Positions 1-64,000 are shown, numbered from the stretch's first letter. The stretch is 64,000 nucleotides of DNA from Alphaproteobacteria bacterium (GCA_044375675.1 JBILMD010000001.1:30377-94376), one strand, 5' to 3'. Made by a program: numbers and translations. Notes: generated from the letters alone by a model not told the origin.

Positions 1-14
1 CCCTTGGACTTGTT

Positions 15-2009
15 GTGTCTTCGTTTCAGCAAACCCTGCCCCTGACGCAGACAGGGGGTACCGTCACCTTGGCCCCCATGGGGGATCGCTCCCCTTTATC
101 CAAAGACAAGGAAGAGACGCCAAGCGCATCCACAGCCACTCTAACAACCAGCCTTAACGTCCCCCCCCAACAAAACCCATCCCCCGAAAATACACAAAAC
201 AACAATCGTCTTTTCGATGTTCGGGGTTGGAAGCGTGTTTCCAAAGACCAATTTTTTTCAGAAAAACAAACCCTGCAATCCCGCGTGGCCTCTGTTCGTC
301 AGGACGACAAACCCATGGCCAGATTGACCTTGGCCCGTTTTTTGTTTGCCCATGATTTTTATACAGAAAGTTTGGCCCTTTTAACGACCATGCTTGCCGA
401 AGATCCCACGCTGCACGCTTCGGCGCCGGTAAAATCCTTGCGTGGGGCGGCCCTTTTCATGACGCGACGCTATCAAGAGGCCAGACAGTCTTTGTTTGAA
501 AGCAACACCGTGGATCAACCGGAAGGCAGCCTGTGGATGGCCAGCGCCTTTGCGGCAGACGCTCTTTTTGACGATGCAGAGCCGTATTTAAAAACCATCA
601 CAGACATCCCAGAAACGTATACCCCATCCATGACTTTGGCCCTTTTGGAGCCCATGGTTGACGCATGGCTGAAGAAAGGGGATCAAGAGAGCGTCTATTT
701 GTTTCTTAACCGTGCCGATAGCCTAAACTACACCCCCAGCCAGCGTGGGCGGCTGGATTTGCTGAAAGCCCGTCTGCTAAGCGTTTCCCAAAAAGAAAAA
801 GAAGCGCAAACAATGTGGAAAACATTATCTGGGCACCCCGATCATTTCGTGCGCACCCATGCGGATTATGCCCTGTTGGACAGCCAGCACCGCGCAGGCA
901 CCCTCAGTGATGACGATGCCATCGTGGGGCTAGAGCGTCTTCGGTTTGCCTGGCGGGGGGATGCGTTTGAGCGCACATTGTTGAACCGTCTGGTGGCTTT
1001 ATACACCAAAAAAGGGGATTACAGAGACGCTCTGCAAACCTTGCGATACCTAGAAAGGCAATACCCCGACACAGAAGACGGGAAAAAGGCCCGCGCCCAA
1101 ATGCAATCCCTGTTTATCGACCTTTACCTGAAGGACAAAGCCGACAGCATGCCGCCCTTAACGGCTTTGGCCCTTTTGGATGAATTCCGTTTTTTAACGC
1201 CCGATGATGAAACCGGTGATGACATGATCCGGAAACTGGCGGATCGTCTGGTGTCCGTTGATCTGCTGGACAGGGCAGGGGACCTCCTCAATCACCAGGT
1301 CCGAGAGCGTTTGGAGGCCGAAGACAAAAGCCGCGTGGGCATGCGTCTGGCCATGATTCACCTGCTGAACAACCAGCCGGAAAAAGCCATTGAGGCCCTG
1401 AATATCTCAGATTATCTCTATGTTCCCGTGGCCCTGTTTGAAAAACGCGAACGCCTGCGGGCCGAGGCGCAGGCCATGCAAAGCCAGAACGAAGATGCCC
1501 TTGAAACCCTTATCGATGACACATCCGAAGAAGCCAACCAAATCCGAGCCCACATTTACTGGAAAGAGAAAAAATATGATCAGGTTGTTCCGCTTTTGGA
1601 ATCCATGATTCACCTGAAACCCAACACAAAAACAGCCTCTGAGGCAGAAGCCCGCATCATCCTGAATTACGTCACCGCTCTGGTTTTGGCCAAGGACACA
1701 GAAAAACTAGCAGAGGCCTTTTCCCGTTACGGACCTTTGCTGAAAGGGACCCCCTGGGATGAACCTTTTCAGGCCCTAAGCAACCCCAACCTGATCGGGG
1801 ATCCAAAAAATGTTATGGGGGCTTTTAAAGATATCAGCACGCTGGAAACCTTAATTGGGGATTATCGCCAGCAACTCAAAACAGGCAAACTCAGCGATGT
1901 GAGAGAAAATGGGGAGACACCACCCAAAACCCCCGAGGAAACCAAAAACAAACCCCAAGATAAACCATCCGAAAAGCCCGCAGAAAAACCTTCCCCGCCA
2001 TCCCCTTAA
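15..2009 (+). CDS. TPR-like helical repeat protein with Pro/Lys/Glu-rich C-terminal tail (possibly 5'-partial)
   Basis: 664-aa ORF. The frame stays open back to nt 3, so the true start may lie left of the window. The central region is helical-repeat-like. The C-terminal tail is low complexity (PKTPEETKNKPQDKPSEKPAEKPSPPSP). Confidence 0.5.
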   Translation: MSSFQQTLPLTQTGGTVTLAPMGDRSPLSKDKEETPSASTATLTTSLNVPPQQNPSPENTQNNNRLFDVRGWKRVSKDQFFSEKQTLQSRVASVRQDDKPMARLTLARFLFAHDFYTESLALLTTMLAEDPTLHASAPVKSLRGAALFMTRRYQEARQSLFESNTVDQPEGSLWMASAFAADALFDDAEPYLKTITDIPETYTPSMTLALLEPMVDAWLKKGDQESVYLFLNRADSLNYTPSQRGRLDLLKARLLSVSQKEKEAQTMWKTLSGHPDHFVRTHADYALLDSQHRAGTLSDDDAIVGLERLRFAWRGDAFERTLLNRLVALYTKKGDYRDALQTLRYLERQYPDTEDGKKARAQMQSLFIDLYLKDKADSMPPLTALALLDEFRFLTPDDETGDDMIRKLADRLVSVDLLDRAGDLLNHQVRERLEAEDKSRVGMRLAMIHLLNNQPEKAIEALNISDYLYVPVALFEKRERLRAEAQAMQSQNEDALETLIDDTSEEANQIRAHIYWKEKKYDQVVPLLESMIHLKPNTKTASEAEARIILNYVTALVLAKDTEKLAEAFSRYGPLLKGTPWDEPFQALSNPNLIGDPKNVMGAFKDISTLETLIGDYRQQLKTGKLSDVRENGETPPKTPEETKNKPQDKPSEKPAEKPSPPSP

Positions 2010-2134
2010 AATACGTTTCAGAAGGGGGATGGATGTCCGTGCGGCCTTGGGTATGCATCCATTTTTTGTGATTGCCATTTGACCTGAAGTGTGGAAACGT
2101 GAACCACCATAACAACAATTCCAAGGGATTCCGT

Positions 2135-2428
2135 ATGACGACATTTTCCGCCCCTGATGCCTCCAGTGCTAAGCAACTTTTGTCTTTTATCGAGCGCATT
2201 GAAAATTTAGAGGAAGAAAAAAAAGCCATTGCCACAGATATAGCCGCCGTTTACGACGAGGCCGCCAGCACAGGTCTGGATAAAAAAGTGATTCGAAAAT
2301 TGATCTCTTGGCGCAAAAAAACCGAAGAGGAACGCAGCGAAGAAGATCAATTGTTCCAGATTTATCTGGAAGCCATCGAAAGCCTCTCTAACGCCGCCCC
2401 TGCCAACAATGTCGTAAAGATTGCTTAG
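2135..2428 (+). CDS. DUF2312/UPF0335 family protein (GapR-like nucleoid-associated protein)
   Basis: Start trimmed to the internal ATG (MTTFSAPD...). LLSFIERIENLEEEKKAIATDIAAVYDEAASTGLDKKVIRKLISWRKK is the typical alphaproteobacterial DUF2312 signature. Confidence 0.8.
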   Translation: MTTFSAPDASSAKQLLSFIERIENLEEEKKAIATDIAAVYDEAASTGLDKKVIRKLISWRKKTEEERSEEDQLFQIYLEAIESLSNAAPANNVVKIA

Positions 2429-2434
2429 AGCTTT

Positions 2435-3481
2435 ATGCGAATTCTCATGGCCATTGCCGGCGCTCCAAAGGGCGGGGCTGAGAAGCACTTTGAACGCCTC
2501 ACCCGTGCTTTTCACGGCCGTGACGGGGTCACTGTTCAGGTTTTAATGCGGCACAATTATGATCGCTACAAACGCCTCGTTAATTTGGGAATCCCTTTGC
2601 GTCAAGCGCCCTTCGGGGGCATTTTTGATTTCAAAACCAAAAAAATTTTTGCGAAACATATCGATGATTTTAAACCTGATGTGGTCTTTACATGGTTGAA
2701 TCGGGCCACGAAATTTTGTCCCAAAAGCCCCGCCCTGCATGTGGGGCGCCCTGGGGGATATTATGATTTAAAGTATTATCGAAAATGCGATCTGATCATT
2801 GCCATGACAGAGCATCTTCGGACGTTTTATCTGGACAAAGGCTGGCCTGCCGAAAAAATCGTCACCATTCCCAATTTTGCAGACGAACCTGTGACAGGGA
2901 ATCCTTTGCCAAGCACCCTTTCCCTGGATCCCCAAAAAAAAGTGGTTCTGGCTTTGGGTCGTTTTCACCCCAACAAGGGATTTGATGTTTTGCTGCGGGC
3001 CATGATGCAGGTTCCCAATGCCCAACTTTGCCTTTTGGGGGAAGGCGAAGAGAAAAAGACCATTGTCGAGTTAGCGGCCCCCATCGCCAGCCGCGTCCAT
3101 ATTTTGCCTTGGCAGGAAAACATCACACCTTTCATGGAACATGCCGATGTTTTTGTGTGTCCCTCGCGTCATGAACCCTTTGGATCTGTGATTTTAGAGG
3201 CTTGGTCCCATCAAAAGCCCCTGATTGCCTCTGAAAGCGAAGGCCCATCCCAAGTCATTGAACACGAAAAAACAGGCATGTTGGTGCCTGTGGGCAATGA
3301 CGAAGCCCTTGCCTCAGCCATATCCCGCGTTCTTGGGGACGAAAAATTTGCCAAAGACCTCGCCAACAAAGGCCATGAGATGTATAAAAACCATTATCAC
3401 GAAACCGTTGTGGTGCAGCGCTATCTGGATGCCTTTGCCAATGCCCGCCACACCACCCAAAAGGGAAAGGATAGCCAATGA
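2435..3481 (+). CDS. Glycosyltransferase family 4 (GT-B, RfaG/WaaG-like)
   Basis: 348 aa. The C-terminal half carries the GT4 signature EPFGSVILEAWSHQKPLIASESEGPSQVIEHEKTGMLVP. Confidence 0.8.
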   Translation: MRILMAIAGAPKGGAEKHFERLTRAFHGRDGVTVQVLMRHNYDRYKRLVNLGIPLRQAPFGGIFDFKTKKIFAKHIDDFKPDVVFTWLNRATKFCPKSPALHVGRPGGYYDLKYYRKCDLIIAMTEHLRTFYLDKGWPAEKIVTIPNFADEPVTGNPLPSTLSLDPQKKVVLALGRFHPNKGFDVLLRAMMQVPNAQLCLLGEGEEKKTIVELAAPIASRVHILPWQENITPFMEHADVFVCPSRHEPFGSVILEAWSHQKPLIASESEGPSQVIEHEKTGMLVPVGNDEALASAISRVLGDEKFAKDLANKGHEMYKNHYHETVVVQRYLDAFANARHTTQKGKDSQ

Positions 3482-5253
3482 CCCAAACCCTTCCCCACTG
3501 GCGTCTGGAGGATCTTTTCAAAAGTCCTGATGATCCGGCTTTTCTGGGATCTTTGAAAGAAGCCAAAGCCAAAACCGTCACTTTCGTTAACACTTTTGCA
3601 TCCCAAGATTTTTCAAAAGTCAGTGCCGATACTTTGTATCAAGCCATTCAGGATTACGAGGGTCTTTCGACCCTTTTCGGAAAATTAGGCACCTATACCT
3701 TTTTGCTGTTTTCCGAAAACCGTAACGATATGGCCCGCGCCCAACTGTTTCAAAACACGCGTGAGGCTTTGCAAACCCTGGAATCAGACCTGATTTTTTT
3801 CACCTTGGCCCTGTGTGCCCTCAATGAAGCGGATGTTCAAAATTTATATCAAACCCATCAAGGCATCGCGCGTTATCGCCCCTGGTTGGATCAGGTTCGA
3901 ATCTTTAAGCCCCATACCCTGGATGAAACCAGTGAAAAACTGATGCATGATTTGCATATCACCAGTCGCAGCGGCTGGGTGCGTTTGTTTGATCAAATCA
4001 TGGCCGCCTTGCGTTTTTCCTATCGGGGCGAAATGGTGACGGAAACCCAAGTCCTGCATGTGATGAACACATCCACGGATCCCGATGTCAGACGCGATGC
4101 TGCCTTGGCTTTTTCTGCGGGACTGGAAAGCCAAAAAGATACTTTTGCCCTGATCATGAACAACCTTGTGAAGGACAAGGCCACGGAAGATCGCTGGCGC
4201 CAATTTTCCTCTCCGTCATCCTCGCGTCACCTGCAAAACCAAGTGGAGGGGGAGGTTGTGGAAACCTTGGTTCAGTCCGTCCGCGCTGCCTATCCACGGC
4301 TATCCCATCGGTATTACGAACATAAGGCCGCCTGGCTGAATCAAAAAACACTAAACTTTTGGGACCGAAACGCGCCGTTGCCCCAAGTCTCTCAGCCGAC
4401 ATACACTTGGGATCAGGCCAAAGACATTGTTTTGTCTGCTTATCAGGCATTTTCACCCGAAATGGCCGCCATCGGGCGCCGCTTTTTCGATGAGGGCTGG
4501 ATTCATGCGGCGCCCGACGCCGGTAAAGATTCTGGGGCCTACGCTCACCCTTGCGTGCCAGAGGTTCACCCGTATATTCTGATGAATTTTAAGGGATCGC
4601 AGCGGGATGTCATGACGCTGGCGCACGAGCTGGGACATGGCATTCATCAGGTCCTCAGCGCTGACCAAGGATACCTGATGTCCGATACCCCACTGACCAT
4701 CGCAGAAACCGCTTCTGTTTTCGGGGAAATGCTAACCTTTCAGTCCTTGCTGAAAGCCGCAGAAACCCCTGAACAAAAACGCGCCCTAACCGCCGCAAAA
4801 GTTGAAGATATGCTCAACACCGTGGTGCGTCAAATTGCGTTCCATACTTTTGAAACCAAAGTGCACGCGGCTCGCGCTGAGGGGGAATTAAGCAGCGAGG
4901 ACCTCGCCACCCTTTGGATGCAGGTTCAAACAGAAAGTTTGGGCCCCGCCATCACCCTGTCCGATCCCTACAAAATCTACTGGACGTACATTCAGCATTT
5001 TGTCCATTCCCCCTTTTATGTTTACGCCTATGCTTTTGGGGACTGTTTGGTCAATGCGCTGTATGCCACCTATCAAAACCATCCTGAGGGTTTTGCAGAA
5101 AAATACATCGCTTTTCTGAAAAAAGGGGGAACACAGCGTTACGATACCATGTTATCAGACTTCGGATTAGACCCAAAAGATCCCACGTTTTGGCAACAGG
5201 GACTTTCGGTTATTGAGGGGCTGATTCAAAGCCTGACCGATACGACGTCTTAA
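3478..5253 (+). CDS. pepF: M3 family oligoendopeptidase (PepF-like)
   Basis: 591 aa with zinc motif HELGHGIH. Length and layout are typical of oligoendopeptidase F. ATGA overlap with the upstream gene. Confidence 0.85.
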   Translation: MTQTLPHWRLEDLFKSPDDPAFLGSLKEAKAKTVTFVNTFASQDFSKVSADTLYQAIQDYEGLSTLFGKLGTYTFLLFSENRNDMARAQLFQNTREALQTLESDLIFFTLALCALNEADVQNLYQTHQGIARYRPWLDQVRIFKPHTLDETSEKLMHDLHITSRSGWVRLFDQIMAALRFSYRGEMVTETQVLHVMNTSTDPDVRRDAALAFSAGLESQKDTFALIMNNLVKDKATEDRWRQFSSPSSSRHLQNQVEGEVVETLVQSVRAAYPRLSHRYYEHKAAWLNQKTLNFWDRNAPLPQVSQPTYTWDQAKDIVLSAYQAFSPEMAAIGRRFFDEGWIHAAPDAGKDSGAYAHPCVPEVHPYILMNFKGSQRDVMTLAHELGHGIHQVLSADQGYLMSDTPLTIAETASVFGEMLTFQSLLKAAETPEQKRALTAAKVEDMLNTVVRQIAFHTFETKVHAARAEGELSSEDLATLWMQVQTESLGPAITLSDPYKIYWTYIQHFVHSPFYVYAYAFGDCLVNALYATYQNHPEGFAEKYIAFLKKGGTQRYDTMLSDFGLDPKDPTFWQQGLSVIEGLIQSLTDTTS

Positions 5254-5699
5254 GCGGACTCGGAACTCACGATTTTTTGAAAATCGCTAATATCGTGAAA
5301 GTTTTGATAAACCGAGGCAAAGCGCACGTAACCAACGGGATCGCGCTGCTTCAGATCCTTTAAAATCACTTCCCCAATGTGCCTTGATGTGACTTCGGTA
5401 TTGCCCTCTTGCTCAAGGGAGCTGCGGATTTTCAGGCTGATCTGATCCAGATCATCCAGCGTAAAGGGGCGTTTCACCAAAGCCACCATCAAAGCCTTTT
5501 TTATTTTTTCAAGAGCAAAGGGCTCTTTCCTTCCATCCGCTTTCACCACAATCAAATCGTGCATTTCCGGTCTTTCAAATGTTGTAAAACGTCCATCACA
5601 ACGGGGGCAATAACGACGACGGCGAATGGACATATTCTCATCCACCGGACGGGAATCCCTGACCTGCGTTTCCATATATCCACAATAGGGGCACTTCAT
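5250..5699 (-). CDS. nrdR: Transcriptional repressor NrdR
   Basis: Start trimmed to MKCPYCGYMETQVRDSRP. Zinc ribbon CPYC...CPRC followed by an ATP-cone. Confidence 0.9.
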   Translation of the reverse strand: MKCPYCGYMETQVRDSRPVDENMSIRRRRYCPRCDGRFTTFERPEMHDLIVVKADGRKEPFALEKIKKALMVALVKRPFTLDDLDQISLKIRSSLEQEGNTEVTSRHIGEVILKDLKQRDPVGYVRFASVYQNFHDISDFQKIVSSESA

Positions 5700-5863
5700 A
5701 AGTTTACCTAGGTATGTATTCAAGCATTCGGTTCGCCTGCCTGTAAAATGCATTATCACGCTCTGGGGCCAAGGATATACAAAAAAAATAGAATACTGCC
5801 AAGGTTGTTTTAAGGATTGTCTTATACAGTAAAGTAAAGCCGGTATAAAATTCTGGAATTTTT

Positions 5864-7507
5864 ATGAACAATGACCAAAAAGCTAAGTTTGTGGCTTTTG
5901 CTTTCACAAGCGCCGATTTGTTATTAGAGGTCATGCCTGATGATGGCTTGATTGGCTTTAATGCTGGCTTGCCACAAAAAATCACGGGATTTTCCCAAGA
6001 GTTTTTAAAAAATAAATCGCTGTATGATTTTCTGATTGAATCCGAACGGGCCCTTTTAAAGCGTCACATCCAAAAATTGGGACCTTCTGGGCGATTGCCC
6101 CCGAACTTATATCATATTCATCATAAAGAATTCACAAAACCTGTTTTGATCGCTGTTTGCCGGTTACCAGACTATCCTTTTGCTTTCGTGACCATCACAG
6201 GTGTTGAGAGCTTTTTGGGACAAAACGAAGAGGTTCGTCACCATGATCTCGAAACCGGTCTTTTTGGACCCAGAGAGTTTCAAGAAAAGCTAAGACTGTA
6301 TATTGATAACAATCGTGAGATTTTCGATAAAAGCACCATGACCCTAATTGAAGTGGGGGCCTCTTTAACCCATCTTCCTGAGGATCAAGCACAGTTCGTT
6401 ATGGCCCAAATCGGATCGTATATGCGCTCCAACTCTTTGGACGGCGATATGGCGGCCCGATTGGATGAAAGCCGATTTAGCATGGTTCATGATGATCGTT
6501 TGGATCAAAAAGATGTTGTGGAATACATGGAAGATCTGATTAGACTTGTTGACCCCCAAAGCAAATCCATTTCCATCCAGACCAAGAGCATCTCTTGTGA
6601 CAGTCAAAATGCCAGAGCTGAAGAAATATCCCAAACATTCTTGTATTGCTTGAATAAATTTGCTGAAAAAGGCATAACCTCTATTTCCATGAGCACAATA
6701 GGGGAGTCCTTAAACGCAATGATGAGCGAAACGTTAAAACAAGTGTCCGCTTTAAACGAAGTGATCTCGACCAACAGCTACAAAATTGTTTTTCAGCCCA
6801 TTGTCGATATGCGCAATGGAACGACACACCATTACGAAGCCCTCAGTCGTTTTGAAAACCACGAATCACCCTATGAAATGATTGCTTTCGCTGAAGAAAT
6901 TGGAAAAATTCAAGAGCTTGATCTATTCGTCTGTCGCCAAGTGGCAGAACAACTCAGATCCATGGCCAGCACCAACAAACGCCCTACGATTGCGATCAAT
7001 TTATCTGCAAAGTCTTTAGGCAGCACACTTTTTGTGCGTTCCCTGCATCAACTTTTAGAGCCCTATGAAAGCCTCAATAAACAAATCATGTTCGAGCTAA
7101 CCGAATCCGCAACGGTTTCGGATTATAAGCAGATGAATGATGCCATTCAGGGACTGCGGCAAAGAGGACACGCCTTTTGCCTTGATGACGTGGGGGCAGG
7201 AGCCAGTTCATTGCTTTATATACGCAATTTTGAAGTTGATTATGCAAAAATCGATGGATCCTATATTCGCAATATCCAAAACAATCCCAAAAATTTGGCT
7301 TTTGTGAAAACCATCGTCAATCTTTGCCACGATATCGGCATGGATGTCATCGCAGAAATGGTCGAAACGCCAGAGGAAAAGGAAATCCTGCTTGGGTTGG
7401 GCGTGGGATTGGGCCAAGGCTATTTGTTTGGTCGCCCCTCCAGCATCATGAATGATCTGAGCGCCATAAAACTAAATAATACGCGAAAAATTCCATCGAA
7501 TTTTTAG
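5864..7507 (+). CDS. Cyclic-di-GMP phosphodiesterase: sensor domain, degenerate GGDEF and EAL
   Basis: EAL-domain motifs present: EALSRF, ELTES, DDVGAG, KIDGSYI, EMVETPEE, GQGYLFGRP. The central GGDEF-like domain has LDESRF in place of GGDEF. Confidence 0.8.
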   Translation: MNNDQKAKFVAFAFTSADLLLEVMPDDGLIGFNAGLPQKITGFSQEFLKNKSLYDFLIESERALLKRHIQKLGPSGRLPPNLYHIHHKEFTKPVLIAVCRLPDYPFAFVTITGVESFLGQNEEVRHHDLETGLFGPREFQEKLRLYIDNNREIFDKSTMTLIEVGASLTHLPEDQAQFVMAQIGSYMRSNSLDGDMAARLDESRFSMVHDDRLDQKDVVEYMEDLIRLVDPQSKSISIQTKSISCDSQNARAEEISQTFLYCLNKFAEKGITSISMSTIGESLNAMMSETLKQVSALNEVISTNSYKIVFQPIVDMRNGTTHHYEALSRFENHESPYEMIAFAEEIGKIQELDLFVCRQVAEQLRSMASTNKRPTIAINLSAKSLGSTLFVRSLHQLLEPYESLNKQIMFELTESATVSDYKQMNDAIQGLRQRGHAFCLDDVGAGASSLLYIRNFEVDYAKIDGSYIRNIQNNPKNLAFVKTIVNLCHDIGMDVIAEMVETPEEKEILLGLGVGLGQGYLFGRPSSIMNDLSAIKLNNTRKIPSNF

Positions 7508-7587
7508 AAAAGCTTTTTTTGAATCGCTCTTGACGGGATCCAAATTTTTTCTGAAAATTATGTCCCATTGTCAATCCGTCAGGGATC

Positions 7588-8313
7588 ATGAACCGCCTTT
7601 ACCTTCCTTTGAACCTATCCCTTGGCCAAGACTTGGTTTTGCCTGACGCTGCCCATCACTATCTGGCCCACGTCATGCGGGCCCACACAGGCGATTCCAT
7701 AGAGGCCTTTGACGGAAAAACAGGAACATACACCGCCCATATCGCCCGCATCACCCCTAAACAGACCCTGATTCATATCGATGTCTGCACAAAACCCTTG
7801 GACACCATCCACCCCCCCATGACATTGGCCTTTGCCCTTGTTAAAAAACCAGCGCTGGAGAAGATTCTGGAAAAAGCCACCGAACTTGGTGTCACAGCCC
7901 TTCAGCCTTTGCTGACCCAACACACCGTGATGCGTCACTGGAATCAGGAACGCGCCTTGTCTCAGGTCATCGAAGCCGCTGAGCAGACCGAGCGCAACAG
8001 CCTGCCCATCCTTCATCCTGTGGCCTCTCTCGATGATTTTTTAACACGACGGCAGGGGGGCGAAGATACCCTTTTGGTAGGGGATGAACGGGGAACATCC
8101 CCCCGTATTTATGATGTTTTGATGACACTTTCCCCCCGTCCATCCTATACGCTGATGATTGGACCTGAGGGTGGATGGTCCGAGGAAGAGCTTGACAAAA
8201 TCCTGCGCAGCCCTCACTGTCACGGCATGAGCATGGGCAAAAGAATTTTACGCGCCGATACAGCAGCCATCGCAGGTCTGTCCGTGTGCCGCGCTCTTTT
8301 GGGCGATTGGTAA
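7588..8313 (+). CDS. rsmE: 16S rRNA (uracil1498-N3)-methyltransferase RsmE
   Basis: 241 aa. N-terminal PUA-like region and C-terminal SPOUT motifs (LMIGPEGGWSEEE, ILRADTA). Confidence 0.85.
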   Translation: MNRLYLPLNLSLGQDLVLPDAAHHYLAHVMRAHTGDSIEAFDGKTGTYTAHIARITPKQTLIHIDVCTKPLDTIHPPMTLAFALVKKPALEKILEKATELGVTALQPLLTQHTVMRHWNQERALSQVIEAAEQTERNSLPILHPVASLDDFLTRRQGGEDTLLVGDERGTSPRIYDVLMTLSPRPSYTLMIGPEGGWSEEELDKILRSPHCHGMSMGKRILRADTAAIAGLSVCRALLGDW

Positions 8314-8349
8314 AAAGCCTGTGACAGATTAAGCTAAGGAACCCCTATT

Positions 8350-9705
8350 ATGACGGCTATGCCCAGCATCAACACCACCGCCGTGACCGATCCTGATGAT
8401 CTGGTGTCCTATTTGGCCAGCGGGTGCAAATCACCCGAAGCGTGGTCCATTGGCACAGAGCACGAAAAATTCCCCTACCGCAGGGCCACAGGATCCCCCA
8501 TCCCCTACGAAGGTCCCGATGGTATACGGGCTTTGTTGGAAGGCCTAACCCATCGTTTTGGTTGGCAGCCCATTTTTGAGAGTGATCATGTGATTGCTCT
8601 TTCCAAGGACGGCGCGGCCATTTCTTTGGAGCCGGCGGGACAGCTTGAACTGTCTGGGGCCCCCTTAAAAACCCTGCATGAAACCTCTGATGAATTAAAC
8701 CAACACGTTCTGGAAGTTAAAGCCGTCGCTGAGGCATTGGGCGTTGATTTCCTGTGCCTGGGTTTTCATCCCACATGGCGCCGCGAAGATTGCCCGTGGA
8801 TGCCCAAGCAACGGTACAGCATCATGCGGGCCTATATGCCACAGCGGGGGTCTTTGGGATTGGACATGATGCTGCGCACCACAACCATTCAGGTCAATTT
8901 GGATTTTTCCAGCGAAGCCGATATGGTGGCCAAATTTCGCGCTGGACTTTTTTTGCAACCCTTGGCCAACGCCTTGTTTGCCAACTCTGGCCACGGCGAA
9001 GGTCGCATCAATGGATACAGCAGCTATCGCGCCCGCATTTGGCAAGATACGGATCCAGATCGGTGTGGTTTTTTAAAATTTGTTTTTGACGATACCATGG
9101 GGTTTGCCAAATACGTGGAGTATATGCTGCGCGTGCCCATGTATTTTGTCTATCGACAGGGCCGCTATATCGATGTTTCTGGACAACGCTTTGGTGATTT
9201 TATGAAAGGTTCTCTGCCTGGGTTTCTTGGAGAACATCCCACCTTAGCTGATTGGGCAGATCATTTATCCACCGCGTTTCCTGAGGTGCGGTTGAAAAAA
9301 TTTCTGGAAATGCGGGGCGCCGATGGCGGACTGCCTGGGATGATCAAGGCCCTTCCCGCATTTTGGGTGGGATTGCTTTATGATGAAACGGCACTGAAAA
9401 CCGTTTTATCATGGCTCAATGAGGTCTCGCTGGAGGACATCGAGGCCGCCCACAAAAACGGACCCCGTCAGGGTCTGATGACCCAAATGGGACGCCATAC
9501 CTTAAAAGAATGGGGCGAACGTGCCGTTGCCCTGTCGGAAGAGGGACTCAAACGCCGTGCCCGCCTGAACGGCCAACAACACAGCGAAGATGTGTATCTG
9601 TCCCCCCTGTTTGACATTCTGAAACATGGACAATCCACCAGTGAGCGCAATGTGGCCCGTTATGGGGATGATATCGCCAGCCTGATTCAGGATGCCACCC
9701 TTTAA
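8350..9705 (+). CDS. gshA: Glutamate-cysteine ligase, plant/alphaproteobacterial type (GCS2)
   Basis: 451 aa. GTEHEKF, QVNLDF and FPEVRLKKFLEMRGAD are typical of the GSH1/GCS2 family. Confidence 0.85.
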   Translation: MTAMPSINTTAVTDPDDLVSYLASGCKSPEAWSIGTEHEKFPYRRATGSPIPYEGPDGIRALLEGLTHRFGWQPIFESDHVIALSKDGAAISLEPAGQLELSGAPLKTLHETSDELNQHVLEVKAVAEALGVDFLCLGFHPTWRREDCPWMPKQRYSIMRAYMPQRGSLGLDMMLRTTTIQVNLDFSSEADMVAKFRAGLFLQPLANALFANSGHGEGRINGYSSYRARIWQDTDPDRCGFLKFVFDDTMGFAKYVEYMLRVPMYFVYRQGRYIDVSGQRFGDFMKGSLPGFLGEHPTLADWADHLSTAFPEVRLKKFLEMRGADGGLPGMIKALPAFWVGLLYDETALKTVLSWLNEVSLEDIEAAHKNGPRQGLMTQMGRHTLKEWGERAVALSEEGLKRRARLNGQQHSEDVYLSPLFDILKHGQSTSERNVARYGDDIASLIQDATL

Positions 9706-9714
9706 AAACCCCAC

Positions 9715-10725
9715 TCAACCCGCGCAGGGACATCCCGAAAACCTTTTGGGACAACGCTGTGGGGGGGAACACACCGCCCCCCCGCATGCTAGGGTTTTTT
9801 TCACCACGTCGGCCAAAGCCCTGATATGCAGGGGATGATCCCCCACGGTGTCGATGCGGATCATTTGGGAAACCCCAGCTTCCTCCGCAAGGTGACGATA
9901 TTCTATGTCCAGCTCAACCAGCGTTTCCGAGTGTTCGGAAACAAAAGCAATGGGAATCATCACAATCCCTTTTTTCTCGGCCCCAGCCCGCTCAATGGCT
10001 GATTCTGTGGAGGGCCCAATCCACGTCATGGGGCCAACGCGGCTTTGATAACAAATCTGATAATCCAAATCCGGAACATTCAGCGCGGCCACCACGGCGG
10101 CCACCGTTTGTTCCACCTGCCATTGATACGGGTCACCCTTTTTAACAATGCTTTCCGGCAGGCCGTGGGCCGAAAACAACACACGCATACCCTGAAAAGA
10201 CGTCACCTTTTCCGCGATTTTGACCACAACGGCCTGAATCCAATCAGGATGAATGGGATAGCAACACGCCATTGTTGTGGGAACAGATAACCCCTGTTTT
10301 CCCGCAATTTCCTGCCATTGCTTCACCGAAGAGGCCGTTGTCGTCGTTGAAAACTGTGGATAAAGCGGCAACAAAACAATACGATCGGGGGCGTAGGCCA
10401 TCACGTCCTGCACCACAGCCTCTGTCATGGGATGCCAATAACGCATACAGACAAAGGTTTGAAACCCCTCCCCCAACACATCCTGAAGGGCTGCGGCTTG
10501 CGCCTTTGTGTTGTCCAAAAGGGGGGATTTTCCCCCAAGATGATCATAAATTTTCGCCGCTACAGGGGCCCGCTTGCGGGAAATCAATTGGGCCAACAGA
10601 TACCGGAAAACTTTGGGAACACGGATAATGGCGGGATCATTAAAAAGATTAAACAAAAAAGGGCGGATGGCCTGAACCTGATCAGGTCCCCCAAGATTAA
10701 AAAGAACGACCGCTGTTTTCATCAT
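9715..10725 (-). CDS. hemH: Ferrochelatase with Cys-rich C-terminal extension
   Basis: 336 aa. N-terminus VLFNLGGPD; core motifs LPLYPQFS and FSAHGLP. The last 25 residues contain 5 Cys (LACGGAVCSPPQRCPKRFSGCPCAG). Confidence 0.9.
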   Translation of the reverse strand: MMKTAVVLFNLGGPDQVQAIRPFLFNLFNDPAIIRVPKVFRYLLAQLISRKRAPVAAKIYDHLGGKSPLLDNTKAQAAALQDVLGEGFQTFVCMRYWHPMTEAVVQDVMAYAPDRIVLLPLYPQFSTTTTASSVKQWQEIAGKQGLSVPTTMACCYPIHPDWIQAVVVKIAEKVTSFQGMRVLFSAHGLPESIVKKGDPYQWQVEQTVAAVVAALNVPDLDYQICYQSRVGPMTWIGPSTESAIERAGAEKKGIVMIPIAFVSEHSETLVELDIEYRHLAEEAGVSQMIRIDTVGDHPLHIRALADVVKKTLACGGAVCSPPQRCPKRFSGCPCAG

Positions 10726-10785
10726 GATCCTTTCAAGACATTCTGATGGTTTTTAAAGCAAAAAAAGCCCGTAAGCCATAGTCTT

Positions 10786-11217
10786 TTACCCCAAACCAAA
10801 ACATTCATGCCTGAGCCTGCGGGTTTGATCTGTGTTAAAATCAAAGGTCAGGGCCTGCCGCACAGGGGGCAAAAAGGGCGCAATGCGCTGCGGCCATTCG
10901 ATGCAACAGGGATGCAACATCATGGCATCCACCAGCCCTAGGGCATAGATCTCTTCGGGGCTGCCCAAACGATAGCAATCCACATGCCACAGGGGACCCT
11001 GCGGCAAATCATAAACCTGAATCAGGCCATAAGTGGGGCTGATCACAGGACCCTGCCAACCCAGCGCTTTCAGATAAAACCGCATAAACGTTGTTTTTCC
11101 CACGCCCAAGGGGCCCTCCAACGTCATCACAGAGGGCAACAGATGACGATCCGTCGCAAGGGCATGGGCCAGCGCCGCCGTGTCCGCTTCGTTTTTTAGG
11201 GTATGGGTGGTGATCAT
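10786..11217 (-). CDS. tsaE: tRNA t6A37 biosynthesis ATPase TsaE
   Basis: Start trimmed to MITTHTL. Walker A GPLGVGKTTFMR and the conserved HVDCYRL motif. Confidence 0.85.
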   Translation of the reverse strand: MITTHTLKNEADTAALAHALATDRHLLPSVMTLEGPLGVGKTTFMRFYLKALGWQGPVISPTYGLIQVYDLPQGPLWHVDCYRLGSPEEIYALGLVDAMMLHPCCIEWPQRIAPFLPPVRQALTFDFNTDQTRRLRHECFGLG

Positions 11218-11287
11218 CGCAGACGCCAGACCTGAGCCATCAGCATCACCGCCGCCACCCCATAACCAATCCAAACATAAAGGGGCA

Positions 11288-12013
11288 TCATGACAGACCC
11301 CGAGCGTCTTTAAACGTCTGCAATCGGCGCATGGCACAGCGCAAAGCACACCAAACGGTCAGCGTTGTAAACGCCAACGCCATGGTCAGCAACGGCATTT
11401 TCATGGCCATATCCATGCTGTCTTTGGCAAACCAGCGGATGCTGGCCGGTTGATGCAGTGTGGTCCACCACGTCACAGAAAAAGAAATCAGGGGCAAATT
11501 CATCAGCCCCACACTGGCCACAATGGCCCCCACCTTTCGGGACAACGCAACAGGGGTGATGAGGGTGTAACTTAAAACCACACTCACCGATAACAAAAAC
11601 AAAAGCAGCATACTGGTTAAACGCATATCCCACACCCACCAGGCGCCCCAAGCCGGCTTTCCCCACAACATTCCCGTGATCAAACACAGGGCCGAAAGCA
11701 ACGCGGCCATTTCCGCAAACCCCTCGGATATCAAACTGGCAACAGGGTGCCGCCACACCCAATACCCAGCCCCCGAAAGGCCGCATAAGGCATAAGCCAT
11801 CATGGCCGACCAAGCCGCGGGCACATGAATATACATCAGCCGAACCAAATCCCCATGCAAACGATCTGGGGGGGATAGCCACAGGGCCCATGGCACGCCC
11901 ACGGCAAACAAAATCGCACTCAGAATCCCTAAAATAGTGCAGGTTACCCCCGCCACACGCAGAAACGTCGCCGGCCTTGCCAAAGCATGAAAAGACAATT
12001 TTAAAGATGTCAT
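11288..12013 (-). CDS. ccmC: Heme exporter protein CcmC
   Basis: 241-aa polytopic membrane protein with the WWD-type motif WGKPAWGAWWVWDMRLTS. Confidence 0.9.
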   Translation of the reverse strand: MTSLKLSFHALARPATFLRVAGVTCTILGILSAILFAVGVPWALWLSPPDRLHGDLVRLMYIHVPAAWSAMMAYALCGLSGAGYWVWRHPVASLISEGFAEMAALLSALCLITGMLWGKPAWGAWWVWDMRLTSMLLLFLLSVSVVLSYTLITPVALSRKVGAIVASVGLMNLPLISFSVTWWTTLHQPASIRWFAKDSMDMAMKMPLLTMALAFTTLTVWCALRCAMRRLQTFKDARGLS

Positions 12014-12639
12014 GAAGTTAAACGTTCCCTAATTATCCATGCCACGATCCACGGCAACACCGCAACACAAAACAAAACATACATCATCCCATACACAGCA
12101 CCACCGGAAAAACTTAGGTTCCCCGCCGCTGCCCTTTGCATCGTATCCAGCCCAAAAATCACAAGCGGGGTCAACAGAGGACACAGCCAAACAAACCCAA
12201 AAACCCCTGCCCCCATCAAGGTTTCCACAAGCATCCGATACAACATCAACGGCAAAAGCCCCAAAGCCACCACACCCGCCAAACCCCATGATGCCAGACC
12301 ACTGGCTGCCAAAACCAGCATGGCAAGTGCCGTCATCACCATCCCCCGCGTGACCCCCATCACCAAAACATGAACCCACACCCACGCAATAAGGGGAATC
12401 TTATGGACCAACAACGTGGTGGACACAGCATCCTGATTCAGCCCCCCCAATCCTGTCCCCACCATATGCGTGACAAGAAGAGTGACCCAAACGAAAGACA
12501 CAGGATCCTGCCGCAAAAGACCCCCAAAGTGGCCAATGAGAATCAGGGCCACCATGAACAGGGCTTGCAGCATCAGCTCTTGCCCTTGGCTTTGACGGTG
12601 CTGCCAAGCGGCCTTGATCATCCATCCTAAAAGGGCCAT
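12010..12639 (-). CDS. ccmB: Heme exporter protein CcmB
   Basis: 209-aa hydrophobic protein between ccmA and ccmC. Start/stop overlaps are typical of a ccmABC operon. Confidence 0.8.
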   Translation of the reverse strand: MALLGWMIKAAWQHRQSQGQELMLQALFMVALILIGHFGGLLRQDPVSFVWVTLLVTHMVGTGLGGLNQDAVSTTLLVHKIPLIAWVWVHVLVMGVTRGMVMTALAMLVLAASGLASWGLAGVVALGLLPLMLYRMLVETLMGAGVFGFVWLCPLLTPLVIFGLDTMQRAAAGNLSFSGGAVYGMMYVLFCVAVLPWIVAWIIRERLTS

Positions 12640-13304
12640 TGGTCCTCCGTTTCTGCCGCCGCGACAAAGGCCGAAAGATCCACTATTCTGGTTACAAAAG
12701 GAAACGTGCGGTGATCATGGCTTGTCCAAATCACAGCCCCGCCCCGCGCCAAATGATGGGCTATACAATCATCCAAAATACGGGACGCATCATGATCCAA
12801 GGATTGCCACGGTTCGTCCAAAATCCACAGCTGAGATCGTGTCTGGGCTAAGCGAGAGAGCCTGACGCGCTGTTGCATCCCCGAGGATAAGCGATGAATC
12901 GGCTGATTTAAAATCTTTTTGGGCAAAAAAAGGTCTTCTGTGGTCTCTGAACGCAAAGACGGGAGGGGGTTCTCATCCTTCAACACGTGGTTTTCAAAGG
13001 CCCGCCATAATGTCAGATACGCTTTGGCTGTCTGTCCATCCGGAATATCCCGTTCCGTGGGCAGAAAAAAAACCGACGGCGTGCGGATCACACAAGGCCC
13101 CTGAAGCGGCAAAAGGCCCACCATGGACCGCAACAAAGAGGATTTGCCCACACCATTGGGGCCCGTTATATGAACGCTGTCCCCGCAGGATACCTGTAAA
13201 GAAAAATTTTGCAAAAGAGGCCGCCCCCCTCGAACCAAAAGGGGCACATCCATGTGCAAAATGGGCGAAGGGGTCATGAACGAGATTGCGTTTCCTGACA
13301 TCAA
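12627..13304 (-). CDS. ccmA: Cytochrome c biogenesis ABC exporter ATPase CcmA (start uncertain)
   Basis: Walker A GPNGVGKSSLLR, signature LSSGMQQRVRL, Walker B LWILDEP. Alternative starts at nt 13277 or 13253 are possible. Confidence 0.85.
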   Translation of the reverse strand: MMSGNAISFMTPSPILHMDVPLLVRGGRPLLQNFSLQVSCGDSVHITGPNGVGKSSLLRSMVGLLPLQGPCVIRTPSVFFLPTERDIPDGQTAKAYLTLWRAFENHVLKDENPLPSLRSETTEDLFLPKKILNQPIHRLSSGMQQRVRLSRLAQTRSQLWILDEPWQSLDHDASRILDDCIAHHLARGGAVIWTSHDHRTFPFVTRIVDLSAFVAAAETEDQWPF

Positions 13305-13383
13305 GGAACAGACAGATAGCAGAAACCATACCCCTGTACATTCAAAAACCGAAGAGATTTTTCAAATAAAACGGCAACCCAAG

Positions 13384-13830
13384 ATGCCCTGCAAACGTAC
13401 ACCCAGCCCAGAATTAACCATTTTGTGGTTTGCTTGTTTCATCATAAATGCCTATCTTACGGGTGGCGCTTTGACATGGATTCACCCTATGCACATTCTC
13501 TTTCTGTTTATCTCAATTGCGCTGGGTGTTGTGGCGCAGATGCTTTTTAAAAGTTTTGCCATGGCGCCCAAAGGGGATGGCCAAGCTTTTTTTTGGTATT
13601 TTCTGAATACAAAGTTTATTGCAGGCATGGGACTGTATTTTGTTGCGGCGATTTTGTATATTGTGTCGCTGCAAAAGATCAACCTGTCTGTGGCCCATCC
13701 CACCGTTGCTGTTTCCTATATTTTTGTGGTTGGTTTAAGCCATGTTTTTTTTGGGGAAAGCCTCACCGTTTACAAGATTTTGGGCAGCGCCTTCATTCTG
13801 ATGGGGGTGGCCCTGATGTGGAAACACTAA
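13384..13830 (+). CDS. Small EamA/SMR-like (DMT superfamily) membrane protein
   Basis: Start trimmed to the internal ATG. About four hydrophobic helices. The C-terminal segment SYIFVVGLSHVFFGESLTVYKILGSAFILMGVALMW resembles EamA/ArnE-type half-transporters. Confidence 0.5.
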   Translation: MPCKRTPSPELTILWFACFIINAYLTGGALTWIHPMHILFLFISIALGVVAQMLFKSFAMAPKGDGQAFFWYFLNTKFIAGMGLYFVAAILYIVSLQKINLSVAHPTVAVSYIFVVGLSHVFFGESLTVYKILGSAFILMGVALMWKH

Positions 13831-13907
13831 AGGGATTGTTCCCCCAAAGATGACAGATCCTAAAGGCCCCCTTGCCCCTGTTCCCTAGGTTGGGTTAAGA
13901 TTCCCCC

Positions 13908-16235
13908 ATGACACAAACCAGAACATCTGCCCCCATGACTTCATCCTTGGCCCCCGCCTTGGCCACCAAAAAACGTGTGATCGTCACTGCGCTGGATACC
14001 ACCAGTGCGGATCGGATGGAGGCCCTGTTTAAACACAACTATCCCCAACCCGTTTTTCGCCATGACACGTGGGCGCAGGCGGCGCACCAAAAGGGCCGGA
14101 TCATCAATCTGTTGGTGGGGCCGCTGCGGGGGGGCTTTGAAACCGATGATTTTATTGTGGTGACCGAGGAAGACCTGTTCGGCGAAAAAGTCCGCAGCAA
14201 TCCCAAACGCAAAACAGCCGAGGCCGTTCTGCTGGACACCAGTGTCATGGACATCGGGGATTATCTGGTTCACGAAGACCACGGCATCGGCAAATTCGAG
14301 GGACTGGAAACCGTGACGGTGGAGGGCACCCGCCACGATTGCGTCGTGGTATCCTATCACAGCGGGGATAAACTGTATGTCCCCGCCGAAAACAGCAACG
14401 TTTTATCGCGCTACGGCGACGCCGATACGGTGGTCAGTTTGGATCGCTTGGGGGCGGCGGGTTGGCAAAACCGCAAGGCCAAACTCAAAAAACGCCTGCG
14501 GGATATGGCAGAGGAACTGCTGAAAATCGCCGCCGCGCGGGCCCTGAACACCGCGCCGGCCCTGATTCCGGATAGCGATTTATACGCCCTGTTTGCGGCC
14601 CGTTTTCCCTATGCCGAAACGGATGATCAGCTCAGCGCCACAGCGGAGATTTTAGAGGATCTGGCCAAAGGCCGCGCCATGGACCGTTTGCTGTGCGGGG
14701 ATGTGGGCTTTGGCAAAACCGAGGTCGCCATGCGTGCCGCCTTTGTGGCGGCGAGCAGTGGCGTGCAAGTGGCCGTCATCGTCCCCACCACGCTGTTGGC
14801 GCGGCAACATGCAAAAACCTTTGCGGAGCGTTTCGCGGAATTGCCCCTGACATTGGGGCATTTGTCGCGTTTCGTTTCCCCCCGCGATGCCGCCGCCACC
14901 AAAGAGGGCCTAAAGGACGGCACGGTGGATATTGTCGTGGGCACCCACGCGCTGTTGGGCAGCACCATTGGTTTTAAAAATCTGGGGCTGGTCATTGTGG
15001 ATGAAGAGCATTGCTTTGGCGTGAAGCAAAAGGAAAAACTCAAAGCGCTCAAGGCCAACGTGCATTACCTCGCCCTTAGCGCCACCCCCATTCCCCGTAC
15101 GTTGCAGCTGGCGTTATCGGGTACGTTTGATTTGTCCCTGATTGCCACGCCGCCGGTGGATCGTTTGGCCATTAAAACCTTTGTGTTGCATCAGGACGAT
15201 GTGACCCTGCGCGAGGCTTTGCTGCGCGAGCTGTCCCGCGAGGGCCAGATTTTTTATGTCTGCCCGCGTATCGAGGATTTGGCCCAGCAAGCCGAGTATG
15301 TCCAATCTCTGGTGCCAAACGCCCGCGTGGCCGTGGCCCACGGACAAATGCCGGCGGCGGATTTGGATACCATCATGCAGGATTTTACGGATTACCGGTA
15401 TGATGTTTTGCTCTCCACGCACATCATTGAATCGGGCATTGATATTCCGCGGGCCAACACGCTGATTATCCACCGCGCCCATCTGTTTGGGCTGGCGCAA
15501 CTGTATCAGTTGCGGGGTCGGGTGGGGCGGTCAGGGCGGCAGGGGTACGCCTATTTTACCCTGCCCGCCGGTATGAAGGTCGCCAGCACCACCCAAAAAC
15601 GTTTGGAAATCATGCAAACCTTGGATCACTTGGGGGCGGGCTTTACGTTGGCCAGTCACGATATGGACCTGCGCGGAGCAGGCAACATTCTGGGCGAAGA
15701 GCAATCCGGCCACATCCGCGAAGTGGGGGCTGAACTGTACCAGCAGATGCTGCGCGATGCCATTGAGGCTGCCAAACGGGGGGATGCGGCCTTAACCGAA
15801 GACACATGGACCCCCACGTTGAATGTGGGCGTTTCGGTCCTGCTGCCGCCGGATTATGTGAAGGATCTGGAGGTCCGTATGCAGCTGTACCGCCGCGCGT
15901 CATCCTTAAAAACCCGCGATGAGGTTGTGGCCTTTAAAACCGAACTGCGGGATCGCTTTGGGCCGCTGCCGGTTGAGGCCGATAATCTGCTGAAAATCAT
16001 CCTGTTAAAACACCTGTGCCTAACCGCCCGCATCACCAGCATCGATGTGGGACCACGGGGCTTGCTCGTGGCCTTTCACAACAACACCCCGCCGAATCCG
16101 GAAAAAATCATGCACCTCACCAAACACCGCCCAAACCAATACAAAATCCGCCCCGATCAAAAACTCTTCATCGCAAGAGCTCCGGCGAAGAGTGTGTTTC
16201 ATGAGGTGAATGAGGGGGTGAAGGGGATTGTGTAA
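13908..16235 (+). CDS. mfd: Transcription-repair coupling factor Mfd lacking the N-terminal UvrB-homology module
   Basis: RNAP-interaction/CarD-like motif DYLVHEDHGIGKFEGLE. Helicase motifs GDVGFGKTEVAMRAAF and DEEHCFGV. TRG motif QLRGRVGRSGRQGYAYF. C-terminal TRCF domain present. Only 775 aa. Confidence 0.9.
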   Translation: MTQTRTSAPMTSSLAPALATKKRVIVTALDTTSADRMEALFKHNYPQPVFRHDTWAQAAHQKGRIINLLVGPLRGGFETDDFIVVTEEDLFGEKVRSNPKRKTAEAVLLDTSVMDIGDYLVHEDHGIGKFEGLETVTVEGTRHDCVVVSYHSGDKLYVPAENSNVLSRYGDADTVVSLDRLGAAGWQNRKAKLKKRLRDMAEELLKIAAARALNTAPALIPDSDLYALFAARFPYAETDDQLSATAEILEDLAKGRAMDRLLCGDVGFGKTEVAMRAAFVAASSGVQVAVIVPTTLLARQHAKTFAERFAELPLTLGHLSRFVSPRDAAATKEGLKDGTVDIVVGTHALLGSTIGFKNLGLVIVDEEHCFGVKQKEKLKALKANVHYLALSATPIPRTLQLALSGTFDLSLIATPPVDRLAIKTFVLHQDDVTLREALLRELSREGQIFYVCPRIEDLAQQAEYVQSLVPNARVAVAHGQMPAADLDTIMQDFTDYRYDVLLSTHIIESGIDIPRANTLIIHRAHLFGLAQLYQLRGRVGRSGRQGYAYFTLPAGMKVASTTQKRLEIMQTLDHLGAGFTLASHDMDLRGAGNILGEEQSGHIREVGAELYQQMLRDAIEAAKRGDAALTEDTWTPTLNVGVSVLLPPDYVKDLEVRMQLYRRASSLKTRDEVVAFKTELRDRFGPLPVEADNLLKIILLKHLCLTARITSIDVGPRGLLVAFHNNTPPNPEKIMHLTKHRPNQYKIRPDQKLFIARAPAKSVFHEVNEGVKGIV

Positions 16236-16312
16236 GGGGGGAAACCGTTGCAATCCCACGAATATTGCCGTATTTTTCCATTTTGAATGCCACGAAACAA
16301 AGAAAGCCCCGC

Positions 16313-18424
16313 ATGATGTTAAAACGATACGCCATGGCCATTGTGTTGACCCTGTTTTCTGTTATCCCCAGTGTGGCGGGGGATTCCAGTGATTTTGAAG
16401 CAACCAAAAACTTGGCGGAACAGGGGGATGCGGCTGCGCAAGTTGGTTTAGGAAACATGTACAGATACGGTTGGGGCGTATCAAAAAATGCTACAGAAGC
16501 CGTCAAATGGTATACCAAAGCTGCGGAACAGGGGGAGGAAAATGCACAATTTAATTTGGGCCTTATGTATCGCTACGGTCAGGACGTACCCCAAAATTAT
16601 GAACAGGCCATCAAATGGTACACCAAAGCCGCGGAAAAGGGGTATGCGGCTGCGCAAGTTGGTTTAGGAGACATGTACAAATACGGTTGGGACGACAGAG
16701 AAGACAAAAAATACGGTTGGGTCACGAGGGACAATGATAAAAAAAATGATAAAGAGGCTATGAAATGGTACACCAAAGCAGCAGAACAAGGGGATTCATC
16801 GGCCCAAAATAGTTTAGGAGACATGTACAAATACGGTTGGGTCACTTGGGACAATGATAAAGAAAATGATAAAGAGGCTATGAAGTGGTACAGCAAAGCG
16901 GCAGTACAAGGGCATTCATCGGCCCAAAATAGTTTAGGAGACATGTATCGACACGGTGGTCGGGGCGTACGCCAAGATTATTACGAGGCCGTCAGGTGGT
17001 ACACCAAAGCTGCGGAACAGGGGTATGCAGGGGCGCAAATTAGTTTAGGATCTATGTACTACGAGGGGTTAGGAATACCAAAAAATGATCCAGAGGCCTT
17101 TAAATGGTATACCAAAGCTGCGGAACAGGGGGAGGGAAAGGCACAATTTTATTTAGGGCTCATGTACCGCAACGGTCAGGGCGTGCCCCAAAATTATGAA
17201 CAGGCCATCATATGGTACACCAAAGCCGCGGAACAGGGGTATGCGGCTGCGCAAGTTGGTTTAAGAGAGTTGCACGCATACGGTCGGGCCAATTGGAACG
17301 TACCGACAAATGATAGAAAAAATGGTAAAGAGGCTATTAAATGGTCCACCAAAGCGCCAGAACAAGGGGATTCATCGGACCAAAATAGTTTAGGAGAAAT
17401 GTACCAATACAATAAAAACGAGCCCGAAGGAAGTTATGAACAGGCCGTCGAATGGTATACCAAAGCTGCGGAACAGGGGTATGCGGCTGCGCAAGTTAGT
17501 TTAGGAGACATGTACAAATACGGTTGGGGCGTATCAAAAAATGCTACAGAAGCCGTCAAATGGTATACCAAAGCTGCGGAACAGGGGGATGGAAAGGCAC
17601 AATTTTATTTAGGGCGCATGTATCGCTACGGTGAGGGCATACCCAAAAATTATGAACAGGCCATCAAATGGTACACCAAAGCCGCGGAAAAGGGGTATGC
17701 GGTTGCGCAAGTTGGTTTAGGAGACATGTACAAATACGGTTGGGACGACAAATATGGTTGGGCCAATTGGGACATACCAGCAAATGATAAAAGAAATTAT
17801 AAAGAGGCTATGAAATGGTACACCAAAGCGGCAGAACAAGGGGATTCATCGGCCCAATATAGTTTAGGATACATGTACAGATCCGGTAGTCAGGACGTGC
17901 AAAGAAATTATAGACAGGCCGTCAAATGGTATACCAAAGCTGCGGAACAAGGCAATTCTTTTGCGCAAGGTGCTTTGGGTGGTATGTATGCATCGGGTCG
18001 CGGTGTGTCAAAAAATGACAAAGAATCCCTCAAATGGTACACCAAAGCGGCTGAACAAGGGCATGTAGAATCACAATATACTCTGGGAGAGGAGTATTTC
18101 TACGGTAAGGACGTACCCCAAAATTATGAGGAATCCGTCAGGTGGTACACCAAAGCCGCCCTACAAGGGCATGTGGAGGCTCAATCTATTTTAGGTTTCA
18201 TGCATGAAAAAGGTAACGGCGTACCGCAAAGTGATGAACAGGCTTATATTTGGTACAGTGTAAGTTTAGTTACCGCCCAATCCGATGAACGAGGAGGTGA
18301 CAAAGAACGACTGGATTTGGCGGCCGAAAAACTCACCCCAGAACAATTGGCCGCCGCCCGACAACGCGCCGCGGAATTGGAAAAACAAATTCAGGCCAAC
18401 GCGAAATATCCATACGTTTATTGA
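16313..18424 (+). CDS. Secreted Sel1-like repeat (SLR) protein, about 16-17 repeats
   Basis: Start trimmed to MMLKRYAMAIVLTLFSVIPSVAG (signal peptide). Iterated KWYTKAAEQG-x3-AQ-x2-LG-x-MY-x-G units run throughout. Confidence 0.9.
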   Translation: MMLKRYAMAIVLTLFSVIPSVAGDSSDFEATKNLAEQGDAAAQVGLGNMYRYGWGVSKNATEAVKWYTKAAEQGEENAQFNLGLMYRYGQDVPQNYEQAIKWYTKAAEKGYAAAQVGLGDMYKYGWDDREDKKYGWVTRDNDKKNDKEAMKWYTKAAEQGDSSAQNSLGDMYKYGWVTWDNDKENDKEAMKWYSKAAVQGHSSAQNSLGDMYRHGGRGVRQDYYEAVRWYTKAAEQGYAGAQISLGSMYYEGLGIPKNDPEAFKWYTKAAEQGEGKAQFYLGLMYRNGQGVPQNYEQAIIWYTKAAEQGYAAAQVGLRELHAYGRANWNVPTNDRKNGKEAIKWSTKAPEQGDSSDQNSLGEMYQYNKNEPEGSYEQAVEWYTKAAEQGYAAAQVSLGDMYKYGWGVSKNATEAVKWYTKAAEQGDGKAQFYLGRMYRYGEGIPKNYEQAIKWYTKAAEKGYAVAQVGLGDMYKYGWDDKYGWANWDIPANDKRNYKEAMKWYTKAAEQGDSSAQYSLGYMYRSGSQDVQRNYRQAVKWYTKAAEQGNSFAQGALGGMYASGRGVSKNDKESLKWYTKAAEQGHVESQYTLGEEYFYGKDVPQNYEESVRWYTKAALQGHVEAQSILGFMHEKGNGVPQSDEQAYIWYSVSLVTAQSDERGGDKERLDLAAEKLTPEQLAAARQRAAELEKQIQANAKYPYVY
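16441..17750 (+). repeat. Intragenic segmental duplication within the Sel1 gene
   Basis: 16441-16536 vs 17494-17589 differ at 3 of 96 nt. About 16591-16697 vs 17643-17749 are nearly identical. The offset is 1053 nt, which is in frame. Confidence 0.85.
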
Positions 18425-18476
18425 CAAATCCCCCTATTTTTTCTATATTTCATAGACTCTTAGGAAAATTACGATT

Positions 18477-18773
18477 ATGGATTCCTCAGCCGCTCTCACC
18501 TGTTTACGATCTCATCAGGGTGATTTACAGGCCCGCGGGGTTCAACATATTGCCGTGTTTGGATCCGTGGCACGGGGACAGGCCACAGAGGCCAGCGACA
18601 TTGATATTTTGGTGGATTTAAACCCCGATGTACCCATGGGGATTTATGATTATGTGGCATTAAAAAAATTTATTGCGGGATTGTTTCCCATAAAAACGGA
18701 TGTTGTGCACGGGGGCGCCTTAAAACATGGACTGAGTCCCCACGTGACCGCTGAGGCCCTGTATGCCTTCTAA
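18477..18773 (+). CDS. Nucleotidyltransferase-domain protein (MNT-type antitoxin)
   Basis: 98 aa. The motif GSVARGQATEASDIDILVD is the minimal nucleotidyltransferase signature. Confidence 0.8.
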   Translation: MDSSAALTCLRSHQGDLQARGVQHIAVFGSVARGQATEASDIDILVDLNPDVPMGIYDYVALKKFIAGLFPIKTDVVHGGALKHGLSPHVTAEALYAF

Positions 18774-18822
18774 AGATCCCCGGATTTTAAACATCATCGG
18801 GATGACACACGGTAATTTCTGA
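18763..18822 (+). pseudogene. Possible truncated HEPN/DUF86 toxin remnant
   Basis: A 19-codon ORF (MPSKDPRILNIIGMTHGNF*) overlaps the MNT stop, which is the usual MNT-HEPN coupling. It ends inside the 3' end of the converging PIN gene. Confidence 0.3.
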
Positions 18823-19224
18823 AAACCGTTGAAAATCATCACCATTGAACGTTAAAATTCTGGGAATCATGTTGGCGATCATAAAGGCTGCCAGGCGGGC
18901 ATCGTGGGCTTTCACGCCCTTGATCTTTAGGGCGATAAGCAACTGCTTCCACACAATGTATTCGGCTTTAGGTTCCCCAGCATGAATCGGAAACAAAGCC
19001 TCAAAATCCGTGAGCTTTTCCGCGGCGACAACAGGCGTTAATCCAAAACCATTGACGGCAGCGGGGCGGGTGCAAACACTCCAAAACTCAGCGGCAATTT
19101 GCGGCGTGATCACACAGAGCGTTTCTTCTTTAATCAGACGAGCAACAGCCTGCTTTGCCCCCTTATGATGGGGATGATCAGGCTGGCACAAGCGCAGCAA
19201 AATGTTTGTATCAACCAGCATCAT
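18787..19224 (-). CDS. vapC: PIN-domain toxin (VapC family)
   Basis: Start trimmed to MMLVDTNILLRL, which carries the PIN first acidic residue. Lies 4 nt downstream of an antitoxin gene. Confidence 0.8.
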   Translation of the reverse strand: MMLVDTNILLRLCQPDHPHHKGAKQAVARLIKEETLCVITPQIAAEFWSVCTRPAAVNGFGLTPVVAAEKLTDFEALFPIHAGEPKAEYIVWKQLLIALKIKGVKAHDARLAAFMIANMIPRILTFNGDDFQRFSEITVCHPDDV

Positions 19225-19228
19225 GCGA

Positions 19229-19516
19229 TTAGGAATCCGCCTCAAAACGATAGAGATTTTCACGGCTAACGGCATCATCGTCCAACGGTGGCACGGTTGG
19301 CAGATTTGTTGATGTCAGTTTTTCCAGCATATCCCGTTTATGCTGCGTTGTGGACAGGGCGGATTCATCCAGCCGTTTCAGGCGGTAATACTCTTCTGTT
19401 GATAACAAAACGGTGCGCTCTCGACCGTTGCGGGTGATAAAAACAGGCTCCAGCAGCGCTTTATCCTGATAATATCCCAATTGTTTTTGCAATTCAGAGG
19501 CAGGCACGTGCAGCAT
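19229..19516 (-). CDS. Phd/YefM-type antitoxin
   Basis: 95 aa. N-terminus ELQKQLGYYQDKALLEPVFITRNGRERTVLLSTEEYYRL is typical of Phd/YefM. Confidence 0.75.
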   Translation of the reverse strand: MLHVPASELQKQLGYYQDKALLEPVFITRNGRERTVLLSTEEYYRLKRLDESALSTTQHKRDMLEKLTSTNLPTVPPLDDDAVSRENLYRFEADS

Positions 19517-19640
19517 GATTTTTCCCCTATTTTAAGTAACATTCATACTATACGAAAACCATGTGAAAATCCAGGGATTTTCTTGATAATCCGTTTGCCC
19601 ATTAAAATTTTTCTTGATTTAAGAACCCATTGCATATATT

Positions 19641-19661
19641 ATGACCATAATTCATGACCAT
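19641..19661 (+). promoter_or_regulatory. Candidate antitoxin operator (direct repeat ATGACCAT-N5-ATGACCAT, ending in the palindrome ACCATGGT)
   Basis: Read directly from the sequence, 10-30 nt upstream of the second Phd-type antitoxin start. TA promoters are usually autoregulated through such repeats. Confidence 0.35.
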
Positions 19662-19672
19662 GGTTTTTATTG

Positions 19673-19909
19673 ATGGACACCTCTTTTTCTGTACCTGCAG
19701 GATATTTCAAAACTCACTGCTTGCATCTGATGGATCAGGTGGCCCAGACACACAAGCCTCTGACCCTGACCAAACGGGGAAAACCTGTGGCCATGTTGGT
19801 TCCGCTTCCTGAAACAGATGGGGTGCTTTATGGGGCTTTGCGGGGAAAGATTCTTTCGGCTGATGATGTGATTCGGCCTGTGGGCGAGCCTTGGGCGGCA
19901 GATGTCTAA
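19673..19909 (+). CDS. Phd/YefM-type antitoxin
   Basis: FKTHCLHLMDQVAQTHKPLTLTKRGKPVAMLVPL. Overlaps the downstream PIN gene by 8 nt. Confidence 0.75.
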   Translation: MDTSFSVPAGYFKTHCLHLMDQVAQTHKPLTLTKRGKPVAMLVPLPETDGVLYGALRGKILSADDVIRPVGEPWAADV

Positions 19910-20321
19910 ATCGGGTTTTGTTTTGGATACGCACAGTTGGATTTGGCTTTGTGAAGGCTCCCCCCATTTGCCCAACGCGTGGGTGGATGCCTTGCAAAAG
20001 GCCGTACATCAGGGATATCCCCTGTGGATCCCCGCCATTGCCATTTGGGAATTGGGGATGCTGGTGACCAAAGGACGCCTGAGCATGAGCTGTTCTGTGC
20101 AGGCTTGGGTTCGGCAGGCTCTGGCTTTGCCTGGCGTTCAACTGGCACCTCTATCCCCAGACATCGCGCTGGAAAGCGCAGCCTTGCCTAGCGTTTTTCA
20201 TGGGGATCCTGCCGATCGCATCATTGTGGCCACCGCCAGAATCTTTGATGCGCGTTTGGTCACGCGGGATGAAAAAATCCTAACCTATGCGTCGGAGGGA
20301 TGGGTCAACGTGTTGCTTTAG
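19902..20321 (+). CDS. vapC: PIN-domain toxin (VapC family)
   Basis: 139 aa. FVLDTHSWIWL at the N terminus and DPADRIIVATA...LVTRDEKI at the C terminus. Confidence 0.8.
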   Translation: MSKSGFVLDTHSWIWLCEGSPHLPNAWVDALQKAVHQGYPLWIPAIAIWELGMLVTKGRLSMSCSVQAWVRQALALPGVQLAPLSPDIALESAALPSVFHGDPADRIIVATARIFDARLVTRDEKILTYASEGWVNVLL

Positions 20322-20461
20322 GGGGGGGTCCCATGGCTGCCCTTGGTCGTCATGAAACTCCTTAAACACCCCCGAACGCACCCATTTTTTTTGTAGCGTC
20401 TTTGGGAAGGGCTGTGCTAAAAAAAAGATAATGCATTTTCACTGACAAAGGCCTGTATCCT

Positions 20462-21070
20462 ATGGTGTCCCGCTTTGTAAAAACGGTTTCTTTTTTATCC
20501 ATCTTGTTGATCCTGTCGGCCTGTGCCCGCAATTTGGATCCCAACGTGTATTCCGAACGGGATGCAGGGGCCGTGTCCGATACATTTCAGGGGGTTGTTC
20601 TGAGTTCCCGTCCCGTCATTGTCGGCGGTGCCGATGAAACTTTGGGCAACACAACAGGTCTGGTTGTGGGGGGGATTGCCGGTGGTTTGGCCGGTAACCA
20701 GTTTGGAAAAGGGTCCGGAAACGTTGCCGCCACCGTGGGCGGGGCCTTGGTTGTGGCTGCCTTGGGTGCGGCCATTGAGGGTGAAGTTTCCAAACAGCCC
20801 GGCATCGAATACATCATCAAAATCTGGGATAACAACAGCGCCTACACCACCGATGAAACCGTGGAAGATTACAAAGGCCGCACCACAAAACGCAAAAAAG
20901 ACGTACGCCGCGATAACGAGCGCGTTTTAACCATCGTCCAAGGCCCCCAGTCCAAAATGGAGGTCGGCCAGCGTGTGTTCGTGATTGTTCAAACCAACGG
21001 CCGTTCCCGCGTGGTTCTGGACAACAGCGGCACCGGTGTGGTAAACGCCAAGACAACGAGCACAAAGTAA
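20462..21070 (+). CDS. Outer-membrane lipoprotein with glycine-zipper domain (SlyB/17-kDa surface antigen-like)
   Basis: Lipobox LILSAC. Glycine zipper GLVVGGIAGGLAGNQFGKGSGNVAATVGGALVVAALGAAIEG. Confidence 0.75.
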   Translation: MVSRFVKTVSFLSILLILSACARNLDPNVYSERDAGAVSDTFQGVVLSSRPVIVGGADETLGNTTGLVVGGIAGGLAGNQFGKGSGNVAATVGGALVVAALGAAIEGEVSKQPGIEYIIKIWDNNSAYTTDETVEDYKGRTTKRKKDVRRDNERVLTIVQGPQSKMEVGQRVFVIVQTNGRSRVVLDNSGTGVVNAKTTSTK

Positions 21071-21077
21071 CCCCTGC

Positions 21078-22415
21078 ATGATCAAAACGCGCTTTGCCCC
21101 CAGCCCCACCGGTCGTTTGCACGTGGGCAACATCCGGATTGCGCTGATTAACTGGTTGTTTGCCAAAAAACATGGCGGCCATTTTTTGCTGCGTTTTGAT
21201 GATACGGATATAGACCGCTCTGAAAAGGTTTTTGAGGATGGCATTGTTCAGGATCTTTTGTGGCTGGGCTTAACCTTTGATGACACAGCCTATCAATCCC
21301 GCCGCTTTGACCGTTACGAAGCCATCCGCCAGCACCTGATCACATCGGGCCGTCTGTATCCCTGTTATGAAACGGGGGAAGAATTGGCCATTAAACGCAA
21401 AATCCTCCTCAGCCAAGGCAAGCCCCCCCTGTATGATCGGGCCGCCCTGTCCCTGACGCCCGATCAAAAATCGGCGTTTGAGGCCGAGGGTCGTCAGCCC
21501 CACTGGCGCTTTTTGCTGAATCACGCCCCCATCACGTGGCAAGACAAAGGCCGCGGCGCTGTGCATTTTGAGGGGCAGCATTTGTCCGATCCCGTGTTGT
21601 TTCGGGCCAACGGTGTTCCGGTGTATTCTTTGGCCTCGGTTGTGGATGATATTGATTTTGGCATCAGTCATGTGATTCGCGGGGAAGATCACGTGGTCAA
21701 TACCGCATCCCAAATTCAACTGTGCGAGGCCATAGGTCACCCCCATCCCACCTATTGGCACATTCCCCTGTTGGTGGATGCCAAGGGGGGCGAGCTTTCC
21801 AAGCGTTTGGGCAGCCTGAGCATTGCCAGCCTGCGGGACGAAGGGTTCGAATCCATCGCCATCACGGCCCTTTTGTCCCGCCTTGGCTCCTCTTTGCCCA
21901 TCGTGCCCATGGACACCTTAAACGCTGTTCTGGGGGCGTTCGATGATACGGCCTATAGCCGCGCCACACCCCGTTTTGACAGTGACGAGCTGCGCCACCT
22001 CAACGCCCGCATTTTGCACAAAACACCCTTTGACGCCGTGAAAGACCGCTTGATGGCCTTGGTGGGGCCGGATGTTGACGAGGCCTTTTGGTTGGCGGTG
22101 CGGCCCAATTTGGTTTTTTTATCCGATGCCGTGGGCTGGTGGACCATGGCGCGGGGGGCGGTGACCCCCTTGATTGCCGAAGATGATCGGGATTTCCTGA
22201 ACACCGCAGCGGCAACCCTTCCCCCCCAGCCGTGGGATCAAAACACATGGGGGACATGGACAAAGGGATTATCGGACACAACGGGCCGCAAAGGCAAATC
22301 CCTGTTTCTGCCCCTGCGCCGCGCCTTAACCGGCCAAGAATCTGGCCCTGATATGCCCGCCCTGCTGCCCCTGATGACCCTTCATCAGGTGCGGGATCGG
22401 TTGGTGGGGGGCTAG
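21078..22415 (+). CDS. gltX: Glutamate--tRNA ligase
   Basis: HIGH region RFAPSPTGRLHVGNIR. KMSKS-like ELSKRLGS. Confidence 0.9.
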   Translation: MIKTRFAPSPTGRLHVGNIRIALINWLFAKKHGGHFLLRFDDTDIDRSEKVFEDGIVQDLLWLGLTFDDTAYQSRRFDRYEAIRQHLITSGRLYPCYETGEELAIKRKILLSQGKPPLYDRAALSLTPDQKSAFEAEGRQPHWRFLLNHAPITWQDKGRGAVHFEGQHLSDPVLFRANGVPVYSLASVVDDIDFGISHVIRGEDHVVNTASQIQLCEAIGHPHPTYWHIPLLVDAKGGELSKRLGSLSIASLRDEGFESIAITALLSRLGSSLPIVPMDTLNAVLGAFDDTAYSRATPRFDSDELRHLNARILHKTPFDAVKDRLMALVGPDVDEAFWLAVRPNLVFLSDAVGWWTMARGAVTPLIAEDDRDFLNTAAATLPPQPWDQNTWGTWTKGLSDTTGRKGKSLFLPLRRALTGQESGPDMPALLPLMTLHQVRDRLVGG

Positions 22416-22472
22416 GGGTCTGTGTTTGTGCGATGCACAATACGGTTGAACAATCGGTATTTTTTGTAAGGG

Positions 22473-22802
22473 ATGCCCATGATCAAACGTCCTGTTTATC
22501 CCATTCATCCAGGGGAAATTTTGGGTGACGAGCTGGAGGTTTTAAAGATGAGCCCAGCGGAGGCCTCCCGCGCTTTGGGGGTGCCGCCCAATCGGTTATA
22601 TCAGATTTTATCGGGAAAACGGGCCATCACGGCGGATACCGCCCTGCGGTTGCAGCAGTGGTTGGGGGTAGAGGCGGCCTTTTGGCTGAACCTGCAAAAA
22701 CGTTACGAACTGGATCAGGCCGAAGAATCCTGCGGCGATGCCATCCGCGCCACCGTCCGCCCCAGAGATCCCGCCCTGCACGCCCAAGGGGTTTCGGTTT
22801 AG
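22473..22802 (+). CDS. higA: HigA-family antitoxin/XRE HTH protein (no adjacent toxin)
   Basis: HPGEILGDELEVLKMSPAEASRALGVPPNRLYQILSGKRAITADTALRLQQWLGVEAAFWLNLQKRYEL is the canonical HigA/VapI motif. Only 57 nt separate it from gltX, so there is no room for higB. Confidence 0.8.
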   Translation: MPMIKRPVYPIHPGEILGDELEVLKMSPAEASRALGVPPNRLYQILSGKRAITADTALRLQQWLGVEAAFWLNLQKRYELDQAEESCGDAIRATVRPRDPALHAQGVSV

Positions 22803-22824
22803 GGCTGCCCTTCCTTTACCCCCA

Positions 22825-23124
22825 TCACCCCCGTAAAAACCCCAGATCATAAACTTGGGGGATGAGTTTTTCGGTGAGGGATCGATAGGCGGCCTCAAAA
22901 AGAGAAAAATCCACGGGCGGGGCGGTGTCGGCTTTGCCCCGTTCCTTTAGCGCATTTCGGATTTGATACCATCCTGCGTCGGGGCGATTCAGTTTATAGG
23001 TTTCGCGCACGCCGTGGGGTGGTATTTCCGTAAAATAGGCCCGCCACAGGTCCCGTCCTGCATCCAAAACAGCCATGGCCTCATTCAGGGCATATTGCCA
23101 TAAAGGTGTTTGGTTTGGGTGCAT
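22825..23124 (-). CDS. Hypothetical protein (99 aa), possibly a fragment
   Basis: ORF with normal composition but no motif I can assign. Sits at the edge of the low-GC islet. Confidence 0.35.
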   Translation of the reverse strand: MHPNQTPLWQYALNEAMAVLDAGRDLWRAYFTEIPPHGVRETYKLNRPDAGWYQIRNALKERGKADTAPPVDFSLFEAAYRSLTEKLIPQVYDLGFLRG

Positions 23125-23175
23125 GGGGTAAATGAGGGTTTGGGGATGGGGGGATGGGGGTTAGATTTTGATGGT

Positions 23176-23607
23176 TTACATTTTGCAATCATCGCCTTGG
23201 TATTGATATTTTTCAATATAACCCAAATTGTTGGTCGTTATTAAAATGTTGCAATAGTTATAATAATTATAATACGTCGTTTGATTGCCATAGGTTGTTG
23301 ACATACCAGAATAAGTTGAAGAATAATCTGACGCTATCCCCCATCCTTGAGTCTTCATATTTCCAGTGTGATACGTTTCTTGAGTTGTTGGTAGCGTTAT
23401 AGGAATTGAACCAGATTGCCAAAATTTATACTCCAAGACCTGACCACCAGAGGATAGTGGATAAGACGATGCGGGCGGCCCCCAAGAACTTACCAAATTA
23501 TCAACATGTTGTCCCTGCCATGTGGTGAGCATGTTCCTAAAATTGGCCTCGGATGCACAACCAGAAAGTAGCAGCAACGAAACAACTAAAAATTTCTTGA
23601 GGGGCAT
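23176..23607 (-). CDS. Lipoprotein, Tyr/Thr/Asn-rich
   Basis: Signal peptide plus lipobox MPLKKFLVVSLLLLSGC. Visibly AT-rich DNA. Directly abuts the upstream lipoprotein pseudogene. Confidence 0.65.
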   Translation of the reverse strand: MPLKKFLVVSLLLLSGCASEANFRNMLTTWQGQHVDNLVSSWGPPASSYPLSSGGQVLEYKFWQSGSIPITLPTTQETYHTGNMKTQGWGIASDYSSTYSGMSTTYGNQTTYYNYYNYCNILITTNNLGYIEKYQYQGDDCKM

Positions 23608-24043
23608 TCAAGAAGATACTTTCAGGGTTTTTATATCTTTGACCACATCATTTTTATCATAGGTGATTGTCGCAGTGTATGTATCCCCTGCCGATGCTTC
23701 GATGGGTGTTCCTGCAATTTCCCAAAGACCAAATGTCACCAACGTTAAAGCAGCGTTCCCAACAGCGCGACCAGGGCTTGGTTCATTTCCAATTTCATAT
23801 TGATAAACATCGATTCTATCTCCATTCGCTAGTGTTGTTGTTTTGATGGGGGCACCCAAGTGAACTTCTATTTCTGACCGTTTTTTGTTCGTGTTCTGAC
23901 CGTTTTTTGTTCGTGGACACCGCCCCTAAATCTGGAGGATTCGACCCCCTAGCTGCCATAACAGCAGAGCAAGACGAAAGAAACACTGATAACACTGCCA
24001 CGCAAACTACTTTACGTAGCTCGTTTCCCTTTATGATTGCCAT
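23608..24043 (-). pseudogene. Lipoprotein gene disrupted by a 22-bp tandem duplication
   Basis: Two ORFs (24043-23816 and 23859-23608) lie in different frames. Removing one copy of the 22-bp repeat fuses them into a 137-aa lipoprotein: MAIIKGNELRKVVCVAVLSVFLSSC...STNKKRSEIEVHLGAPIKTTTLANGDRIDVYQYE... Confidence 0.8.
23872..23915 (-). repeat. Perfect 22-bp tandem duplication (ttctgaccgttttttgttcgtg x2)
   Basis: Copies at 23872-23893 and 23894-23915 are identical, read directly from the sequence. Confidence 0.95.
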
Positions 24044-24128
24044 TGAATAACCCTTTTGGTCACGACTTGTGATGATTTGTGGACTATAGCCTACGGACTT
24101 TCGGTTGGCAATAGCCAACAATGGGCAG

Positions 24129-24338
24129 ATGACACCATTAACCCTTATCGGCCAACGCATTGCCCAAAAACGGAAAGACAAAGGGCTTAGTCAAGAAGAC
24201 CTTGCGGGGTTGTGTGACATGGACCGCAGCTATCTTTCCGAAATTGAAAATGGCCATAAAAACTTTTCGGTTATGGTTTTGATGACCATCGCACAGGCTT
24301 TGGGAATACGGTCAGGGGATTTGCTGGATAAGGAATGA
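24129..24338 (+). CDS. XRE-family HTH transcriptional regulator
   Basis: LIGQRIAQKRKDKGLSQEDLAGLCDMDRSYLSEIENGHKNFSVMVLMTIAQALG is a classic Cro/C1-type HTH. Divergent from the lipoprotein pair, with an intergenic gap of about 85 bp. Confidence 0.8.
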   Translation: MTPLTLIGQRIAQKRKDKGLSQEDLAGLCDMDRSYLSEIENGHKNFSVMVLMTIAQALGIRSGDLLDKE

Positions 24339-24372
24339 GAGGGGAAGGGCCCCCAAGGTCCTTTTGGTGGCC

Positions 24373-24654
24373 TTACCCCGTAGTGACAGACACCGTGACC
24401 ATGACCAAAAAGGGCAACGATGTGCTCCTCTGTTGTGAGCGTTTTTTTTCTTTGCGATAGTCATGCACATAATGCAGCAGCTGGGTGAACATTTCATAGC
24501 TAGAGGTGGGCTTGAGCTTAGCCTCGAACCAAATTTCATCCGTCAAAATATCCACCAGACCCTTGCGGTATTTTTTTAGGCCTAGAGCTTTGATATAAAT
24601 ATCTTTGACGTCCTCTTCGGTTGTAACGGTTTTTAGATTCTGATACAAATTCAT
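24373..24654 (-). CDS. Hypothetical protein with possible PD-(D/E)xK motif, probably truncated
   Basis: MNLYQNLKTVTTEEDVKDIYIKALGL...VDILTDEIWFEAK has a D-x(n)-E-x-K arrangement. The sequence becomes implausible after an A8 run (T8 on the plus strand, 24442-24449). Confidence 0.3.
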   Translation of the reverse strand: MNLYQNLKTVTTEEDVKDIYIKALGLKKYRKGLVDILTDEIWFEAKLKPTSSYEMFTQLLHYVHDYRKEKKRSQQRSTSLPFLVMVTVSVTTG

Positions 24655-24816
24655 GCAGGGCAACCTTCCTTAAAAAAACCCCTGTATTATGGCCGCGAAG
24701 GCAGGGAGGTGTAAAGGGTGGATAGTGCTGTTGTTTCTCCCCCCCTTGACCATAACGCCGGAATCCGTCATGGTAAGTCGTTTTTAAAACAACCCTTTTT
24801 TCCATCCGATGATGTT

Positions 24817-25701
24817 ATGAAATCACGTGTCAGAAAGGCCATTTTTCCTGTGGGGGGTCTGGGGACTCGGTTTTTGCCGGCCACTAAGGCCATGCCCAAG
24901 GAAATGTTGCCCATTGTGGATAAGCCGCTGATTCAGTATGCGGTTGAGGAAGCTTGGGATGCAGGCATCGAACAATGCATTTTTATCACAGGTCGCGGCA
25001 AGGCCGCCATCGAAGATCACTTTGATTACAGTTATGAACTGCAGCACACCTTAACCGCCCGTCATAAAGTTGAACAGCTCGCCAGTTGCCAGCAATCCAT
25101 CCCCCATGCGGGCAGTTTTGCCTTTGTGCGTCAACAGGATCCTTTGGGATTGGGCCACGCCGTTTGGTGTGCGCGGCATTTGATTGGCGATGAACCCTTT
25201 GCGGTGATTTTGGCCGATGATGTGGTGATGAACCAAGGCGGGGCATCCTGCATGAAGCAGATGGTGTCGGCCTACGAAAGCTACGCGGGGTCTCTGGTGG
25301 CCAGCGTTCTGGTGGATCAAAACGCAACCTCCAGCTATGGGATTTTGGATGTGGAATCTGAGGGGGATGTGCTCAAGGCCCGCCATGTTGTGGAAAAACC
25401 GAAGCCTGAAGACGCCCCGTCCCGCTGGGCTGTGATCGGGCGGTATATCTTAGAGCCCGCCATTTTTGATCCCCTGGACCGCGCCGTGCGTCATGCCCAA
25501 ACAACGCAGGGGGAAATTCAGCTGACAGATGCCATCGCGGCCTTGTTGCCCGAAACCCCCCTTTACGGGATAAAATTTGATGGGACCAGGTACGATTGCG
25601 GCAGCAAAGTTGGATTTTTACAGGCCAACATCGCCTTTGCCCTAGAACGGCCAGAATTGGCAGAACCGCTAAAATCATTTTTAAAGACTTTGGATCTCTA
25701 A
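24817..25701 (+). CDS. galU: UTP--glucose-1-phosphate uridylyltransferase
   Basis: Start trimmed to MKSRVRKAIFPVGGLGTRFLPATKAMPKEMLPIVDKPLIQY. Confidence 0.9.
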   Translation: MKSRVRKAIFPVGGLGTRFLPATKAMPKEMLPIVDKPLIQYAVEEAWDAGIEQCIFITGRGKAAIEDHFDYSYELQHTLTARHKVEQLASCQQSIPHAGSFAFVRQQDPLGLGHAVWCARHLIGDEPFAVILADDVVMNQGGASCMKQMVSAYESYAGSLVASVLVDQNATSSYGILDVESEGDVLKARHVVEKPKPEDAPSRWAVIGRYILEPAIFDPLDRAVRHAQTTQGEIQLTDAIAALLPETPLYGIKFDGTRYDCGSKVGFLQANIAFALERPELAEPLKSFLKTLDL

Positions 25702-25712
25702 AGGAAACCTTT

Positions 25713-27074
25713 ATGAACATCGTTGTTGTTGGATCGGGTTATGTGGGCCTTGTCACGGGGGTGTGTTTCGCAGAGCTTGGGCTGCGGGTTACCTGTATAG
25801 ACCACGATGCCGGAAAGATTGACCGACTGATGGCGGGGGACATTCCCATTTACGAACCTGGATTGCAAAATCTTGTCCATTTCAATCAAAAAGCAGGGCG
25901 TTTGTCCTTCACCACAGAGGCCGCCGCGTGCATAGGACAGGCCGATGCAGTCTTTATTGCCGTGGGTACCCCCACGCGCAAAGGGGATAATCACGCGGAT
26001 CTGCAGTATATTTTTGCCGCCGCGCGGGATATCGCCCCGCATTTACGGGGCTATACCACGGTTGTCACCAAATCCACGGTTCCTGTGGGAACGGGCCGTC
26101 GCATCGCCTCTGTCATTCGGGACATCAACCCCACGGCGACGTTTGACATGGTATCCAACCCCGAATTTTTACGCGAAGGCACCGCCATTCATGACTTTAT
26201 GCGCCCAGATCGTGTGGTGGTGGGGGCAGAAGCGCCCGAGGCCGTAGAGGTCATGCGCCGTCTTTATGAACCCCTGACCCGTCAGGATGTTCCCCTTGTG
26301 GTCACAACGCTGGAAACGGCGGAAATGGCCAAATATGCCGCCAACGCTTTTTTGGCTATGAAAATTACCTTTATCAATCAAATGGCAGACCTTTGCGAAG
26401 TCAGTCAGGCCAACGTCAATGATGTGGCCAAAATCATGGGGATGGACAAACGCATTGGATCTAAATTTCTGCGTGCCGGACCAGGGTACGGGGGATCCTG
26501 CTTTCCCAAAGATACCCGCGCCTTGGCGGAAACAGCCCGCATTTTGGGGGTGGATTTGGGGTTGGTCAGCCAAACCATGACCTATAACGATACGCGAAAA
26601 CATAAAATGGTGGATCGGATACTGGCGTCTTTTCAGGGCAGTGTTTCGGGAAAAACTTTGGCCATTTTGGGATTAACCTTTAAACCCGGCACCGATGATA
26701 TGCGGGATGCGGCCAGTTTGGTTATTGTTCCGGCGTTAAAAGCCGCCGGCGCCCATCTGAAACTGTATGACCCCAAAGGGATGGAAGAAGCCCAAACCTA
26801 TTTGGGCGATAACGCGGGTCAGTGGTGTGCCAATGCGCTGGATACCCTCAGCGGGGCTGACGGCGCGGTTTTGATCACCGAATGGGACGAATTTCGCGCC
26901 CTGTCCCCCGAAACCATCGCCAAAACGCTGAAATCTCCCGTGGTTGTGGATCTGCGCAATGTTTATGATGTTGAATCCATGGCCAGCGCAGGGGTAGCCT
27001 ATACGTCTTTGGGCCGCCCTGTGGCGTCGGTTTTATCAACCCCTGTGGTGCGTGCCAAGATCGAGGCTTTGTGA
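25713..27074 (+). CDS. ugd: UDP-glucose 6-dehydrogenase
   Basis: Start trimmed to MNIVVVGSGYVGLVTGVCFAELG (Rossmann fold). Catalytic region GGSCFPKD. Confidence 0.9.
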   Translation: MNIVVVGSGYVGLVTGVCFAELGLRVTCIDHDAGKIDRLMAGDIPIYEPGLQNLVHFNQKAGRLSFTTEAAACIGQADAVFIAVGTPTRKGDNHADLQYIFAAARDIAPHLRGYTTVVTKSTVPVGTGRRIASVIRDINPTATFDMVSNPEFLREGTAIHDFMRPDRVVVGAEAPEAVEVMRRLYEPLTRQDVPLVVTTLETAEMAKYAANAFLAMKITFINQMADLCEVSQANVNDVAKIMGMDKRIGSKFLRAGPGYGGSCFPKDTRALAETARILGVDLGLVSQTMTYNDTRKHKMVDRILASFQGSVSGKTLAILGLTFKPGTDDMRDAASLVIVPALKAAGAHLKLYDPKGMEEAQTYLGDNAGQWCANALDTLSGADGAVLITEWDEFRALSPETIAKTLKSPVVVDLRNVYDVESMASAGVAYTSLGRPVASVLSTPVVRAKIEAL

Positions 27075-27376
27075 TGGATAAAAAAACCCTCCTAACGGCC
27101 ATGAAGCAGACTATGGATGACCTGTTTTCCCGCTGTGATGACGTTCTGGGGGAAAAGGCAGACCTCAGCTATGATGGATCGGTTTTAAGCCTTGTGTTTG
27201 ATGCGGGGGGAACGGCCGTCCTTAACCTGCATCAGGCCAGCGGGCAAATTTGGGTATCTTCGCCCGTCAGCGGGGCCCATCATTTTTCCCTTCATGATGA
27301 TGGAACGTGGGCCAGTCCCACAACCACACTGGCGCAGGTGATGGAGAATGATTTTGGGGTCGTCCTGAACGATTAA
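27074..27376 (+). CDS. cyaY: Frataxin homologue CyaY
   Basis: About 100 aa. LNLHQASGQIWVSSPVSGAHHFSLHDDGTW matches the frataxin C-terminal sheet motif. Confidence 0.8.
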   Translation: MDKKTLLTAMKQTMDDLFSRCDDVLGEKADLSYDGSVLSLVFDAGGTAVLNLHQASGQIWVSSPVSGAHHFSLHDDGTWASPTTTLAQVMENDFGVVLND

Positions 27377-27398
27377 CCCCCTTTCCAATCCCCAGTCT

Positions 27399-27527
27399 TA
27401 TAGTATTTTCACTTTATTGTCGTACTGGCCTGCGAACGGCGCTTGGCCTCGCTCACCTAGGTTCACTAGGCATCGCTCCGCCAAGCTTGTTCTCGGCTCA
27501 TTACGACAATAAATTAAAAACACTATA
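27399..27527. repeat. 129-bp imperfect palindromic (MITE/REP-like) element
   Basis: The 26-nt AT-rich arms 27399-27424 and 27502-27527 are inverted repeats (23/26 match). The GC-rich core is itself partly palindromic (gcttggc/gccaagc, cctagg). Confidence 0.7.
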
Positions 27528-27536
27528 AAAAAGACA

Positions 27537-28874
27537 TCAGGCTTTCAAAAACCGCTCTAACCAGTGAATGTCATAGTGGCCAGTTTGGATATCGGGTTGA
27601 TTCAACAGCCGTTGGTGCAAAGGAATGGTGGTTTGAATCCCCTCAATCACATATTCATCCAGGGCGCGGCGGCTGCGGGCCAAACAATCGGCCCGCGTGT
27701 TGCCATGAATCACCAGCTTTGACACCAAGCTGTCATAAAAGGGCGGCACCCGATACCCATCATAAATCGCCGCATCAATGCGCACGCCAGGGCCCCCAGG
27801 GGCATGATAACGGGTAATCAATCCGGGACTGGGCACAAAGGTTTCCGGATGTTCCGCATTGATCCGATATTCAATAGCGTGCCCATGAAAACGCACCTGA
27901 TCTTGGGTCACAGACAGGGGCAGGCCCGCCGCCACGCACAGCTGTTCTTTGACCAGATCAATACCCGTGATGGCTTCTGTGACGCAGTGTTCCACCTGCA
28001 GGCGGGTGTTCATTTCGATAAAATAAAATTGCCCCTGCGCATACAAAAACTCAAACGTTCCGGCGCTGTAATAGCCAATGTCCTTGGCCGCTTTCACAGC
28101 AATGGCCCCAATATGGGCACGCTCGGCATCGGTTAACGCGGGGGAGGGTGCTTCCTCCAAAACCTTTTGATGACGCCGCTGCAGGGAACAGTCACGTTCC
28201 CCCAAATGAATCACGTTGCCGTGTTGATCCCCCAGCAATTGAATTTCAATGTGACGGGGCTGCAGCAAATACTTTTCCATGTAAACATCGGGGTTGCCAA
28301 AGTGGGTTTGGGCCTCGATCTGGGCCAGATCGAACAGCTCGGCCACGTCTTCGGCCCTTTCGGCAATTTTCATGCCCTTGCCTCCGCCCCCGCCTGCGGC
28401 CTTCATCAAAACGGGAAAACCGATCTCTTTGGCTAAGGCTGTGGCTTCCTGACCATTTTTCAAAACCCCCTCGGATCCGGGGACCACGGGAACGCCTGCG
28501 CGGATCATGGCGTTTTTGGCGCTGACCTTATCCCCCATCACTTGGATATGTTCTGGCGATGGACCGATGAAGGTTAACCCATGCTCCGCCACCATTTGGG
28601 CAAAGGTGGCATTTTCCGCCATAAAACCAATGCCCGGGTGAATGGCCTGCGCCCCCGTGATATGGGCGGCGGAGAGGATGGAGGCAATGTTCAAATAGCT
28701 GTCTTTGGACGCAGGGGGGCCAATGCACACGCTTTCATCGGCCAGCATCACCGCCATGGATTCCGAATCCGCCGTGGAATGCACCACCACCGTTTTGATG
28801 CCCATTTCATGACAGGCCCGATGAATCCGCAAAGCCACTTCCCCGCGGTTGGCAATCAATACTTTTTCAAACAT
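27537..28874 (-). CDS. accC: Acetyl-CoA carboxylase biotin carboxylase subunit
   Basis: 445 aa. MFEKVLIANRGEVALRIHRACHEMGI; ATP-grasp motifs GGGGKGM and EMNTRLQVEH. Confidence 0.95.
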   Translation of the reverse strand: MFEKVLIANRGEVALRIHRACHEMGIKTVVVHSTADSESMAVMLADESVCIGPPASKDSYLNIASILSAAHITGAQAIHPGIGFMAENATFAQMVAEHGLTFIGPSPEHIQVMGDKVSAKNAMIRAGVPVVPGSEGVLKNGQEATALAKEIGFPVLMKAAGGGGGKGMKIAERAEDVAELFDLAQIEAQTHFGNPDVYMEKYLLQPRHIEIQLLGDQHGNVIHLGERDCSLQRRHQKVLEEAPSPALTDAERAHIGAIAVKAAKDIGYYSAGTFEFLYAQGQFYFIEMNTRLQVEHCVTEAITGIDLVKEQLCVAAGLPLSVTQDQVRFHGHAIEYRINAEHPETFVPSPGLITRYHAPGGPGVRIDAAIYDGYRVPPFYDSLVSKLVIHGNTRADCLARSRRALDEYVIEGIQTTIPLHQRLLNQPDIQTGHYDIHWLERFLKA

Positions 28875-29030
28875 AATCGCGCTTCCTTATAATCCCTTAG
28901 GACAGATCAAACCCCCAAGAAAGACGGTTCGTTGCCACTGTGGCCTGTCTGAAAAAGAAATCAAGAAAAATCCCAAAAAAATCCTAAGAACATGACACGT
29001 GGCGGGGATTTTTTCTGGTTAAATGGGGGG

Positions 29031-30617
29031 TTAGCGTCCATCGTTATTATTATTAGTTGGCCCTTGCATTGCCTTTATACTTTCAAATAATTCTCTCACA
29101 TGATAGTCGTAAATGTGACGGGAAGGCAAAGGTACACGATATGGACTTGCCTTCGACGCATCCCCAGCTGGGGCATATTTTGATAAATGGTTTTTTATCG
29201 CCTTGGCTTCTTCCATTTGTGCCTGATGGAAAGCTTCTAGGTAACCTGTTGGCAACAGGTTATTTAGATTGGCATTCAAAAAGGAAATTTTAGAAACATC
29301 GATGCCAAATTTCTTCTCAATATCACGACACATGTCAGCCCATGTGACAGCGCCCAAATTATAAGATTCATAAGGGTATTCGAAAAAGTTTGGGATCTTC
29401 ACGGTCAAAGGGGGCAAGACAGCAGTTTGAATACTACGGAATTGCTTTGGATGAGTAGGATCAAAATTTGGATCATCAGGATCAAAGTCTGGAACTTGTG
29501 GCCCGATTGGTATGATAAGCCCATTGGCTTTGGCAACCTCCGAAAATCCATTGAGTTGTTCAGAAACTTCCGTAATAAAAGCCTTGTGAGCCTTTTCAGG
29601 GTATCTCTGGTTTTCGGGCTTATTCATATGCTTTTGCCATGCGGTATAAATAGCTTTCCATAATTTTAGCGTGTGTTTTTCCCATTTTAAACTCAGATCC
29701 GCAGAGTGGAAAGAACCGTCTGGATTCAGAATATCGAGCGTAATCTGCTGATATCTATCATGATTTTTTTCTATCGGGGGCGCTTTTTTTTTGTATGGAT
29801 TTTCTGCCTGTATCATCTCATCCATATAAGTTGTTAACCCGTCTGGCGTATGAGAAGAGCAAAGCTTAAAAGCCTTATCTAATCCTTTTATAAACAAAGT
29901 CGGGATTCCATCTGCCCATGTCGTCGTAAGAAAAAAATCTGTATCTCTAAAGAATGTTTTGATGTGCTCTTCCGCTTCTTCGATTGCTTGTGCACGTTCC
30001 TGAGTTTGCCCAGTCCTTTGAAAGGTTGGCATATTTAAGTCTTGAATTTTCTCTTTTGGAAAAGTGGTCATCAGGTAACAGAATAAAAGAAAAATGAACC
30101 CCTCCCGTGGACCTCCAAAAAACTGAATCAGTTCGCCCCCTCTTAGTTTTGAAGAATTGATTCCATAAACACCCTCCGTTTCAGTAATATCCTCCTCGTT
30201 TTCATGATTTCCTGAACGAATGGCCAAAATTTGCTTGGCTGTATCAGGATCAATCAACTGTCGTGCCGATTTTTTAAAAGAATCCTCAGCAATACTCGCC
30301 GTTACAGTTTCAACACCTGGGGGAACGATTTTGCAATGACCGACAATTTTCCTTTCGTTCCCTTCGCCCTCAAACAGGACCAAGTATAATGTCCCCTTTT
30401 CGTCTTTAATACCCCTAGCGTAACCATCCTGCCTTATATAATGTCCAACCCACTCACAAAGTGCTAAATTGTCGTGATTTCTGGCAATCGTTTGTATTTG
30501 AAAATAAAAAGGATCGCTGATTTTTAAATCTTGAACAACCTCGGGAGAAAAAACAACTAGGCTAAGTTTAGGCTTAGCCCGTGCTTGTCCTCCCTCCGCT
30601 TGGGGGCTGTTCGCCAT
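29031..30617 (-). CDS. Hypothetical protein (528 aa), orphan, AT-rich island
   Basis: Long uninterrupted ORF in visibly AT-rich DNA. No signal peptide, TM segment or catalytic motif recognised. Last gene of a co-oriented luxR/188-aa/528-aa string. Confidence 0.6.
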   Translation of the reverse strand: MANSPQAEGGQARAKPKLSLVVFSPEVVQDLKISDPFYFQIQTIARNHDNLALCEWVGHYIRQDGYARGIKDEKGTLYLVLFEGEGNERKIVGHCKIVPPGVETVTASIAEDSFKKSARQLIDPDTAKQILAIRSGNHENEEDITETEGVYGINSSKLRGGELIQFFGGPREGFIFLLFCYLMTTFPKEKIQDLNMPTFQRTGQTQERAQAIEEAEEHIKTFFRDTDFFLTTTWADGIPTLFIKGLDKAFKLCSSHTPDGLTTYMDEMIQAENPYKKKAPPIEKNHDRYQQITLDILNPDGSFHSADLSLKWEKHTLKLWKAIYTAWQKHMNKPENQRYPEKAHKAFITEVSEQLNGFSEVAKANGLIIPIGPQVPDFDPDDPNFDPTHPKQFRSIQTAVLPPLTVKIPNFFEYPYESYNLGAVTWADMCRDIEKKFGIDVSKISFLNANLNNLLPTGYLEAFHQAQMEEAKAIKNHLSKYAPAGDASKASPYRVPLPSRHIYDYHVRELFESIKAMQGPTNNNNDGR

Positions 30618-30691
30618 AAAAAACTCCTAAAATGCACCTTTTCCATGCGATTGTATGTTATGAAAAATAACTAAAATAATAATTAATCAAA

Positions 30692-31258
30692 TCATGGGGT
30701 TATTAACGATAGGCGAAGGATCTCTTGGGATTGTTCCAGTGTCTGCCAGGGATAGCTGTGCAACAGGGCCCCAACATCCCCCAACGTGTCACGAACACGG
30801 GTTTCGTTGGATGGATTTTGTATCAACGATAACAGTTGGGCTGACTGATACAGGGCTTTTAAAATCGCCTCTACATACGGTGTCAGATCAAATCCATTTT
30901 CATCAAAAACCATTTTTTGGTGAAAATGGGGGGAAAGGAGGACAGCCTCTAAAGCAAACGCGCTGAGAGCAACATCAAAATGTTTTCCCGCAAGGTCAAC
31001 GAGCACATCATCAATCCTATAAAGAATCTTTGCATCCTGTTGACGAACCGTCCTTTCATATACAGGATCATAGTCACAGGAATCAACATCCAACTTTGGA
31101 AGCTCTAATTTTTCAATAGGAGCATTAAACAAACAAAAACCATAGACCAAAGAGCCAAACCCTTTATGGTTACTCTTTTTTTTAAAAGAGCTTTGGTACC
31201 AGCGGCCCTTTTGATTGTCACAATCTTTCTTTGATAAAGAGGAAAAAGCATATTTCAT
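30692..31258 (-). CDS. Hypothetical protein (188 aa), orphan, AT-rich island
   Basis: ORF between the LuxR-family gene and the 528-aa ORF on the same strand. No recognisable motif, and it does not match the conserved LuxI residues. Confidence 0.55.
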   Translation of the reverse strand: MKYAFSSLSKKDCDNQKGRWYQSSFKKKSNHKGFGSLVYGFCLFNAPIEKLELPKLDVDSCDYDPVYERTVRQQDAKILYRIDDVLVDLAGKHFDVALSAFALEAVLLSPHFHQKMVFDENGFDLTPYVEAILKALYQSAQLLSLIQNPSNETRVRDTLGDVGALLHSYPWQTLEQSQEILRLSLITP

Positions 31259-31411
31259 AGTGTTTGCCTTTCATGACGAATTGATTACGTCTGTATGAAG
31301 CCTGAACAGGGCGAATCTGTAAAATTTTTTTCTGTCTATTGACACACATGCCAAAACTGATACAATGATATGTTTTGTAACATAAAAAACATAATGCGCT
31401 CTTTAATCCCT

Positions 31412-32152
31412 TTAATCAAGAGAAAGGGCGATGTAGTGGTGTTTTATGGCTTTGATTGTGGCGGATGTTCGACTGTAACAATCCAGCTTTTCTTTGGCAC
31501 TGTTAATGATATTTGTGATTGTTGATTTGGAAAGGCCCCCTAAAATCAGGGCAATTTCATAGTCCGTCTTACCCTTGGCAACCCACGATAGACACTCCTG
31601 CTCCCTTGGTGTCAGGGGATTAAAATCTTGTCTGGCATGCTGCAGGTGCAATTGTTGCACCAAAGAATGGTATGTATGGGCCAGAATTTTAAAGTCCATT
31701 TCCTTTTCCAAAAAAAATCTATAATGGTCATTGCATTTTTGTTCGGGAATCAGGGTTAGCAATGCTGAATTGGTTGATTTTCCAAAAAGAAAAATGGGGA
31801 TTGTGATGCCTTCATCCAAATGAAAATCTCTGGCATCTTTGAGAAACCGATTCTGCACTGGGGATAATTCATCTTTTTTTAAAAAATCCGACCAGAGATA
31901 GGAATCTCTGTCATGGGTATACACCCGTAAAACGGGGTCAATGTTTTGGCATTGGTTTTTAGAATAGTGGATACCCCATTCCTCAGGGTAGTTATTGTAA
32001 CAAAAGGGACGAATGTTTTGTTGATCTGGAAAATGAACATAAGCCCATCGAGCAATGCCATTTTTTTTTAAAACCTCTGACAAAAGCCTATTGAGATCCG
32101 AAATCGACGATACCAAAAAGCATTCAGACAAAAAAAGTCCATTTAAATCCAT
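31412..32152 (-). CDS. LuxR-family quorum-sensing regulator (autoinducer-binding domain plus LuxR HTH)
   Basis: W59, Y63, D72, P73, W87 and G115 have exactly the spacing of TraR W57/Y61/D70/P71/W85/G113. E184-x3-L188-x5-G194 lies in the HTH (LTPREQECLSWVAKGKTDYEIA). Confidence 0.85.
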   Translation of the reverse strand: MDLNGLFLSECFLVSSISDLNRLLSEVLKKNGIARWAYVHFPDQQNIRPFCYNNYPEEWGIHYSKNQCQNIDPVLRVYTHDRDSYLWSDFLKKDELSPVQNRFLKDARDFHLDEGITIPIFLFGKSTNSALLTLIPEQKCNDHYRFFLEKEMDFKILAHTYHSLVQQLHLQHARQDFNPLTPREQECLSWVAKGKTDYEIALILGGLSKSTITNIINSAKEKLDCYSRTSATIKAIKHHYIALSLD

Positions 32153-32347
32153 AAATTAACGCATTTTTTCTTTCTGTGTTTGATTTTTTTTAAGAAAGAT
32201 TAACGATGCAGTCGTTTTTCTGATGGAACCTTTTTGCTTGGGAACATCTACATGCATTCATAGGATATGTCTGTAAAAAAATGACTAACGCCCACATCTT
32301 GTTCATGTTTTCTTGCTTAAAGGACACACCCAAACATCGCTCCTGCA

Positions 32348-33721
32348 TCACTCCTGCCACCACCCATAATAGGCCCCCTTCACCCGTTCAAAATGATCTT
32401 TGGGGTTATATTTTTTTGTTTTTTTGGAAATTTTTTCGATATTCAATTCCCCCATGGCGGCTAAGAGGGTGTATTCAGCGATCAGTTTGCGCCCCTTGGT
32501 GGTGATCAAACGCCGCTGCGCCCCCAGCAAGTCCTGCTCTGCATCCAGAAAATCCAACGTGCTGCGAAACCCCATATCCAATTCTTCTCGCATGCCTTCG
32601 GCGGCTTTTTGTGCGGATATGACCTCCAGCTGGGTGGTTTCCAAATCCGACGTGGCGGTTTGCAGATCACTCCACGCCAGCGTGACATCACGGATAACGT
32701 CACGATAAACACCATCTTTTTCATAGGACGCCCGCTGTCGTTCTTTTTTTGCCTGACGAGTCCACGAGGACACCATCCCCCCGTCGTAAAGGGGAATTTT
32801 TAAAACCAGTTTGGTTTCCGCCCCTTCTCTGCGCTGATCATCAAAGGATGGGTCTTCCTGCCGGTAAATCTGGGATTGTATCGACAATTCGGGACGATAG
32901 CCGCTGCTGATGCGATCCACGTCGGCGTCTTTGGCGTCTATGGTGTGATAGGCCGCCCGCAACAGGGGGTTTTTGGCAAGGGCACGATCCGTTGCCGCCG
33001 CTAAGGTTTCGGGGGTTTGGGGGGCTTTAGACAATCCCTGTAACGATCCTGGCAGCATTCCCACCATGGCCATGAAATCCGCCCGTCGCGCGGCCAGCGT
33101 CCGCTCTGACTGACGCAGTTCCGTGCGGGCCCGTGCCCAGCGGGATTTGGCCAAAGAAACATCCGTCATGGTCAATTCACCTGCCTGAAAACGGGCCTCT
33201 GTGATGGTGACGTTGTCCTCTAGGGTCTTCTGATAACCCCGCTGAAAGGTCACAATCTCTTGCTCCACAACCACGCCAACATAGGCTTTGATGGTCTCCA
33301 GCAAAACGTCCTGCGTTTGATGTCGCAAATCTTCCCTGCCCAGCGCAATTTTGGCCATTGCCAAATCCATCTCGGCCATCGTTTTTCCCCCGCGATACAG
33401 GGGCTGTTCATGAATCACACCCAGGGTATAGGGATCACGCGCGTCAACCTGATCTTGATTTCCGTCATTCCCAAAACGTTTGTCCACCTTTTCGTCCACA
33501 TAGCCCTTGTCCCCAAAGACCTTCACGCTGGGGCGAAAGCCTGAGAGGGCTTTGTTATAGTCCTCATCGAGGGCCTCAACTTGCAAACGGGCGGCTTTGA
33601 TTTGGGGATGGGTCTGATAGGCAAGGCTGCAGGCTTCCTCCAAGGTCACGGGCAACGTTTCCGCAGCCGTGGCCCAAGGAGCCCACCATAAAAAGGCACA
33701 AAACCAGACTCTGGTTTTCAC
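32348..33721 (-). CDS. tolC: TolC-family outer membrane channel
   Basis: 457 aa. Signal peptide MKTRVWFCAFLWWAPWATAAE. Duplicated OEP-type repeats with coiled-coil periodicity. Confidence 0.8.
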   Translation of the reverse strand: MKTRVWFCAFLWWAPWATAAETLPVTLEEACSLAYQTHPQIKAARLQVEALDEDYNKALSGFRPSVKVFGDKGYVDEKVDKRFGNDGNQDQVDARDPYTLGVIHEQPLYRGGKTMAEMDLAMAKIALGREDLRHQTQDVLLETIKAYVGVVVEQEIVTFQRGYQKTLEDNVTITEARFQAGELTMTDVSLAKSRWARARTELRQSERTLAARRADFMAMVGMLPGSLQGLSKAPQTPETLAAATDRALAKNPLLRAAYHTIDAKDADVDRISSGYRPELSIQSQIYRQEDPSFDDQRREGAETKLVLKIPLYDGGMVSSWTRQAKKERQRASYEKDGVYRDVIRDVTLAWSDLQTATSDLETTQLEVISAQKAAEGMREELDMGFRSTLDFLDAEQDLLGAQRRLITTKGRKLIAEYTLLAAMGELNIEKISKKTKKYNPKDHFERVKGAYYGWWQE

Positions 33722-33747
33722 AGCCCCACCCCATATCTTTGGGGGGA

Positions 33748-34266
33748 TTAGTCGAAGCGGCGGCTTGGGCGGCCTTCATCACCAAAGGGCCGTTTTCTGG
33801 GGCCGGCGTCGCGATCAGGGCGAAATCCACGGGGACGATCTCCCCGATCTCCGCGGTCACGGTCACCCCGTTCACGGTCGCCGCTTTCACCGCCACCACC
33901 AAAACGGGGCTCGCGACGGGGGCGGTCATCATCACGACGATCGCCTCGGGGGGAAAACTCACGCTTTCCCTCGGCCTCGGGGGTCAAGCTCAGGCGAAAT
34001 TTAATGCGGCTGGGGCCAGGGGCCGCCACCAAGGGAACCGAGGGATGTTCCGAAGACATGGACCCCAAAACGATGATTTTGGTTTTGTCTTCTGTTGGAT
34101 CCACCGCCACCGCCAAATCAAAATCAATGGCAGGTAGGGCATCCTTGCTGCCAAAAAGGGAGGCTTTGTTGGGCTGGGCCGCGCGATCCCGTCGCACGGA
34201 TTCAATGGCATCGCAAACATCTTTAACAGTTTGGGCAATAAAATCTTTTAAAGGAGGGGTGGTCAT
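33748..34266 (-). CDS. Small protein: trypco2-like N-terminal domain plus Arg/Gly/Asp-rich disordered tail
   Basis: Residues 1-100 (LKDFIAQTVKDVCDAIESV...IDFDLAVAV...SRIKFRLSLTPE) resemble, from memory, the trypsin-co-occurring domain 2 pattern. Residues 101-172 are RGDRRDDDRPRREPRFGGGGESGDRERGDRDRGDRGDRPRGF... Confidence 0.5.
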   Translation of the reverse strand: MTTPPLKDFIAQTVKDVCDAIESVRRDRAAQPNKASLFGSKDALPAIDFDLAVAVDPTEDKTKIIVLGSMSSEHPSVPLVAAPGPSRIKFRLSLTPEAEGKREFSPRGDRRDDDRPRREPRFGGGGESGDRERGDRDRGDRGDRPRGFRPDRDAGPRKRPFGDEGRPSRRFD

Positions 34267-34465
34267 AAAAAATATACTTTCAACTATTTTTTAAAGAGAG
34301 GCACTATGACAGATTTCCCCTGCTTTTGAAAGAATAAAATACACATCCTTTTTTGGGAAAATTTCAAAAAGGGGGAGGGCGATTAAAAAAATCATCCCTT
34401 CTTTAAAGAGATTATGATAAAGTTTGACTTTTCCTTGGCTTTTAAAGGGACATTTTGAACGTTTT

Positions 34466-36061
34466 ATGACCGATGCCCACCGTGTCTTTCTTTATGATAC
34501 CAGTCTGCGTGATGGGGGGCAAATGCGCGGCATCAGTTTTGGGGTGCGGGACAAACAGATCATCGCAGACCTTCTGGATACTCTGGGGGTGGATTATATC
34601 GAGGCCGGCTTTCCTGGGGCCAACCCCGTGGATACCGATTTTTTTGCAGATTTGCCGCCTTTAACCCATGCCCGTTTTGTGGGCTTTGGGATGACCCGTC
34701 GGGCCAAGCTGGAATCCTCAACCGATGCCTCTTTGCAGGCTGTTTTGGGGTGCAAAGCCCCCGCTGTGTGTCTGGTGGGAAAGGCTTGGGATTTTCAAGT
34801 CACAGAAGCCCTGGGCATCGCCCTAGAAACCAATTTAAGCATGATCGAAGACAGCATCCGCGCCGCCATCGCGGCAGGCAAAGAGGTGATTTTTGATGCC
34901 GAACATGCGCTGGATGGCTTTAAAAACAATCCGGCATATATGATCGAAGCCCTAGTCACCGCCCACCGCGCCGGTGCCCGATGGATTGTGCTGTGCGACA
35001 CCAACGGGGGCAGTCTTCCCAAAGAGATTCAGGGGGCGGTTGAGAGCCTTTCGGCCCACATTCCCCATCACCATCTTGGGATTCACTGTCACAACGATGC
35101 GGATCTGGCCACGGCAAACTCTCTGGCGGCCATCGAGGCCGGCGCCCGCATGGTTCAGGGGACCATCAATGGCATTGGGGAACGCTGTGGCAATGCTAAC
35201 CTCATCCCGATTCTGGCCAACGTGGCCTTTAAATATCCCCATTTGACGTTGGGGGCGGCCGGGGATCGTCTGGAAGAGCTTACCCCCATTGCCCGCAGTT
35301 TCGAGGATGTGATTAACCGCATTGCCAACCCCCACGCTGCCTATGTGGGCAGCGCGGCCTTCGCGCACAAAGGGGGCCTGCACATTTCGGCCATTCAAAA
35401 AAACAGCACTCTTTACGAACACATTGATCCTGCGCGGGTGGGCAATCAGCGGGATTTGGTGATGTCGCAACAGGCTGGACGCGCCGCCATTATGGCCCGC
35501 TGCCAAAGTCTGGGCATCACGGTAGAGGCCAAGGCCATGGAAGAGTTTTTACAGGAACTCAAGCGCCTAGAATCCCAAGGTTATAGTTTTGATGGGGCTG
35601 ATGCCAGTTTTGATTTGCTGGCAAGGCGCCGTTTGTCCCCTTTCCCGCCGTTTTACACCCTGCGCAGTTTTCGCGTCATTGACGAACGCCGCTGGAACGC
35701 CAAGGGGGAGCTGATCACCCTATCCGAAGCCACGGTCAAAATGGACGTGGGCGACACACATCATATGGCGGTGGCGGAGGGGAATGGCCCTGTCAATGCC
35801 TTGGATCGCGCCCTGCGCACTGTATTATCCCCCTTTTATCCTGAGGTGAATGAAATTCGGCTGATCGATTACAAAGTCCGTATCCTGACCCCCACAGCAG
35901 GCACTGAAGCCCTGACCCGCGTCACCATAACCTCAAAAGACCATGACGACCACGTCTGGACCACGGTGGGTGTTTCCGGCAACGTGATTGATGCCTCGTG
36001 CCATGCTTTGCAAGACAGCCTGATGTATTTTTTGATGCGGGGGGCGGGCGCATGCTCGTAA
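34466..36061 (+). CDS. cimA: (R)-citramalate synthase / 2-isopropylmalate synthase family
   Basis: Start trimmed to MTDAHRVFLYDTSLRDGGQ. HCHNDADLATANSLAA motif. C-terminal LeuA-dimer-type regulatory domain. The length fits CimA. Confidence 0.8.
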   Translation: MTDAHRVFLYDTSLRDGGQMRGISFGVRDKQIIADLLDTLGVDYIEAGFPGANPVDTDFFADLPPLTHARFVGFGMTRRAKLESSTDASLQAVLGCKAPAVCLVGKAWDFQVTEALGIALETNLSMIEDSIRAAIAAGKEVIFDAEHALDGFKNNPAYMIEALVTAHRAGARWIVLCDTNGGSLPKEIQGAVESLSAHIPHHHLGIHCHNDADLATANSLAAIEAGARMVQGTINGIGERCGNANLIPILANVAFKYPHLTLGAAGDRLEELTPIARSFEDVINRIANPHAAYVGSAAFAHKGGLHISAIQKNSTLYEHIDPARVGNQRDLVMSQQAGRAAIMARCQSLGITVEAKAMEEFLQELKRLESQGYSFDGADASFDLLARRRLSPFPPFYTLRSFRVIDERRWNAKGELITLSEATVKMDVGDTHHMAVAEGNGPVNALDRALRTVLSPFYPEVNEIRLIDYKVRILTPTAGTEALTRVTITSKDHDDHVWTTVGVSGNVIDASCHALQDSLMYFLMRGAGACS

Positions 36062-36807
36062 CCTTCCTGTCGCAGGAGGTTTTTGCCCACATGTGGGTGT
36101 TCGCCCGTTTGGGCACGGCCCTGATGCTGATGATTGGGATCGGGGACAGTTATGTTTCCCCGCGGATTCGTCTGACCTTTGCATTGCTGTTATCCTTTGT
36201 GATTCGCCCTGTGGTGGATGTTCCCGTGTACCCAGACAGCCCCGTTATGATTGTGATGGTGATGGCCAAAGAGGTCCTAATTGGTCTATTTTTCGGCATG
36301 ATCGCCCGATTGATTGTGGGGATTATGGATGTGGCTGGGTCCATGATTGGGGCGCAGATTGGCTTGGGCAGCGCCATGTTGTTTAACCCCGCCATGATCC
36401 AGCAAACGGGGGTGATCACGGTTTTTATGACGGTGGTGGCGGTCACGGCGGTGATGGTGACGGATTTGCACCATTTGGGTTTGATCGCCCTGGTGGATAG
36501 CTATCATATCTTTACCATGAAGACCCCCCTTATGATGGGGGATATGACCTACGCCCTGCTGAAGCTGGCGGATCAAACCATGGTGATTGGTTTACAACTG
36601 GCGGCGCCCTTGGTGGTGATGGGACTGATTTTTAACCTGGGCGTTGGGATTCTGGCCCGTCTGATGCCGCAAATTCAAATCTTTTTTATTTCCGTGCCCC
36701 TGCAAATTGGCTTTGGGTTTTTGGCCCTAATGATGGCGTCCGCTGTCATTATTCGCGTCTTTTTGGGGGGGTATGAGGATATTTATCAGGGGGTAGGAAA
36801 CTTTTAG
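36052..36807 (+). CDS. fliR: Flagellar export apparatus protein FliR
   Basis: About 251-aa polytopic protein, MLVTFLSQEVFAHMWVFARLGTALMLMIGIG...PRIRL, typical of the FliR/SctT N-terminus. Overlaps the cimA stop by 10 nt. Confidence 0.7.
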   Translation: MLVTFLSQEVFAHMWVFARLGTALMLMIGIGDSYVSPRIRLTFALLLSFVIRPVVDVPVYPDSPVMIVMVMAKEVLIGLFFGMIARLIVGIMDVAGSMIGAQIGLGSAMLFNPAMIQQTGVITVFMTVVAVTAVMVTDLHHLGLIALVDSYHIFTMKTPLMMGDMTYALLKLADQTMVIGLQLAAPLVVMGLIFNLGVGILARLMPQIQIFFISVPLQIGFGFLALMMASAVIIRVFLGGYEDIYQGVGNF

Positions 36808-36841
36808 ATGTCTTTCAGAATTTTCTCTAAAGGTATGCATC

Positions 36842-37141
36842 GTGTCCCTTAACGTTCGCCCCGATCATCTGGCATGGGTTCAAACGTTGCTAAAACACCT
36901 GATCCCCACAGCCACCGTGTGGGCCTTTGGATCCCGCGTTACCGGAACAGCCAGAGCAACCTCTGATTTGGATCTTTGCGTGGATAATCATCAAGCCTTG
37001 AGTTTTGAAACCTTGGCCGCGCTGCGGGATGCCTTTGCGGAATCCAACGTGCCCTATAAAGTGGATGTGGTGGATTGGCACAGCGTGGATCCTGCCTTTC
37101 AGGCCCTTATTCAAAAAAAGCGGGTGGTGATTCAGGGGTAG
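36842..37141 (+). CDS. Nucleotidyltransferase-domain protein (MNT-type, orphan)
   Basis: GTG start. VWAFGSRVTGTARATSDLDLCVD is the minimal nucleotidyltransferase motif. No HEPN or substrate-binding partner follows. Confidence 0.75.
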   Translation: MSLNVRPDHLAWVQTLLKHLIPTATVWAFGSRVTGTARATSDLDLCVDNHQALSFETLAALRDAFAESNVPYKVDVVDWHSVDPAFQALIQKKRVVIQG

Positions 37142-37162
37142 GGCTTTATACCGTTGAGCTTA

Positions 37163-39568
37163 TTACCGTCCCCCTCCCAACAACAAATACTGCCATAAAC
37201 TTTGATTGTTTATTTGAACATCTGGACGGGCCATGGGGCCGTTTAGGGTGATGATGATGGGCTGCGTGGCCTGAGGGGACGTCACAGAGGCGCGGATGTT
37301 CACCCGCTGGGATGTCATCTGCAGCGCCCCCTGCAGGCTGATGTCGGCTGCGGGCAATTTGACCTCTGCGCCTTGCAGGGTCAGGGTGCCCCTGCGAAAA
37401 TCCCCCTGAACCCACACAGACCGCATACCCAGATCTTGGGGCGTTAGAGGGCGGGATAACGCGGCGCCGGCCAAATTTTGAATGGTTTTCAAAACATCGG
37501 CGGGGGGACGCATCCCACTGCCCTTAAAACTGCCTTGGCCCGTTAAGGTTTGCAGGTGATCCCCCAAACATGTCCCCCATGACGATGTTTTCAGGGACAC
37601 CGTGGTGCTGCCCCCCCAGTCTGACAAAGCGACATCTTTGGCTTGTACCCTCATGTCCAAAATGGGCAGTCCCTGTGTGGACATAACATGCATACGCGCC
37701 CCCAGATGCCCCCGTTCATGATGGCCTGTTAGGGATGTTTGAAATCCCTGCTCAGAAACAGAAACCTTTTGATCCACTTGGGTCAAATCCCCATAAACGG
37801 TTTTCAAACGATCCGTGCGCAAACGAATCTGTGCGTCCATGGGTCTTGAGACATGGATTGTGGGCAAAGGCAAAGCCTGTCCCGCAGGACATGGGGAGGG
37901 GTTGGCCGAAACAGACCCCAAGTTCCCGATGCTGGAGAGGGCCTGCACAGACAGTGTTGGGGCGTACAGTCTGGCCTGAAGCATCGGGGGCGTTACGGTT
38001 AAATCCGCGTTGCCCTGTCCTGAAAAAGGAAATCCCCCCAATGTTCCCTGTATGGACGAAAGCCTCAGCTCTTTTTCCCCCCGCACCAGCGTCATCGTCA
38101 CCTGTGTTTCAGGGGACAAAGTGTAAGATGCTACGCCATTAAACCGCGGCGGGGCCGTTAAAGGCTCTAAGTGTCCTTTAAACGCGGCCATGGCCCCCTC
38201 TTCGTCCCTGTGCTGCAGGGTCACTTCAGGATAATGGGCATACCCCTCAACCTTGACTTGCAAGTCCCCGTTTAAATAAGAAACATTTTTAGGCATATTG
38301 GGAAGAAACGCCATAATATCGGTAAAAAAAGGCCCCGCTGTTTGCCCCGTAAAGCGCAGGTGGGGGGTGTTGGTGGGGTAAGATAGGGTTCCTGATAGGG
38401 AAAAACGCCCCTCTAAACTTGTTTTCATCCGCAAAGAGGCAATCTCCAGTGCCTTTTTATTCAGGGTCATTTCGGTTTCCAGCAGGCTGAGCCGCACAGA
38501 CCCAAGCTTGGTTTCCTCCGCCAAAAGGGTAAGGTGATACTGATCCTCTAGCCCCCGCAGCTGGGATAAAAGATCCATGGACGATGACGGCGATAATGCA
38601 ACATGACGCAACCGCAAACGGATGTCATGGGATGCATGGCCGCCCCCCTTGGCTGCCTGAATCGCCCAAGAACCCGAGCCATCTATGCCCCCCAGACGCA
38701 TGGTGTTCAGGGTGATCTGCCAGCCCTTCTGTTGCTGCACCGTCAGGCTGGCGGCAAAGGCCCCCAAGGCATGATCGCCCGTGATGTCCACCCCCAAAGG
38801 GTCGGCGGCGTTGACCCTGTGAAAACGGGCTACGCCTTTTTTAAACCCATCAACCTGATCGCTGCGCACGGTTAAATCCACAGATTCTGGAATCATGGTT
38901 TGCAGGGACAGGCCGGCCAAATGGTCCATCAGGCTATATGCCCTGTTTTGCGTGCTGGGGGTTTTCACCAGCGTTAAATCCCCAACAACCCTTTGGGGAC
39001 CCAGGGTCAAAGAGCCTGCTAACCCCTGAAAACCCGCTGCGGGTTCCCGAAAAACAATCTTCCCCTCGGGCATCCAAGATCCGGAAAGTACCCAATTTCC
39101 CCCAAAAACGCCATCAAAGTCCGTTTGCTCTGGGCGCATCAACACACGCAGGGCCATCCCCTTTCCCGATACAATCAACCGATGATCATCTGTCTGCTTG
39201 ACAGAAAACGTCAGATCGTTTTGGGTATACAGGGAAGTGCCCTGCTGCGTGATGTCCAGTGAACCCAAATGAATTTGATCAAAGGGACCATCCCCCCTAA
39301 GCCACCCCCGAAAATCCAGAGAAAACGTCACATCGCGCAAAATACCCCGCGTATCTCGTGGGCCTGTCACCAAAAGGCCCTGAACATGCAGGCCCTTAAA
39401 ACTCAGCTTTGACCCCGAGGTTGCCCGAATATCCCAACCGGTTTGGGACTTCAGGGCCGTTAAATACGTCGTGATTTTTTTATCCCAAGAAATGCCCAGT
39501 GTGGCATAAACCGCGGCCCCAACCACCAGAAACCCCACCAAAATCAGGGCCCAGAGCCATGCACGCAT
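37163..39568 (-). CDS. AsmA-family / large envelope-associated protein
   Basis: 801 aa. Single N-terminal TM segment (MRAWLWALILVGFLVVGAAVYA) followed by a long beta-rich region, as in AsmA-like proteins. The family assignment is tentative. Confidence 0.45.
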   Translation of the reverse strand: MRAWLWALILVGFLVVGAAVYATLGISWDKKITTYLTALKSQTGWDIRATSGSKLSFKGLHVQGLLVTGPRDTRGILRDVTFSLDFRGWLRGDGPFDQIHLGSLDITQQGTSLYTQNDLTFSVKQTDDHRLIVSGKGMALRVLMRPEQTDFDGVFGGNWVLSGSWMPEGKIVFREPAAGFQGLAGSLTLGPQRVVGDLTLVKTPSTQNRAYSLMDHLAGLSLQTMIPESVDLTVRSDQVDGFKKGVARFHRVNAADPLGVDITGDHALGAFAASLTVQQQKGWQITLNTMRLGGIDGSGSWAIQAAKGGGHASHDIRLRLRHVALSPSSSMDLLSQLRGLEDQYHLTLLAEETKLGSVRLSLLETEMTLNKKALEIASLRMKTSLEGRFSLSGTLSYPTNTPHLRFTGQTAGPFFTDIMAFLPNMPKNVSYLNGDLQVKVEGYAHYPEVTLQHRDEEGAMAAFKGHLEPLTAPPRFNGVASYTLSPETQVTMTLVRGEKELRLSSIQGTLGGFPFSGQGNADLTVTPPMLQARLYAPTLSVQALSSIGNLGSVSANPSPCPAGQALPLPTIHVSRPMDAQIRLRTDRLKTVYGDLTQVDQKVSVSEQGFQTSLTGHHERGHLGARMHVMSTQGLPILDMRVQAKDVALSDWGGSTTVSLKTSSWGTCLGDHLQTLTGQGSFKGSGMRPPADVLKTIQNLAGAALSRPLTPQDLGMRSVWVQGDFRRGTLTLQGAEVKLPAADISLQGALQMTSQRVNIRASVTSPQATQPIIITLNGPMARPDVQINNQSLWQYLLLGGGR

Positions 39569-39574
39569 CCGCCA

Positions 39575-39979
39575 TCACACCAAAAAAGAGGCCAAAGTCT
39601 GCTTTGTGGTTCCGATGTAGGCTTGAAGACAATTGCTCAGGGCTTTTTGAACTTCGCGCTGGGAATAGGTCGAAAAATCCACCTGTTCCTGCAAATTTCC
39701 CTGAATTTTAGGCAAGCGCTTTTCTATATAGCTCAGATTGGCATTCAACAAAGCCACCGGCGAGGTTTGGCGCAAGCATAGCTGCCAATGGGAAAAGACA
39801 TCCGTCACCATATCGGAAACAACATGCTGTTGCCGTTTGGATGCCGCCTGAAAGGCATCCGCTGCCCATTGTTGTAAAGATCGCACCGCATCAAACTGGG
39901 CCTGATACAGCGGCCGTGTGTTTAAAAACAAAGGAGACATAAGAATGGTTCCATCTGATTGTCCCTTATAGTTTTGCAT
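39575..39979 (-). CDS. Hypothetical helical protein (phasin-like?)
   Basis: 134 aa, Gln/Ala-rich and helical. Lies 6 nt upstream of the AsmA-like gene. The phasin resemblance is weak. Confidence 0.3.
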   Translation of the reverse strand: MQNYKGQSDGTILMSPLFLNTRPLYQAQFDAVRSLQQWAADAFQAASKRQQHVVSDMVTDVFSHWQLCLRQTSPVALLNANLSYIEKRLPKIQGNLQEQVDFSTYSQREVQKALSNCLQAYIGTTKQTLASFLV

Positions 39980-40004
39980 GTTCTGCCAAAGGGTGCAAGA
40001 GGGT

Positions 40005-40913
40005 CTATTGATCCCACGCCATCACCGACCTGGGGGCATGCATACGAATGTCTTGGGCAAGGGCCGCCATATCGCCAAGATCATGGGCGTCATAAATCCG
40101 ATACCAGCGATCGCCGCTCTGGGGATGGACCAGCGACACATGCAACATGGGGGCAGCCTCGCCGCCACCCTCAGCATACACACCGATGGGGGTTTTGCAG
40201 GTGGCGCCCAGGGCGGAAAGCAAAGCCCGCTCTAGCGTAATGCGAGCGCGGGTGGGGGCATGATCCAAAACCCGCCAAGCCTCTGACCAACGGGACACAT
40301 CATCCCGCCGCACCACAACGCCAATCACCCCTTGGGCCACAGCGGGTGTCATCACGGCGCAGGGCAAAGGAATCCACGCATGAGAAATCCCCAACCGATT
40401 TAAGCCCGCCCGTGCCAAAACCACGCCATCAAAACCCCCATTCAATGCCTTAAGACGCGTGGGCACATTGCCCCGCAGGGATTGAATCACGAAATCACCC
40501 CTCACCGCCCGCAAATGACCCGCGCGGCGCAAAGAGCTGGTGCCTATACATGCGCCCAAGGGCAAATCATCCAACCTCTGCCATGCGGGATCTTTAACCA
40601 CCAACACATCCTCTGGATCCTCCGCCGGCAGGACAGCGGCCAAGGCCAGATCAGGGGCCAAATCCGATTCCACGTCCTTAAGAGAATGTACCGCCCAATC
40701 AATCACCCCTTGGCGCAAGGCCAAGTCGATTTCTTTGCAAAACAAATTTTTCCCACCCACATCATAAAGAGGGCGATCCGTAATGCGGTCCCCTGTGGTG
40801 GTTATATCCGTTTCCTGAAAGGTATAGCCCAATGCCCCACAAGCGCCCTTGACCAAAGCGGCCTGCGCCTTAGACAAATCGCTGCTGCGGCATCCGAGTC
40901 GAACCAACGGCAT
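40005..40913 (-). CDS. hemC: Hydroxymethylbilane synthase (porphobilinogen deaminase)
   Basis: RLGCRSSDLSKAQA, LRGNVPTRLKAL and ALGATCKTPIG (cofactor Cys) are present. Confidence 0.9.
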   Translation of the reverse strand: MPLVRLGCRSSDLSKAQAALVKGACGALGYTFQETDITTTGDRITDRPLYDVGGKNLFCKEIDLALRQGVIDWAVHSLKDVESDLAPDLALAAVLPAEDPEDVLVVKDPAWQRLDDLPLGACIGTSSLRRAGHLRAVRGDFVIQSLRGNVPTRLKALNGGFDGVVLARAGLNRLGISHAWIPLPCAVMTPAVAQGVIGVVVRRDDVSRWSEAWRVLDHAPTRARITLERALLSALGATCKTPIGVYAEGGGEAAPMLHVSLVHPQSGDRWYRIYDAHDLGDMAALAQDIRMHAPRSVMAWDQ

Positions 40914-40922
40914 GAATAATGC

Positions 40923-41177
40923 TTAAGCCTCTGAAGGCAAATCAGCATCATCCTCAGTATCAAACAACTTGACAGGGTTCAGAGGCATAATCGTGGAAAT
41001 GGCGTGTTTATACACCAACTGGGTATACGCATCCCGACGCAGCAAAACACAAAAGTTATCAAACCATGTCACGCTGCCCTGAAGCTTAACCCCATTGACC
41101 AAAAAAACCGTCACCGAGATTTTGTTTTTCCGGATGTGGTTTAAAAAGATATCTTGTAAATTGTTTTTGTCGGCCAT
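40923..41177 (-). CDS. hfq: RNA chaperone Hfq
   Basis: [40 protein letters not shown]...YKHAISTI covers the Sm1/Sm2 motifs. Confidence 0.95.
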
Positions 41178-41220
41178 GGTCCACCCAATTTCTATTTTAT
41201 TGTTCAGGTTCAGGTTTTGT

Positions 41221-41898
41221 TTAACCTAATTTTTGCATTAAACCAAGACTTTCTAAAAGTTGGGTTAAATCATCTGCACAGGACACATAAAGATTTGGGG
41301 CACAGTCGTCAAATTCTTTCTCTTTGGGGGGCACATCGCGCAGCAACAGGCCTGTGACGCCGGCATGGCGGGCTGCCAGCATATCCGTGGTGGAATCCCC
41401 GATCATCCACACATCCGGCGCACACACTATGTCCGTTCCCAGCAGGGCATAATCCAAAGGGGCGCGATCCGGCTTGTCCCGCAACGCATCGCCGGCCCCA
41501 ACAATGGCATCGAAAAAAGAAGACCACCCAAACTGGGCAACCTCATCCCGTAAATAAGGGCCAGTTTTGTTGCTGACCACCGCCATAAACACCCCTGAGG
41601 AACGCAGGCGCCGCAACATATCTTCACACCCCTGCAAGGGGGCAATGTGGGTTAGGTGCATATCTTTAAAGGCTTTGTAATAGGCCTCCCTCGCCACAGG
41701 CCACTGATCCCCAAACAGGGCCGGAAACGTATCGCGGCCCGATCGGGTTTGTTTGAACCGCACATCTTCCATACTGATGGGGGGAAACCCCACGGCGGTG
41801 GTGGCGGCATCGTAACAATGCTTAATCACCGCCGCACTGTCGGCCAATGTACCGTCCCAATCAAACAGTAAAGCGCGTGGTGTCGGTAAATCGGCCAT
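41221..41898 (-). CDS. HAD-superfamily hydrolase (phosphoglycolate phosphatase-like)
   Basis: Motif [13 protein letters not shown], motif II VVSNK, motif [13 protein letters not shown]. The start at 41898 (MADLPTP) is preferred over 41925. Confidence 0.8.
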
Positions 41899-42751
41899 GT
41901 TTCTGTTCCTGAACAAAGGTTTCATAAAGCGAAAGAAGATTTTGCGTTACAGGTCCGGCCTGCCCCAAACCCACAGGGTGATGATCCACACGTGTCACAG
42001 GAATCACAAAACCCGTGGTGCGTGTGATAAAGGCTTCCGCTGCGTCCTTAATCTCACTGACCGCAAAGGGGCGCTCTGTCACCCTCAATCCCGCTGCTCT
42101 GGCCAAGGCGATTAAGCGTGTGCGTGTAATCCCTTTTAAAATGGCATGGCTGGGGGGGCGGGTGAGAATCTCCCCCGTTTGGGTCACCATAAAGGCATTG
42201 CAAGAGGATCCTTCGGTGATAAATCCCTGATCATCCACCATCCACACATCATCCGCCCCTGCCTCCGTTGCCGATTGTTTGGCCATGGAGGGGGCCAGCA
42301 GAGCAATGGCTTTGATATCACACCGCCCCCAGCGCAGGTCAGGGGCCATGATGACCGCCATACCCTTGGTGCGCAACCCTTCGGAAACCGGTTTATGACG
42401 ATAGGGAATGATGGTCAGAACGGGCGGGCAAAACCGTTTGGGAAACGCAAAATCCCGCGTGGCAGGCACGCCCCGCGTGATGGAGATATAGATATTGACG
42501 GTGCTAAGGGTATTTTTCAGCCTGACTTGGCGGATGCATTGCTTTAAGGCTTTGGGCGACATCGGCCAAGGAATCTGCAGCTGGGATAACGAATAATCCA
42601 GACGGTCCAAGTGCCAGTCCTCATCCACACCATGGTGATTTGTGTAATGGATGACTTCGTAAACGCCATCCCCGAACTGATAGCCACGGTCCTGAACAGA
42701 GGCCGCAGCCTGCATCAAAGGACAATAGACACCATTGTTATAAACGATCAT
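41861..42751 (-). CDS. Class IV aminotransferase (D-amino-acid / branched-chain)
   Basis: 296 aa. DRGYQFGDGVYEV near the N terminus and GITR later are typical of fold-type IV PLP enzymes. Confidence 0.75.
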   Translation of the reverse strand: MIVYNNGVYCPLMQAAASVQDRGYQFGDGVYEVIHYTNHHGVDEDWHLDRLDYSLSQLQIPWPMSPKALKQCIRQVRLKNTLSTVNIYISITRGVPATRDFAFPKRFCPPVLTIIPYRHKPVSEGLRTKGMAVIMAPDLRWGRCDIKAIALLAPSMAKQSATEAGADDVWMVDDQGFITEGSSCNAFMVTQTGEILTRPPSHAILKGITRTRLIALARAAGLRVTERPFAVSEIKDAAEAFITRTTGFVIPVTRVDHHPVGLGQAGPVTQNLLSLYETFVQEQKHGRFTDTTRFTV

Positions 42752-42897
42752 GAAAAACCCACAAAAAACACTTTTTAAAAAGCCGTATTTTCAAAGGGGC
42801 GTCAAGGTGTTTTCTTGACACTGTCTGATGGGTATATCTGGACAGGCTGTCTGCTTTGACTTATAACCCAAGAACCGTGCGTTGGTATTGATTTTTT

Positions 42898-43698
42898 ATG
42901 CGTCATATCGTGGCTTTTTTCCGTTTAACAGGGATCCTTTTTATCACGGGGTTTGCCATCGGGATGTTTGTTCTGGCGATTGTTTTTCGCCTAAGCACTC
43001 ATAAAATTCCCCTGTACTGGCACAGGGGAATTTTGGCCATTTCTGGCCTGCGGGTTCATGTGATCGGAACGCCCAGTTCCATAACCCCAACACTGTTTGC
43101 CAGCAATCATAGTTCATACTGGGATATTGTCGTTTTGGGGTCCCTGATTGAGGGATCCTTCATCGCCAAAAAGGAAATCGCCAGCTGGCCTGTCGTCAGT
43201 TTTCTGGCCAAGCTGCAAAAAACCTATTTTGTGGACCGAAAGCCCCGTCATGCCCAAGAACAGCTGGATGATCTGGCATTGTTTTTACAAGAAAAACGAA
43301 ACTTAATTTTGTTCCCCGAGGGCACCAGCAACGATGGCAATCGGGTCTATCCGTTTAAACCCACCCTGTTTCGCATGGCCGAACACGATCAGTTGGTCAT
43401 TCAACCCGTGACCGTGGTGTATTCTCTGCTGGATGGTATGCCCTTGCACAGGGGCCTTCGCCCCTTGACAGCCTGGTATGGGGATATGGACCTTTTTTCC
43501 CATTTGTGGACCGTTTTGGGTATGGGAACGCTGCAGGTGGATGTTGTTTTCCATGACGTGATGGACCCATCGGCCTTTACCTCTCGCAAAGAGATGGCAA
43601 AAAAAGCCCATATGATGATTAAGAGGGGCCTAGAGCAACGTTACCGCAACGCCTTTATGGACCATGAACCCAAAACCCTGCGTCGCCGTCATGCCTGA
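42898..43698 (+). CDS. plsC: 1-acyl-sn-glycerol-3-phosphate acyltransferase family (LPLAT)
   Basis: N-terminal TM segment. NHSSYWD (HX4D) and FPEGTSNDG motifs. Confidence 0.8.
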   Translation: MRHIVAFFRLTGILFITGFAIGMFVLAIVFRLSTHKIPLYWHRGILAISGLRVHVIGTPSSITPTLFASNHSSYWDIVVLGSLIEGSFIAKKEIASWPVVSFLAKLQKTYFVDRKPRHAQEQLDDLALFLQEKRNLILFPEGTSNDGNRVYPFKPTLFRMAEHDQLVIQPVTVVYSLLDGMPLHRGLRPLTAWYGDMDLFSHLWTVLGMGTLQVDVVFHDVMDPSAFTSRKEMAKKAHMMIKRGLEQRYRNAFMDHEPKTLRRRHA

Positions 43699-45061
43699 AT
43701 CCCAAACCCGTAAACTGTTTTTGAAAACCTATGGCTGTCAGATGAATGTCTATGACAGCCAGCGCATGGCGGCCCTGCTGAAGCCATTGCATTTCGAGGA
43801 AACGGATGACATGCAGCAGGCTGATTTGGTGCTGCTGAACACATGCCACATTCGGGAAAAAGCCGCAGAAAAAGTCTATTCCGAATTGGGTCGCATCAAA
43901 ACCATCCGCAATCGGCGCCGCAAACAGGGATCCGACACGTTGATTGCCGTGGCGGGATGCGTGGCACAGGCGGAGGGCGAGGAAATGGCCCGTCGCGCCC
44001 CCTTTGTGGATATGATCGTTGGCCCTCAGTCCTATCATCACCTGCCAGAGCTGATCACCAAGGTCCTGCGCCAAAAAGGCACGGCTTTGATGACGGATTT
44101 TCCTGAGGTCACCAAATTCGATGCCGCCATGCCCGATGTGGCCCATGGTCGGGCCAGCGCCTTTGTCACCATTCAAGAAGGATGCGATAAATTCTGTTCC
44201 TTTTGTGTTGTCCCCTACACACGGGGCGCGGAATATTCCCGATCGGTGGTTGAGATTCTTGAGGAAGTTGAAAAAGCCCTCAATCAGGGTGTTTTGGAAA
44301 TCACCCTTTTGGGGCAGAACGTCAATGCCTATCACGGACAGGGCCCTGATGGAACGGTTTGGGGGCTGGGAAAACTGCTCTTTGCCTTGGCAGAACTGCC
44401 CAAATTGCAACGCATTCGCTACACCACATCCCATCCCCGCGATGTTGACGATGATTTGCTGGCGGCGCACAGAGACCTCAGGGTCTTAATGCCCTTTTTG
44501 CATCTGCCCGTGCAATCAGGATCGGACAAAATTTTGCGGGCCATGAACCGTAAGCACACACGGGAAGACTATCTCTCCATCATAGAGCGCCTGCGGCAGG
44601 CCCGCCCCGATATCGGGTTTTCTTCTGATTTTATTGTTGGTTTTCCTGGGGAAACTGAGGCTGATTTTGAAGACACCCTTGCCTTGGTCAAGGCCGTTGG
44701 GTACGCACAGGCCTATTCCTTTGCCTATAGTCCGCGCCCGGGGACACCGGCAGCGCTGGAGCCCCTGCAGGTGCCTGAGGACATCAAGCGGGAGAGGCTT
44801 CATCGTTTGCAGGCCCTTATCGGGGACGGCCAACAGGCCTTTAATCAGGTCAGCATCGGTCAAACCCTGCCTGTTTTGCTGGAATCGCGGGGAAAAAAGG
44901 CAGGACAGCTTATGGGGCGCAGCCCCCAGATGCAATCGGTTCTGGTGCAGGGACCCGAAACGTGGCTTGGCACCCTTCAAACCGTCCACATCACAGGGGG
45001 ATACGCCAACAGCTTGGTGGGGGTGGTCCATGCGCCTGATGATATGCGCGTAAGGGTCTAA
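43691..45061 (+). CDS. miaB: tRNA-2-methylthio-N6-dimethylallyladenosine synthase MiaB
   Basis: KLFLKTYGCQMNVYDS (UPF0004 domain). Radical SAM motif CDKFCSFCVVPYTRG. C-terminal TRAM domain. Confidence 0.9.
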   Translation: MPESQTRKLFLKTYGCQMNVYDSQRMAALLKPLHFEETDDMQQADLVLLNTCHIREKAAEKVYSELGRIKTIRNRRRKQGSDTLIAVAGCVAQAEGEEMARRAPFVDMIVGPQSYHHLPELITKVLRQKGTALMTDFPEVTKFDAAMPDVAHGRASAFVTIQEGCDKFCSFCVVPYTRGAEYSRSVVEILEEVEKALNQGVLEITLLGQNVNAYHGQGPDGTVWGLGKLLFALAELPKLQRIRYTTSHPRDVDDDLLAAHRDLRVLMPFLHLPVQSGSDKILRAMNRKHTREDYLSIIERLRQARPDIGFSSDFIVGFPGETEADFEDTLALVKAVGYAQAYSFAYSPRPGTPAALEPLQVPEDIKRERLHRLQALIGDGQQAFNQVSIGQTLPVLLESRGKKAGQLMGRSPQMQSVLVQGPETWLGTLQTVHITGGYANSLVGVVHAPDDMRVRV

Positions 45062-45076
45062 AGTGTCCAAAAAAAG

Positions 45077-45105
45077 TTGACTATTTTCATCAAGATTGAT
45101 ACAGT
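45077..45105 (+). promoter_or_regulatory. Sigma70-like promoter TTGACT-N17-TACAGT upstream of the BI-1 gene
   Basis: Read directly from the sequence. Followed by a 7-bp perfect hairpin CTATAGG-aaa-CCTATAG at 45113-45129. Confidence 0.4.
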
Positions 45106-45156
45106 AACTAGACTATAGGAAACCTATAGACTGAAAAAAACCTTGGAGATTGCTCT

Positions 45157-45864
45157 ATGCTGAATGAAAAAGTCATTTCTTCCTCTGGCCGCGCCGAGGT
45201 TCAGGTGGACCCCGGTCTGCGGGCCTATATGATTCGTGTTTACAACAATATGTTTGTGGGATTGCTGCTGACCGCTCTGGTGGCTTATTTCACCGCCCAG
45301 TCACAGCCCGCTGTCATGTTCATCTTAAACAATCAACTGATTTTAAATCTAATAATGTTCGGCATGGCTATTGGGTTTAGCTTTGTGATGAACCGCTTGT
45401 CCTATACTGGTCTTCAGCTTTATTTTTACGGGTTTGCCGCTCTTTTTGGGGTCATGACCTCCATGTATCTGTTTGTATACACAGGCGAAAGCGTCGCACG
45501 GGCTTTTGTTATGACAGCCGCCCTTTTCGGGGGCCTCAGCCTTTATGGGTACACGACAAAACGTGACCTGACGTCCATGGGCACCTTTTTGATCGTGGGT
45601 CTTTGGGTTTTGATTATCGGCTCTCTGATTAACGCCCTTATTTTCAAAATCACTTTTCCATCCATGGCCATCAACGCGATTGTTCTAGTAATCTTTACAG
45701 GACTCACCGCCTATGACACCCAAAAAATTCGGAACTTGTACTACAGCGGTGTGGGACACGAGGGTCTTCAAAAACTCTCCGTTGCCGGCGCTCTGACCCT
45801 GTATCTGGACTTTATCAACATGTTTCTGGCCATGCTGCGTCTGTTTGGGAATCAAAGAAACTAA
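45157..45864 (+). CDS. Bax inhibitor-1/YccA family membrane protein
   Basis: 235 aa, 7 TM segments. LRAYMIRVYNNMFVGLLLTA at the N terminus and YLDFINMFLAMLRLFG at the C terminus. Confidence 0.85.
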   Translation: MLNEKVISSSGRAEVQVDPGLRAYMIRVYNNMFVGLLLTALVAYFTAQSQPAVMFILNNQLILNLIMFGMAIGFSFVMNRLSYTGLQLYFYGFAALFGVMTSMYLFVYTGESVARAFVMTAALFGGLSLYGYTTKRDLTSMGTFLIVGLWVLIIGSLINALIFKITFPSMAINAIVLVIFTGLTAYDTQKIRNLYYSGVGHEGLQKLSVAGALTLYLDFINMFLAMLRLFGNQRN

Positions 45865-45908
45865 TCACGCTTCTTTGAACATTGCCAAAAGGGAAGGGGG
45901 GTCAGCGG

Positions 45909-46670
45909 TCAAACGCTGGCCCCCACCGTTTTCAGGATCCCCTGAATGGTTAAATCGGCAACACTGGGGATCTTCAGGGCGGGGGCAAACAGGGGGGCAA
46001 TGCCGCCTGTGGCGATGACGGCCGGATCGACATCCGGAAAAACTTCAGCTTTCAGGCGAAACAGCAATCCCTCGATCATGGAAAGATAGCCATAATAAAG
46101 GCCTGACTGCATGGCATCCTGCGTGGTTTTTCCCAGAACCTTGGGCGGGGGGGCCAAAGAAATCATAGGTAATTTTGCCGCGGCCTGTGCCAAAGCCCGC
46201 AAAGAAACCTCTGGCCCTGGGGCAATCAGGCCCCCCGCATAACATCCCGCCGCCGTCACCACATCAAAGGTGGTGGCCGTGCCAAAATCAATCACAATCA
46301 CAGGGGCGCCGTAAAGGGCCATAGCCGCCGCCGCATTCACCAACCGATCCATCCCCACCGTTTCCGGATGGGGCAAATCAATGGGTAGGCCCACGTCCTG
46401 CGCCGTTAAAAAGTGGGCGGAATGGGGGCAAAAGGCATCCACCATCTCTGCCAGCACACGGTCATAGGCCGGCACAACAGAACACACCACCACACGGGTC
46501 ACATCCCCCAGGGAAAACCCTTTCAGGGCCAAAATCCCCGACAGGGTGCCCCATAATACATCCGCCGTGGTGCGTGTGTCTGTGGGAATACGCACGTGGG
46601 CCCGAATTTCGTGCCCCTGACACAGCGCAAACACCGTGTGGGAATTGCCAACATCAACGGCCAGCAACAT
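45909..46670 (-). CDS. coaX: Type III pantothenate kinase
   Basis: MLLAVDVGNSHTVFAL; VIDFGTATTFD. Confidence 0.9.
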   Translation of the reverse strand: MLLAVDVGNSHTVFALCQGHEIRAHVRIPTDTRTTADVLWGTLSGILALKGFSLGDVTRVVVCSVVPAYDRVLAEMVDAFCPHSAHFLTAQDVGLPIDLPHPETVGMDRLVNAAAAMALYGAPVIVIDFGTATTFDVVTAAGCYAGGLIAPGPEVSLRALAQAAAKLPMISLAPPPKVLGKTTQDAMQSGLYYGYLSMIEGLLFRLKAEVFPDVDPAVIATGGIAPLFAPALKIPSVADLTIQGILKTVGASV

Positions 46671-47410
46671 CAGACCTCATCCCCTTGGGCAGGCAGGGCA
46701 ACATTGGTATAAACCGTTTGCACATCATCGTTATCTTCTAAAACATCAATCAGTTTCGCCAGCATAGCGGCATCGTCTGGGGGTAGCGTCAGCAAGGCCT
46801 CGGGCACCCAAATGCGCTTGGCCTGCAAAGGATCGCCGTAGGGAACACTTAACGCAGAGGCCACGTGATGCAAATCATCGGCGTGGGTGCTGATCAGATA
46901 ATGGCCGTCGTGGGCTTCCAAATTTTCGGCGCCGGCTTCAACGGCCGCCTCAAACATGGGATCAAAGGGGGCGATGGTTTCGGGATACACAATCTCCCCC
47001 ACATAGGAAAACAGAAAACTCACCGATCCGGTTTCCCCCAGACTGCCGTTATATTTGGTAAAGGCCGCCCGAACCTCTGACGCCGTACGATTGCGGTTAT
47101 CTGTTAGGGTTTCCACAATCACCGCCGATCCTTTGGGGCCGTACCCTTCGTAGCGAATGCTGACATAATCATCCCCCACACCCACCTCCGCAGCCCGCTT
47201 AATGGCGCGATCAATATTGTCTTTGGGCATGTTGTGACCCCGCGCCTCGGCCAAGGCGGCCCGCAAGCGGGGATTTTTAGACGGGTCAGGATCCCCTTGC
47301 TTGGCCGCCACGGTGATTTCTTTGATTAACTTGGTAAACACTTTCCCGCGCTTGGCATCTTGGGCCCCTTTGCGGTGCATAATGTTTTTAAACTGGGAAT
47401 GACCGGCCAT
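46670..47410 (-). CDS. YebC/PmpR family DNA-binding regulator
   Basis: MAGHSQFKNIMHRKGAQDAKRGKVFTKLIKEI is the canonical YebC N-terminus. Confidence 0.9.
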   Translation of the reverse strand: MAGHSQFKNIMHRKGAQDAKRGKVFTKLIKEITVAAKQGDPDPSKNPRLRAALAEARGHNMPKDNIDRAIKRAAEVGVGDDYVSIRYEGYGPKGSAVIVETLTDNRNRTASEVRAAFTKYNGSLGETGSVSFLFSYVGEIVYPETIAPFDPMFEAAVEAGAENLEAHDGHYLISTHADDLHHVASALSVPYGDPLQAKRIWVPEALLTLPPDDAAMLAKLIDVLEDNDDVQTVYTNVALPAQGDEV

Positions 47411-47465
47411 TGTGTTGATCTCAGATATCCTATAAAATGCCCTTGTTTTTTGCCATATCCCCTTG

Positions 47466-47768
47466 ATGTTGACAAGTCCTATGCCTTTGCAAACTTTTCT
47501 TGATGATCTCTACCAAATCTTGGCCACCAAGCGGGGAGGGGACCCCGAAACCTCCTACACCGCCCGCCTGCTGGCCAGTGGCACACCCAAAATTGCCCAG
47601 AAAGTGGGGGAAGAGGGATTGGAAGTCGCCCTGGCCGCTGTTCAACAGGACAAAGCCGCCACGATTTATGAACTGGCCGACTTATTTTATCATATCATGG
47701 TGCTATGTCTGAATCAGGGCATTCATCCCGATGACATTGTGGCGGAGCTGCAGCGGCGATCCACCTGA
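47466..47768 (+). CDS. hisE: Phosphoribosyl-ATP pyrophosphatase
   Basis: SYTARLLASGTPKIAQKVGEEGLEVALAA...ELADLFYHIMVL. Confidence 0.9.
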   Translation: MLTSPMPLQTFLDDLYQILATKRGGDPETSYTARLLASGTPKIAQKVGEEGLEVALAAVQQDKAATIYELADLFYHIMVLCLNQGIHPDDIVAELQRRST

Positions 47769-47889
47769 AACCCTGTCACGGGTGTATACGGACCTTGGTT
47801 TTTAAAAGTTTCTTTTTGACCTTAACGCTTTTTCAAACACTCTCGCGCATTATGGGAAAAGTTATAAACTTTCTACCATAGGATGCACC

Positions 47890-50538
47890 ATGAAAATCAC
47901 TTGGAAACTTACATTGCTGATTACGACGATTGTTGTCGTAGCATCGGCCATTCAGCTGGGGGTCTCAACCTACATTGCGTCTCAACATGCTTATGATCAA
48001 TTCCATCAGCGTCTTGATGTTGTGACCCATTTAAAGGAAGACAATCTATCCTCTTATTTAAACACCATTGATGCCAATTTGCGCAGCATTTCCGCCAGTC
48101 CTTTAACACAGCAAGCGATTGAGGATTTTTCCGCAGCCTGGTACCAGATTCCCGGAAATCCCAGCGAAACGCTGCAAGATGCCTACATCACCAACAATCC
48201 CAACCCCACAGGTCAAAAAGAACGTCTGGATTTTGCTGAGGGGGATCTGACCTATCACCAGCTTCACAAAAAATATCACCCCTATTTTCGTACTGTTTTG
48301 CAGCAAAATCAGTATTATGATATGTTTTTGTTCGATAAAAATGGCAATCTTGTTTACACCGTTTTTAAAGAGCTTGATTTTGCCACAAACCTGCTATCAG
48401 GCCCTTGGAAAGACACCGATTTAGGCAAAATGTTCCGTGATACCATTGCGGCCAAGGACGGTGAGATTCATTTTTTCGATTTTGCTCCTTATCAACCCAG
48501 CAACAATGTCCCTGCCAGTTTTATTGGGATTCCTGTGTTGGATAGCAATGGACAAACCGTCGGGGTTCTGGCCATTCAAATGCCGCTGGGCGTGATGACC
48601 GAGAAAATGAAAGATGCAAACGGTCTGGGGGAAACTGGTGAAGCCTTTTTGATCAACGGTCAAAACAAAGTGATCACCGAAACACGGTTTCACGGCCCTG
48701 ATCAATTTCCAAACCTTACGTTTGATGCCGATTTCTTAAAAACAGCCCTTTCCGAAGGCAACGGTTCCCGTCAAATGGAATGGAACGGCAAAGATCGTCT
48801 GGCAATTCATTACAAATTTGATTTTCACGGCAGTCCCTACACTGTAATCAGCATGATCGACCAAGAAGAGGTTTATGCAGGCAACAAAGACCTCATTCGG
48901 GATACTACCCTGACGATTTTGGCCATGTTGAGTGTGCTGGGTGGGTTTGTGTACTGGTATGCGGGTCGTTTTTCACGCCCCATTCAGAATTTGGCCCACA
49001 ACATGACCGCCTTGGCTTCGGGAAAAACTCAAGGTTTAACCATTGTGGATTCGGGACGCCGTGATGAAGTGGGTGAGCTGGAGCGGGCCGGAAGTGCCCT
49101 GAAAGACGCCACCATCAGCGCCTACCAGATGAAAGCAGGACTGCTGAATGCCTCAACCCCCGTGATGATTGTGGATCCTGAGGGACGTATCGCCCAAATG
49201 AACCGACAAGCCTCACAATTGTTTAACCAAAAAGGGGTTTACTTCAAATCGGTTATGCCGGACTTTAACCCTGCCTCTATGATTGGCACCCCCGTGGCAG
49301 CGTTCGAGGACTTTCAAACAGGGGTGAAGGTATCTCTGTCAAAATCCGAAAATGGCGGCAAAACAGAACTGCTGATCAATGGTCATACCTTTACCATCAG
49401 TCTGGCACCCATCGTGAACGGAAGCGAGCGTTTGGGAACCATTTTAGAGTGGAACGATCGTACCGATAACCTGATCGTAGAATCTGAAATTGCCAAAATT
49501 GTGGAGTATGCGGCCAGCGGAGATTTCAGCCAAACCATCAACCTAGAGGGGAAAGACGGCTTCGTTCGCATCCTTAGCGAAGGATTGAACTCGGTCATCT
49601 GCACCGTGGACAAAACATTGGTTGAGGTCAAAGATGTGATGCAATCCGTTGCCGATGGGGATTTAACCCGTGAAATGGATGGCAATTACAGCGGGGCGTT
49701 TGCGGAGTTACAAAGCAACATCAACACCATGGTGACCAAACTGCGCAACATTATGATTCAGCTTGATGAATTGGGTATGGTGGTCAGCAGTGCCTCGGCT
49801 GAGCTGGCAACCGGAAGTGATGATCTGGCGTCTCGTACCGAACAACAGGCGGCGGCGGTTGAGGAAACATCCGCATCTTCCCAAGAGTTGATCGAATCCA
49901 TCCGTCAAAACCTTGGGGTTGCAGCCCAGGCCCGCACCTCGGTCATTGAAACCAGCGAAGCGGCCAAAGAAGGGGAACGCATCGTTTCCGAAGCGGCCGT
50001 TGCCATGAAGCGGATTCATGAATCCTCAACCAAAATTAAGGATATCGTGACCGTGATTGACGAAATTGCGTTTCAAACCAACTTGCTGGCTCTGAATGCC
50101 GCTGTCGAGGCCGCCCGTGTCGGGGAAGCCGGTAAAGGCTTTGCCGTGGTGGCCAGCGAAGTGCGCAGTTTGGCCCAACGCAGTGCCCAATCCTCTTCAG
50201 AAATCAAAACCTTGATTGAGGACAGCACCCACCGCGTTGACGAAGGGGTTGAAATCGTGACGCAATCCGCCAAACGTCTGGAGGAAATCGTCAACAAAGT
50301 CCAGTCTGTCGAAGGGATGATCAGCACCATCAGCGCCACCAGCGAACAGCAGGCTGCCGGTGTGGAAGAAGTCGGCTCTGCCATCAACAGCATCGACCGA
50401 TCCACCCAGCAAAACGCAGCGTTGGTAGAGGAAGTGACATCATCCGTCCGCTCACTTTCGGATCAGGCCGCAACCTTGCAACAGATGTTGTCCCAGTTCA
50501 ATATCTCTGAAACGCCAAAAAAGAAGAAGCGGGCTTAA
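47890..50538 (+). CDS. Methyl-accepting chemotaxis protein (Cache-type periplasmic sensor, HAMP, PAS-like, MA domain)
   Basis: 882 aa. Two TM segments flank an approximately 300-aa periplasmic domain. The highly conserved MA hairpin is present: [44 protein letters not shown]. Confidence 0.9.
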
Positions 50539-50582
50539 ACCCTCCCTTTCTAAAGGTGCATTCTAAAGTGTGTGAACGACGA

Positions 50583-50610
50583 AAGGCCCCCTTCGGGGGG
50601 CCTTTTTGTT
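50583..50610. terminator. Rho-independent (potentially bidirectional) terminator
   Basis: aaAGGCCCCCttcgGGGGGCCTttttt lies between the convergent mcp and secD genes. 8-bp GC stem, 4-nt loop, with a T tract on the plus strand and an A tract before it. Confidence 0.8.
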
Positions 50611-50625
50611 TGTATACCGAAATCA

Positions 50626-52239
50626 TTATGCGGGTTTTTGTCCGGTTTTTCCATGAACAGGGGCCAAAATGGGCAGTCTGACCTGTTTTCCCTGACGGCG
50701 ATACCAGCGCACAATCATCAAACGGGTCAAAACCACACCCGTAAATAGTGACGTCACCAACCCAAAAATCAGCGTCGTTGCAAAGCCCTTAATGGGCCCC
50801 GTTCCAAACATCAGCAAAACGGCCGATGAAATAAACGTCGTCATGTTGGCATCAATAATGGTGGTCATGGCATGATGATACCCCTGAGACAATGATTGGC
50901 CCAGCGACAGACCGCCCAGACACTCTTCCCGAATCCTCTCAAAAATCAAAATGTTGGTATCCACCGCCATCCCCAGGGTCAAAATAATCCCCGCAATCCC
51001 AGGCAACGTCAGGGTGGCCTGCGCCATCACCAGAGCCGCCATCAGCAGAACCATATTGATCACCAAAGCCAGCGCCACGTAAATCCCAAACAAACCGTAA
51101 AGGACGATCATGATCAGCATCACCACAATCAGGCCAATCACACTGGCCTGCTGACCCAGCCGAATGGCATCGGCGCCTAGGCTGGCCCCAACGGTGCGCT
51201 CTTCAATCACCTTTAACGTGACGGGCAAGGATCCGGAGCGCAGCAACAGGGCCAGATCCCCCGCGCTTTCCGCCGTAAACCCACCGGAAATCACCGCATT
51301 CCCCCCAGGAATAGCATCCCGAATGACTGGGGCACTGATGATCTCTTGATCCAAAACAATGGCAAAGCGACGGTTGACATTTTCTGCCGTGGCCTGCCCA
51401 AAGCGCTTGGCCCCCACGGTATTAAACCGAATGGCCACCACAGGCAAACCGTCCTGAAAACTGGTGGAGGCCGAGGATAACATTTCCCCCGTCACCATGG
51501 CGCGGCGCTCTAACACCAGAACCATGGGCATGGCATCGCCTTCCGGTTTCATGGACAGGGCCATTTTTGATGCGGGCAGGCGAATGGATTGGTTATAGGT
51601 TTGACTCAGCGTCTCATCCACCAAATGAAATGACAGCTTGGCCGTGCGGCCCAAAATGTCCTTGATCCGGCTGGGATCATCCACCCCGGGAAACTGCACG
51701 TTGATTAAATCTTTGCCCTGCTGCTGGACCGAGGGCTCTTTCAAACCCGTTTCATTCAGCCGCACCCGCAGGGTATCCAGGGCCTTTTGCATCATGTCTT
51801 TTTCGAATGTTTTTTCGCCCGTTTCGCTCAGCGATACGCGCACCACGCCCTGATCCGCTTTTACCGCGTAATCATTGCCCGCAACACCGCGGATGGTTTC
51901 CGTGATTTTTTCCATGGGGGCTTTGTCCTCAAAGGTAAACGTCAGGCCCTTATCCCCCCCCACAACAGATAGGGGAAAGGTTCCGGCTTCCCGCAAAGCC
52001 GCCGCCGCGCCTGATCGAATATCCTGCCAAAGAGACTGTTTGGCCTCTTCCATATTGGCCTGCAACAGCACATACACCCCGCCCTGCAAATCCAGCCCCA
52101 AGTTGACGGTCTGAGAGGGAAACCACGAGGGCAACGACTGCCGCTGTGAAGCGCTCAACGCACTGGGCAATGCCACGCAAAGGCCAAGGAGCACCATCAA
52201 AAAACAAAAAAGATACGTGGACTTTTTAGGATACAACAT
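50626..52239 (-). CDS. secD: Protein translocase subunit SecD
   Basis: 537 aa. N-terminal TM segment, large periplasmic domain, and a C-terminal six-TM bundle (GIAGIILTLGMAVDTNILIFERIRE). Confidence 0.9.
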   Translation of the reverse strand: MLYPKKSTYLFCFLMVLLGLCVALPSALSASQRQSLPSWFPSQTVNLGLDLQGGVYVLLQANMEEAKQSLWQDIRSGAAAALREAGTFPLSVVGGDKGLTFTFEDKAPMEKITETIRGVAGNDYAVKADQGVVRVSLSETGEKTFEKDMMQKALDTLRVRLNETGLKEPSVQQQGKDLINVQFPGVDDPSRIKDILGRTAKLSFHLVDETLSQTYNQSIRLPASKMALSMKPEGDAMPMVLVLERRAMVTGEMLSSASTSFQDGLPVVAIRFNTVGAKRFGQATAENVNRRFAIVLDQEIISAPVIRDAIPGGNAVISGGFTAESAGDLALLLRSGSLPVTLKVIEERTVGASLGADAIRLGQQASVIGLIVVMLIMIVLYGLFGIYVALALVINMVLLMAALVMAQATLTLPGIAGIILTLGMAVDTNILIFERIREECLGGLSLGQSLSQGYHHAMTTIIDANMTTFISSAVLLMFGTGPIKGFATTLIFGLVTSLFTGVVLTRLMIVRWYRRQGKQVRLPILAPVHGKTGQKPA

Positions 52240-52724
52240 CAGTCAACGACTTTCCGTGTGGCTTTCTCTTGATCAGCGGAGAGCTCTTCCCCTTGGTCCT
52301 CAAGGGTGTCCTGCAACGCCTTTTTTTCTTTTTTGGTTTTGGTGAGCTTTTTGCCAAAACCTGACGGGGGGCTGTTTTCGTTCACAGGTTCAGGCTTGCT
52401 CAACAACGCCGCCACACTTTGACGGGCCAAACGCACGGTGATGCCATCGGCGATTTTCACCGTGACTTCACCTTCATCAACAACACGATCAATCTTGCCG
52501 ATAATCCCGCCGGAGGTGACGATTTCATCGCCACGCTTCAGGTTTTGAATCATCACTCTTTGATCCTTCATCCGTCTGCTTTGGGGACGAATGACCAACA
52601 GCCAAAAGACCCCGAAAATAATTAACAAAGGAATAAAACTCGCCAAACCCTCTTGATGCGTGCCCGCAGGAGCGGGGGAAGAGGATGGAAATACAGTGGA
52701 TGTCTGGGCAAAAGCGGATGTCAT
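52239..52724 (-). CDS. yajC: Preprotein translocase subunit YajC (extended)
   Basis: LLIIFGVFWLLVIRPQSRRMKDQRVMIQNLKRGDEIVTSGGIIGKI. Has additional N-terminal residues and a Lys/Glu-rich C-terminal tail. Confidence 0.85.
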   Translation of the reverse strand: MTSAFAQTSTVFPSSSPAPAGTHQEGLASFIPLLIIFGVFWLLVIRPQSRRMKDQRVMIQNLKRGDEIVTSGGIIGKIDRVVDEGEVTVKIADGITVRLARQSVAALLSKPEPVNENSPPSGFGKKLTKTKKEKKALQDTLEDQGEELSADQEKATRKVVD

Positions 52725-52735
52725 GGAAAAGGTCC

Positions 52736-53389
52736 CTAACCAATGGTTTCTAAATAATCGCTGACGTTATACACCAAATCGTCCAGACGGTTGGTGAAAT
52801 AATGATCCACACCAGACAGCAGGCGATAGTCAACCTTAATCCCCTTTTGACGGGACAATTTTGTGGCCAGCTGGCGCACACTGGATTCCGTAACAATATC
52901 GTCCTGATCCCCCAGCAACATCATGCCAGAGGACGGGCAGGGGGCCAAAAACGTAAAATCATACTTGTTGGCCGGCGGGGCCACGGCAATAAACCGATAA
53001 ATTTCAGGACGGCGCATCAGCAGCTGCATGGCAATCCAAGATCCAAAGGAAAACCCCGCCACCACGGCATATTTGGCCTCAGCATTTTGGGACTGCAGCC
53101 AATCCATGGCGGCCGCCGCATCGGCCAATTCCCCTTCACCTTTATCATAGGTTCCCTGGGATTTTCCAACGCCGCGAAAATTAAAGCGCAAGGTGGCATA
53201 GCCCGCTTTGGCCAAGGTATGAAACAAAGCGTACGTCACCTTGTTGTTCATGGTGCCCCGATGCATCATTTCCCCCTCAGGATTCGGATGAGGGTGCAAA
53301 ATCAGAGCCATGGGAGCCCCAGAAACCTTGGGGGGATGATAACGGGACTCTAAGCGGCCCGCAGGACCACTGATCATAATTTCAGGCAT
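52736..53389 (-). CDS. Alpha/beta-fold hydrolase
   Basis: Start trimmed to MPEIMISGPAGRLE. Nucleophile elbow GFSFGS. Length and topology fit a small serine hydrolase. Confidence 0.7.
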   Translation of the reverse strand: MPEIMISGPAGRLESRYHPPKVSGAPMALILHPHPNPEGEMMHRGTMNNKVTYALFHTLAKAGYATLRFNFRGVGKSQGTYDKGEGELADAAAAMDWLQSQNAEAKYAVVAGFSFGSWIAMQLLMRRPEIYRFIAVAPPANKYDFTFLAPCPSSGMMLLGDQDDIVTESSVRQLATKLSRQKGIKVDYRLLSGVDHYFTNRLDDLVYNVSDYLETIG

Positions 53390-53394
53390 AATTG

Positions 53395-53449
53395 TTGACT
53401 GTTTTACTAAGGTACTGTAGAGTAACAAACGATTCAGCAACTCTGTACC
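53395..53449 (+). promoter_or_regulatory. Candidate iscR promoter (TTGACT-N17-TAGAGT) with overlapping inverted repeat (possible IscR operator)
   Basis: -35 at 53395-53400 and -10 at 53418-53423. The inverted repeat GGTACTGTAGAGT (53411-53423) / ACTCTGTACC (53440-53449) has a 3-nt bulge. IscR autoregulation is known in other bacteria. Confidence 0.4.
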
Positions 53450-53470
53450 ATATCCTCAGGATTTAAGGCA

Positions 53471-53911
53471 ATGAAATTAAATACCCAAGGTCGTTATGCG
53501 GTGATGTCCTGCGTCGATTTGGTACAATCGGGTCCTCAGCCCGTGACGCTGAAGGATATTTCGGAACGTCAGGCCATTTCTCTGCCCTATTTGGAACAAC
53601 TTTTTGCCAAACTCAGACGCGCCGGCATTGTGCAAAGCACGCGGGGGCCAGGCGGGGGCTATCAATTGCGCCAACCTCCTGAAAACACGATTATTGCTGA
53701 TATTATCACCGCCGTTGACGAGCCCATCACCATCACCCGTTGCCATTCTGGACGGGGATGCATGAAAGAAAACGCCAAATGTCTGACCCACGATTTGTGG
53801 GCAGCGCTTGGGTCCAACATCTATACTTTTCTGGCCACCGTGACGCTGTCGGATGTGTGTGACAAACGCCTGACCCCATCCACACCTGAAAAGCAGGTGA
53901 GGGTGTCATGA
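53471..53911 (+). CDS. iscR: Rrf2-family regulator IscR
   Basis: MKLNTQGRYAVMSCVDL...ISLPYLEQLFAKLRRAGIVQSTRGPGGGYQL. Cys cluster (C-x5-C-x5-C) at CHSGRGCMKENAKC. Confidence 0.85.
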   Translation: MKLNTQGRYAVMSCVDLVQSGPQPVTLKDISERQAISLPYLEQLFAKLRRAGIVQSTRGPGGGYQLRQPPENTIIADIITAVDEPITITRCHSGRGCMKENAKCLTHDLWAALGSNIYTFLATVTLSDVCDKRLTPSTPEKQVRVS

Positions 53912-55002
53912 CACGGATTTATCTGGATTATAACGCCACCAGCCCCCTGCGTCCCGCCGTTAAAGAGGCGATGATGCAGGCGATGGACCTTTTCGGTAAT
54001 CCCTCGTCCGTCCACCGTGATGGCGTGGCCGCCAAGCGTATTGTCACGGCGGCCCGTGAAACCCTCGCCAAAAGGCTGAACATCAAAACCGGACAAATCG
54101 TTTTCACCAGCGGGGGCAGTGAAGCCAACGCCACCATCCTCAATACCTTCGCGGGGCAAACGATTTTATGCAGCGCGGTGGAACATGCCTCGGTGATGAA
54201 CAATCCCCATATCGCCGGCACCATCCCTGTGAACACCGAAGGCCTTGTGGATATGGCCGCCCTGAAAGGGTTAATTGATACGCACAAGCCCGCCCTGATT
54301 TCCATCATGGTGGCCAACAATGAAACAGGCGTGATTCAGCCCATGGACGAGATTGCCAATCTGGCCTACAACGCCGGCGTTTCTCTGCACTGCGATATGG
54401 TTCAGGCCTTTGGAAAAATGTCTCTGGATGACATTTTGCCCTATTGTGACTTCGCCACCGTTGCCTTTCACAAAGTCGGGGGGCCCAAGGGGATAGGCGC
54501 CATTGTTTCGCGATGCGCAGAATGCCTTGATCCCCTGATGTTTGGGGGCAGCCAAGAACACCGCCGCCGCGCCGGCACCGAAAACACTGTTGCCCTTGCG
54601 GGCCTCACCGCCCTTTGTGACGTTCTATCCGATCAAAGCCATCTGAGACCCCTTCACGATGCCATGGAAACCACACTGAAAGAGTGCGGCGGCATCATCG
54701 TGGGGGAAACCACACCGCGCCTTCCGAGCACCACGTGCGTCATCATGCCTGACGTGCCGGCGGAAACGCAGATCATTCATTTTGATCTGGCGGGGATGTC
54801 TGTTTCTTCGGGGGCGGCGTGTTCATCGGGGAAAATCACGCCCTCTCCGGTTCTAAGCGCCATGGGCTTTTCCCAAAACCATGCTGCCTGCGCCGTGCGC
54901 ATCAGCAGCGGCCATGCCACCACAGCCCAAGATTTTAAAATGTTTTCACAATCTTGGTTATCTTTAATTCAAAAAACCAATCATCTTCAAAAGGTTGCTT
55001 AA
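53908..55002 (+). CDS. Cysteine desulfurase, NifS/class V aminotransferase paralogue
   Basis: 364 aa. [13 protein letters not shown], the PLP-Lys region FHKVGGPKG, and the catalytic loop SSGAACSSG. Confidence 0.8.
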
Positions 55003-55010
55003 ACATTCTT

Positions 55011-56264
55011 ATGAATAACATTTACACGCTCCCCACCGCCGCCCCCCGCCAAAGACCCATTTATATGGACTATCAGGCCACGACCCCCTGCGACCCCAGA
55101 GTGGTTGAGGCCATGATTCCTTGGTTTACCGAAAAATTTGGCAATCCCCATTCCCGCAATCATGAATATGGGTGGGAGGCCGAAGAGGCCACCCTGATCG
55201 CCCGAGAGCAGATCGCTGCCCTCATCGGCGCCGATGCCAAAGATATCATTTTCACCTCTGGCGCCACCGAATCCAACAACTTGGCGCTTAAGGGCGTGGC
55301 CACTTTTTACAAGGGCAAAAAAAATCATATTGTGACCTGCGTCACCGAACACAAATGTGTTCTGGATGCCTGCCGCCATTTGGAGGAAGAGGGATTTAAA
55401 GTCACCTATCTGCCCGTGATGCCAAACGGCCTGATCGACCTTGACCTGCTGGCGCAATCCTTAACGGACCAAACGGCCATTGTGTCCATTATGGCGGTGA
55501 ACAATGAAATTGGGGTGATCCAACCCTTGGCCGAGATAGGAAAGCTGTGCCGAGAGCGCGGGGTTTTCTTTCATACCGATGCGGCTCAAGCGGCGGGAAA
55601 AATTCCCCTGGATGTTGAGGCCTTGAACATTGATCTGCTCAGTGTATCGGGCCACAAGCTCTATGGACCCAAAGGCATCGGCGCCCTGTACGTACGTCGC
55701 CGCAATCCACGGGTTCGTCTTTCCGCCATTATTCACGGCGGCGGGCAAGAGCGGGGCATGCGCTCAGGAACCCTGCCCACACCCCTTTGTGTTGGTTTGG
55801 GGGAGGCATGCCGTCTGGCCAAAACCGAAATGACCGAGGAAAATACCCGCCTCACGTCTTACCGTGATCTTTTTCTGATCCTTTTAAGCGATGCATTAAC
55901 AGACCTTCACATCAATGGTGATAAACAAAGCCGTATCCCAAGCAACCTCAACATCAGCTTTGCCTTTGTTGAGGGGGAATCCCTCATGATGTCCATTAAG
56001 GACCTTGCGGTGTCTTCGGGGTCCGCCTGCACCTCCGCCTCTTTAGAGCCCTCTTATGTGCTTCGGGCCTTGGGTGTGGAGGAAGAGCTGGCCCATACCA
56101 GTTTGCGCATCGGCTTTGGCCGCTTTACCACAGAAGACGAAGTGCGTCAGGCCGCGGCCTCGCTCATCGCCGCCGTCACCAAATTACGCGCCATGTCCCC
56201 CCTGTGGGAAATGGTCAAAGAAGAAGGCATTGATCTGCGCACCATTCAATGGACAGGACATTGA
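55011..56264 (+). CDS. iscS: Cysteine desulfurase IscS
   Basis: Start trimmed to [58 protein letters not shown], and a C-terminal IscU-interaction tail. Confidence 0.9.
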
Positions 56265-56265
56265 T

Positions 56266-56296
56266 GGTGAGTGGGGAGTAGGGAGTGGGGAGTAGA
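56266..56296 (+). repeat. GT-rich direct repeat (GAGTGGGGAGTAG[G/A] x2), left flank of the four-helix-bundle cassette
   Basis: Read directly from the sequence. 56266-56281 (GGTGAGTGGGGAGTAG) matches the reverse complement of 56678-56693 at 13 of 16 positions. Confidence 0.7.
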
Positions 56297-56299
56297 GAA

Positions 56300-56662
56300 A
56301 TGATTCATAACTTTAAAGAATTACGGGTTTGGCAGGACGCTATGGCTTTAGCCAAAATGATTTATCAAATTACGGTGTCTTTTCCCCAAGAAGAAAAGTA
56401 TGGGTTAACTTCTCAGATGCGCCGTGCAGCTGTGTCTATCCCCTCTAACATCGCGGAAGGCCATACACGGCACAGTACAGACGATTTTATAAACTTTATC
56501 AGTATTTCCATAGGATCCCTTAATGAACTTGAAACGCAACTCCTTTTGTCAGAAACCCTGAATTTTACCAACGAACAACAAGCAAACCCCCTAAAATCTC
56601 TCATCGATTCTCTTCATAAAAGCCTTCGCGCGTTACGCACGTCACTCAAAAACAAACCCTAA
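56300..56662 (+). CDS. Four-helix-bundle protein (23S rRNA intervening-sequence protein / Avd family)
   Basis: LRVWQDAMALAKMIYQITVSFPQEEKYGLTSQMRRAAVSIPSNIAEGHTR...GSLNELETQLLLS is the canonical signature of this family. Confidence 0.85.
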   Translation: MIHNFKELRVWQDAMALAKMIYQITVSFPQEEKYGLTSQMRRAAVSIPSNIAEGHTRHSTDDFINFISISIGSLNELETQLLLSETLNFTNEQQANPLKSLIDSLHKSLRALRTSLKNKP

Positions 56663-56670
56663 CGACTAAA

Positions 56671-56713
56671 CCACTCACGACTCACTACTCACCATTCACC
56701 ATTTACCACTCAC
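56671..56713 (+). repeat. Heptad-like C/A-rich repeats (CCACTCAC GACTCAC TACTCAC CATTCAC ...), right flank of the cassette
   Basis: Read directly from the sequence. Inverted with respect to the left-flank repeats. Confidence 0.7.
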
Positions 56714-56733
56714 AAAAAAACGGAGTTTTTATC

Positions 56734-57144
56734 ATGGCTTACAGCAACCAACTTCTGGATCACTACAACAACCCCCGCAACGTAGGGTCTTTGGATAAAA
56801 TGGATGACCACGTTGGTACGGGCCTCGTCGGGGCGCCCGCCTGCGGTGACGTTATGAAACTGCAAATCCGCGTCAACGATGATGGGGTGATTGAGGATGC
56901 CAAATTCAAAACCTTCGGGTGCGGGTCTGCCATTGCCTCCAGCAGCTTGGCCACCCAGTGGTTAAAGGGGAAAAACCTAAGCGAAGCTGAAAATCTGAAA
57001 AACACGGACATTGCCAACCATCTGGCCCTGCCCCCTGTGAAAATTCATTGCTCCATTCTGGCGGAGGATGCCATCAAGGCCGCCATTGCCGATTACAAAC
57101 AAAAACAATCCCAAAAAACAGCCTCAGAGGCACCGGCGGCCTGA
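56734..57144 (+). CDS. iscU: Fe-S cluster assembly scaffold IscU
   Basis: HYNNPRNVGSL...GAPACGDVMKLQI...FKTFGCGSAIASSS...LPPVKIHCSILAEDA. Confidence 0.95.
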   Translation: MAYSNQLLDHYNNPRNVGSLDKMDDHVGTGLVGAPACGDVMKLQIRVNDDGVIEDAKFKTFGCGSAIASSSLATQWLKGKNLSEAENLKNTDIANHLALPPVKIHCSILAEDAIKAAIADYKQKQSQKTASEAPAA

Positions 57145-57145
57145 T

Positions 57146-57481
57146 ATGCGATCCCCCATCACCATCACAGACAGTGCCAAACGTCGGGTTTTGCATCTGA
57201 TGCATGCGAAGGAGGGCGATGCCCCTCTGGGCCTGCGTATTGGTTTGGAAACCAAGGGCTGCTCGGGCCTGCGCTATAAACTCTCTTATGCCTATGACAC
57301 CCAGCCTTTTGACGAAAAAGTGGTCATGGATGATTTGCTGTTGCTGATTGACCCCAAGGCCCTGATGTACGTGCTGGGTACAGAGATGGATTTTGAGGAA
57401 ACCGACACCGCCTCGGGCTTTATTTTCCGCAATCCCAACGAAAAGGGGAAATGTGGCTGCGGGGAATCCTTCCACGTGTGA
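57146..57481 (+). CDS. iscA: Iron-sulfur cluster insertion protein (IscA/ErpA, HesB family)
   Basis: Start trimmed to MRSPITITDSA. GLRIGLETKGCSGLRYKL and the C-terminal GKCGCGESFHV. Confidence 0.9.
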   Translation: MRSPITITDSAKRRVLHLMHAKEGDAPLGLRIGLETKGCSGLRYKLSYAYDTQPFDEKVVMDDLLLLIDPKALMYVLGTEMDFEETDTASGFIFRNPNEKGKCGCGESFHV

Positions 57482-57552
57482 AGTTGCCCGTTGCAGGGGC
57501 CTCAGCTTTTCCGTATACTCTGGGGTACAGACTTAACCCTCAGCAGGCCGTT

Positions 57553-58173
57553 ATGACCGATGCTTCTGACACAAAAATTTCCCTGCGCACATCGGAGCTG
57601 ATCATTAACGTTTTGGATCGGGATCACCACCAAACCATTACCATCCAAAGCTTTCTGGATAGTTTGGGCGATAGAGTTTATGGACTGGGCATGCTGCTGT
57701 GGGTTTTGCCCAACTGTATCCCCATGGTTCCTGGTGTGGCTGGTGTGACGGGGGTGATGATCATGATCATGGCCCTGCAAATGGCCCTTGGTCAGACAAC
57801 CCCTTGGCTGCCGCGGGCCGTTCGCAATCGCCCCTTGCCCCGCATGAAACTTTTGGAAATTTCCCAAAAAGCCATCCCCAGACTGCGCAAATTGGAAAAA
57901 TTTATCCGCCCCCGCTATCACTGTCTGAACAATCATGCCATGCGGATTTTTACGGCGCTGGTCATCTTTGTCATGGCCTTTATTTTGTTGTTGCCCATTC
58001 CCATTGTGGGCAACATGCCCCCTGGATGGGCCATTGCCCTATTGTCCATCAGCCTGATCGAAAGAGATGGCCTTGTTCTGCTTCTTGGTATGGCGGCATC
58101 CATTGCAGCCACCTATTTTATTTATATCGCATCCGAAGCCACGATTGACGCGATTCATGCGTTCTTTCGCTAA
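57553..58173 (+). CDS. exoD: ExoD-family exopolysaccharide synthesis membrane protein
   Basis: Start trimmed to MTDASDT. SFLDSLGDRVYGLGMLLWVLPNCIPMVPGVAGVTGVM...PWLPRAVRNRPLP is typical of ExoD. Confidence 0.75.
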   Translation: MTDASDTKISLRTSELIINVLDRDHHQTITIQSFLDSLGDRVYGLGMLLWVLPNCIPMVPGVAGVTGVMIMIMALQMALGQTTPWLPRAVRNRPLPRMKLLEISQKAIPRLRKLEKFIRPRYHCLNNHAMRIFTALVIFVMAFILLLPIPIVGNMPPGWAIALLSISLIERDGLVLLLGMAASIAATYFIYIASEATIDAIHAFFR

Positions 58174-58182
58174 AGAAAACCC

Positions 58183-60009
58183 CTACGAAGGCTGAAACCC
58201 CTCAAAAATCTTTTTCGCCAGCGCTTTGCTGATGGTGGGGGCCCGCTCTAGGTCTTGTAAAGATGCCCGCTTCACGGCATCCGCGCTGCCAAAATGGGAA
58301 AGCAAAGCCCGCTTGCGGCTGGGCCCCACACCGGCGATATCATCCAAGGCGCTCTCACGAAGGGATTTTTCACGGCGCTTGCGGTGACGTGTTATGGCAA
58401 ACCGGTGAACCTCGTCCCTCAAACGCTGCAGATCGTACAAAACAGGATCTCTGGGATCCAAGCTCAAGGGGGGTTTATCTGGCTGATAAAAAACCTCCCG
58501 CCCCGCGTTGCGATCCGGCCCCTTGGCCATGGCCACCACGGGTATATCCACCGCGTGTTTGACAAAAACCTCCAAAACCGCGCTCAGTTGCCCCAGCCCC
58601 CCATCAATAATCATCAAATCCGGCAAAGGCTGGTTGCCCGTTAATCGGCGATGCAGCATTTGACGCATCATGGCATAATCATCCCGCGTATCCAGATCCT
58701 GAACGTTCATTTTATAGGTTCGATACGCTGACGTCTCCAAACCCGAAGGCCCCACCACCACCATGGCCCCCAAGGCATAAGCCCCCTGAATGTGGCTGTT
58801 ATCATACAGCTCGATACGCTGGGGCAAACAGGGTAACTCAAACACCTGTCCAATACGGGCCAGCATATCCTGATGATGGGCCACTTGGGAAAGATCACGG
58901 GCCAAGGCCGCCTCTGCATTTTTTAAACAGGCGGCGACAATTTTTTCCTTTTCCCCGCGCTTGGGACAAACAATCGACACCGCATGCCCCGCGCACTGGT
59001 GCAGCATGTCCTGTAAAACCTTTTGATCTTTGGGCAAAACAGACACCAAAATCTCTGACGGTGGCACAACGCCCGTATAAAACTGGGCCAAGAAAGCCGC
59101 CATCATGGTGGCATCGTCGCTGTCTTCCCCATGTTTGGGAAAAAACACACGGTTTCCGTAATGACTGCCCCCCCGAAAGAAAAAAATTTGAATGCACGTT
59201 TTGCCAGCCCCGCGGGCCATGGCCAAAATATCCGCATCCCCCAGGGCCGCGGTGTGGACATTCTGGTGCTGCTGAATGCGGCTCAGGCTGGCAATCCGAT
59301 CCCGATACAGCGCCGCCATTTCAAAATCTTGGGCATCACTGGCGGCAAACATGTTTTCTGAGAGTTTTTTTTGAATCTCAGCATTTTTTCCCTTCAGAAA
59401 ATCCACAGCATCAGACACTTGGTCCGCGTAGGCCTCTTTGGAAATATACCCCACACAGGGGGCCGTGCATCGTTTGATCTGATACTGCAGGCAGGGGCGG
59501 GAGCGATGGGCAAAATCATGATCTTGGCAGGAACGCAGCAAAAATGCTTTTTGCAAAGCCTCTATGGTCTGATCCACCGCCCCTGCCGATCCAAAGGGAC
59601 CAAAATAATGCCCCAATCGGGAACGGGCCCCGCGATGTTTCACCATGGCGGGATAGGGGTGGTCTGTGGGAATGAAAATATACGGATAGGCCTTATCATC
59701 CCGCAGCAAAATGTTATAGCGGGGTTTGAGTTTTTTAATCAGATTGCTTTCCAGCAGCAAAGCCTCTTGCTCGCTGTCGGTCACAACAAAAACCATGGCC
59801 CGCGTCAGGGCCACCATGCGTTGCAGACGAATCGGCAAAGCCTCTGGCCGCGTATAGGCCACAACCCGTTTTTTCAGGGACTTGGCTTTGCCCACATACA
59901 GGACCGTTTCATCCTCCGCCAGCATGCGGTAAACCCCAGGCGCTTCTGGCAGGGACGCCATATGGTGTTTAATGACGGTAACACCGGTTTTTAAGGGGGC
60001 ATCCGTCAT
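58183..60009 (-). CDS. uvrC: Excinuclease ABC subunit C
   Basis: GIY-YIG domain (GVYRMLAEDETVLYVGKAKSLKKR), UvrBC domain, Endo V-like domain and C-terminal HhH2. Confidence 0.95.
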   Translation of the reverse strand: MTDAPLKTGVTVIKHHMASLPEAPGVYRMLAEDETVLYVGKAKSLKKRVVAYTRPEALPIRLQRMVALTRAMVFVVTDSEQEALLLESNLIKKLKPRYNILLRDDKAYPYIFIPTDHPYPAMVKHRGARSRLGHYFGPFGSAGAVDQTIEALQKAFLLRSCQDHDFAHRSRPCLQYQIKRCTAPCVGYISKEAYADQVSDAVDFLKGKNAEIQKKLSENMFAASDAQDFEMAALYRDRIASLSRIQQHQNVHTAALGDADILAMARGAGKTCIQIFFFRGGSHYGNRVFFPKHGEDSDDATMMAAFLAQFYTGVVPPSEILVSVLPKDQKVLQDMLHQCAGHAVSIVCPKRGEKEKIVAACLKNAEAALARDLSQVAHHQDMLARIGQVFELPCLPQRIELYDNSHIQGAYALGAMVVVGPSGLETSAYRTYKMNVQDLDTRDDYAMMRQMLHRRLTGNQPLPDLMIIDGGLGQLSAVLEVFVKHAVDIPVVAMAKGPDRNAGREVFYQPDKPPLSLDPRDPVLYDLQRLRDEVHRFAITRHRKRREKSLRESALDDIAGVGPSRKRALLSHFGSADAVKRASLQDLERAPTISKALAKKIFEGFQPS

Positions 60010-60029
60010 AACAATACGACCCTCTTCCT

Positions 60030-60647
60030 CTAAACCCGTGCCACCTGCCGCAAGGCCGCACGAATCAGATCTTGCGTGCTGTCGGCCGCCGCAGGATTTT
60101 CCTTTTGGGCCCGCTCACACAGGCCATAAGCGTCCACGCGGCTATACCCCAACTGTTCCAAAGCCAAAACGGCGTCTTGTTCCACCTGTTGCTCCGCAGA
60201 CACAACGCCGGCCCCACTGGGTGCGGCGGAAACCAACAAAGCCCCCTTGGCGACAACATCTTTCAGCTCGGTGACAATCCGCGCCGCCAGTTTGGGCCCC
60301 ACACCATCGGCGCGGGTCAGGCTGCGCTGATCCTGCACCTGAACAATTCTTTGCAAATCCTCGGGCGCAAAGGCCGAAAGCAGAGCAAGGGCAATTTTTT
60401 TTCCAACGCCCTGAACACGACTGAGGTAATGAAACCACGTTTGTTGCTGGGCATTGTCAAACCCAAAGACGCTGACGCCGTCTTCGCGCACAACATAATC
60501 CGTCAACAAAAAAACATCGTTTTGTCCCACAGACAATTTTGACAAAACCGGCGATGGGCAAAAAATACGATACCCCACACCAGAGACATCAATGACCACG
60601 TTATCCTCTGACAGGGCGTGAACGCGTCCTTTTAAATGGGCAATCAT
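60030..60647 (-). CDS. ruvA: Holliday junction branch migration protein RuvA
   Basis: Start trimmed to MIAHLKGRVHALSEDNVVIDVSGVGYRI. HhH motifs LSRVQGVGKKIALALL and ADGVGPKLAARIV. Confidence 0.9.
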   Translation of the reverse strand: MIAHLKGRVHALSEDNVVIDVSGVGYRIFCPSPVLSKLSVGQNDVFLLTDYVVREDGVSVFGFDNAQQQTWFHYLSRVQGVGKKIALALLSAFAPEDLQRIVQVQDQRSLTRADGVGPKLAARIVTELKDVVAKGALLVSAAPSGAGVVSAEQQVEQDAVLALEQLGYSRVDAYGLCERAQKENPAAADSTQDLIRAALRQVARV

Positions 60648-60743
60648 GGGGACAATCCTGTTTGATGTCAAAAGGCCTTTGTACCATTTCTGGCACAGCT
60701 TTTGCAAACATTGTGGCAAGACCGTGTTATTCAAGGATTGCTT

Positions 60744-61070
60744 ATGTACTCTTATAAACCCATGGAAACCCTGAAAACGTCCAACGTCATTGCGATGTTT
60801 GATGATGTGCTGGATTGTTTAAAAAAGGCCCTTTATTATGGTTCCGTTGCCAACACGCGGCAATTTTTTTACACCATTGGCATTGCCAAGGGATCCCTGA
60901 TCAGTTTGTCCGAAAGCATTGATCAAAGCGACCACGTGGCCAAAAATCTCTACAACCTTTTGCATTTTATCCTCTACACGCTGGAGGATATTGACAATCA
61001 CGAAGATATCGCCGCCCTGCAAGATGCGCTGGACATTCTAGAGCCCCTGAGAGATGCCCTGGCGGCCTAA
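60744..61070 (+). CDS. fliS: FliS-like flagellar export chaperone
   Basis: About 108 aa. By eye it aligns to the FliS four-helix pattern: VIAMFDDVLDCLKKA...IAKGSLISLSESID...AKNLYNLLHFILYTL...LDILEPLRDAL. Confidence 0.5.
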   Translation: MYSYKPMETLKTSNVIAMFDDVLDCLKKALYYGSVANTRQFFYTIGIAKGSLISLSESIDQSDHVAKNLYNLLHFILYTLEDIDNHEDIAALQDALDILEPLRDALAA

Positions 61071-61142
61071 AACGCCCCCAAGTCAATCTGTTTTTTACTT
61101 TTTCTGTGTATCATTCTTGTTTGGGTGATGTGATTTTTTTTC

Positions 61143-61433
61143 ATGACAATGTACGCAGATCTGATGAGATCGTTTTTTACCGACGGCACCCACGCCGTAA
61201 CGGTGCCGTCCCTTGTTGATTTTTTATCGTATAAAAAAAACCAACAGAAAAAAAAGCTGCACGCCCAAGACAACGAAAAAACCCTTTCAGATCTGATGAA
61301 AAGCATCCGCTTTGTTGCGCATAAATCCCCAGAACCCAAGAATGCCCAGGCTATTTTAGAGGCCCTGCATCAGGAATACGATCAGCAAAACACACTAACC
61401 GCACGCTTTTTACATCATTTGCGCGATGTTTAG
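61143..61433 (+). CDS. Hypothetical protein (96 aa)
   Basis: ORF downstream of the FliS-like gene. Lys-rich centre and helical C terminus. No motif recognised. Confidence 0.35.
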   Translation: MTMYADLMRSFFTDGTHAVTVPSLVDFLSYKKNQQKKKLHAQDNEKTLSDLMKSIRFVAHKSPEPKNAQAILEALHQEYDQQNTLTARFLHHLRDV

Positions 61434-61456
61434 GCCTGTGATAGTCTCAAAAGACT

Positions 61457-62134
61457 ATGCCCATAACCAGCCCCTTATTTGACCCGTTTCCCCATGTTGT
61501 TCATGGATTTGGCGGCAGAGACACCTCTGCCGCGGCCATGGCCAACCATCATGCCTTGGGGGATCTTGTACTGTTACACCAAGTGCACGGGGATGTGATT
61601 CATCCCGTCGATGCCCCCCCCTCTGAACGCCTCAAGGGCGATGGCTGGATCACCGCCGCACCCCAAATCGGGCTGGGGATCAAAACGGCGGATTGTGGAT
61701 GTGTGCTGTTTTACGCGGATGACACACGGCGCATCGGGGCCGTTCATTCTGGGTGGCCGGGCGTTTACCAGAACATTGTGGAACGCTGCGTGGCGTCCAT
61801 GACCCGAAATCCCCCCCACCTGTACGCTGTTTTGGGGCCCTGCATTCGTCAGGAAAGCTATCAGGTCGATGATGCCTTTCGCCAGCGGTTTTTAGACCGT
61901 TACCCCGCCGCAGACGTTTTTTTCCAGATTGATGACACCCGCGAAAACCGTTTTCTGTTTGATATGGCCGGCATGATTATGGGACAACTCAGGGATGCTG
62001 GTGTGGTCCATGTCCATGATCTGGGGATCAATACCTATACACATCCTGATTTTTACAGCCACCGGCGGGCCACCCATGCCGGCACGGCGGATGCCGAAGG
62101 CCGCCAGATTTCTTTTATTGCCCTGACATCATAA
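61457..62134 (+). CDS. pgeF: Peptidoglycan editing factor PgeF / YfiH (DUF152, laccase-domain) family
   Basis: [26 protein letters not shown] and HSGWPG motifs. Confidence 0.85.
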
Positions 62135-62147
62135 CGGAACGATTCCC

Positions 62148-62741
62148 ATGACCCCACGCACAGCCACACTGGAACGCATCACCCAAGAAACCAAAATTCA
62201 GGTGACCTTAACGCTGGACGGCACGGGGCAGCGGACGATCAAAACCGGCATTGGATTTTTGGATCATATGTTGGATCAACTGGCCAAACACAGCCAGATG
62301 GATCTGACCTGTTTGGCCGAGGGAGATTTGCATATTGATGCCCACCATACGGTTGAGGACACGGGATGGGCCATCGGATCCGCCCTAAAACAGGCCTTAG
62401 GGGACAAACGGGGCATCCAACGCTATGGCCATGCCTATGTGCCCATGGATGAAACCTTGACCCGCGTGGCCCTTGATTTGTCGGGGCGTCCTTTTTTGAT
62501 CTGGCATCTGACGTTTTCTCAGCCCCGTTTGGGGGAAATGGATACAGAACTGTTCCGCGAATGGTTTCAGGCCTTCGCCATGGGCTCTGGCACCACCCTG
62601 CACGTTGAAAACCTGTATGGGGTGAACAACCACCACAAAGTTGAATCGACGTACAAAGCGCTGGCTTTAGCCCTGAAAACGGCGTTTTATCGGGATCCGG
62701 CACGTTTGAATGATTTGCCATCAACAAAGGGCACCCTGTAA
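62148..62741 (+). CDS. hisB: Imidazoleglycerol-phosphate dehydratase
   Basis: [12 protein letters not shown]...[16 protein letters not shown]...[10 protein letters not shown]...NNHHKVES. Confidence 0.95.
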
Positions 62742-62762
62742 TCCACGGGTGCCCCCGTTTTT
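62729..62762 (+). terminator. Candidate rho-independent terminator overlapping the hisB stop
   Basis: GGGCACCC-N10-GGGTGCCC is a perfect 8-bp stem, followed by ccgTTTTT. Lies between convergent genes. Confidence 0.5.
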
Positions 62763-62766
62763 CCTT

Positions 62767-63054
62767 TTATGCCCGCATGGACACAAACCCGCCCAAGGAT
62801 TTTTTAGTCATCTTGCGGGATAAAATCAGAGACGTCTCCAGCAGCGAAGACACAACGAATGTCCGAACCGCGGATGTAAATCCCCCCTCCACCTGCATAT
62901 CTGCAACCTCGCTGCAAATGTCATTGATGTGACAGGATCGACTTTTGCAAATGTAATCTAAGGCCTGCCATAACGTCGGTTCCAGCCGGATGCTGGTGCG
63001 ATGACCATTCACCACAACGTTGCGACAAACCAAGGAACTTTTGTGTTGTGACAT
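62767..63054 (-). CDS. Ribbon-helix-helix domain protein (RHH_4-like)
   Basis: Start trimmed to MSQHKSSLV. RNVVVNGHRTSIRLEPTLWQALDYICKSRSCHINDICSEV is typical of the small alphaproteobacterial RHH family. Confidence 0.7.
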   Translation of the reverse strand: MSQHKSSLVCRNVVVNGHRTSIRLEPTLWQALDYICKSRSCHINDICSEVADMQVEGGFTSAVRTFVVSSLLETSLILSRKMTKKSLGGFVSMRA

Positions 63055-63144
63055 AGAAAACCTCATGCAATCATAGGAAGTATTTTTTCTAAAACACATC
63101 TTCCTGTAAACAACAACCCTAAGGTGCGTTTGTTAAAAACAATT

Positions 63145-63891
63145 CTACTTAATGTTGCATTTTGCCCACACAATGAACTCTTGATTGCCTTCGGGGCCAC
63201 GAATCGGGCTGGCGACGATGTTCAGGGGGGTCCAATCCTGATGCCGTAACCATGCCATCACCCCATTGCACACGTCCAGATGGATTTGGGGATCGGACAC
63301 CACGCCTTTGTTGCCGATGTCGTGGCGGCCGGCCTCGAACTGGGGTTTAATCAACGCCATCAGCATGGCCCCAGAGCGGGCCAAGGCCAGCGGGGCCGCC
63401 AGAACTTTTCGCAGGCCAATAAAACTGGCATCGCACACGATGACATCGATGGGATCGGGAATCTGTTGCCGGCTCAGGGTTCGGGCGTTGGTTTTTTCAT
63501 GCACCACAACGCGGGGATCTTCGCGCAGGCGTTGATCCAACTGGCCATACCCCACATCCACGGCGTACACCCGCGCGGCCCCATAAAACAACAAAACATC
63601 CGTAAATCCCCCTGTTGAGGCCCCCACATCCAACGCCACCATCCCCCCAAGGTCCACCCCAAAGGTTTTCACCGCATGATCCAATTTTTTGCCCCCGCGG
63701 GACACCCACGTTTTTTCCTCTGGGTCTTTGCAGGTGAGATGGGCGTTGACATCCACCAGGGTTGCTGGCTTGGACAGGGGCAGACCTTGACAAAACACCA
63801 AACCTGACGCAATTTTACCCTGCGCCTCTGTGCGGGATGCGGCCAGCCCCAGGGCCACCAAACGCTGATCCGCCCGTATTTTTTGGGACAT
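63145..63891 (-). CDS. tlyA: TlyA-family rRNA (cytidine-2'-O)-methyltransferase
   Basis: Start trimmed to MSQKIRADQRLV (S4 domain). FtsJ-type SAM motif LDVGASTGGFTDVLL; DVSFI-like CDASFIGL. Confidence 0.9.
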   Translation of the reverse strand: MSQKIRADQRLVALGLAASRTEAQGKIASGLVFCQGLPLSKPATLVDVNAHLTCKDPEEKTWVSRGGKKLDHAVKTFGVDLGGMVALDVGASTGGFTDVLLFYGAARVYAVDVGYGQLDQRLREDPRVVVHEKTNARTLSRQQIPDPIDVIVCDASFIGLRKVLAAPLALARSGAMLMALIKPQFEAGRHDIGNKGVVSDPQIHLDVCNGVMAWLRHQDWTPLNIVASPIRGPEGNQEFIVWAKCNIK

Positions 63892-64000
63892 GCGAAAGCC
63901 TTTTGTCAAACGATACACGGTTTAGTGTTAAAGGAATCCGCCGCAATGCTCAAGAACCCCTGTTGCCTGCCCCCACCCTATACCCATCTGCATGTTCAAA

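What the first reader, a model, noticed from the sequence alone, without database searches (positions are those of the whole stretch)
29031..32340. AT-rich island: canonical AHL-type LuxR receptor co-oriented with two orphan proteins and no LuxI
The DNA between accC and tolC is visibly more AT-rich than its flanks. It carries three co-oriented minus-strand genes.

The first (31412-32152) is a LuxR-family protein. It has all six hallmark ligand-pocket residues at the exact TraR spacing: W59, Y63, D72, P73, W87 and G115, matching TraR W57, Y61, D70, P71, W85 and G113. It also has the E-x3-L-x5-G motif in its HTH. This predicts a functional acyl-homoserine-lactone-type receptor.

No LuxI, LuxM or HdtS-like synthase is recognisable anywhere in the 64 kb. 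The position where luxI usually sits is instead occupied by a 188-aa ORF and a 528-aa ORF, and I cannot assign either to a family.

The first ~190 residues of the 528-aa protein alternate strand-like segments (GTLYLVLFEGEGNERKIVGHCKIVP, GELIQFFGGPREGFIFLLFCYL). This could fit a GNAT/LuxI-fold acyltransferase, but it is only an impression.

Two readings are open. This may be a LuxR solo controlling horizontally acquired effector genes. Or it may be a quorum-sensing module with a non-canonical signal synthase.
Basis: partly seen in the sequence, partly recalled or inferred. Interest (0 to 1): 0.7.

Follow-up and report, generated by a model that had tools for sequence, protein, structure and literature searches.

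The report
LuxR receptor with hypervariable LuxI-like partner
An uncultured freshwater alphaproteobacterium carries a three-gene AT-rich module in which a classic quorum-sensing receptor (LuxR) always travels with a small conserved protein and a large protein that probably contains a very divergent signal-synthase-like (LuxI/GNAT) domain and varies enormously between near-identical strains.

Summary
In detail: a GC 0.36-0.43 island lies between accC and tolC (flanks 0.52-0.58). It holds three minus-strand genes: a LuxR with all hallmark AHL-pocket residues, ORF188 and ORF528. No LuxI or LuxM domain was detected among the ORFs of the 64 kb window that were scanned.

New findings:
1. The triad luxR-ORF188-ORF528 is kept in every relative whose neighbours are visible (9 allele types). 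It also occurs once at a different chromosomal site.
2. ORF528 belongs to a tiny family: 12 hits among 1.84 billion representatives. Every member with visible neighbours lies in this lineage's module, except a truncated copy (P0018) next to a transposase fragment.
3. With a 16-sequence alignment AlphaFold gives pLDDT 76. The four best PDB matches are the LuxI-type synthase BjaI, followed by GNAT enzymes, EsaI and FeeM. These matches are weak (E 0.065, TM 0.40). hhalign against ten real LuxI proteins independently places the LuxI N-terminal signature in register (P 0.005-0.03).
4. ORF528 is hypervariable: 24-90% identity between strains whose flanking genes are 99% identical, dN/dS about 0.5-1.4, mosaic alleles, and the frame always open. 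LuxR does not co-vary with it.

Best reading (confidence about 0.4): a non-canonical LuxR/LuxI-like module. Main rival: a LuxR solo driving a polymorphic target operon.

The parts
28990..32340 (.). AT-rich island (GC 0.36-0.43) between accC and tolC
   Evidence: Composition profile. The related modules L012, L107 and L108 have the same low GC, 0.36-0.38.
31412..32152 (-). luxR: 246-aa AHL-type LuxR-family receptor/transcription factor
   Evidence: Autoind_bind plus GerE above the Pfam cut-offs. Pocket residues W59, Y63, D72, P73, W87, G115 and the HTH residues E184/L188/G194 are present and aligned to TraR/RhlR. It is 87-99% identical across relatives, with dN/dS 0.06-0.26.
30692..31258 (-). 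ORF188: conserved lineage-specific protein sitting between luxR and the LuxI-like gene (an RsaM-like position)
   Evidence: No family hit. Only 5 homologue clusters among 5.8 billion proteins. It is 83-99.5% identical in every module, even where the downstream gene is only 28-34% identical.
29031..30617 (-). ORF528: hypervariable multi-domain protein, candidate non-canonical LuxI-like enzyme
   Evidence: Family of 8-12 clusters only. AF2 pLDDT 76 and pTM 0.75 with alignment A2. 24-90% identity between strains with 99% identical flanks. dN/dS 0.5-1.4.
29913..30566 (-). ORF528 residues 18-235: alpha/beta N-terminal domain with LuxI/GNAT-like fold
   Evidence: The strand-helix order of the model follows the aligned blocks of the LuxI alignment (A3). 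Foldseek top hits are BjaI 5w8c/5w8a/5w8g/5w8e (E 0.065-0.11, prob 0.82-0.87, TM 0.40 on the target), then TmcA, NAT10, MYST, EsaI and FeeM. hhalign against the LuxI profile gives P 0.015, or 0.005 without the 121-155 loop.
30318..30518 (-). ORF528 residues 34-100: block that aligns reproducibly with the LuxI N-terminal signature (R46~R25, W56=W35, D72=D49, Y78=Y55, K96~R69, P99=P72)
   Evidence: The same register comes from the whole family and independently from the close-allele half and the distant half. The distant member P0015 reads RNYRFLKRLGW against LuxI R--VF--RLGW.
29556..29912 (-). ORF528 residues 236-354: helical insertion, absent from the short (336-338 aa) family members
   Evidence: Alignment A2 and the model's helices H240-352. 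No LuxI signal (P 0.66).
29031..29555 (-). ORF528 residues 355-528: C-terminal alpha/beta region carrying the family's invariant G372, P403 and R494; function unknown
   Evidence: A2 invariants. No LuxI signal (P 0.21 for residues 353-445 and 0.44 for 446-528).
31259..31331 (-). 73 nt directly upstream of ORF188, identical between the window and the otherwise diverged module L012; candidate promoter/operator
   Evidence: The distal half of the same spacer is unrelated in L012. No statistically supported lux-box dyad was found.
30618..30691 (-). 74-nt spacer between ORF188 and ORF528; no terminator, so the two genes are probably co-transcribed
   Evidence: Spacer length and sequence are conserved in all loci.

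Best explanation
The island is a self-contained, lineage-restricted LuxR-type signalling module, luxR -> ORF188 -> ORF528, in an uncultured alphaproteobacterium known only from MAGs and metagenome contigs whose sample names suggest fresh water.

Shown:
- LuxR is a full-length AHL-type receptor.
- The three genes are inherited and moved as one unit.
- ORF528 is a hypervariable, recombining gene that selection keeps open.

Inferred with moderate support: the N-terminal ~170-235 residues of ORF528 are a very divergent LuxI-like (GNAT-superfamily) acyltransferase domain. A helical insertion and a C-terminal alpha/beta region have been added to it.

Inferred with weak support: ORF528 is the module's own non-canonical enzyme and makes or modifies the acyl-type ligand sensed by the adjacent LuxR. 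ORF188, which sits where RsaM sits in many luxI/luxR loci, is an accessory or regulatory partner. LuxR controls the ORF188-ORF528 operon through the conserved 73-nt upstream segment, giving the usual positive-feedback wiring.

The hypervariability is superimposed on this. Old, mosaic alleles evolving at dN/dS near 1 point to diversifying or balancing selection on ORF528 by an antagonist or by social interactions. They do not point to co-diversification of signal and receptor.
For: Linkage:
- The order tolC-luxR(246)-188 aa-ORF528 homologue-accC, with identical spacing, occurs in L001-L010, L017 and L109.
- The same triad lies next to nadA in L012.
- The triad is kept for the remotest, short family members: L107, L108 and the ERZ1426826 contig.

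Receptor: domains and residues are confirmed. The pocket residues are invariant in 7 variants.

LuxI-likeness:
- AF2 model with pLDDT 76 and pTM 0.75.
- Foldseek ranks 1-4 of 350,542 PDB chains are BjaI (E 0.065-0.11, prob 0.82-0.87). About 20 of the top 50 hits are GNAT, MYST, LuxI or FeeM structures.
- hhalign of the family against ten annotated LuxI proteins (A3) gives P 0.028, 0.015 and 0.005.
- The true score is 23.05. Block-permuted nulls average 12.9-15.9, and only 0-3 of 150 permutations reach the true score.
- The register maps family W56, D72, Y78, K96 and P99 onto LuxI W35, D49, Y55, R69 and P72. Two disjoint halves of the family reproduce it.

Functional gene: random substitution at 10% or more of sites leaves the ORF open in 3 of 3000 trials or fewer. 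All alleles, at 20-45% nucleotide divergence, are open and in frame.
Against: - No Pfam Autoind_synth hit for any family member, and no PDB sequence hit.
- All Foldseek matches have E above 0.001 and TM is only 0.40 on the target.
- hhalign probabilities are low (2-7%).
- The second LuxI motif (E-x-S/T-R-F against E-L-I-Q-F) aligns only with the whole family, not in either half.
- LuxI residues E44 and D46 have no counterpart, and R104 is Q. These LuxI residues are reported as essential, on my recollection.
- dN/dS of about 1 in the N-domain itself is unusual for an enzyme.
- LuxR does not co-vary with ORF528 alleles. L001 and L002 have identical ORF528 but LuxR differs at 13 positions. The window and L001 differ at 2 LuxR positions while ORF528 is 53% identical.
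- No lux-box-type dyad was found.
- The rest of the genome could hold a canonical luxI.
Confidence: 0.4

Rival explanations
1. LuxR solo with a polymorphic target operon. LuxR senses AHLs made elsewhere, either by another locus in the genome or by neighbouring species, and switches on ORF188-ORF528. ORF528 is a GNAT-like acyltransferase or other effector engaged in an arms race with phage, grazers or competitors. It is not a signal synthase.
For: - No canonical LuxI in the 64 kb.
- ORF528 lacks LuxI residues E44, D46 and R104 and is 336-573 aa long.
- Gene-wide dN/dS of 0.5-1.4, elevated dS and mosaic alleles are typical of conflict genes.
- LuxR is conserved and does not track ORF528 alleles.
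- Other generic GNAT enzymes also appear in the Foldseek list.
Against: - The best structural matches are LuxI-type synthases rather than ordinary GNATs.
- The sequence register matches the LuxI-specific N-terminal signature.
- The gene sits where luxI normally sits.
- The triad is retained even when the module is at another locus.
- I saw no signal peptide or transmembrane segment on reading the sequence. This was not tested with a predictor.
- No defence-system hit.
Confidence: 0.35
2. The LuxI/GNAT resemblance is a false positive. ORF528 is a fast-evolving lineage-specific protein of some other kind (for example kin discrimination, incompatibility, or an unrecognised defence or toxin component with ORF188 as partner), merely linked to luxR.
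For: - All similarity statistics are marginal: E 0.065, TM 0.40, hhalign probability below 8%.
- Only 16 sequences support the model.
- Few invariant residues: F223, G372, P403 and R494.
- The C-terminal 60% of the protein has no assignable fold.
Against: - Two methodologically independent tests converge on the same, contextually predicted family.
- Permutation nulls rarely reach the observed score.
- PADLOC and PHROGs give nothing.
- ORF188 is conserved rather than co-diversifying, as an immunity partner would be expected to do.
Confidence: 0.2
3. ORF528 is a decaying gene evolving neutrally, and the island is a remnant.
For: dN/dS close to 1.
Against: - All alleles keep a 336-573 codon open frame at 20-45% nucleotide divergence, and indels are in frame.
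- Simulation: 3 of 3000 ORFs survive 10% random substitution, and 0 of 3000 survive 20%.
- Motif positions are conserved across the family.
- The confident AF2 model implies coevolving, foldable sequences.
Confidence: 0.03

Closest known systems
Canonical LuxR/LuxI quorum-sensing pairs (TraR/TraI, BjaR/BjaI, RhlR/RhlI)
   Same: The receptor has Autoind_bind plus GerE and all hallmark residues. The partner gene lies downstream in the same cluster. Its N-terminal domain gives LuxI-family top structural hits and shares the W, D, Y and R/K-x-x-P signature register.
   Different: The partner is not recognised by PF00765. It is 1.6-2.7 times longer, with a helical insertion and an extra C-terminal region. 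It lacks LuxI E44, D46 and R104. It is hypervariable within a species-level lineage. The receptor is at most 31% identical to any plasmid-borne LuxR.
luxI-rsaM-luxR topologies (RsaM, PF16245)
   Same: A small, non-DNA-binding-looking gene sits between luxR and the synthase-like gene, upstream of and in tandem with the latter. This is the commonest rsaM arrangement (PMC10710839).
   Different: ORF188 has no PF16245 or PDB hit. It has only two Trp residues rather than the conserved Trp quartet. It appears co-transcribed rather than being an independent unit.
LuxR solos paired with non-LuxI synthases (Photorhabdus PluR/PpyS pyrones, PauR/DarABC dialkylresorcinols) - recalled from my own knowledge
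   Same: A LuxR-family receptor is genetically linked to a non-canonical signal-making enzyme instead of LuxI.
   Different: On my recollection, those receptors have altered pocket residues and their synthases are ketosynthase-type. Here the pocket is fully AHL-type and the partner looks LuxI-derived.
FeeM-type N-acyl amino acid synthases (PDB 2g0b)
   Same: A LuxI-like GNAT fold without LuxI sequence motifs. FeeM appears in the Foldseek list (rank 48, TM 0.34 on the target).
   Different: The match is much weaker than to BjaI (E 4.9). FeeM is single-domain and, on my recollection, not LuxR-linked.
Pherotype-polymorphic quorum-sensing loci (staphylococcal agr, Bacillus comQXP) - recalled from my own knowledge
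   Same: A hypervariable signal-production gene is embedded between highly conserved flanks. Alleles are old, recombine and are shared across backgrounds.
   Different: In agr and com the receptor co-varies with the synthase or processing gene. Here LuxR does not. Those systems use peptides, not LuxR-type receptors.

Membership tests
LuxR-family AHL receptor | N-terminal autoinducer-binding domain (PF03472) above the gathering score | tested here: met
   73.6 bits against a cut-off of 23, residues 18-163
LuxR-family AHL receptor | C-terminal GerE/LuxR HTH (PF00196) with the conserved E, L and G | tested here: met
   40.6 bits against a cut-off of 23.5; motif EQECLSWVAKG at residue 184
LuxR-family AHL receptor | Six conserved ligand-domain residues (TraR W57, Y61, D70, P71, W85, G113) | tested here: met
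   W59, Y63, D72, P73, W87 and G115 are present, aligned to TraR/RhlR and invariant in 7 variants
LuxR-family AHL receptor | Binds an acyl-homoserine lactone and activates transcription | not testable with these tools
   Needs ligand-binding and reporter assays
LuxI-family AHL synthase (PF00765) | Match to the Autoind_synth profile | tested here: not met
   No hit at E <= 1 for ORF528 or 9 relatives
LuxI-family AHL synthase (PF00765) | LuxI/GNAT-type alpha-beta-alpha fold | tested here: inconclusive
   Foldseek ranks 1-4 are BjaI, with prob 0.82-0.87, but E is 0.065-0.11 and TM is 0.40 on the target. No domain-only search was possible.
LuxI-family AHL synthase (PF00765) | Conserved residues R25, F29, W35, E44, D46, D49, R70, E101, S103, R104 (numbering of A3/LuxI) | tested here: not met
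   W35, D49, Y55 and P72 are matched and R70 becomes K. R25 and F29 are matched only in some members. E44 and D46 are unmatched and R104 becomes Q. The E101 register is unstable.
LuxI-family AHL synthase (PF00765) | Single domain of about 190-250 aa | tested here: not met
   336-573 aa with an insertion and a C-terminal region
LuxI-family AHL synthase (PF00765) | Produces AHL from SAM plus acyl-ACP or acyl-CoA | not testable with these tools
   Needs expression plus biosensor and LC-MS
LuxR solo | No cognate luxI adjacent | tested here: met
   No PF00765 domain in the island or among the scanned ORFs of the 64 kb window. This holds only if ORF528 is not counted as a synthase.
LuxR solo | No cognate synthase anywhere in the genome | not testable with these tools
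RsaM (PF16245) | Profile match and conserved Trp quartet | tested here: not met
   No Pfam or PDB hit for ORF188. Only W20 and W171 are in the sequence. Family features come from PMC10710839.
RsaM (PF16245) | Located between luxR and the synthase gene, in tandem with the synthase | tested here: met
   Gene order in the window and in all relatives
Pherotype-type polymorphic QS locus (agr/comQXP-like) | Hypervariable signal-production gene between conserved flanks, with old recombining alleles | tested here: met
Pherotype-type polymorphic QS locus (agr/comQXP-like) | Receptor co-varies with the variable gene | tested here: not met
   LuxR variants do not track ORF528 alleles
Known anti-phage defence systems (PADLOC) | Profile match to any component | tested here: not met
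   0 hits for ORF188, ORF528 and 5 relatives

The most novel reading that the evidence does not exclude
ORF528 alleles are functionally different LuxI-derived synthases. This lineage would then carry an allelic series of acyl signals, or of a quorum-controlled acylated product, maintained by frequency-dependent selection. That would be a LuxR/LuxI-type counterpart of the agr/com pherotype or kin-discrimination polymorphisms, built on a previously unrecognised, multi-domain branch of the LuxI/GNAT superfamily.
Probability: 0.12. Interest if true: 0.9.

Novelty: new variant of a known kind. Interest (0 to 1): 0.66.

Why it matters
Many LuxR genes in genomes are classed as 'solos' because no PF00765 synthase is nearby. 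If ORF528 is a working LuxI-derived enzyme, some of those solos may have partners that profile searches cannot see, and the chemical range of LuxR ligands would widen.

Separately, the third gene ranges from 24% to 90% identity among strains whose neighbouring genes are 99% identical. Its alleles are mosaic, its dN/dS is near 1, and the adjacent receptor stays conserved. I found no report of this for LuxR/LuxI-type loci. It gives a concrete, testable case for asking what drives diversification of quorum-sensing components in natural freshwater populations.

There is also a practical point. Two of the three GTDB MAG contigs that carry this accC end right beside it, where ORF528 should lie, so genome-resolved surveys probably under-detect this gene.

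Tried and rejected
- The first AF2 run with the 9 close alleles gave pLDDT 41 and was unusable.
- A profile search of PDB sequences with the family found nothing. BFVD fold search gave no meaningful hit.
- phmmer hit of ORF528 residues 387-447 to acyl carrier protein (E 0.058). The phosphopantetheine Ser position is T, V or M across the family, and the model there is not a four-helix bundle. Dismissed.
- My proposed register of the family's G366...L-G372-P with LuxI's A-G158-W...L-G165. hhalign gave no support: C-terminal part alone P 0.21, and the score did not rise when it was appended. Dropped.
- The second LuxI motif (E-x-S/T-R-F against E-L-I-Q-F) aligns with the full family but not with either half alone. 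Kept only as tentative.
- Lux-box search: no inverted repeat with a 6-nt seed. The best dyad, ATGTTTTTTATGTTACAAAACAT, is reached by 21 of 300 shuffles and lies in the non-conserved half of the spacer. There is no CTG-N10-CAG site.
- The third word-indexed homologue search, run with the expanded alignment, returned only close alleles. The genome scan with the ORF528 alignment found nothing. The metagenome scan with ORF188 found one locus.
- PADLOC, PHROGs and NCBIfam gave nothing credible for either orphan.
- Pherotype hypothesis (synthase-receptor co-diversification): not supported by the LuxR variant pattern.


Full report
**1. What is there**

The window's minus strand carries, in order, tolC/OEP (32348-33721), a 246-aa ORF (31412-32152), a 188-aa ORF (30692-31258), a 528-aa ORF (29031-30617) and accC (27537-28874). 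GC drops to 0.36-0.43 over about 29000-32300, against 0.52-0.58 on both flanks.

The 246-aa protein is a LuxR-family receptor. It hits Autoind_bind at 1.5e-20 and GerE at 2e-10, and its best NCBIfam similarity is to TraR, SdiA and related models. W59, Y63, D72, P73, W87, G115 and the motif E184-x3-L-x5-G are all present. They align with the equivalent positions of TraR and RhlR in solved structures. It is a distant member of the family, at most 31% identical to any plasmid-borne LuxR.

The two downstream ORFs hit nothing credible in Pfam, NCBIfam, PADLOC, PHROGs or PDB sequences.

A Pfam scan of almost all other ORFs in the window found no LuxI (PF00765) or LuxM domain. The one acyltransferase is a PlsC-type protein at 42898-43698, in the superfamily to which HdtS belongs. 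It is probably the housekeeping enzyme.

**2. Whose genome, and how widespread**

ORF528 has 8 homologue clusters among 5.8 billion proteins. A full HMMER profile search of 1.84 billion representatives finds 12. ORF188 has 5 clusters, one of which NCBI labels as a MAG of 'Alphaproteobacteria bacterium'.

A scan of GTDB genomes with the neighbouring AccC found three MAGs, all 'Alphaproteobacteria bacterium' (isolates RE-18aug17-8, RE-18aug17-138 and samp_4445_concoct_1529), at 97-99% identity. The next best AccC is only 67-69% identical, from Azospirillum, Niveispirillum, Kordiimonas and others. The host is thus an isolated, uncultured alphaproteobacterial lineage.

The rest of the window is ordinary chromosome: GapR, FliR, an MCP, SecDF, the Isc genes, many toxin-antitoxin pairs and a large Sel1-repeat protein.

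**3. Linkage**

Every relative whose neighbours are visible has luxR(246 aa)-ORF188 homologue-ORF528 homologue in this order.

| Loci | Arrangement |
|---|---|
| L001-L010, L017, L109 | Between tolC and accC, with identical intergenic spacing |
| L012 | Same triad next to nadA instead of accC; module GC 0.37 against 0.54 for the flank |
| L107, L108 and an ENA contig | Remotest, short (336-aa) family members; LuxR 93% and ORF188 83% identical to the window's |

The only exception is P0018, an N-terminally truncated copy that follows a transposase fragment. The criterion 'the three genes never co-occur' is therefore rejected. The triad behaves as a unit.

**4. ORF528 is hypervariable**

Amino-acid identity between the window and three close relatives (L001, L005, L008):

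| Gene | Identity |
|---|---|
| TolC, AccC | above 99% |
| LuxR | 97-99% |
| ORF188 | 95-99% |
| ORF528 | 47-90% |

- In L017, ORF528 is 36% identical while AccC is 99%. In L012 it is 34% while ORF188 is 98.9%.
- Nucleotide identity falls from 99-100% to 55-85% exactly over the ORF528 body, about 29000-30600.
- One allele (P0006) sits in backgrounds whose flanks differ from the window by about 1% and about 6%. Alleles are therefore exchanged between backgrounds.
- Alleles are clear mosaics. For example, P0003 is window-like, then P0006-like, then window-like again, then P0004-like.
- Nei-Gojobori dN/dS is 0.74-1.13 for the closer pairs, against 0.02-0.26 in most comparisons for neighbouring genes (ORF188 reaches 0.3-0.8 in a few low-divergence pairs). 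dS is also 5-15 times that of the flanks.
- All three regions of the protein behave alike, with dN/dS of 0.5-1.4.
- The frame is nevertheless intact in every allele. Random substitution at 10% of sites leaves it open in 3 of 3000 trials, and at 20% in none. The gene is therefore functional and diversifying, not decaying.
- Short forms lack residues ~236-354 altogether.
- Two GTDB MAG contigs end right beside accC, where ORF528 should lie, which suggests assemblies break at this locus.

**5. What ORF528 looks like**

With only the 9 close alleles, AlphaFold gave pLDDT 41. With 16 sequences, including the distant members, it gave pLDDT 76 and pTM 0.75.

The model has three parts: an N-terminal alpha/beta domain (about residues 18-235), a helical insertion (about 240-352) and a C-terminal alpha/beta region.

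- Foldseek against 350,542 PDB chains ranks four BjaI entries first (E 0.065-0.11, prob 0.82-0.87, TM 0.40 on the target). BjaI is a CoA-dependent LuxI-family AHL synthase.
- After BjaI come TmcA, NAT10, MYST and p300 acetyltransferases, EsaI and FeeM.
- No match reaches E below 0.001, so on its own this is suggestive only.

As an independent test I collected ten annotated LuxI synthases from plasmids. I aligned them, and they show the canonical invariants R25, F29, W35, E44, D46, D49, R69, E100 and R103. I then ran hhalign against this profile.

- P is 0.028 for the whole family, 0.015 for the N-domain and 0.005 after removing the 121-155 loop.
- Reversed profiles score 11.5-11.8. Block-permuted profiles score 12.9-15.9 on average, against 23.05 for the true comparison. 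Only 0-3 of 150 permutations reach the true score.
- The register puts family R46, W56, D72, Y78, K96 and P99 on LuxI R25, W35, D49, Y55, R69 and P72.
- The distant member P0015 reads RNYRFLKRLGW against LuxI R--VF--RLGW.
- The close-allele half and the distant half of the family recover this block independently.
- The second LuxI motif (E-x-S/T-R-F against E-L-I-Q-F) aligns only with the full family, so it stays tentative.
- E44 and D46 have no counterpart, and the insertion and C-terminal parts give no LuxI signal.

My conclusion is that the protein probably contains a LuxI-derived or LuxI-like GNAT domain (I put this at roughly 55-60%). It fails the membership test for canonical LuxI.

**6. 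The other pieces**

ORF188 sits in the slot that RsaM commonly takes, between luxR and the synthase gene and in tandem with the synthase (PMC10710839). It has no PF16245 match and no Trp quartet.

The 73 nt directly upstream of ORF188 are identical between the window and L012, although the rest of that spacer is unrelated. This marks a likely promoter or operator. I found no significant lux-box-like dyad there.

The 74-nt gap between ORF188 and ORF528 has no terminator, so the two genes are probably co-transcribed.

**7. Receptor variation**

Across 7 LuxR variants, 47 positions vary, 37 of them in the ligand domain. These include positions 60, 61 and 64, next to W59 and Y63. The hallmark residues never change.

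LuxR type follows the genomic background rather than the ORF528 allele. L001 and L002 share an identical ORF528 but differ at 13 LuxR positions. The window and L001 differ at 2 LuxR positions while their ORF528 proteins are 53% identical. This argues against agr/com-style signal-receptor pherotypes.

**8. Interpretation**

- Best reading (about 0.40): a self-contained LuxR module whose partner enzyme is a non-canonical, LuxI-derived multi-domain protein.
- Main rival (about 0.35): a LuxR solo that drives a polymorphic GNAT-like effector operon.
- Third possibility (about 0.20): the LuxI resemblance is spurious and ORF528 is another kind of conflict protein.
- Neutral decay is essentially excluded.

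Literature searches found no description of such a family or of hypervariable LuxI-type genes.

**9. Verdict**

The finding is real and more interesting than first described. It is a new variant of LuxR/LuxI-type organisation, with a Pfam-invisible LuxI-like partner and striking within-lineage hypervariability. The key functional claim, signal synthesis, rests on marginal statistics and needs experiments.

Noticed in passing
window 7526-34345: This ~26.8-kb segment, which contains the luxR island ~2 kb from one end, is inverted relative to relatives L001, L003, L004 and L008. L001 1-6253 maps to window 1272-7525 (+) and L001 6275-10864 maps to window 34345-29772 (-). L002, L005 and L006 share the window's arrangement. 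No long inverted repeat at the junctions.
   Followed up: partly
window 42898-43698 (+): PlsC-type acyltransferase (PF01553, 2.2e-21) next to miaB. It is probably the housekeeping lysophospholipid acyltransferase.
   Followed up: no
window 31339-31366 (+): Near-consensus sigma-70 promoter (TTGACA-16-TACAAT with an extended TG, 11 of 12 matches) in the luxR-ORF188 spacer. It points antisense into the 3' end of luxR. Overall promoter-like counts in the region are not above the shuffle expectation.
   Followed up: no
L015 and L016 (GTDB MAG contigs CANGYP010000071.1, JBJTVN010000195.1): Both contigs end 225-386 nt from accC, exactly where ORF528 should begin. This suggests assemblies break at the hypervariable gene, so MAG surveys under-sample it.
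   Followed up: partly
window 16265-18424 (+): 719-aa protein made of at least 10 Sel1 repeats (1e-144), with what looks like an N-terminal signal sequence. The surrounding region is dense in toxin-antitoxin pairs (PIN/Phd, HigB/HTH, nucleotidyltransferase pairs) and holds a Rick_17kDa-like lipoprotein.
   Followed up: no
window 30559-30580 (-): Terminator-like hairpin followed by a T-run, inside the conserved first ~20 codons of ORF528. This is the only part of the gene, apart from the last 5 codons, that stays 99-100% identical among the close alleles. Terminator-like counts are not above chance.
   Followed up: no
window ~22800-24740: About 2 kb of small ORFs, several lipoprotein-like, that are missing from L001. 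This is strain-specific indel variation near the HigB/HTH pair.
   Followed up: no
P0018 contig (NCBI GCA_041443025.1, 2844 bp, no DNA held): An N-terminally truncated ORF528-family member (437 aa) lies after a DDE transposase fragment, with no ORF188 or luxR visible within 1 kb. It is the only family member seen outside the triad.
   Followed up: no
L012 997-1563 compared with window 30692-31258: ORF188 and its proximal promoter are 98.9-100% identical between the window and L012 (dS 0.04). The adjacent luxR has dS 0.36 and ORF528 has dS above 1. This implies a recent recombinational transfer or sweep of just this segment.
   Followed up: partly
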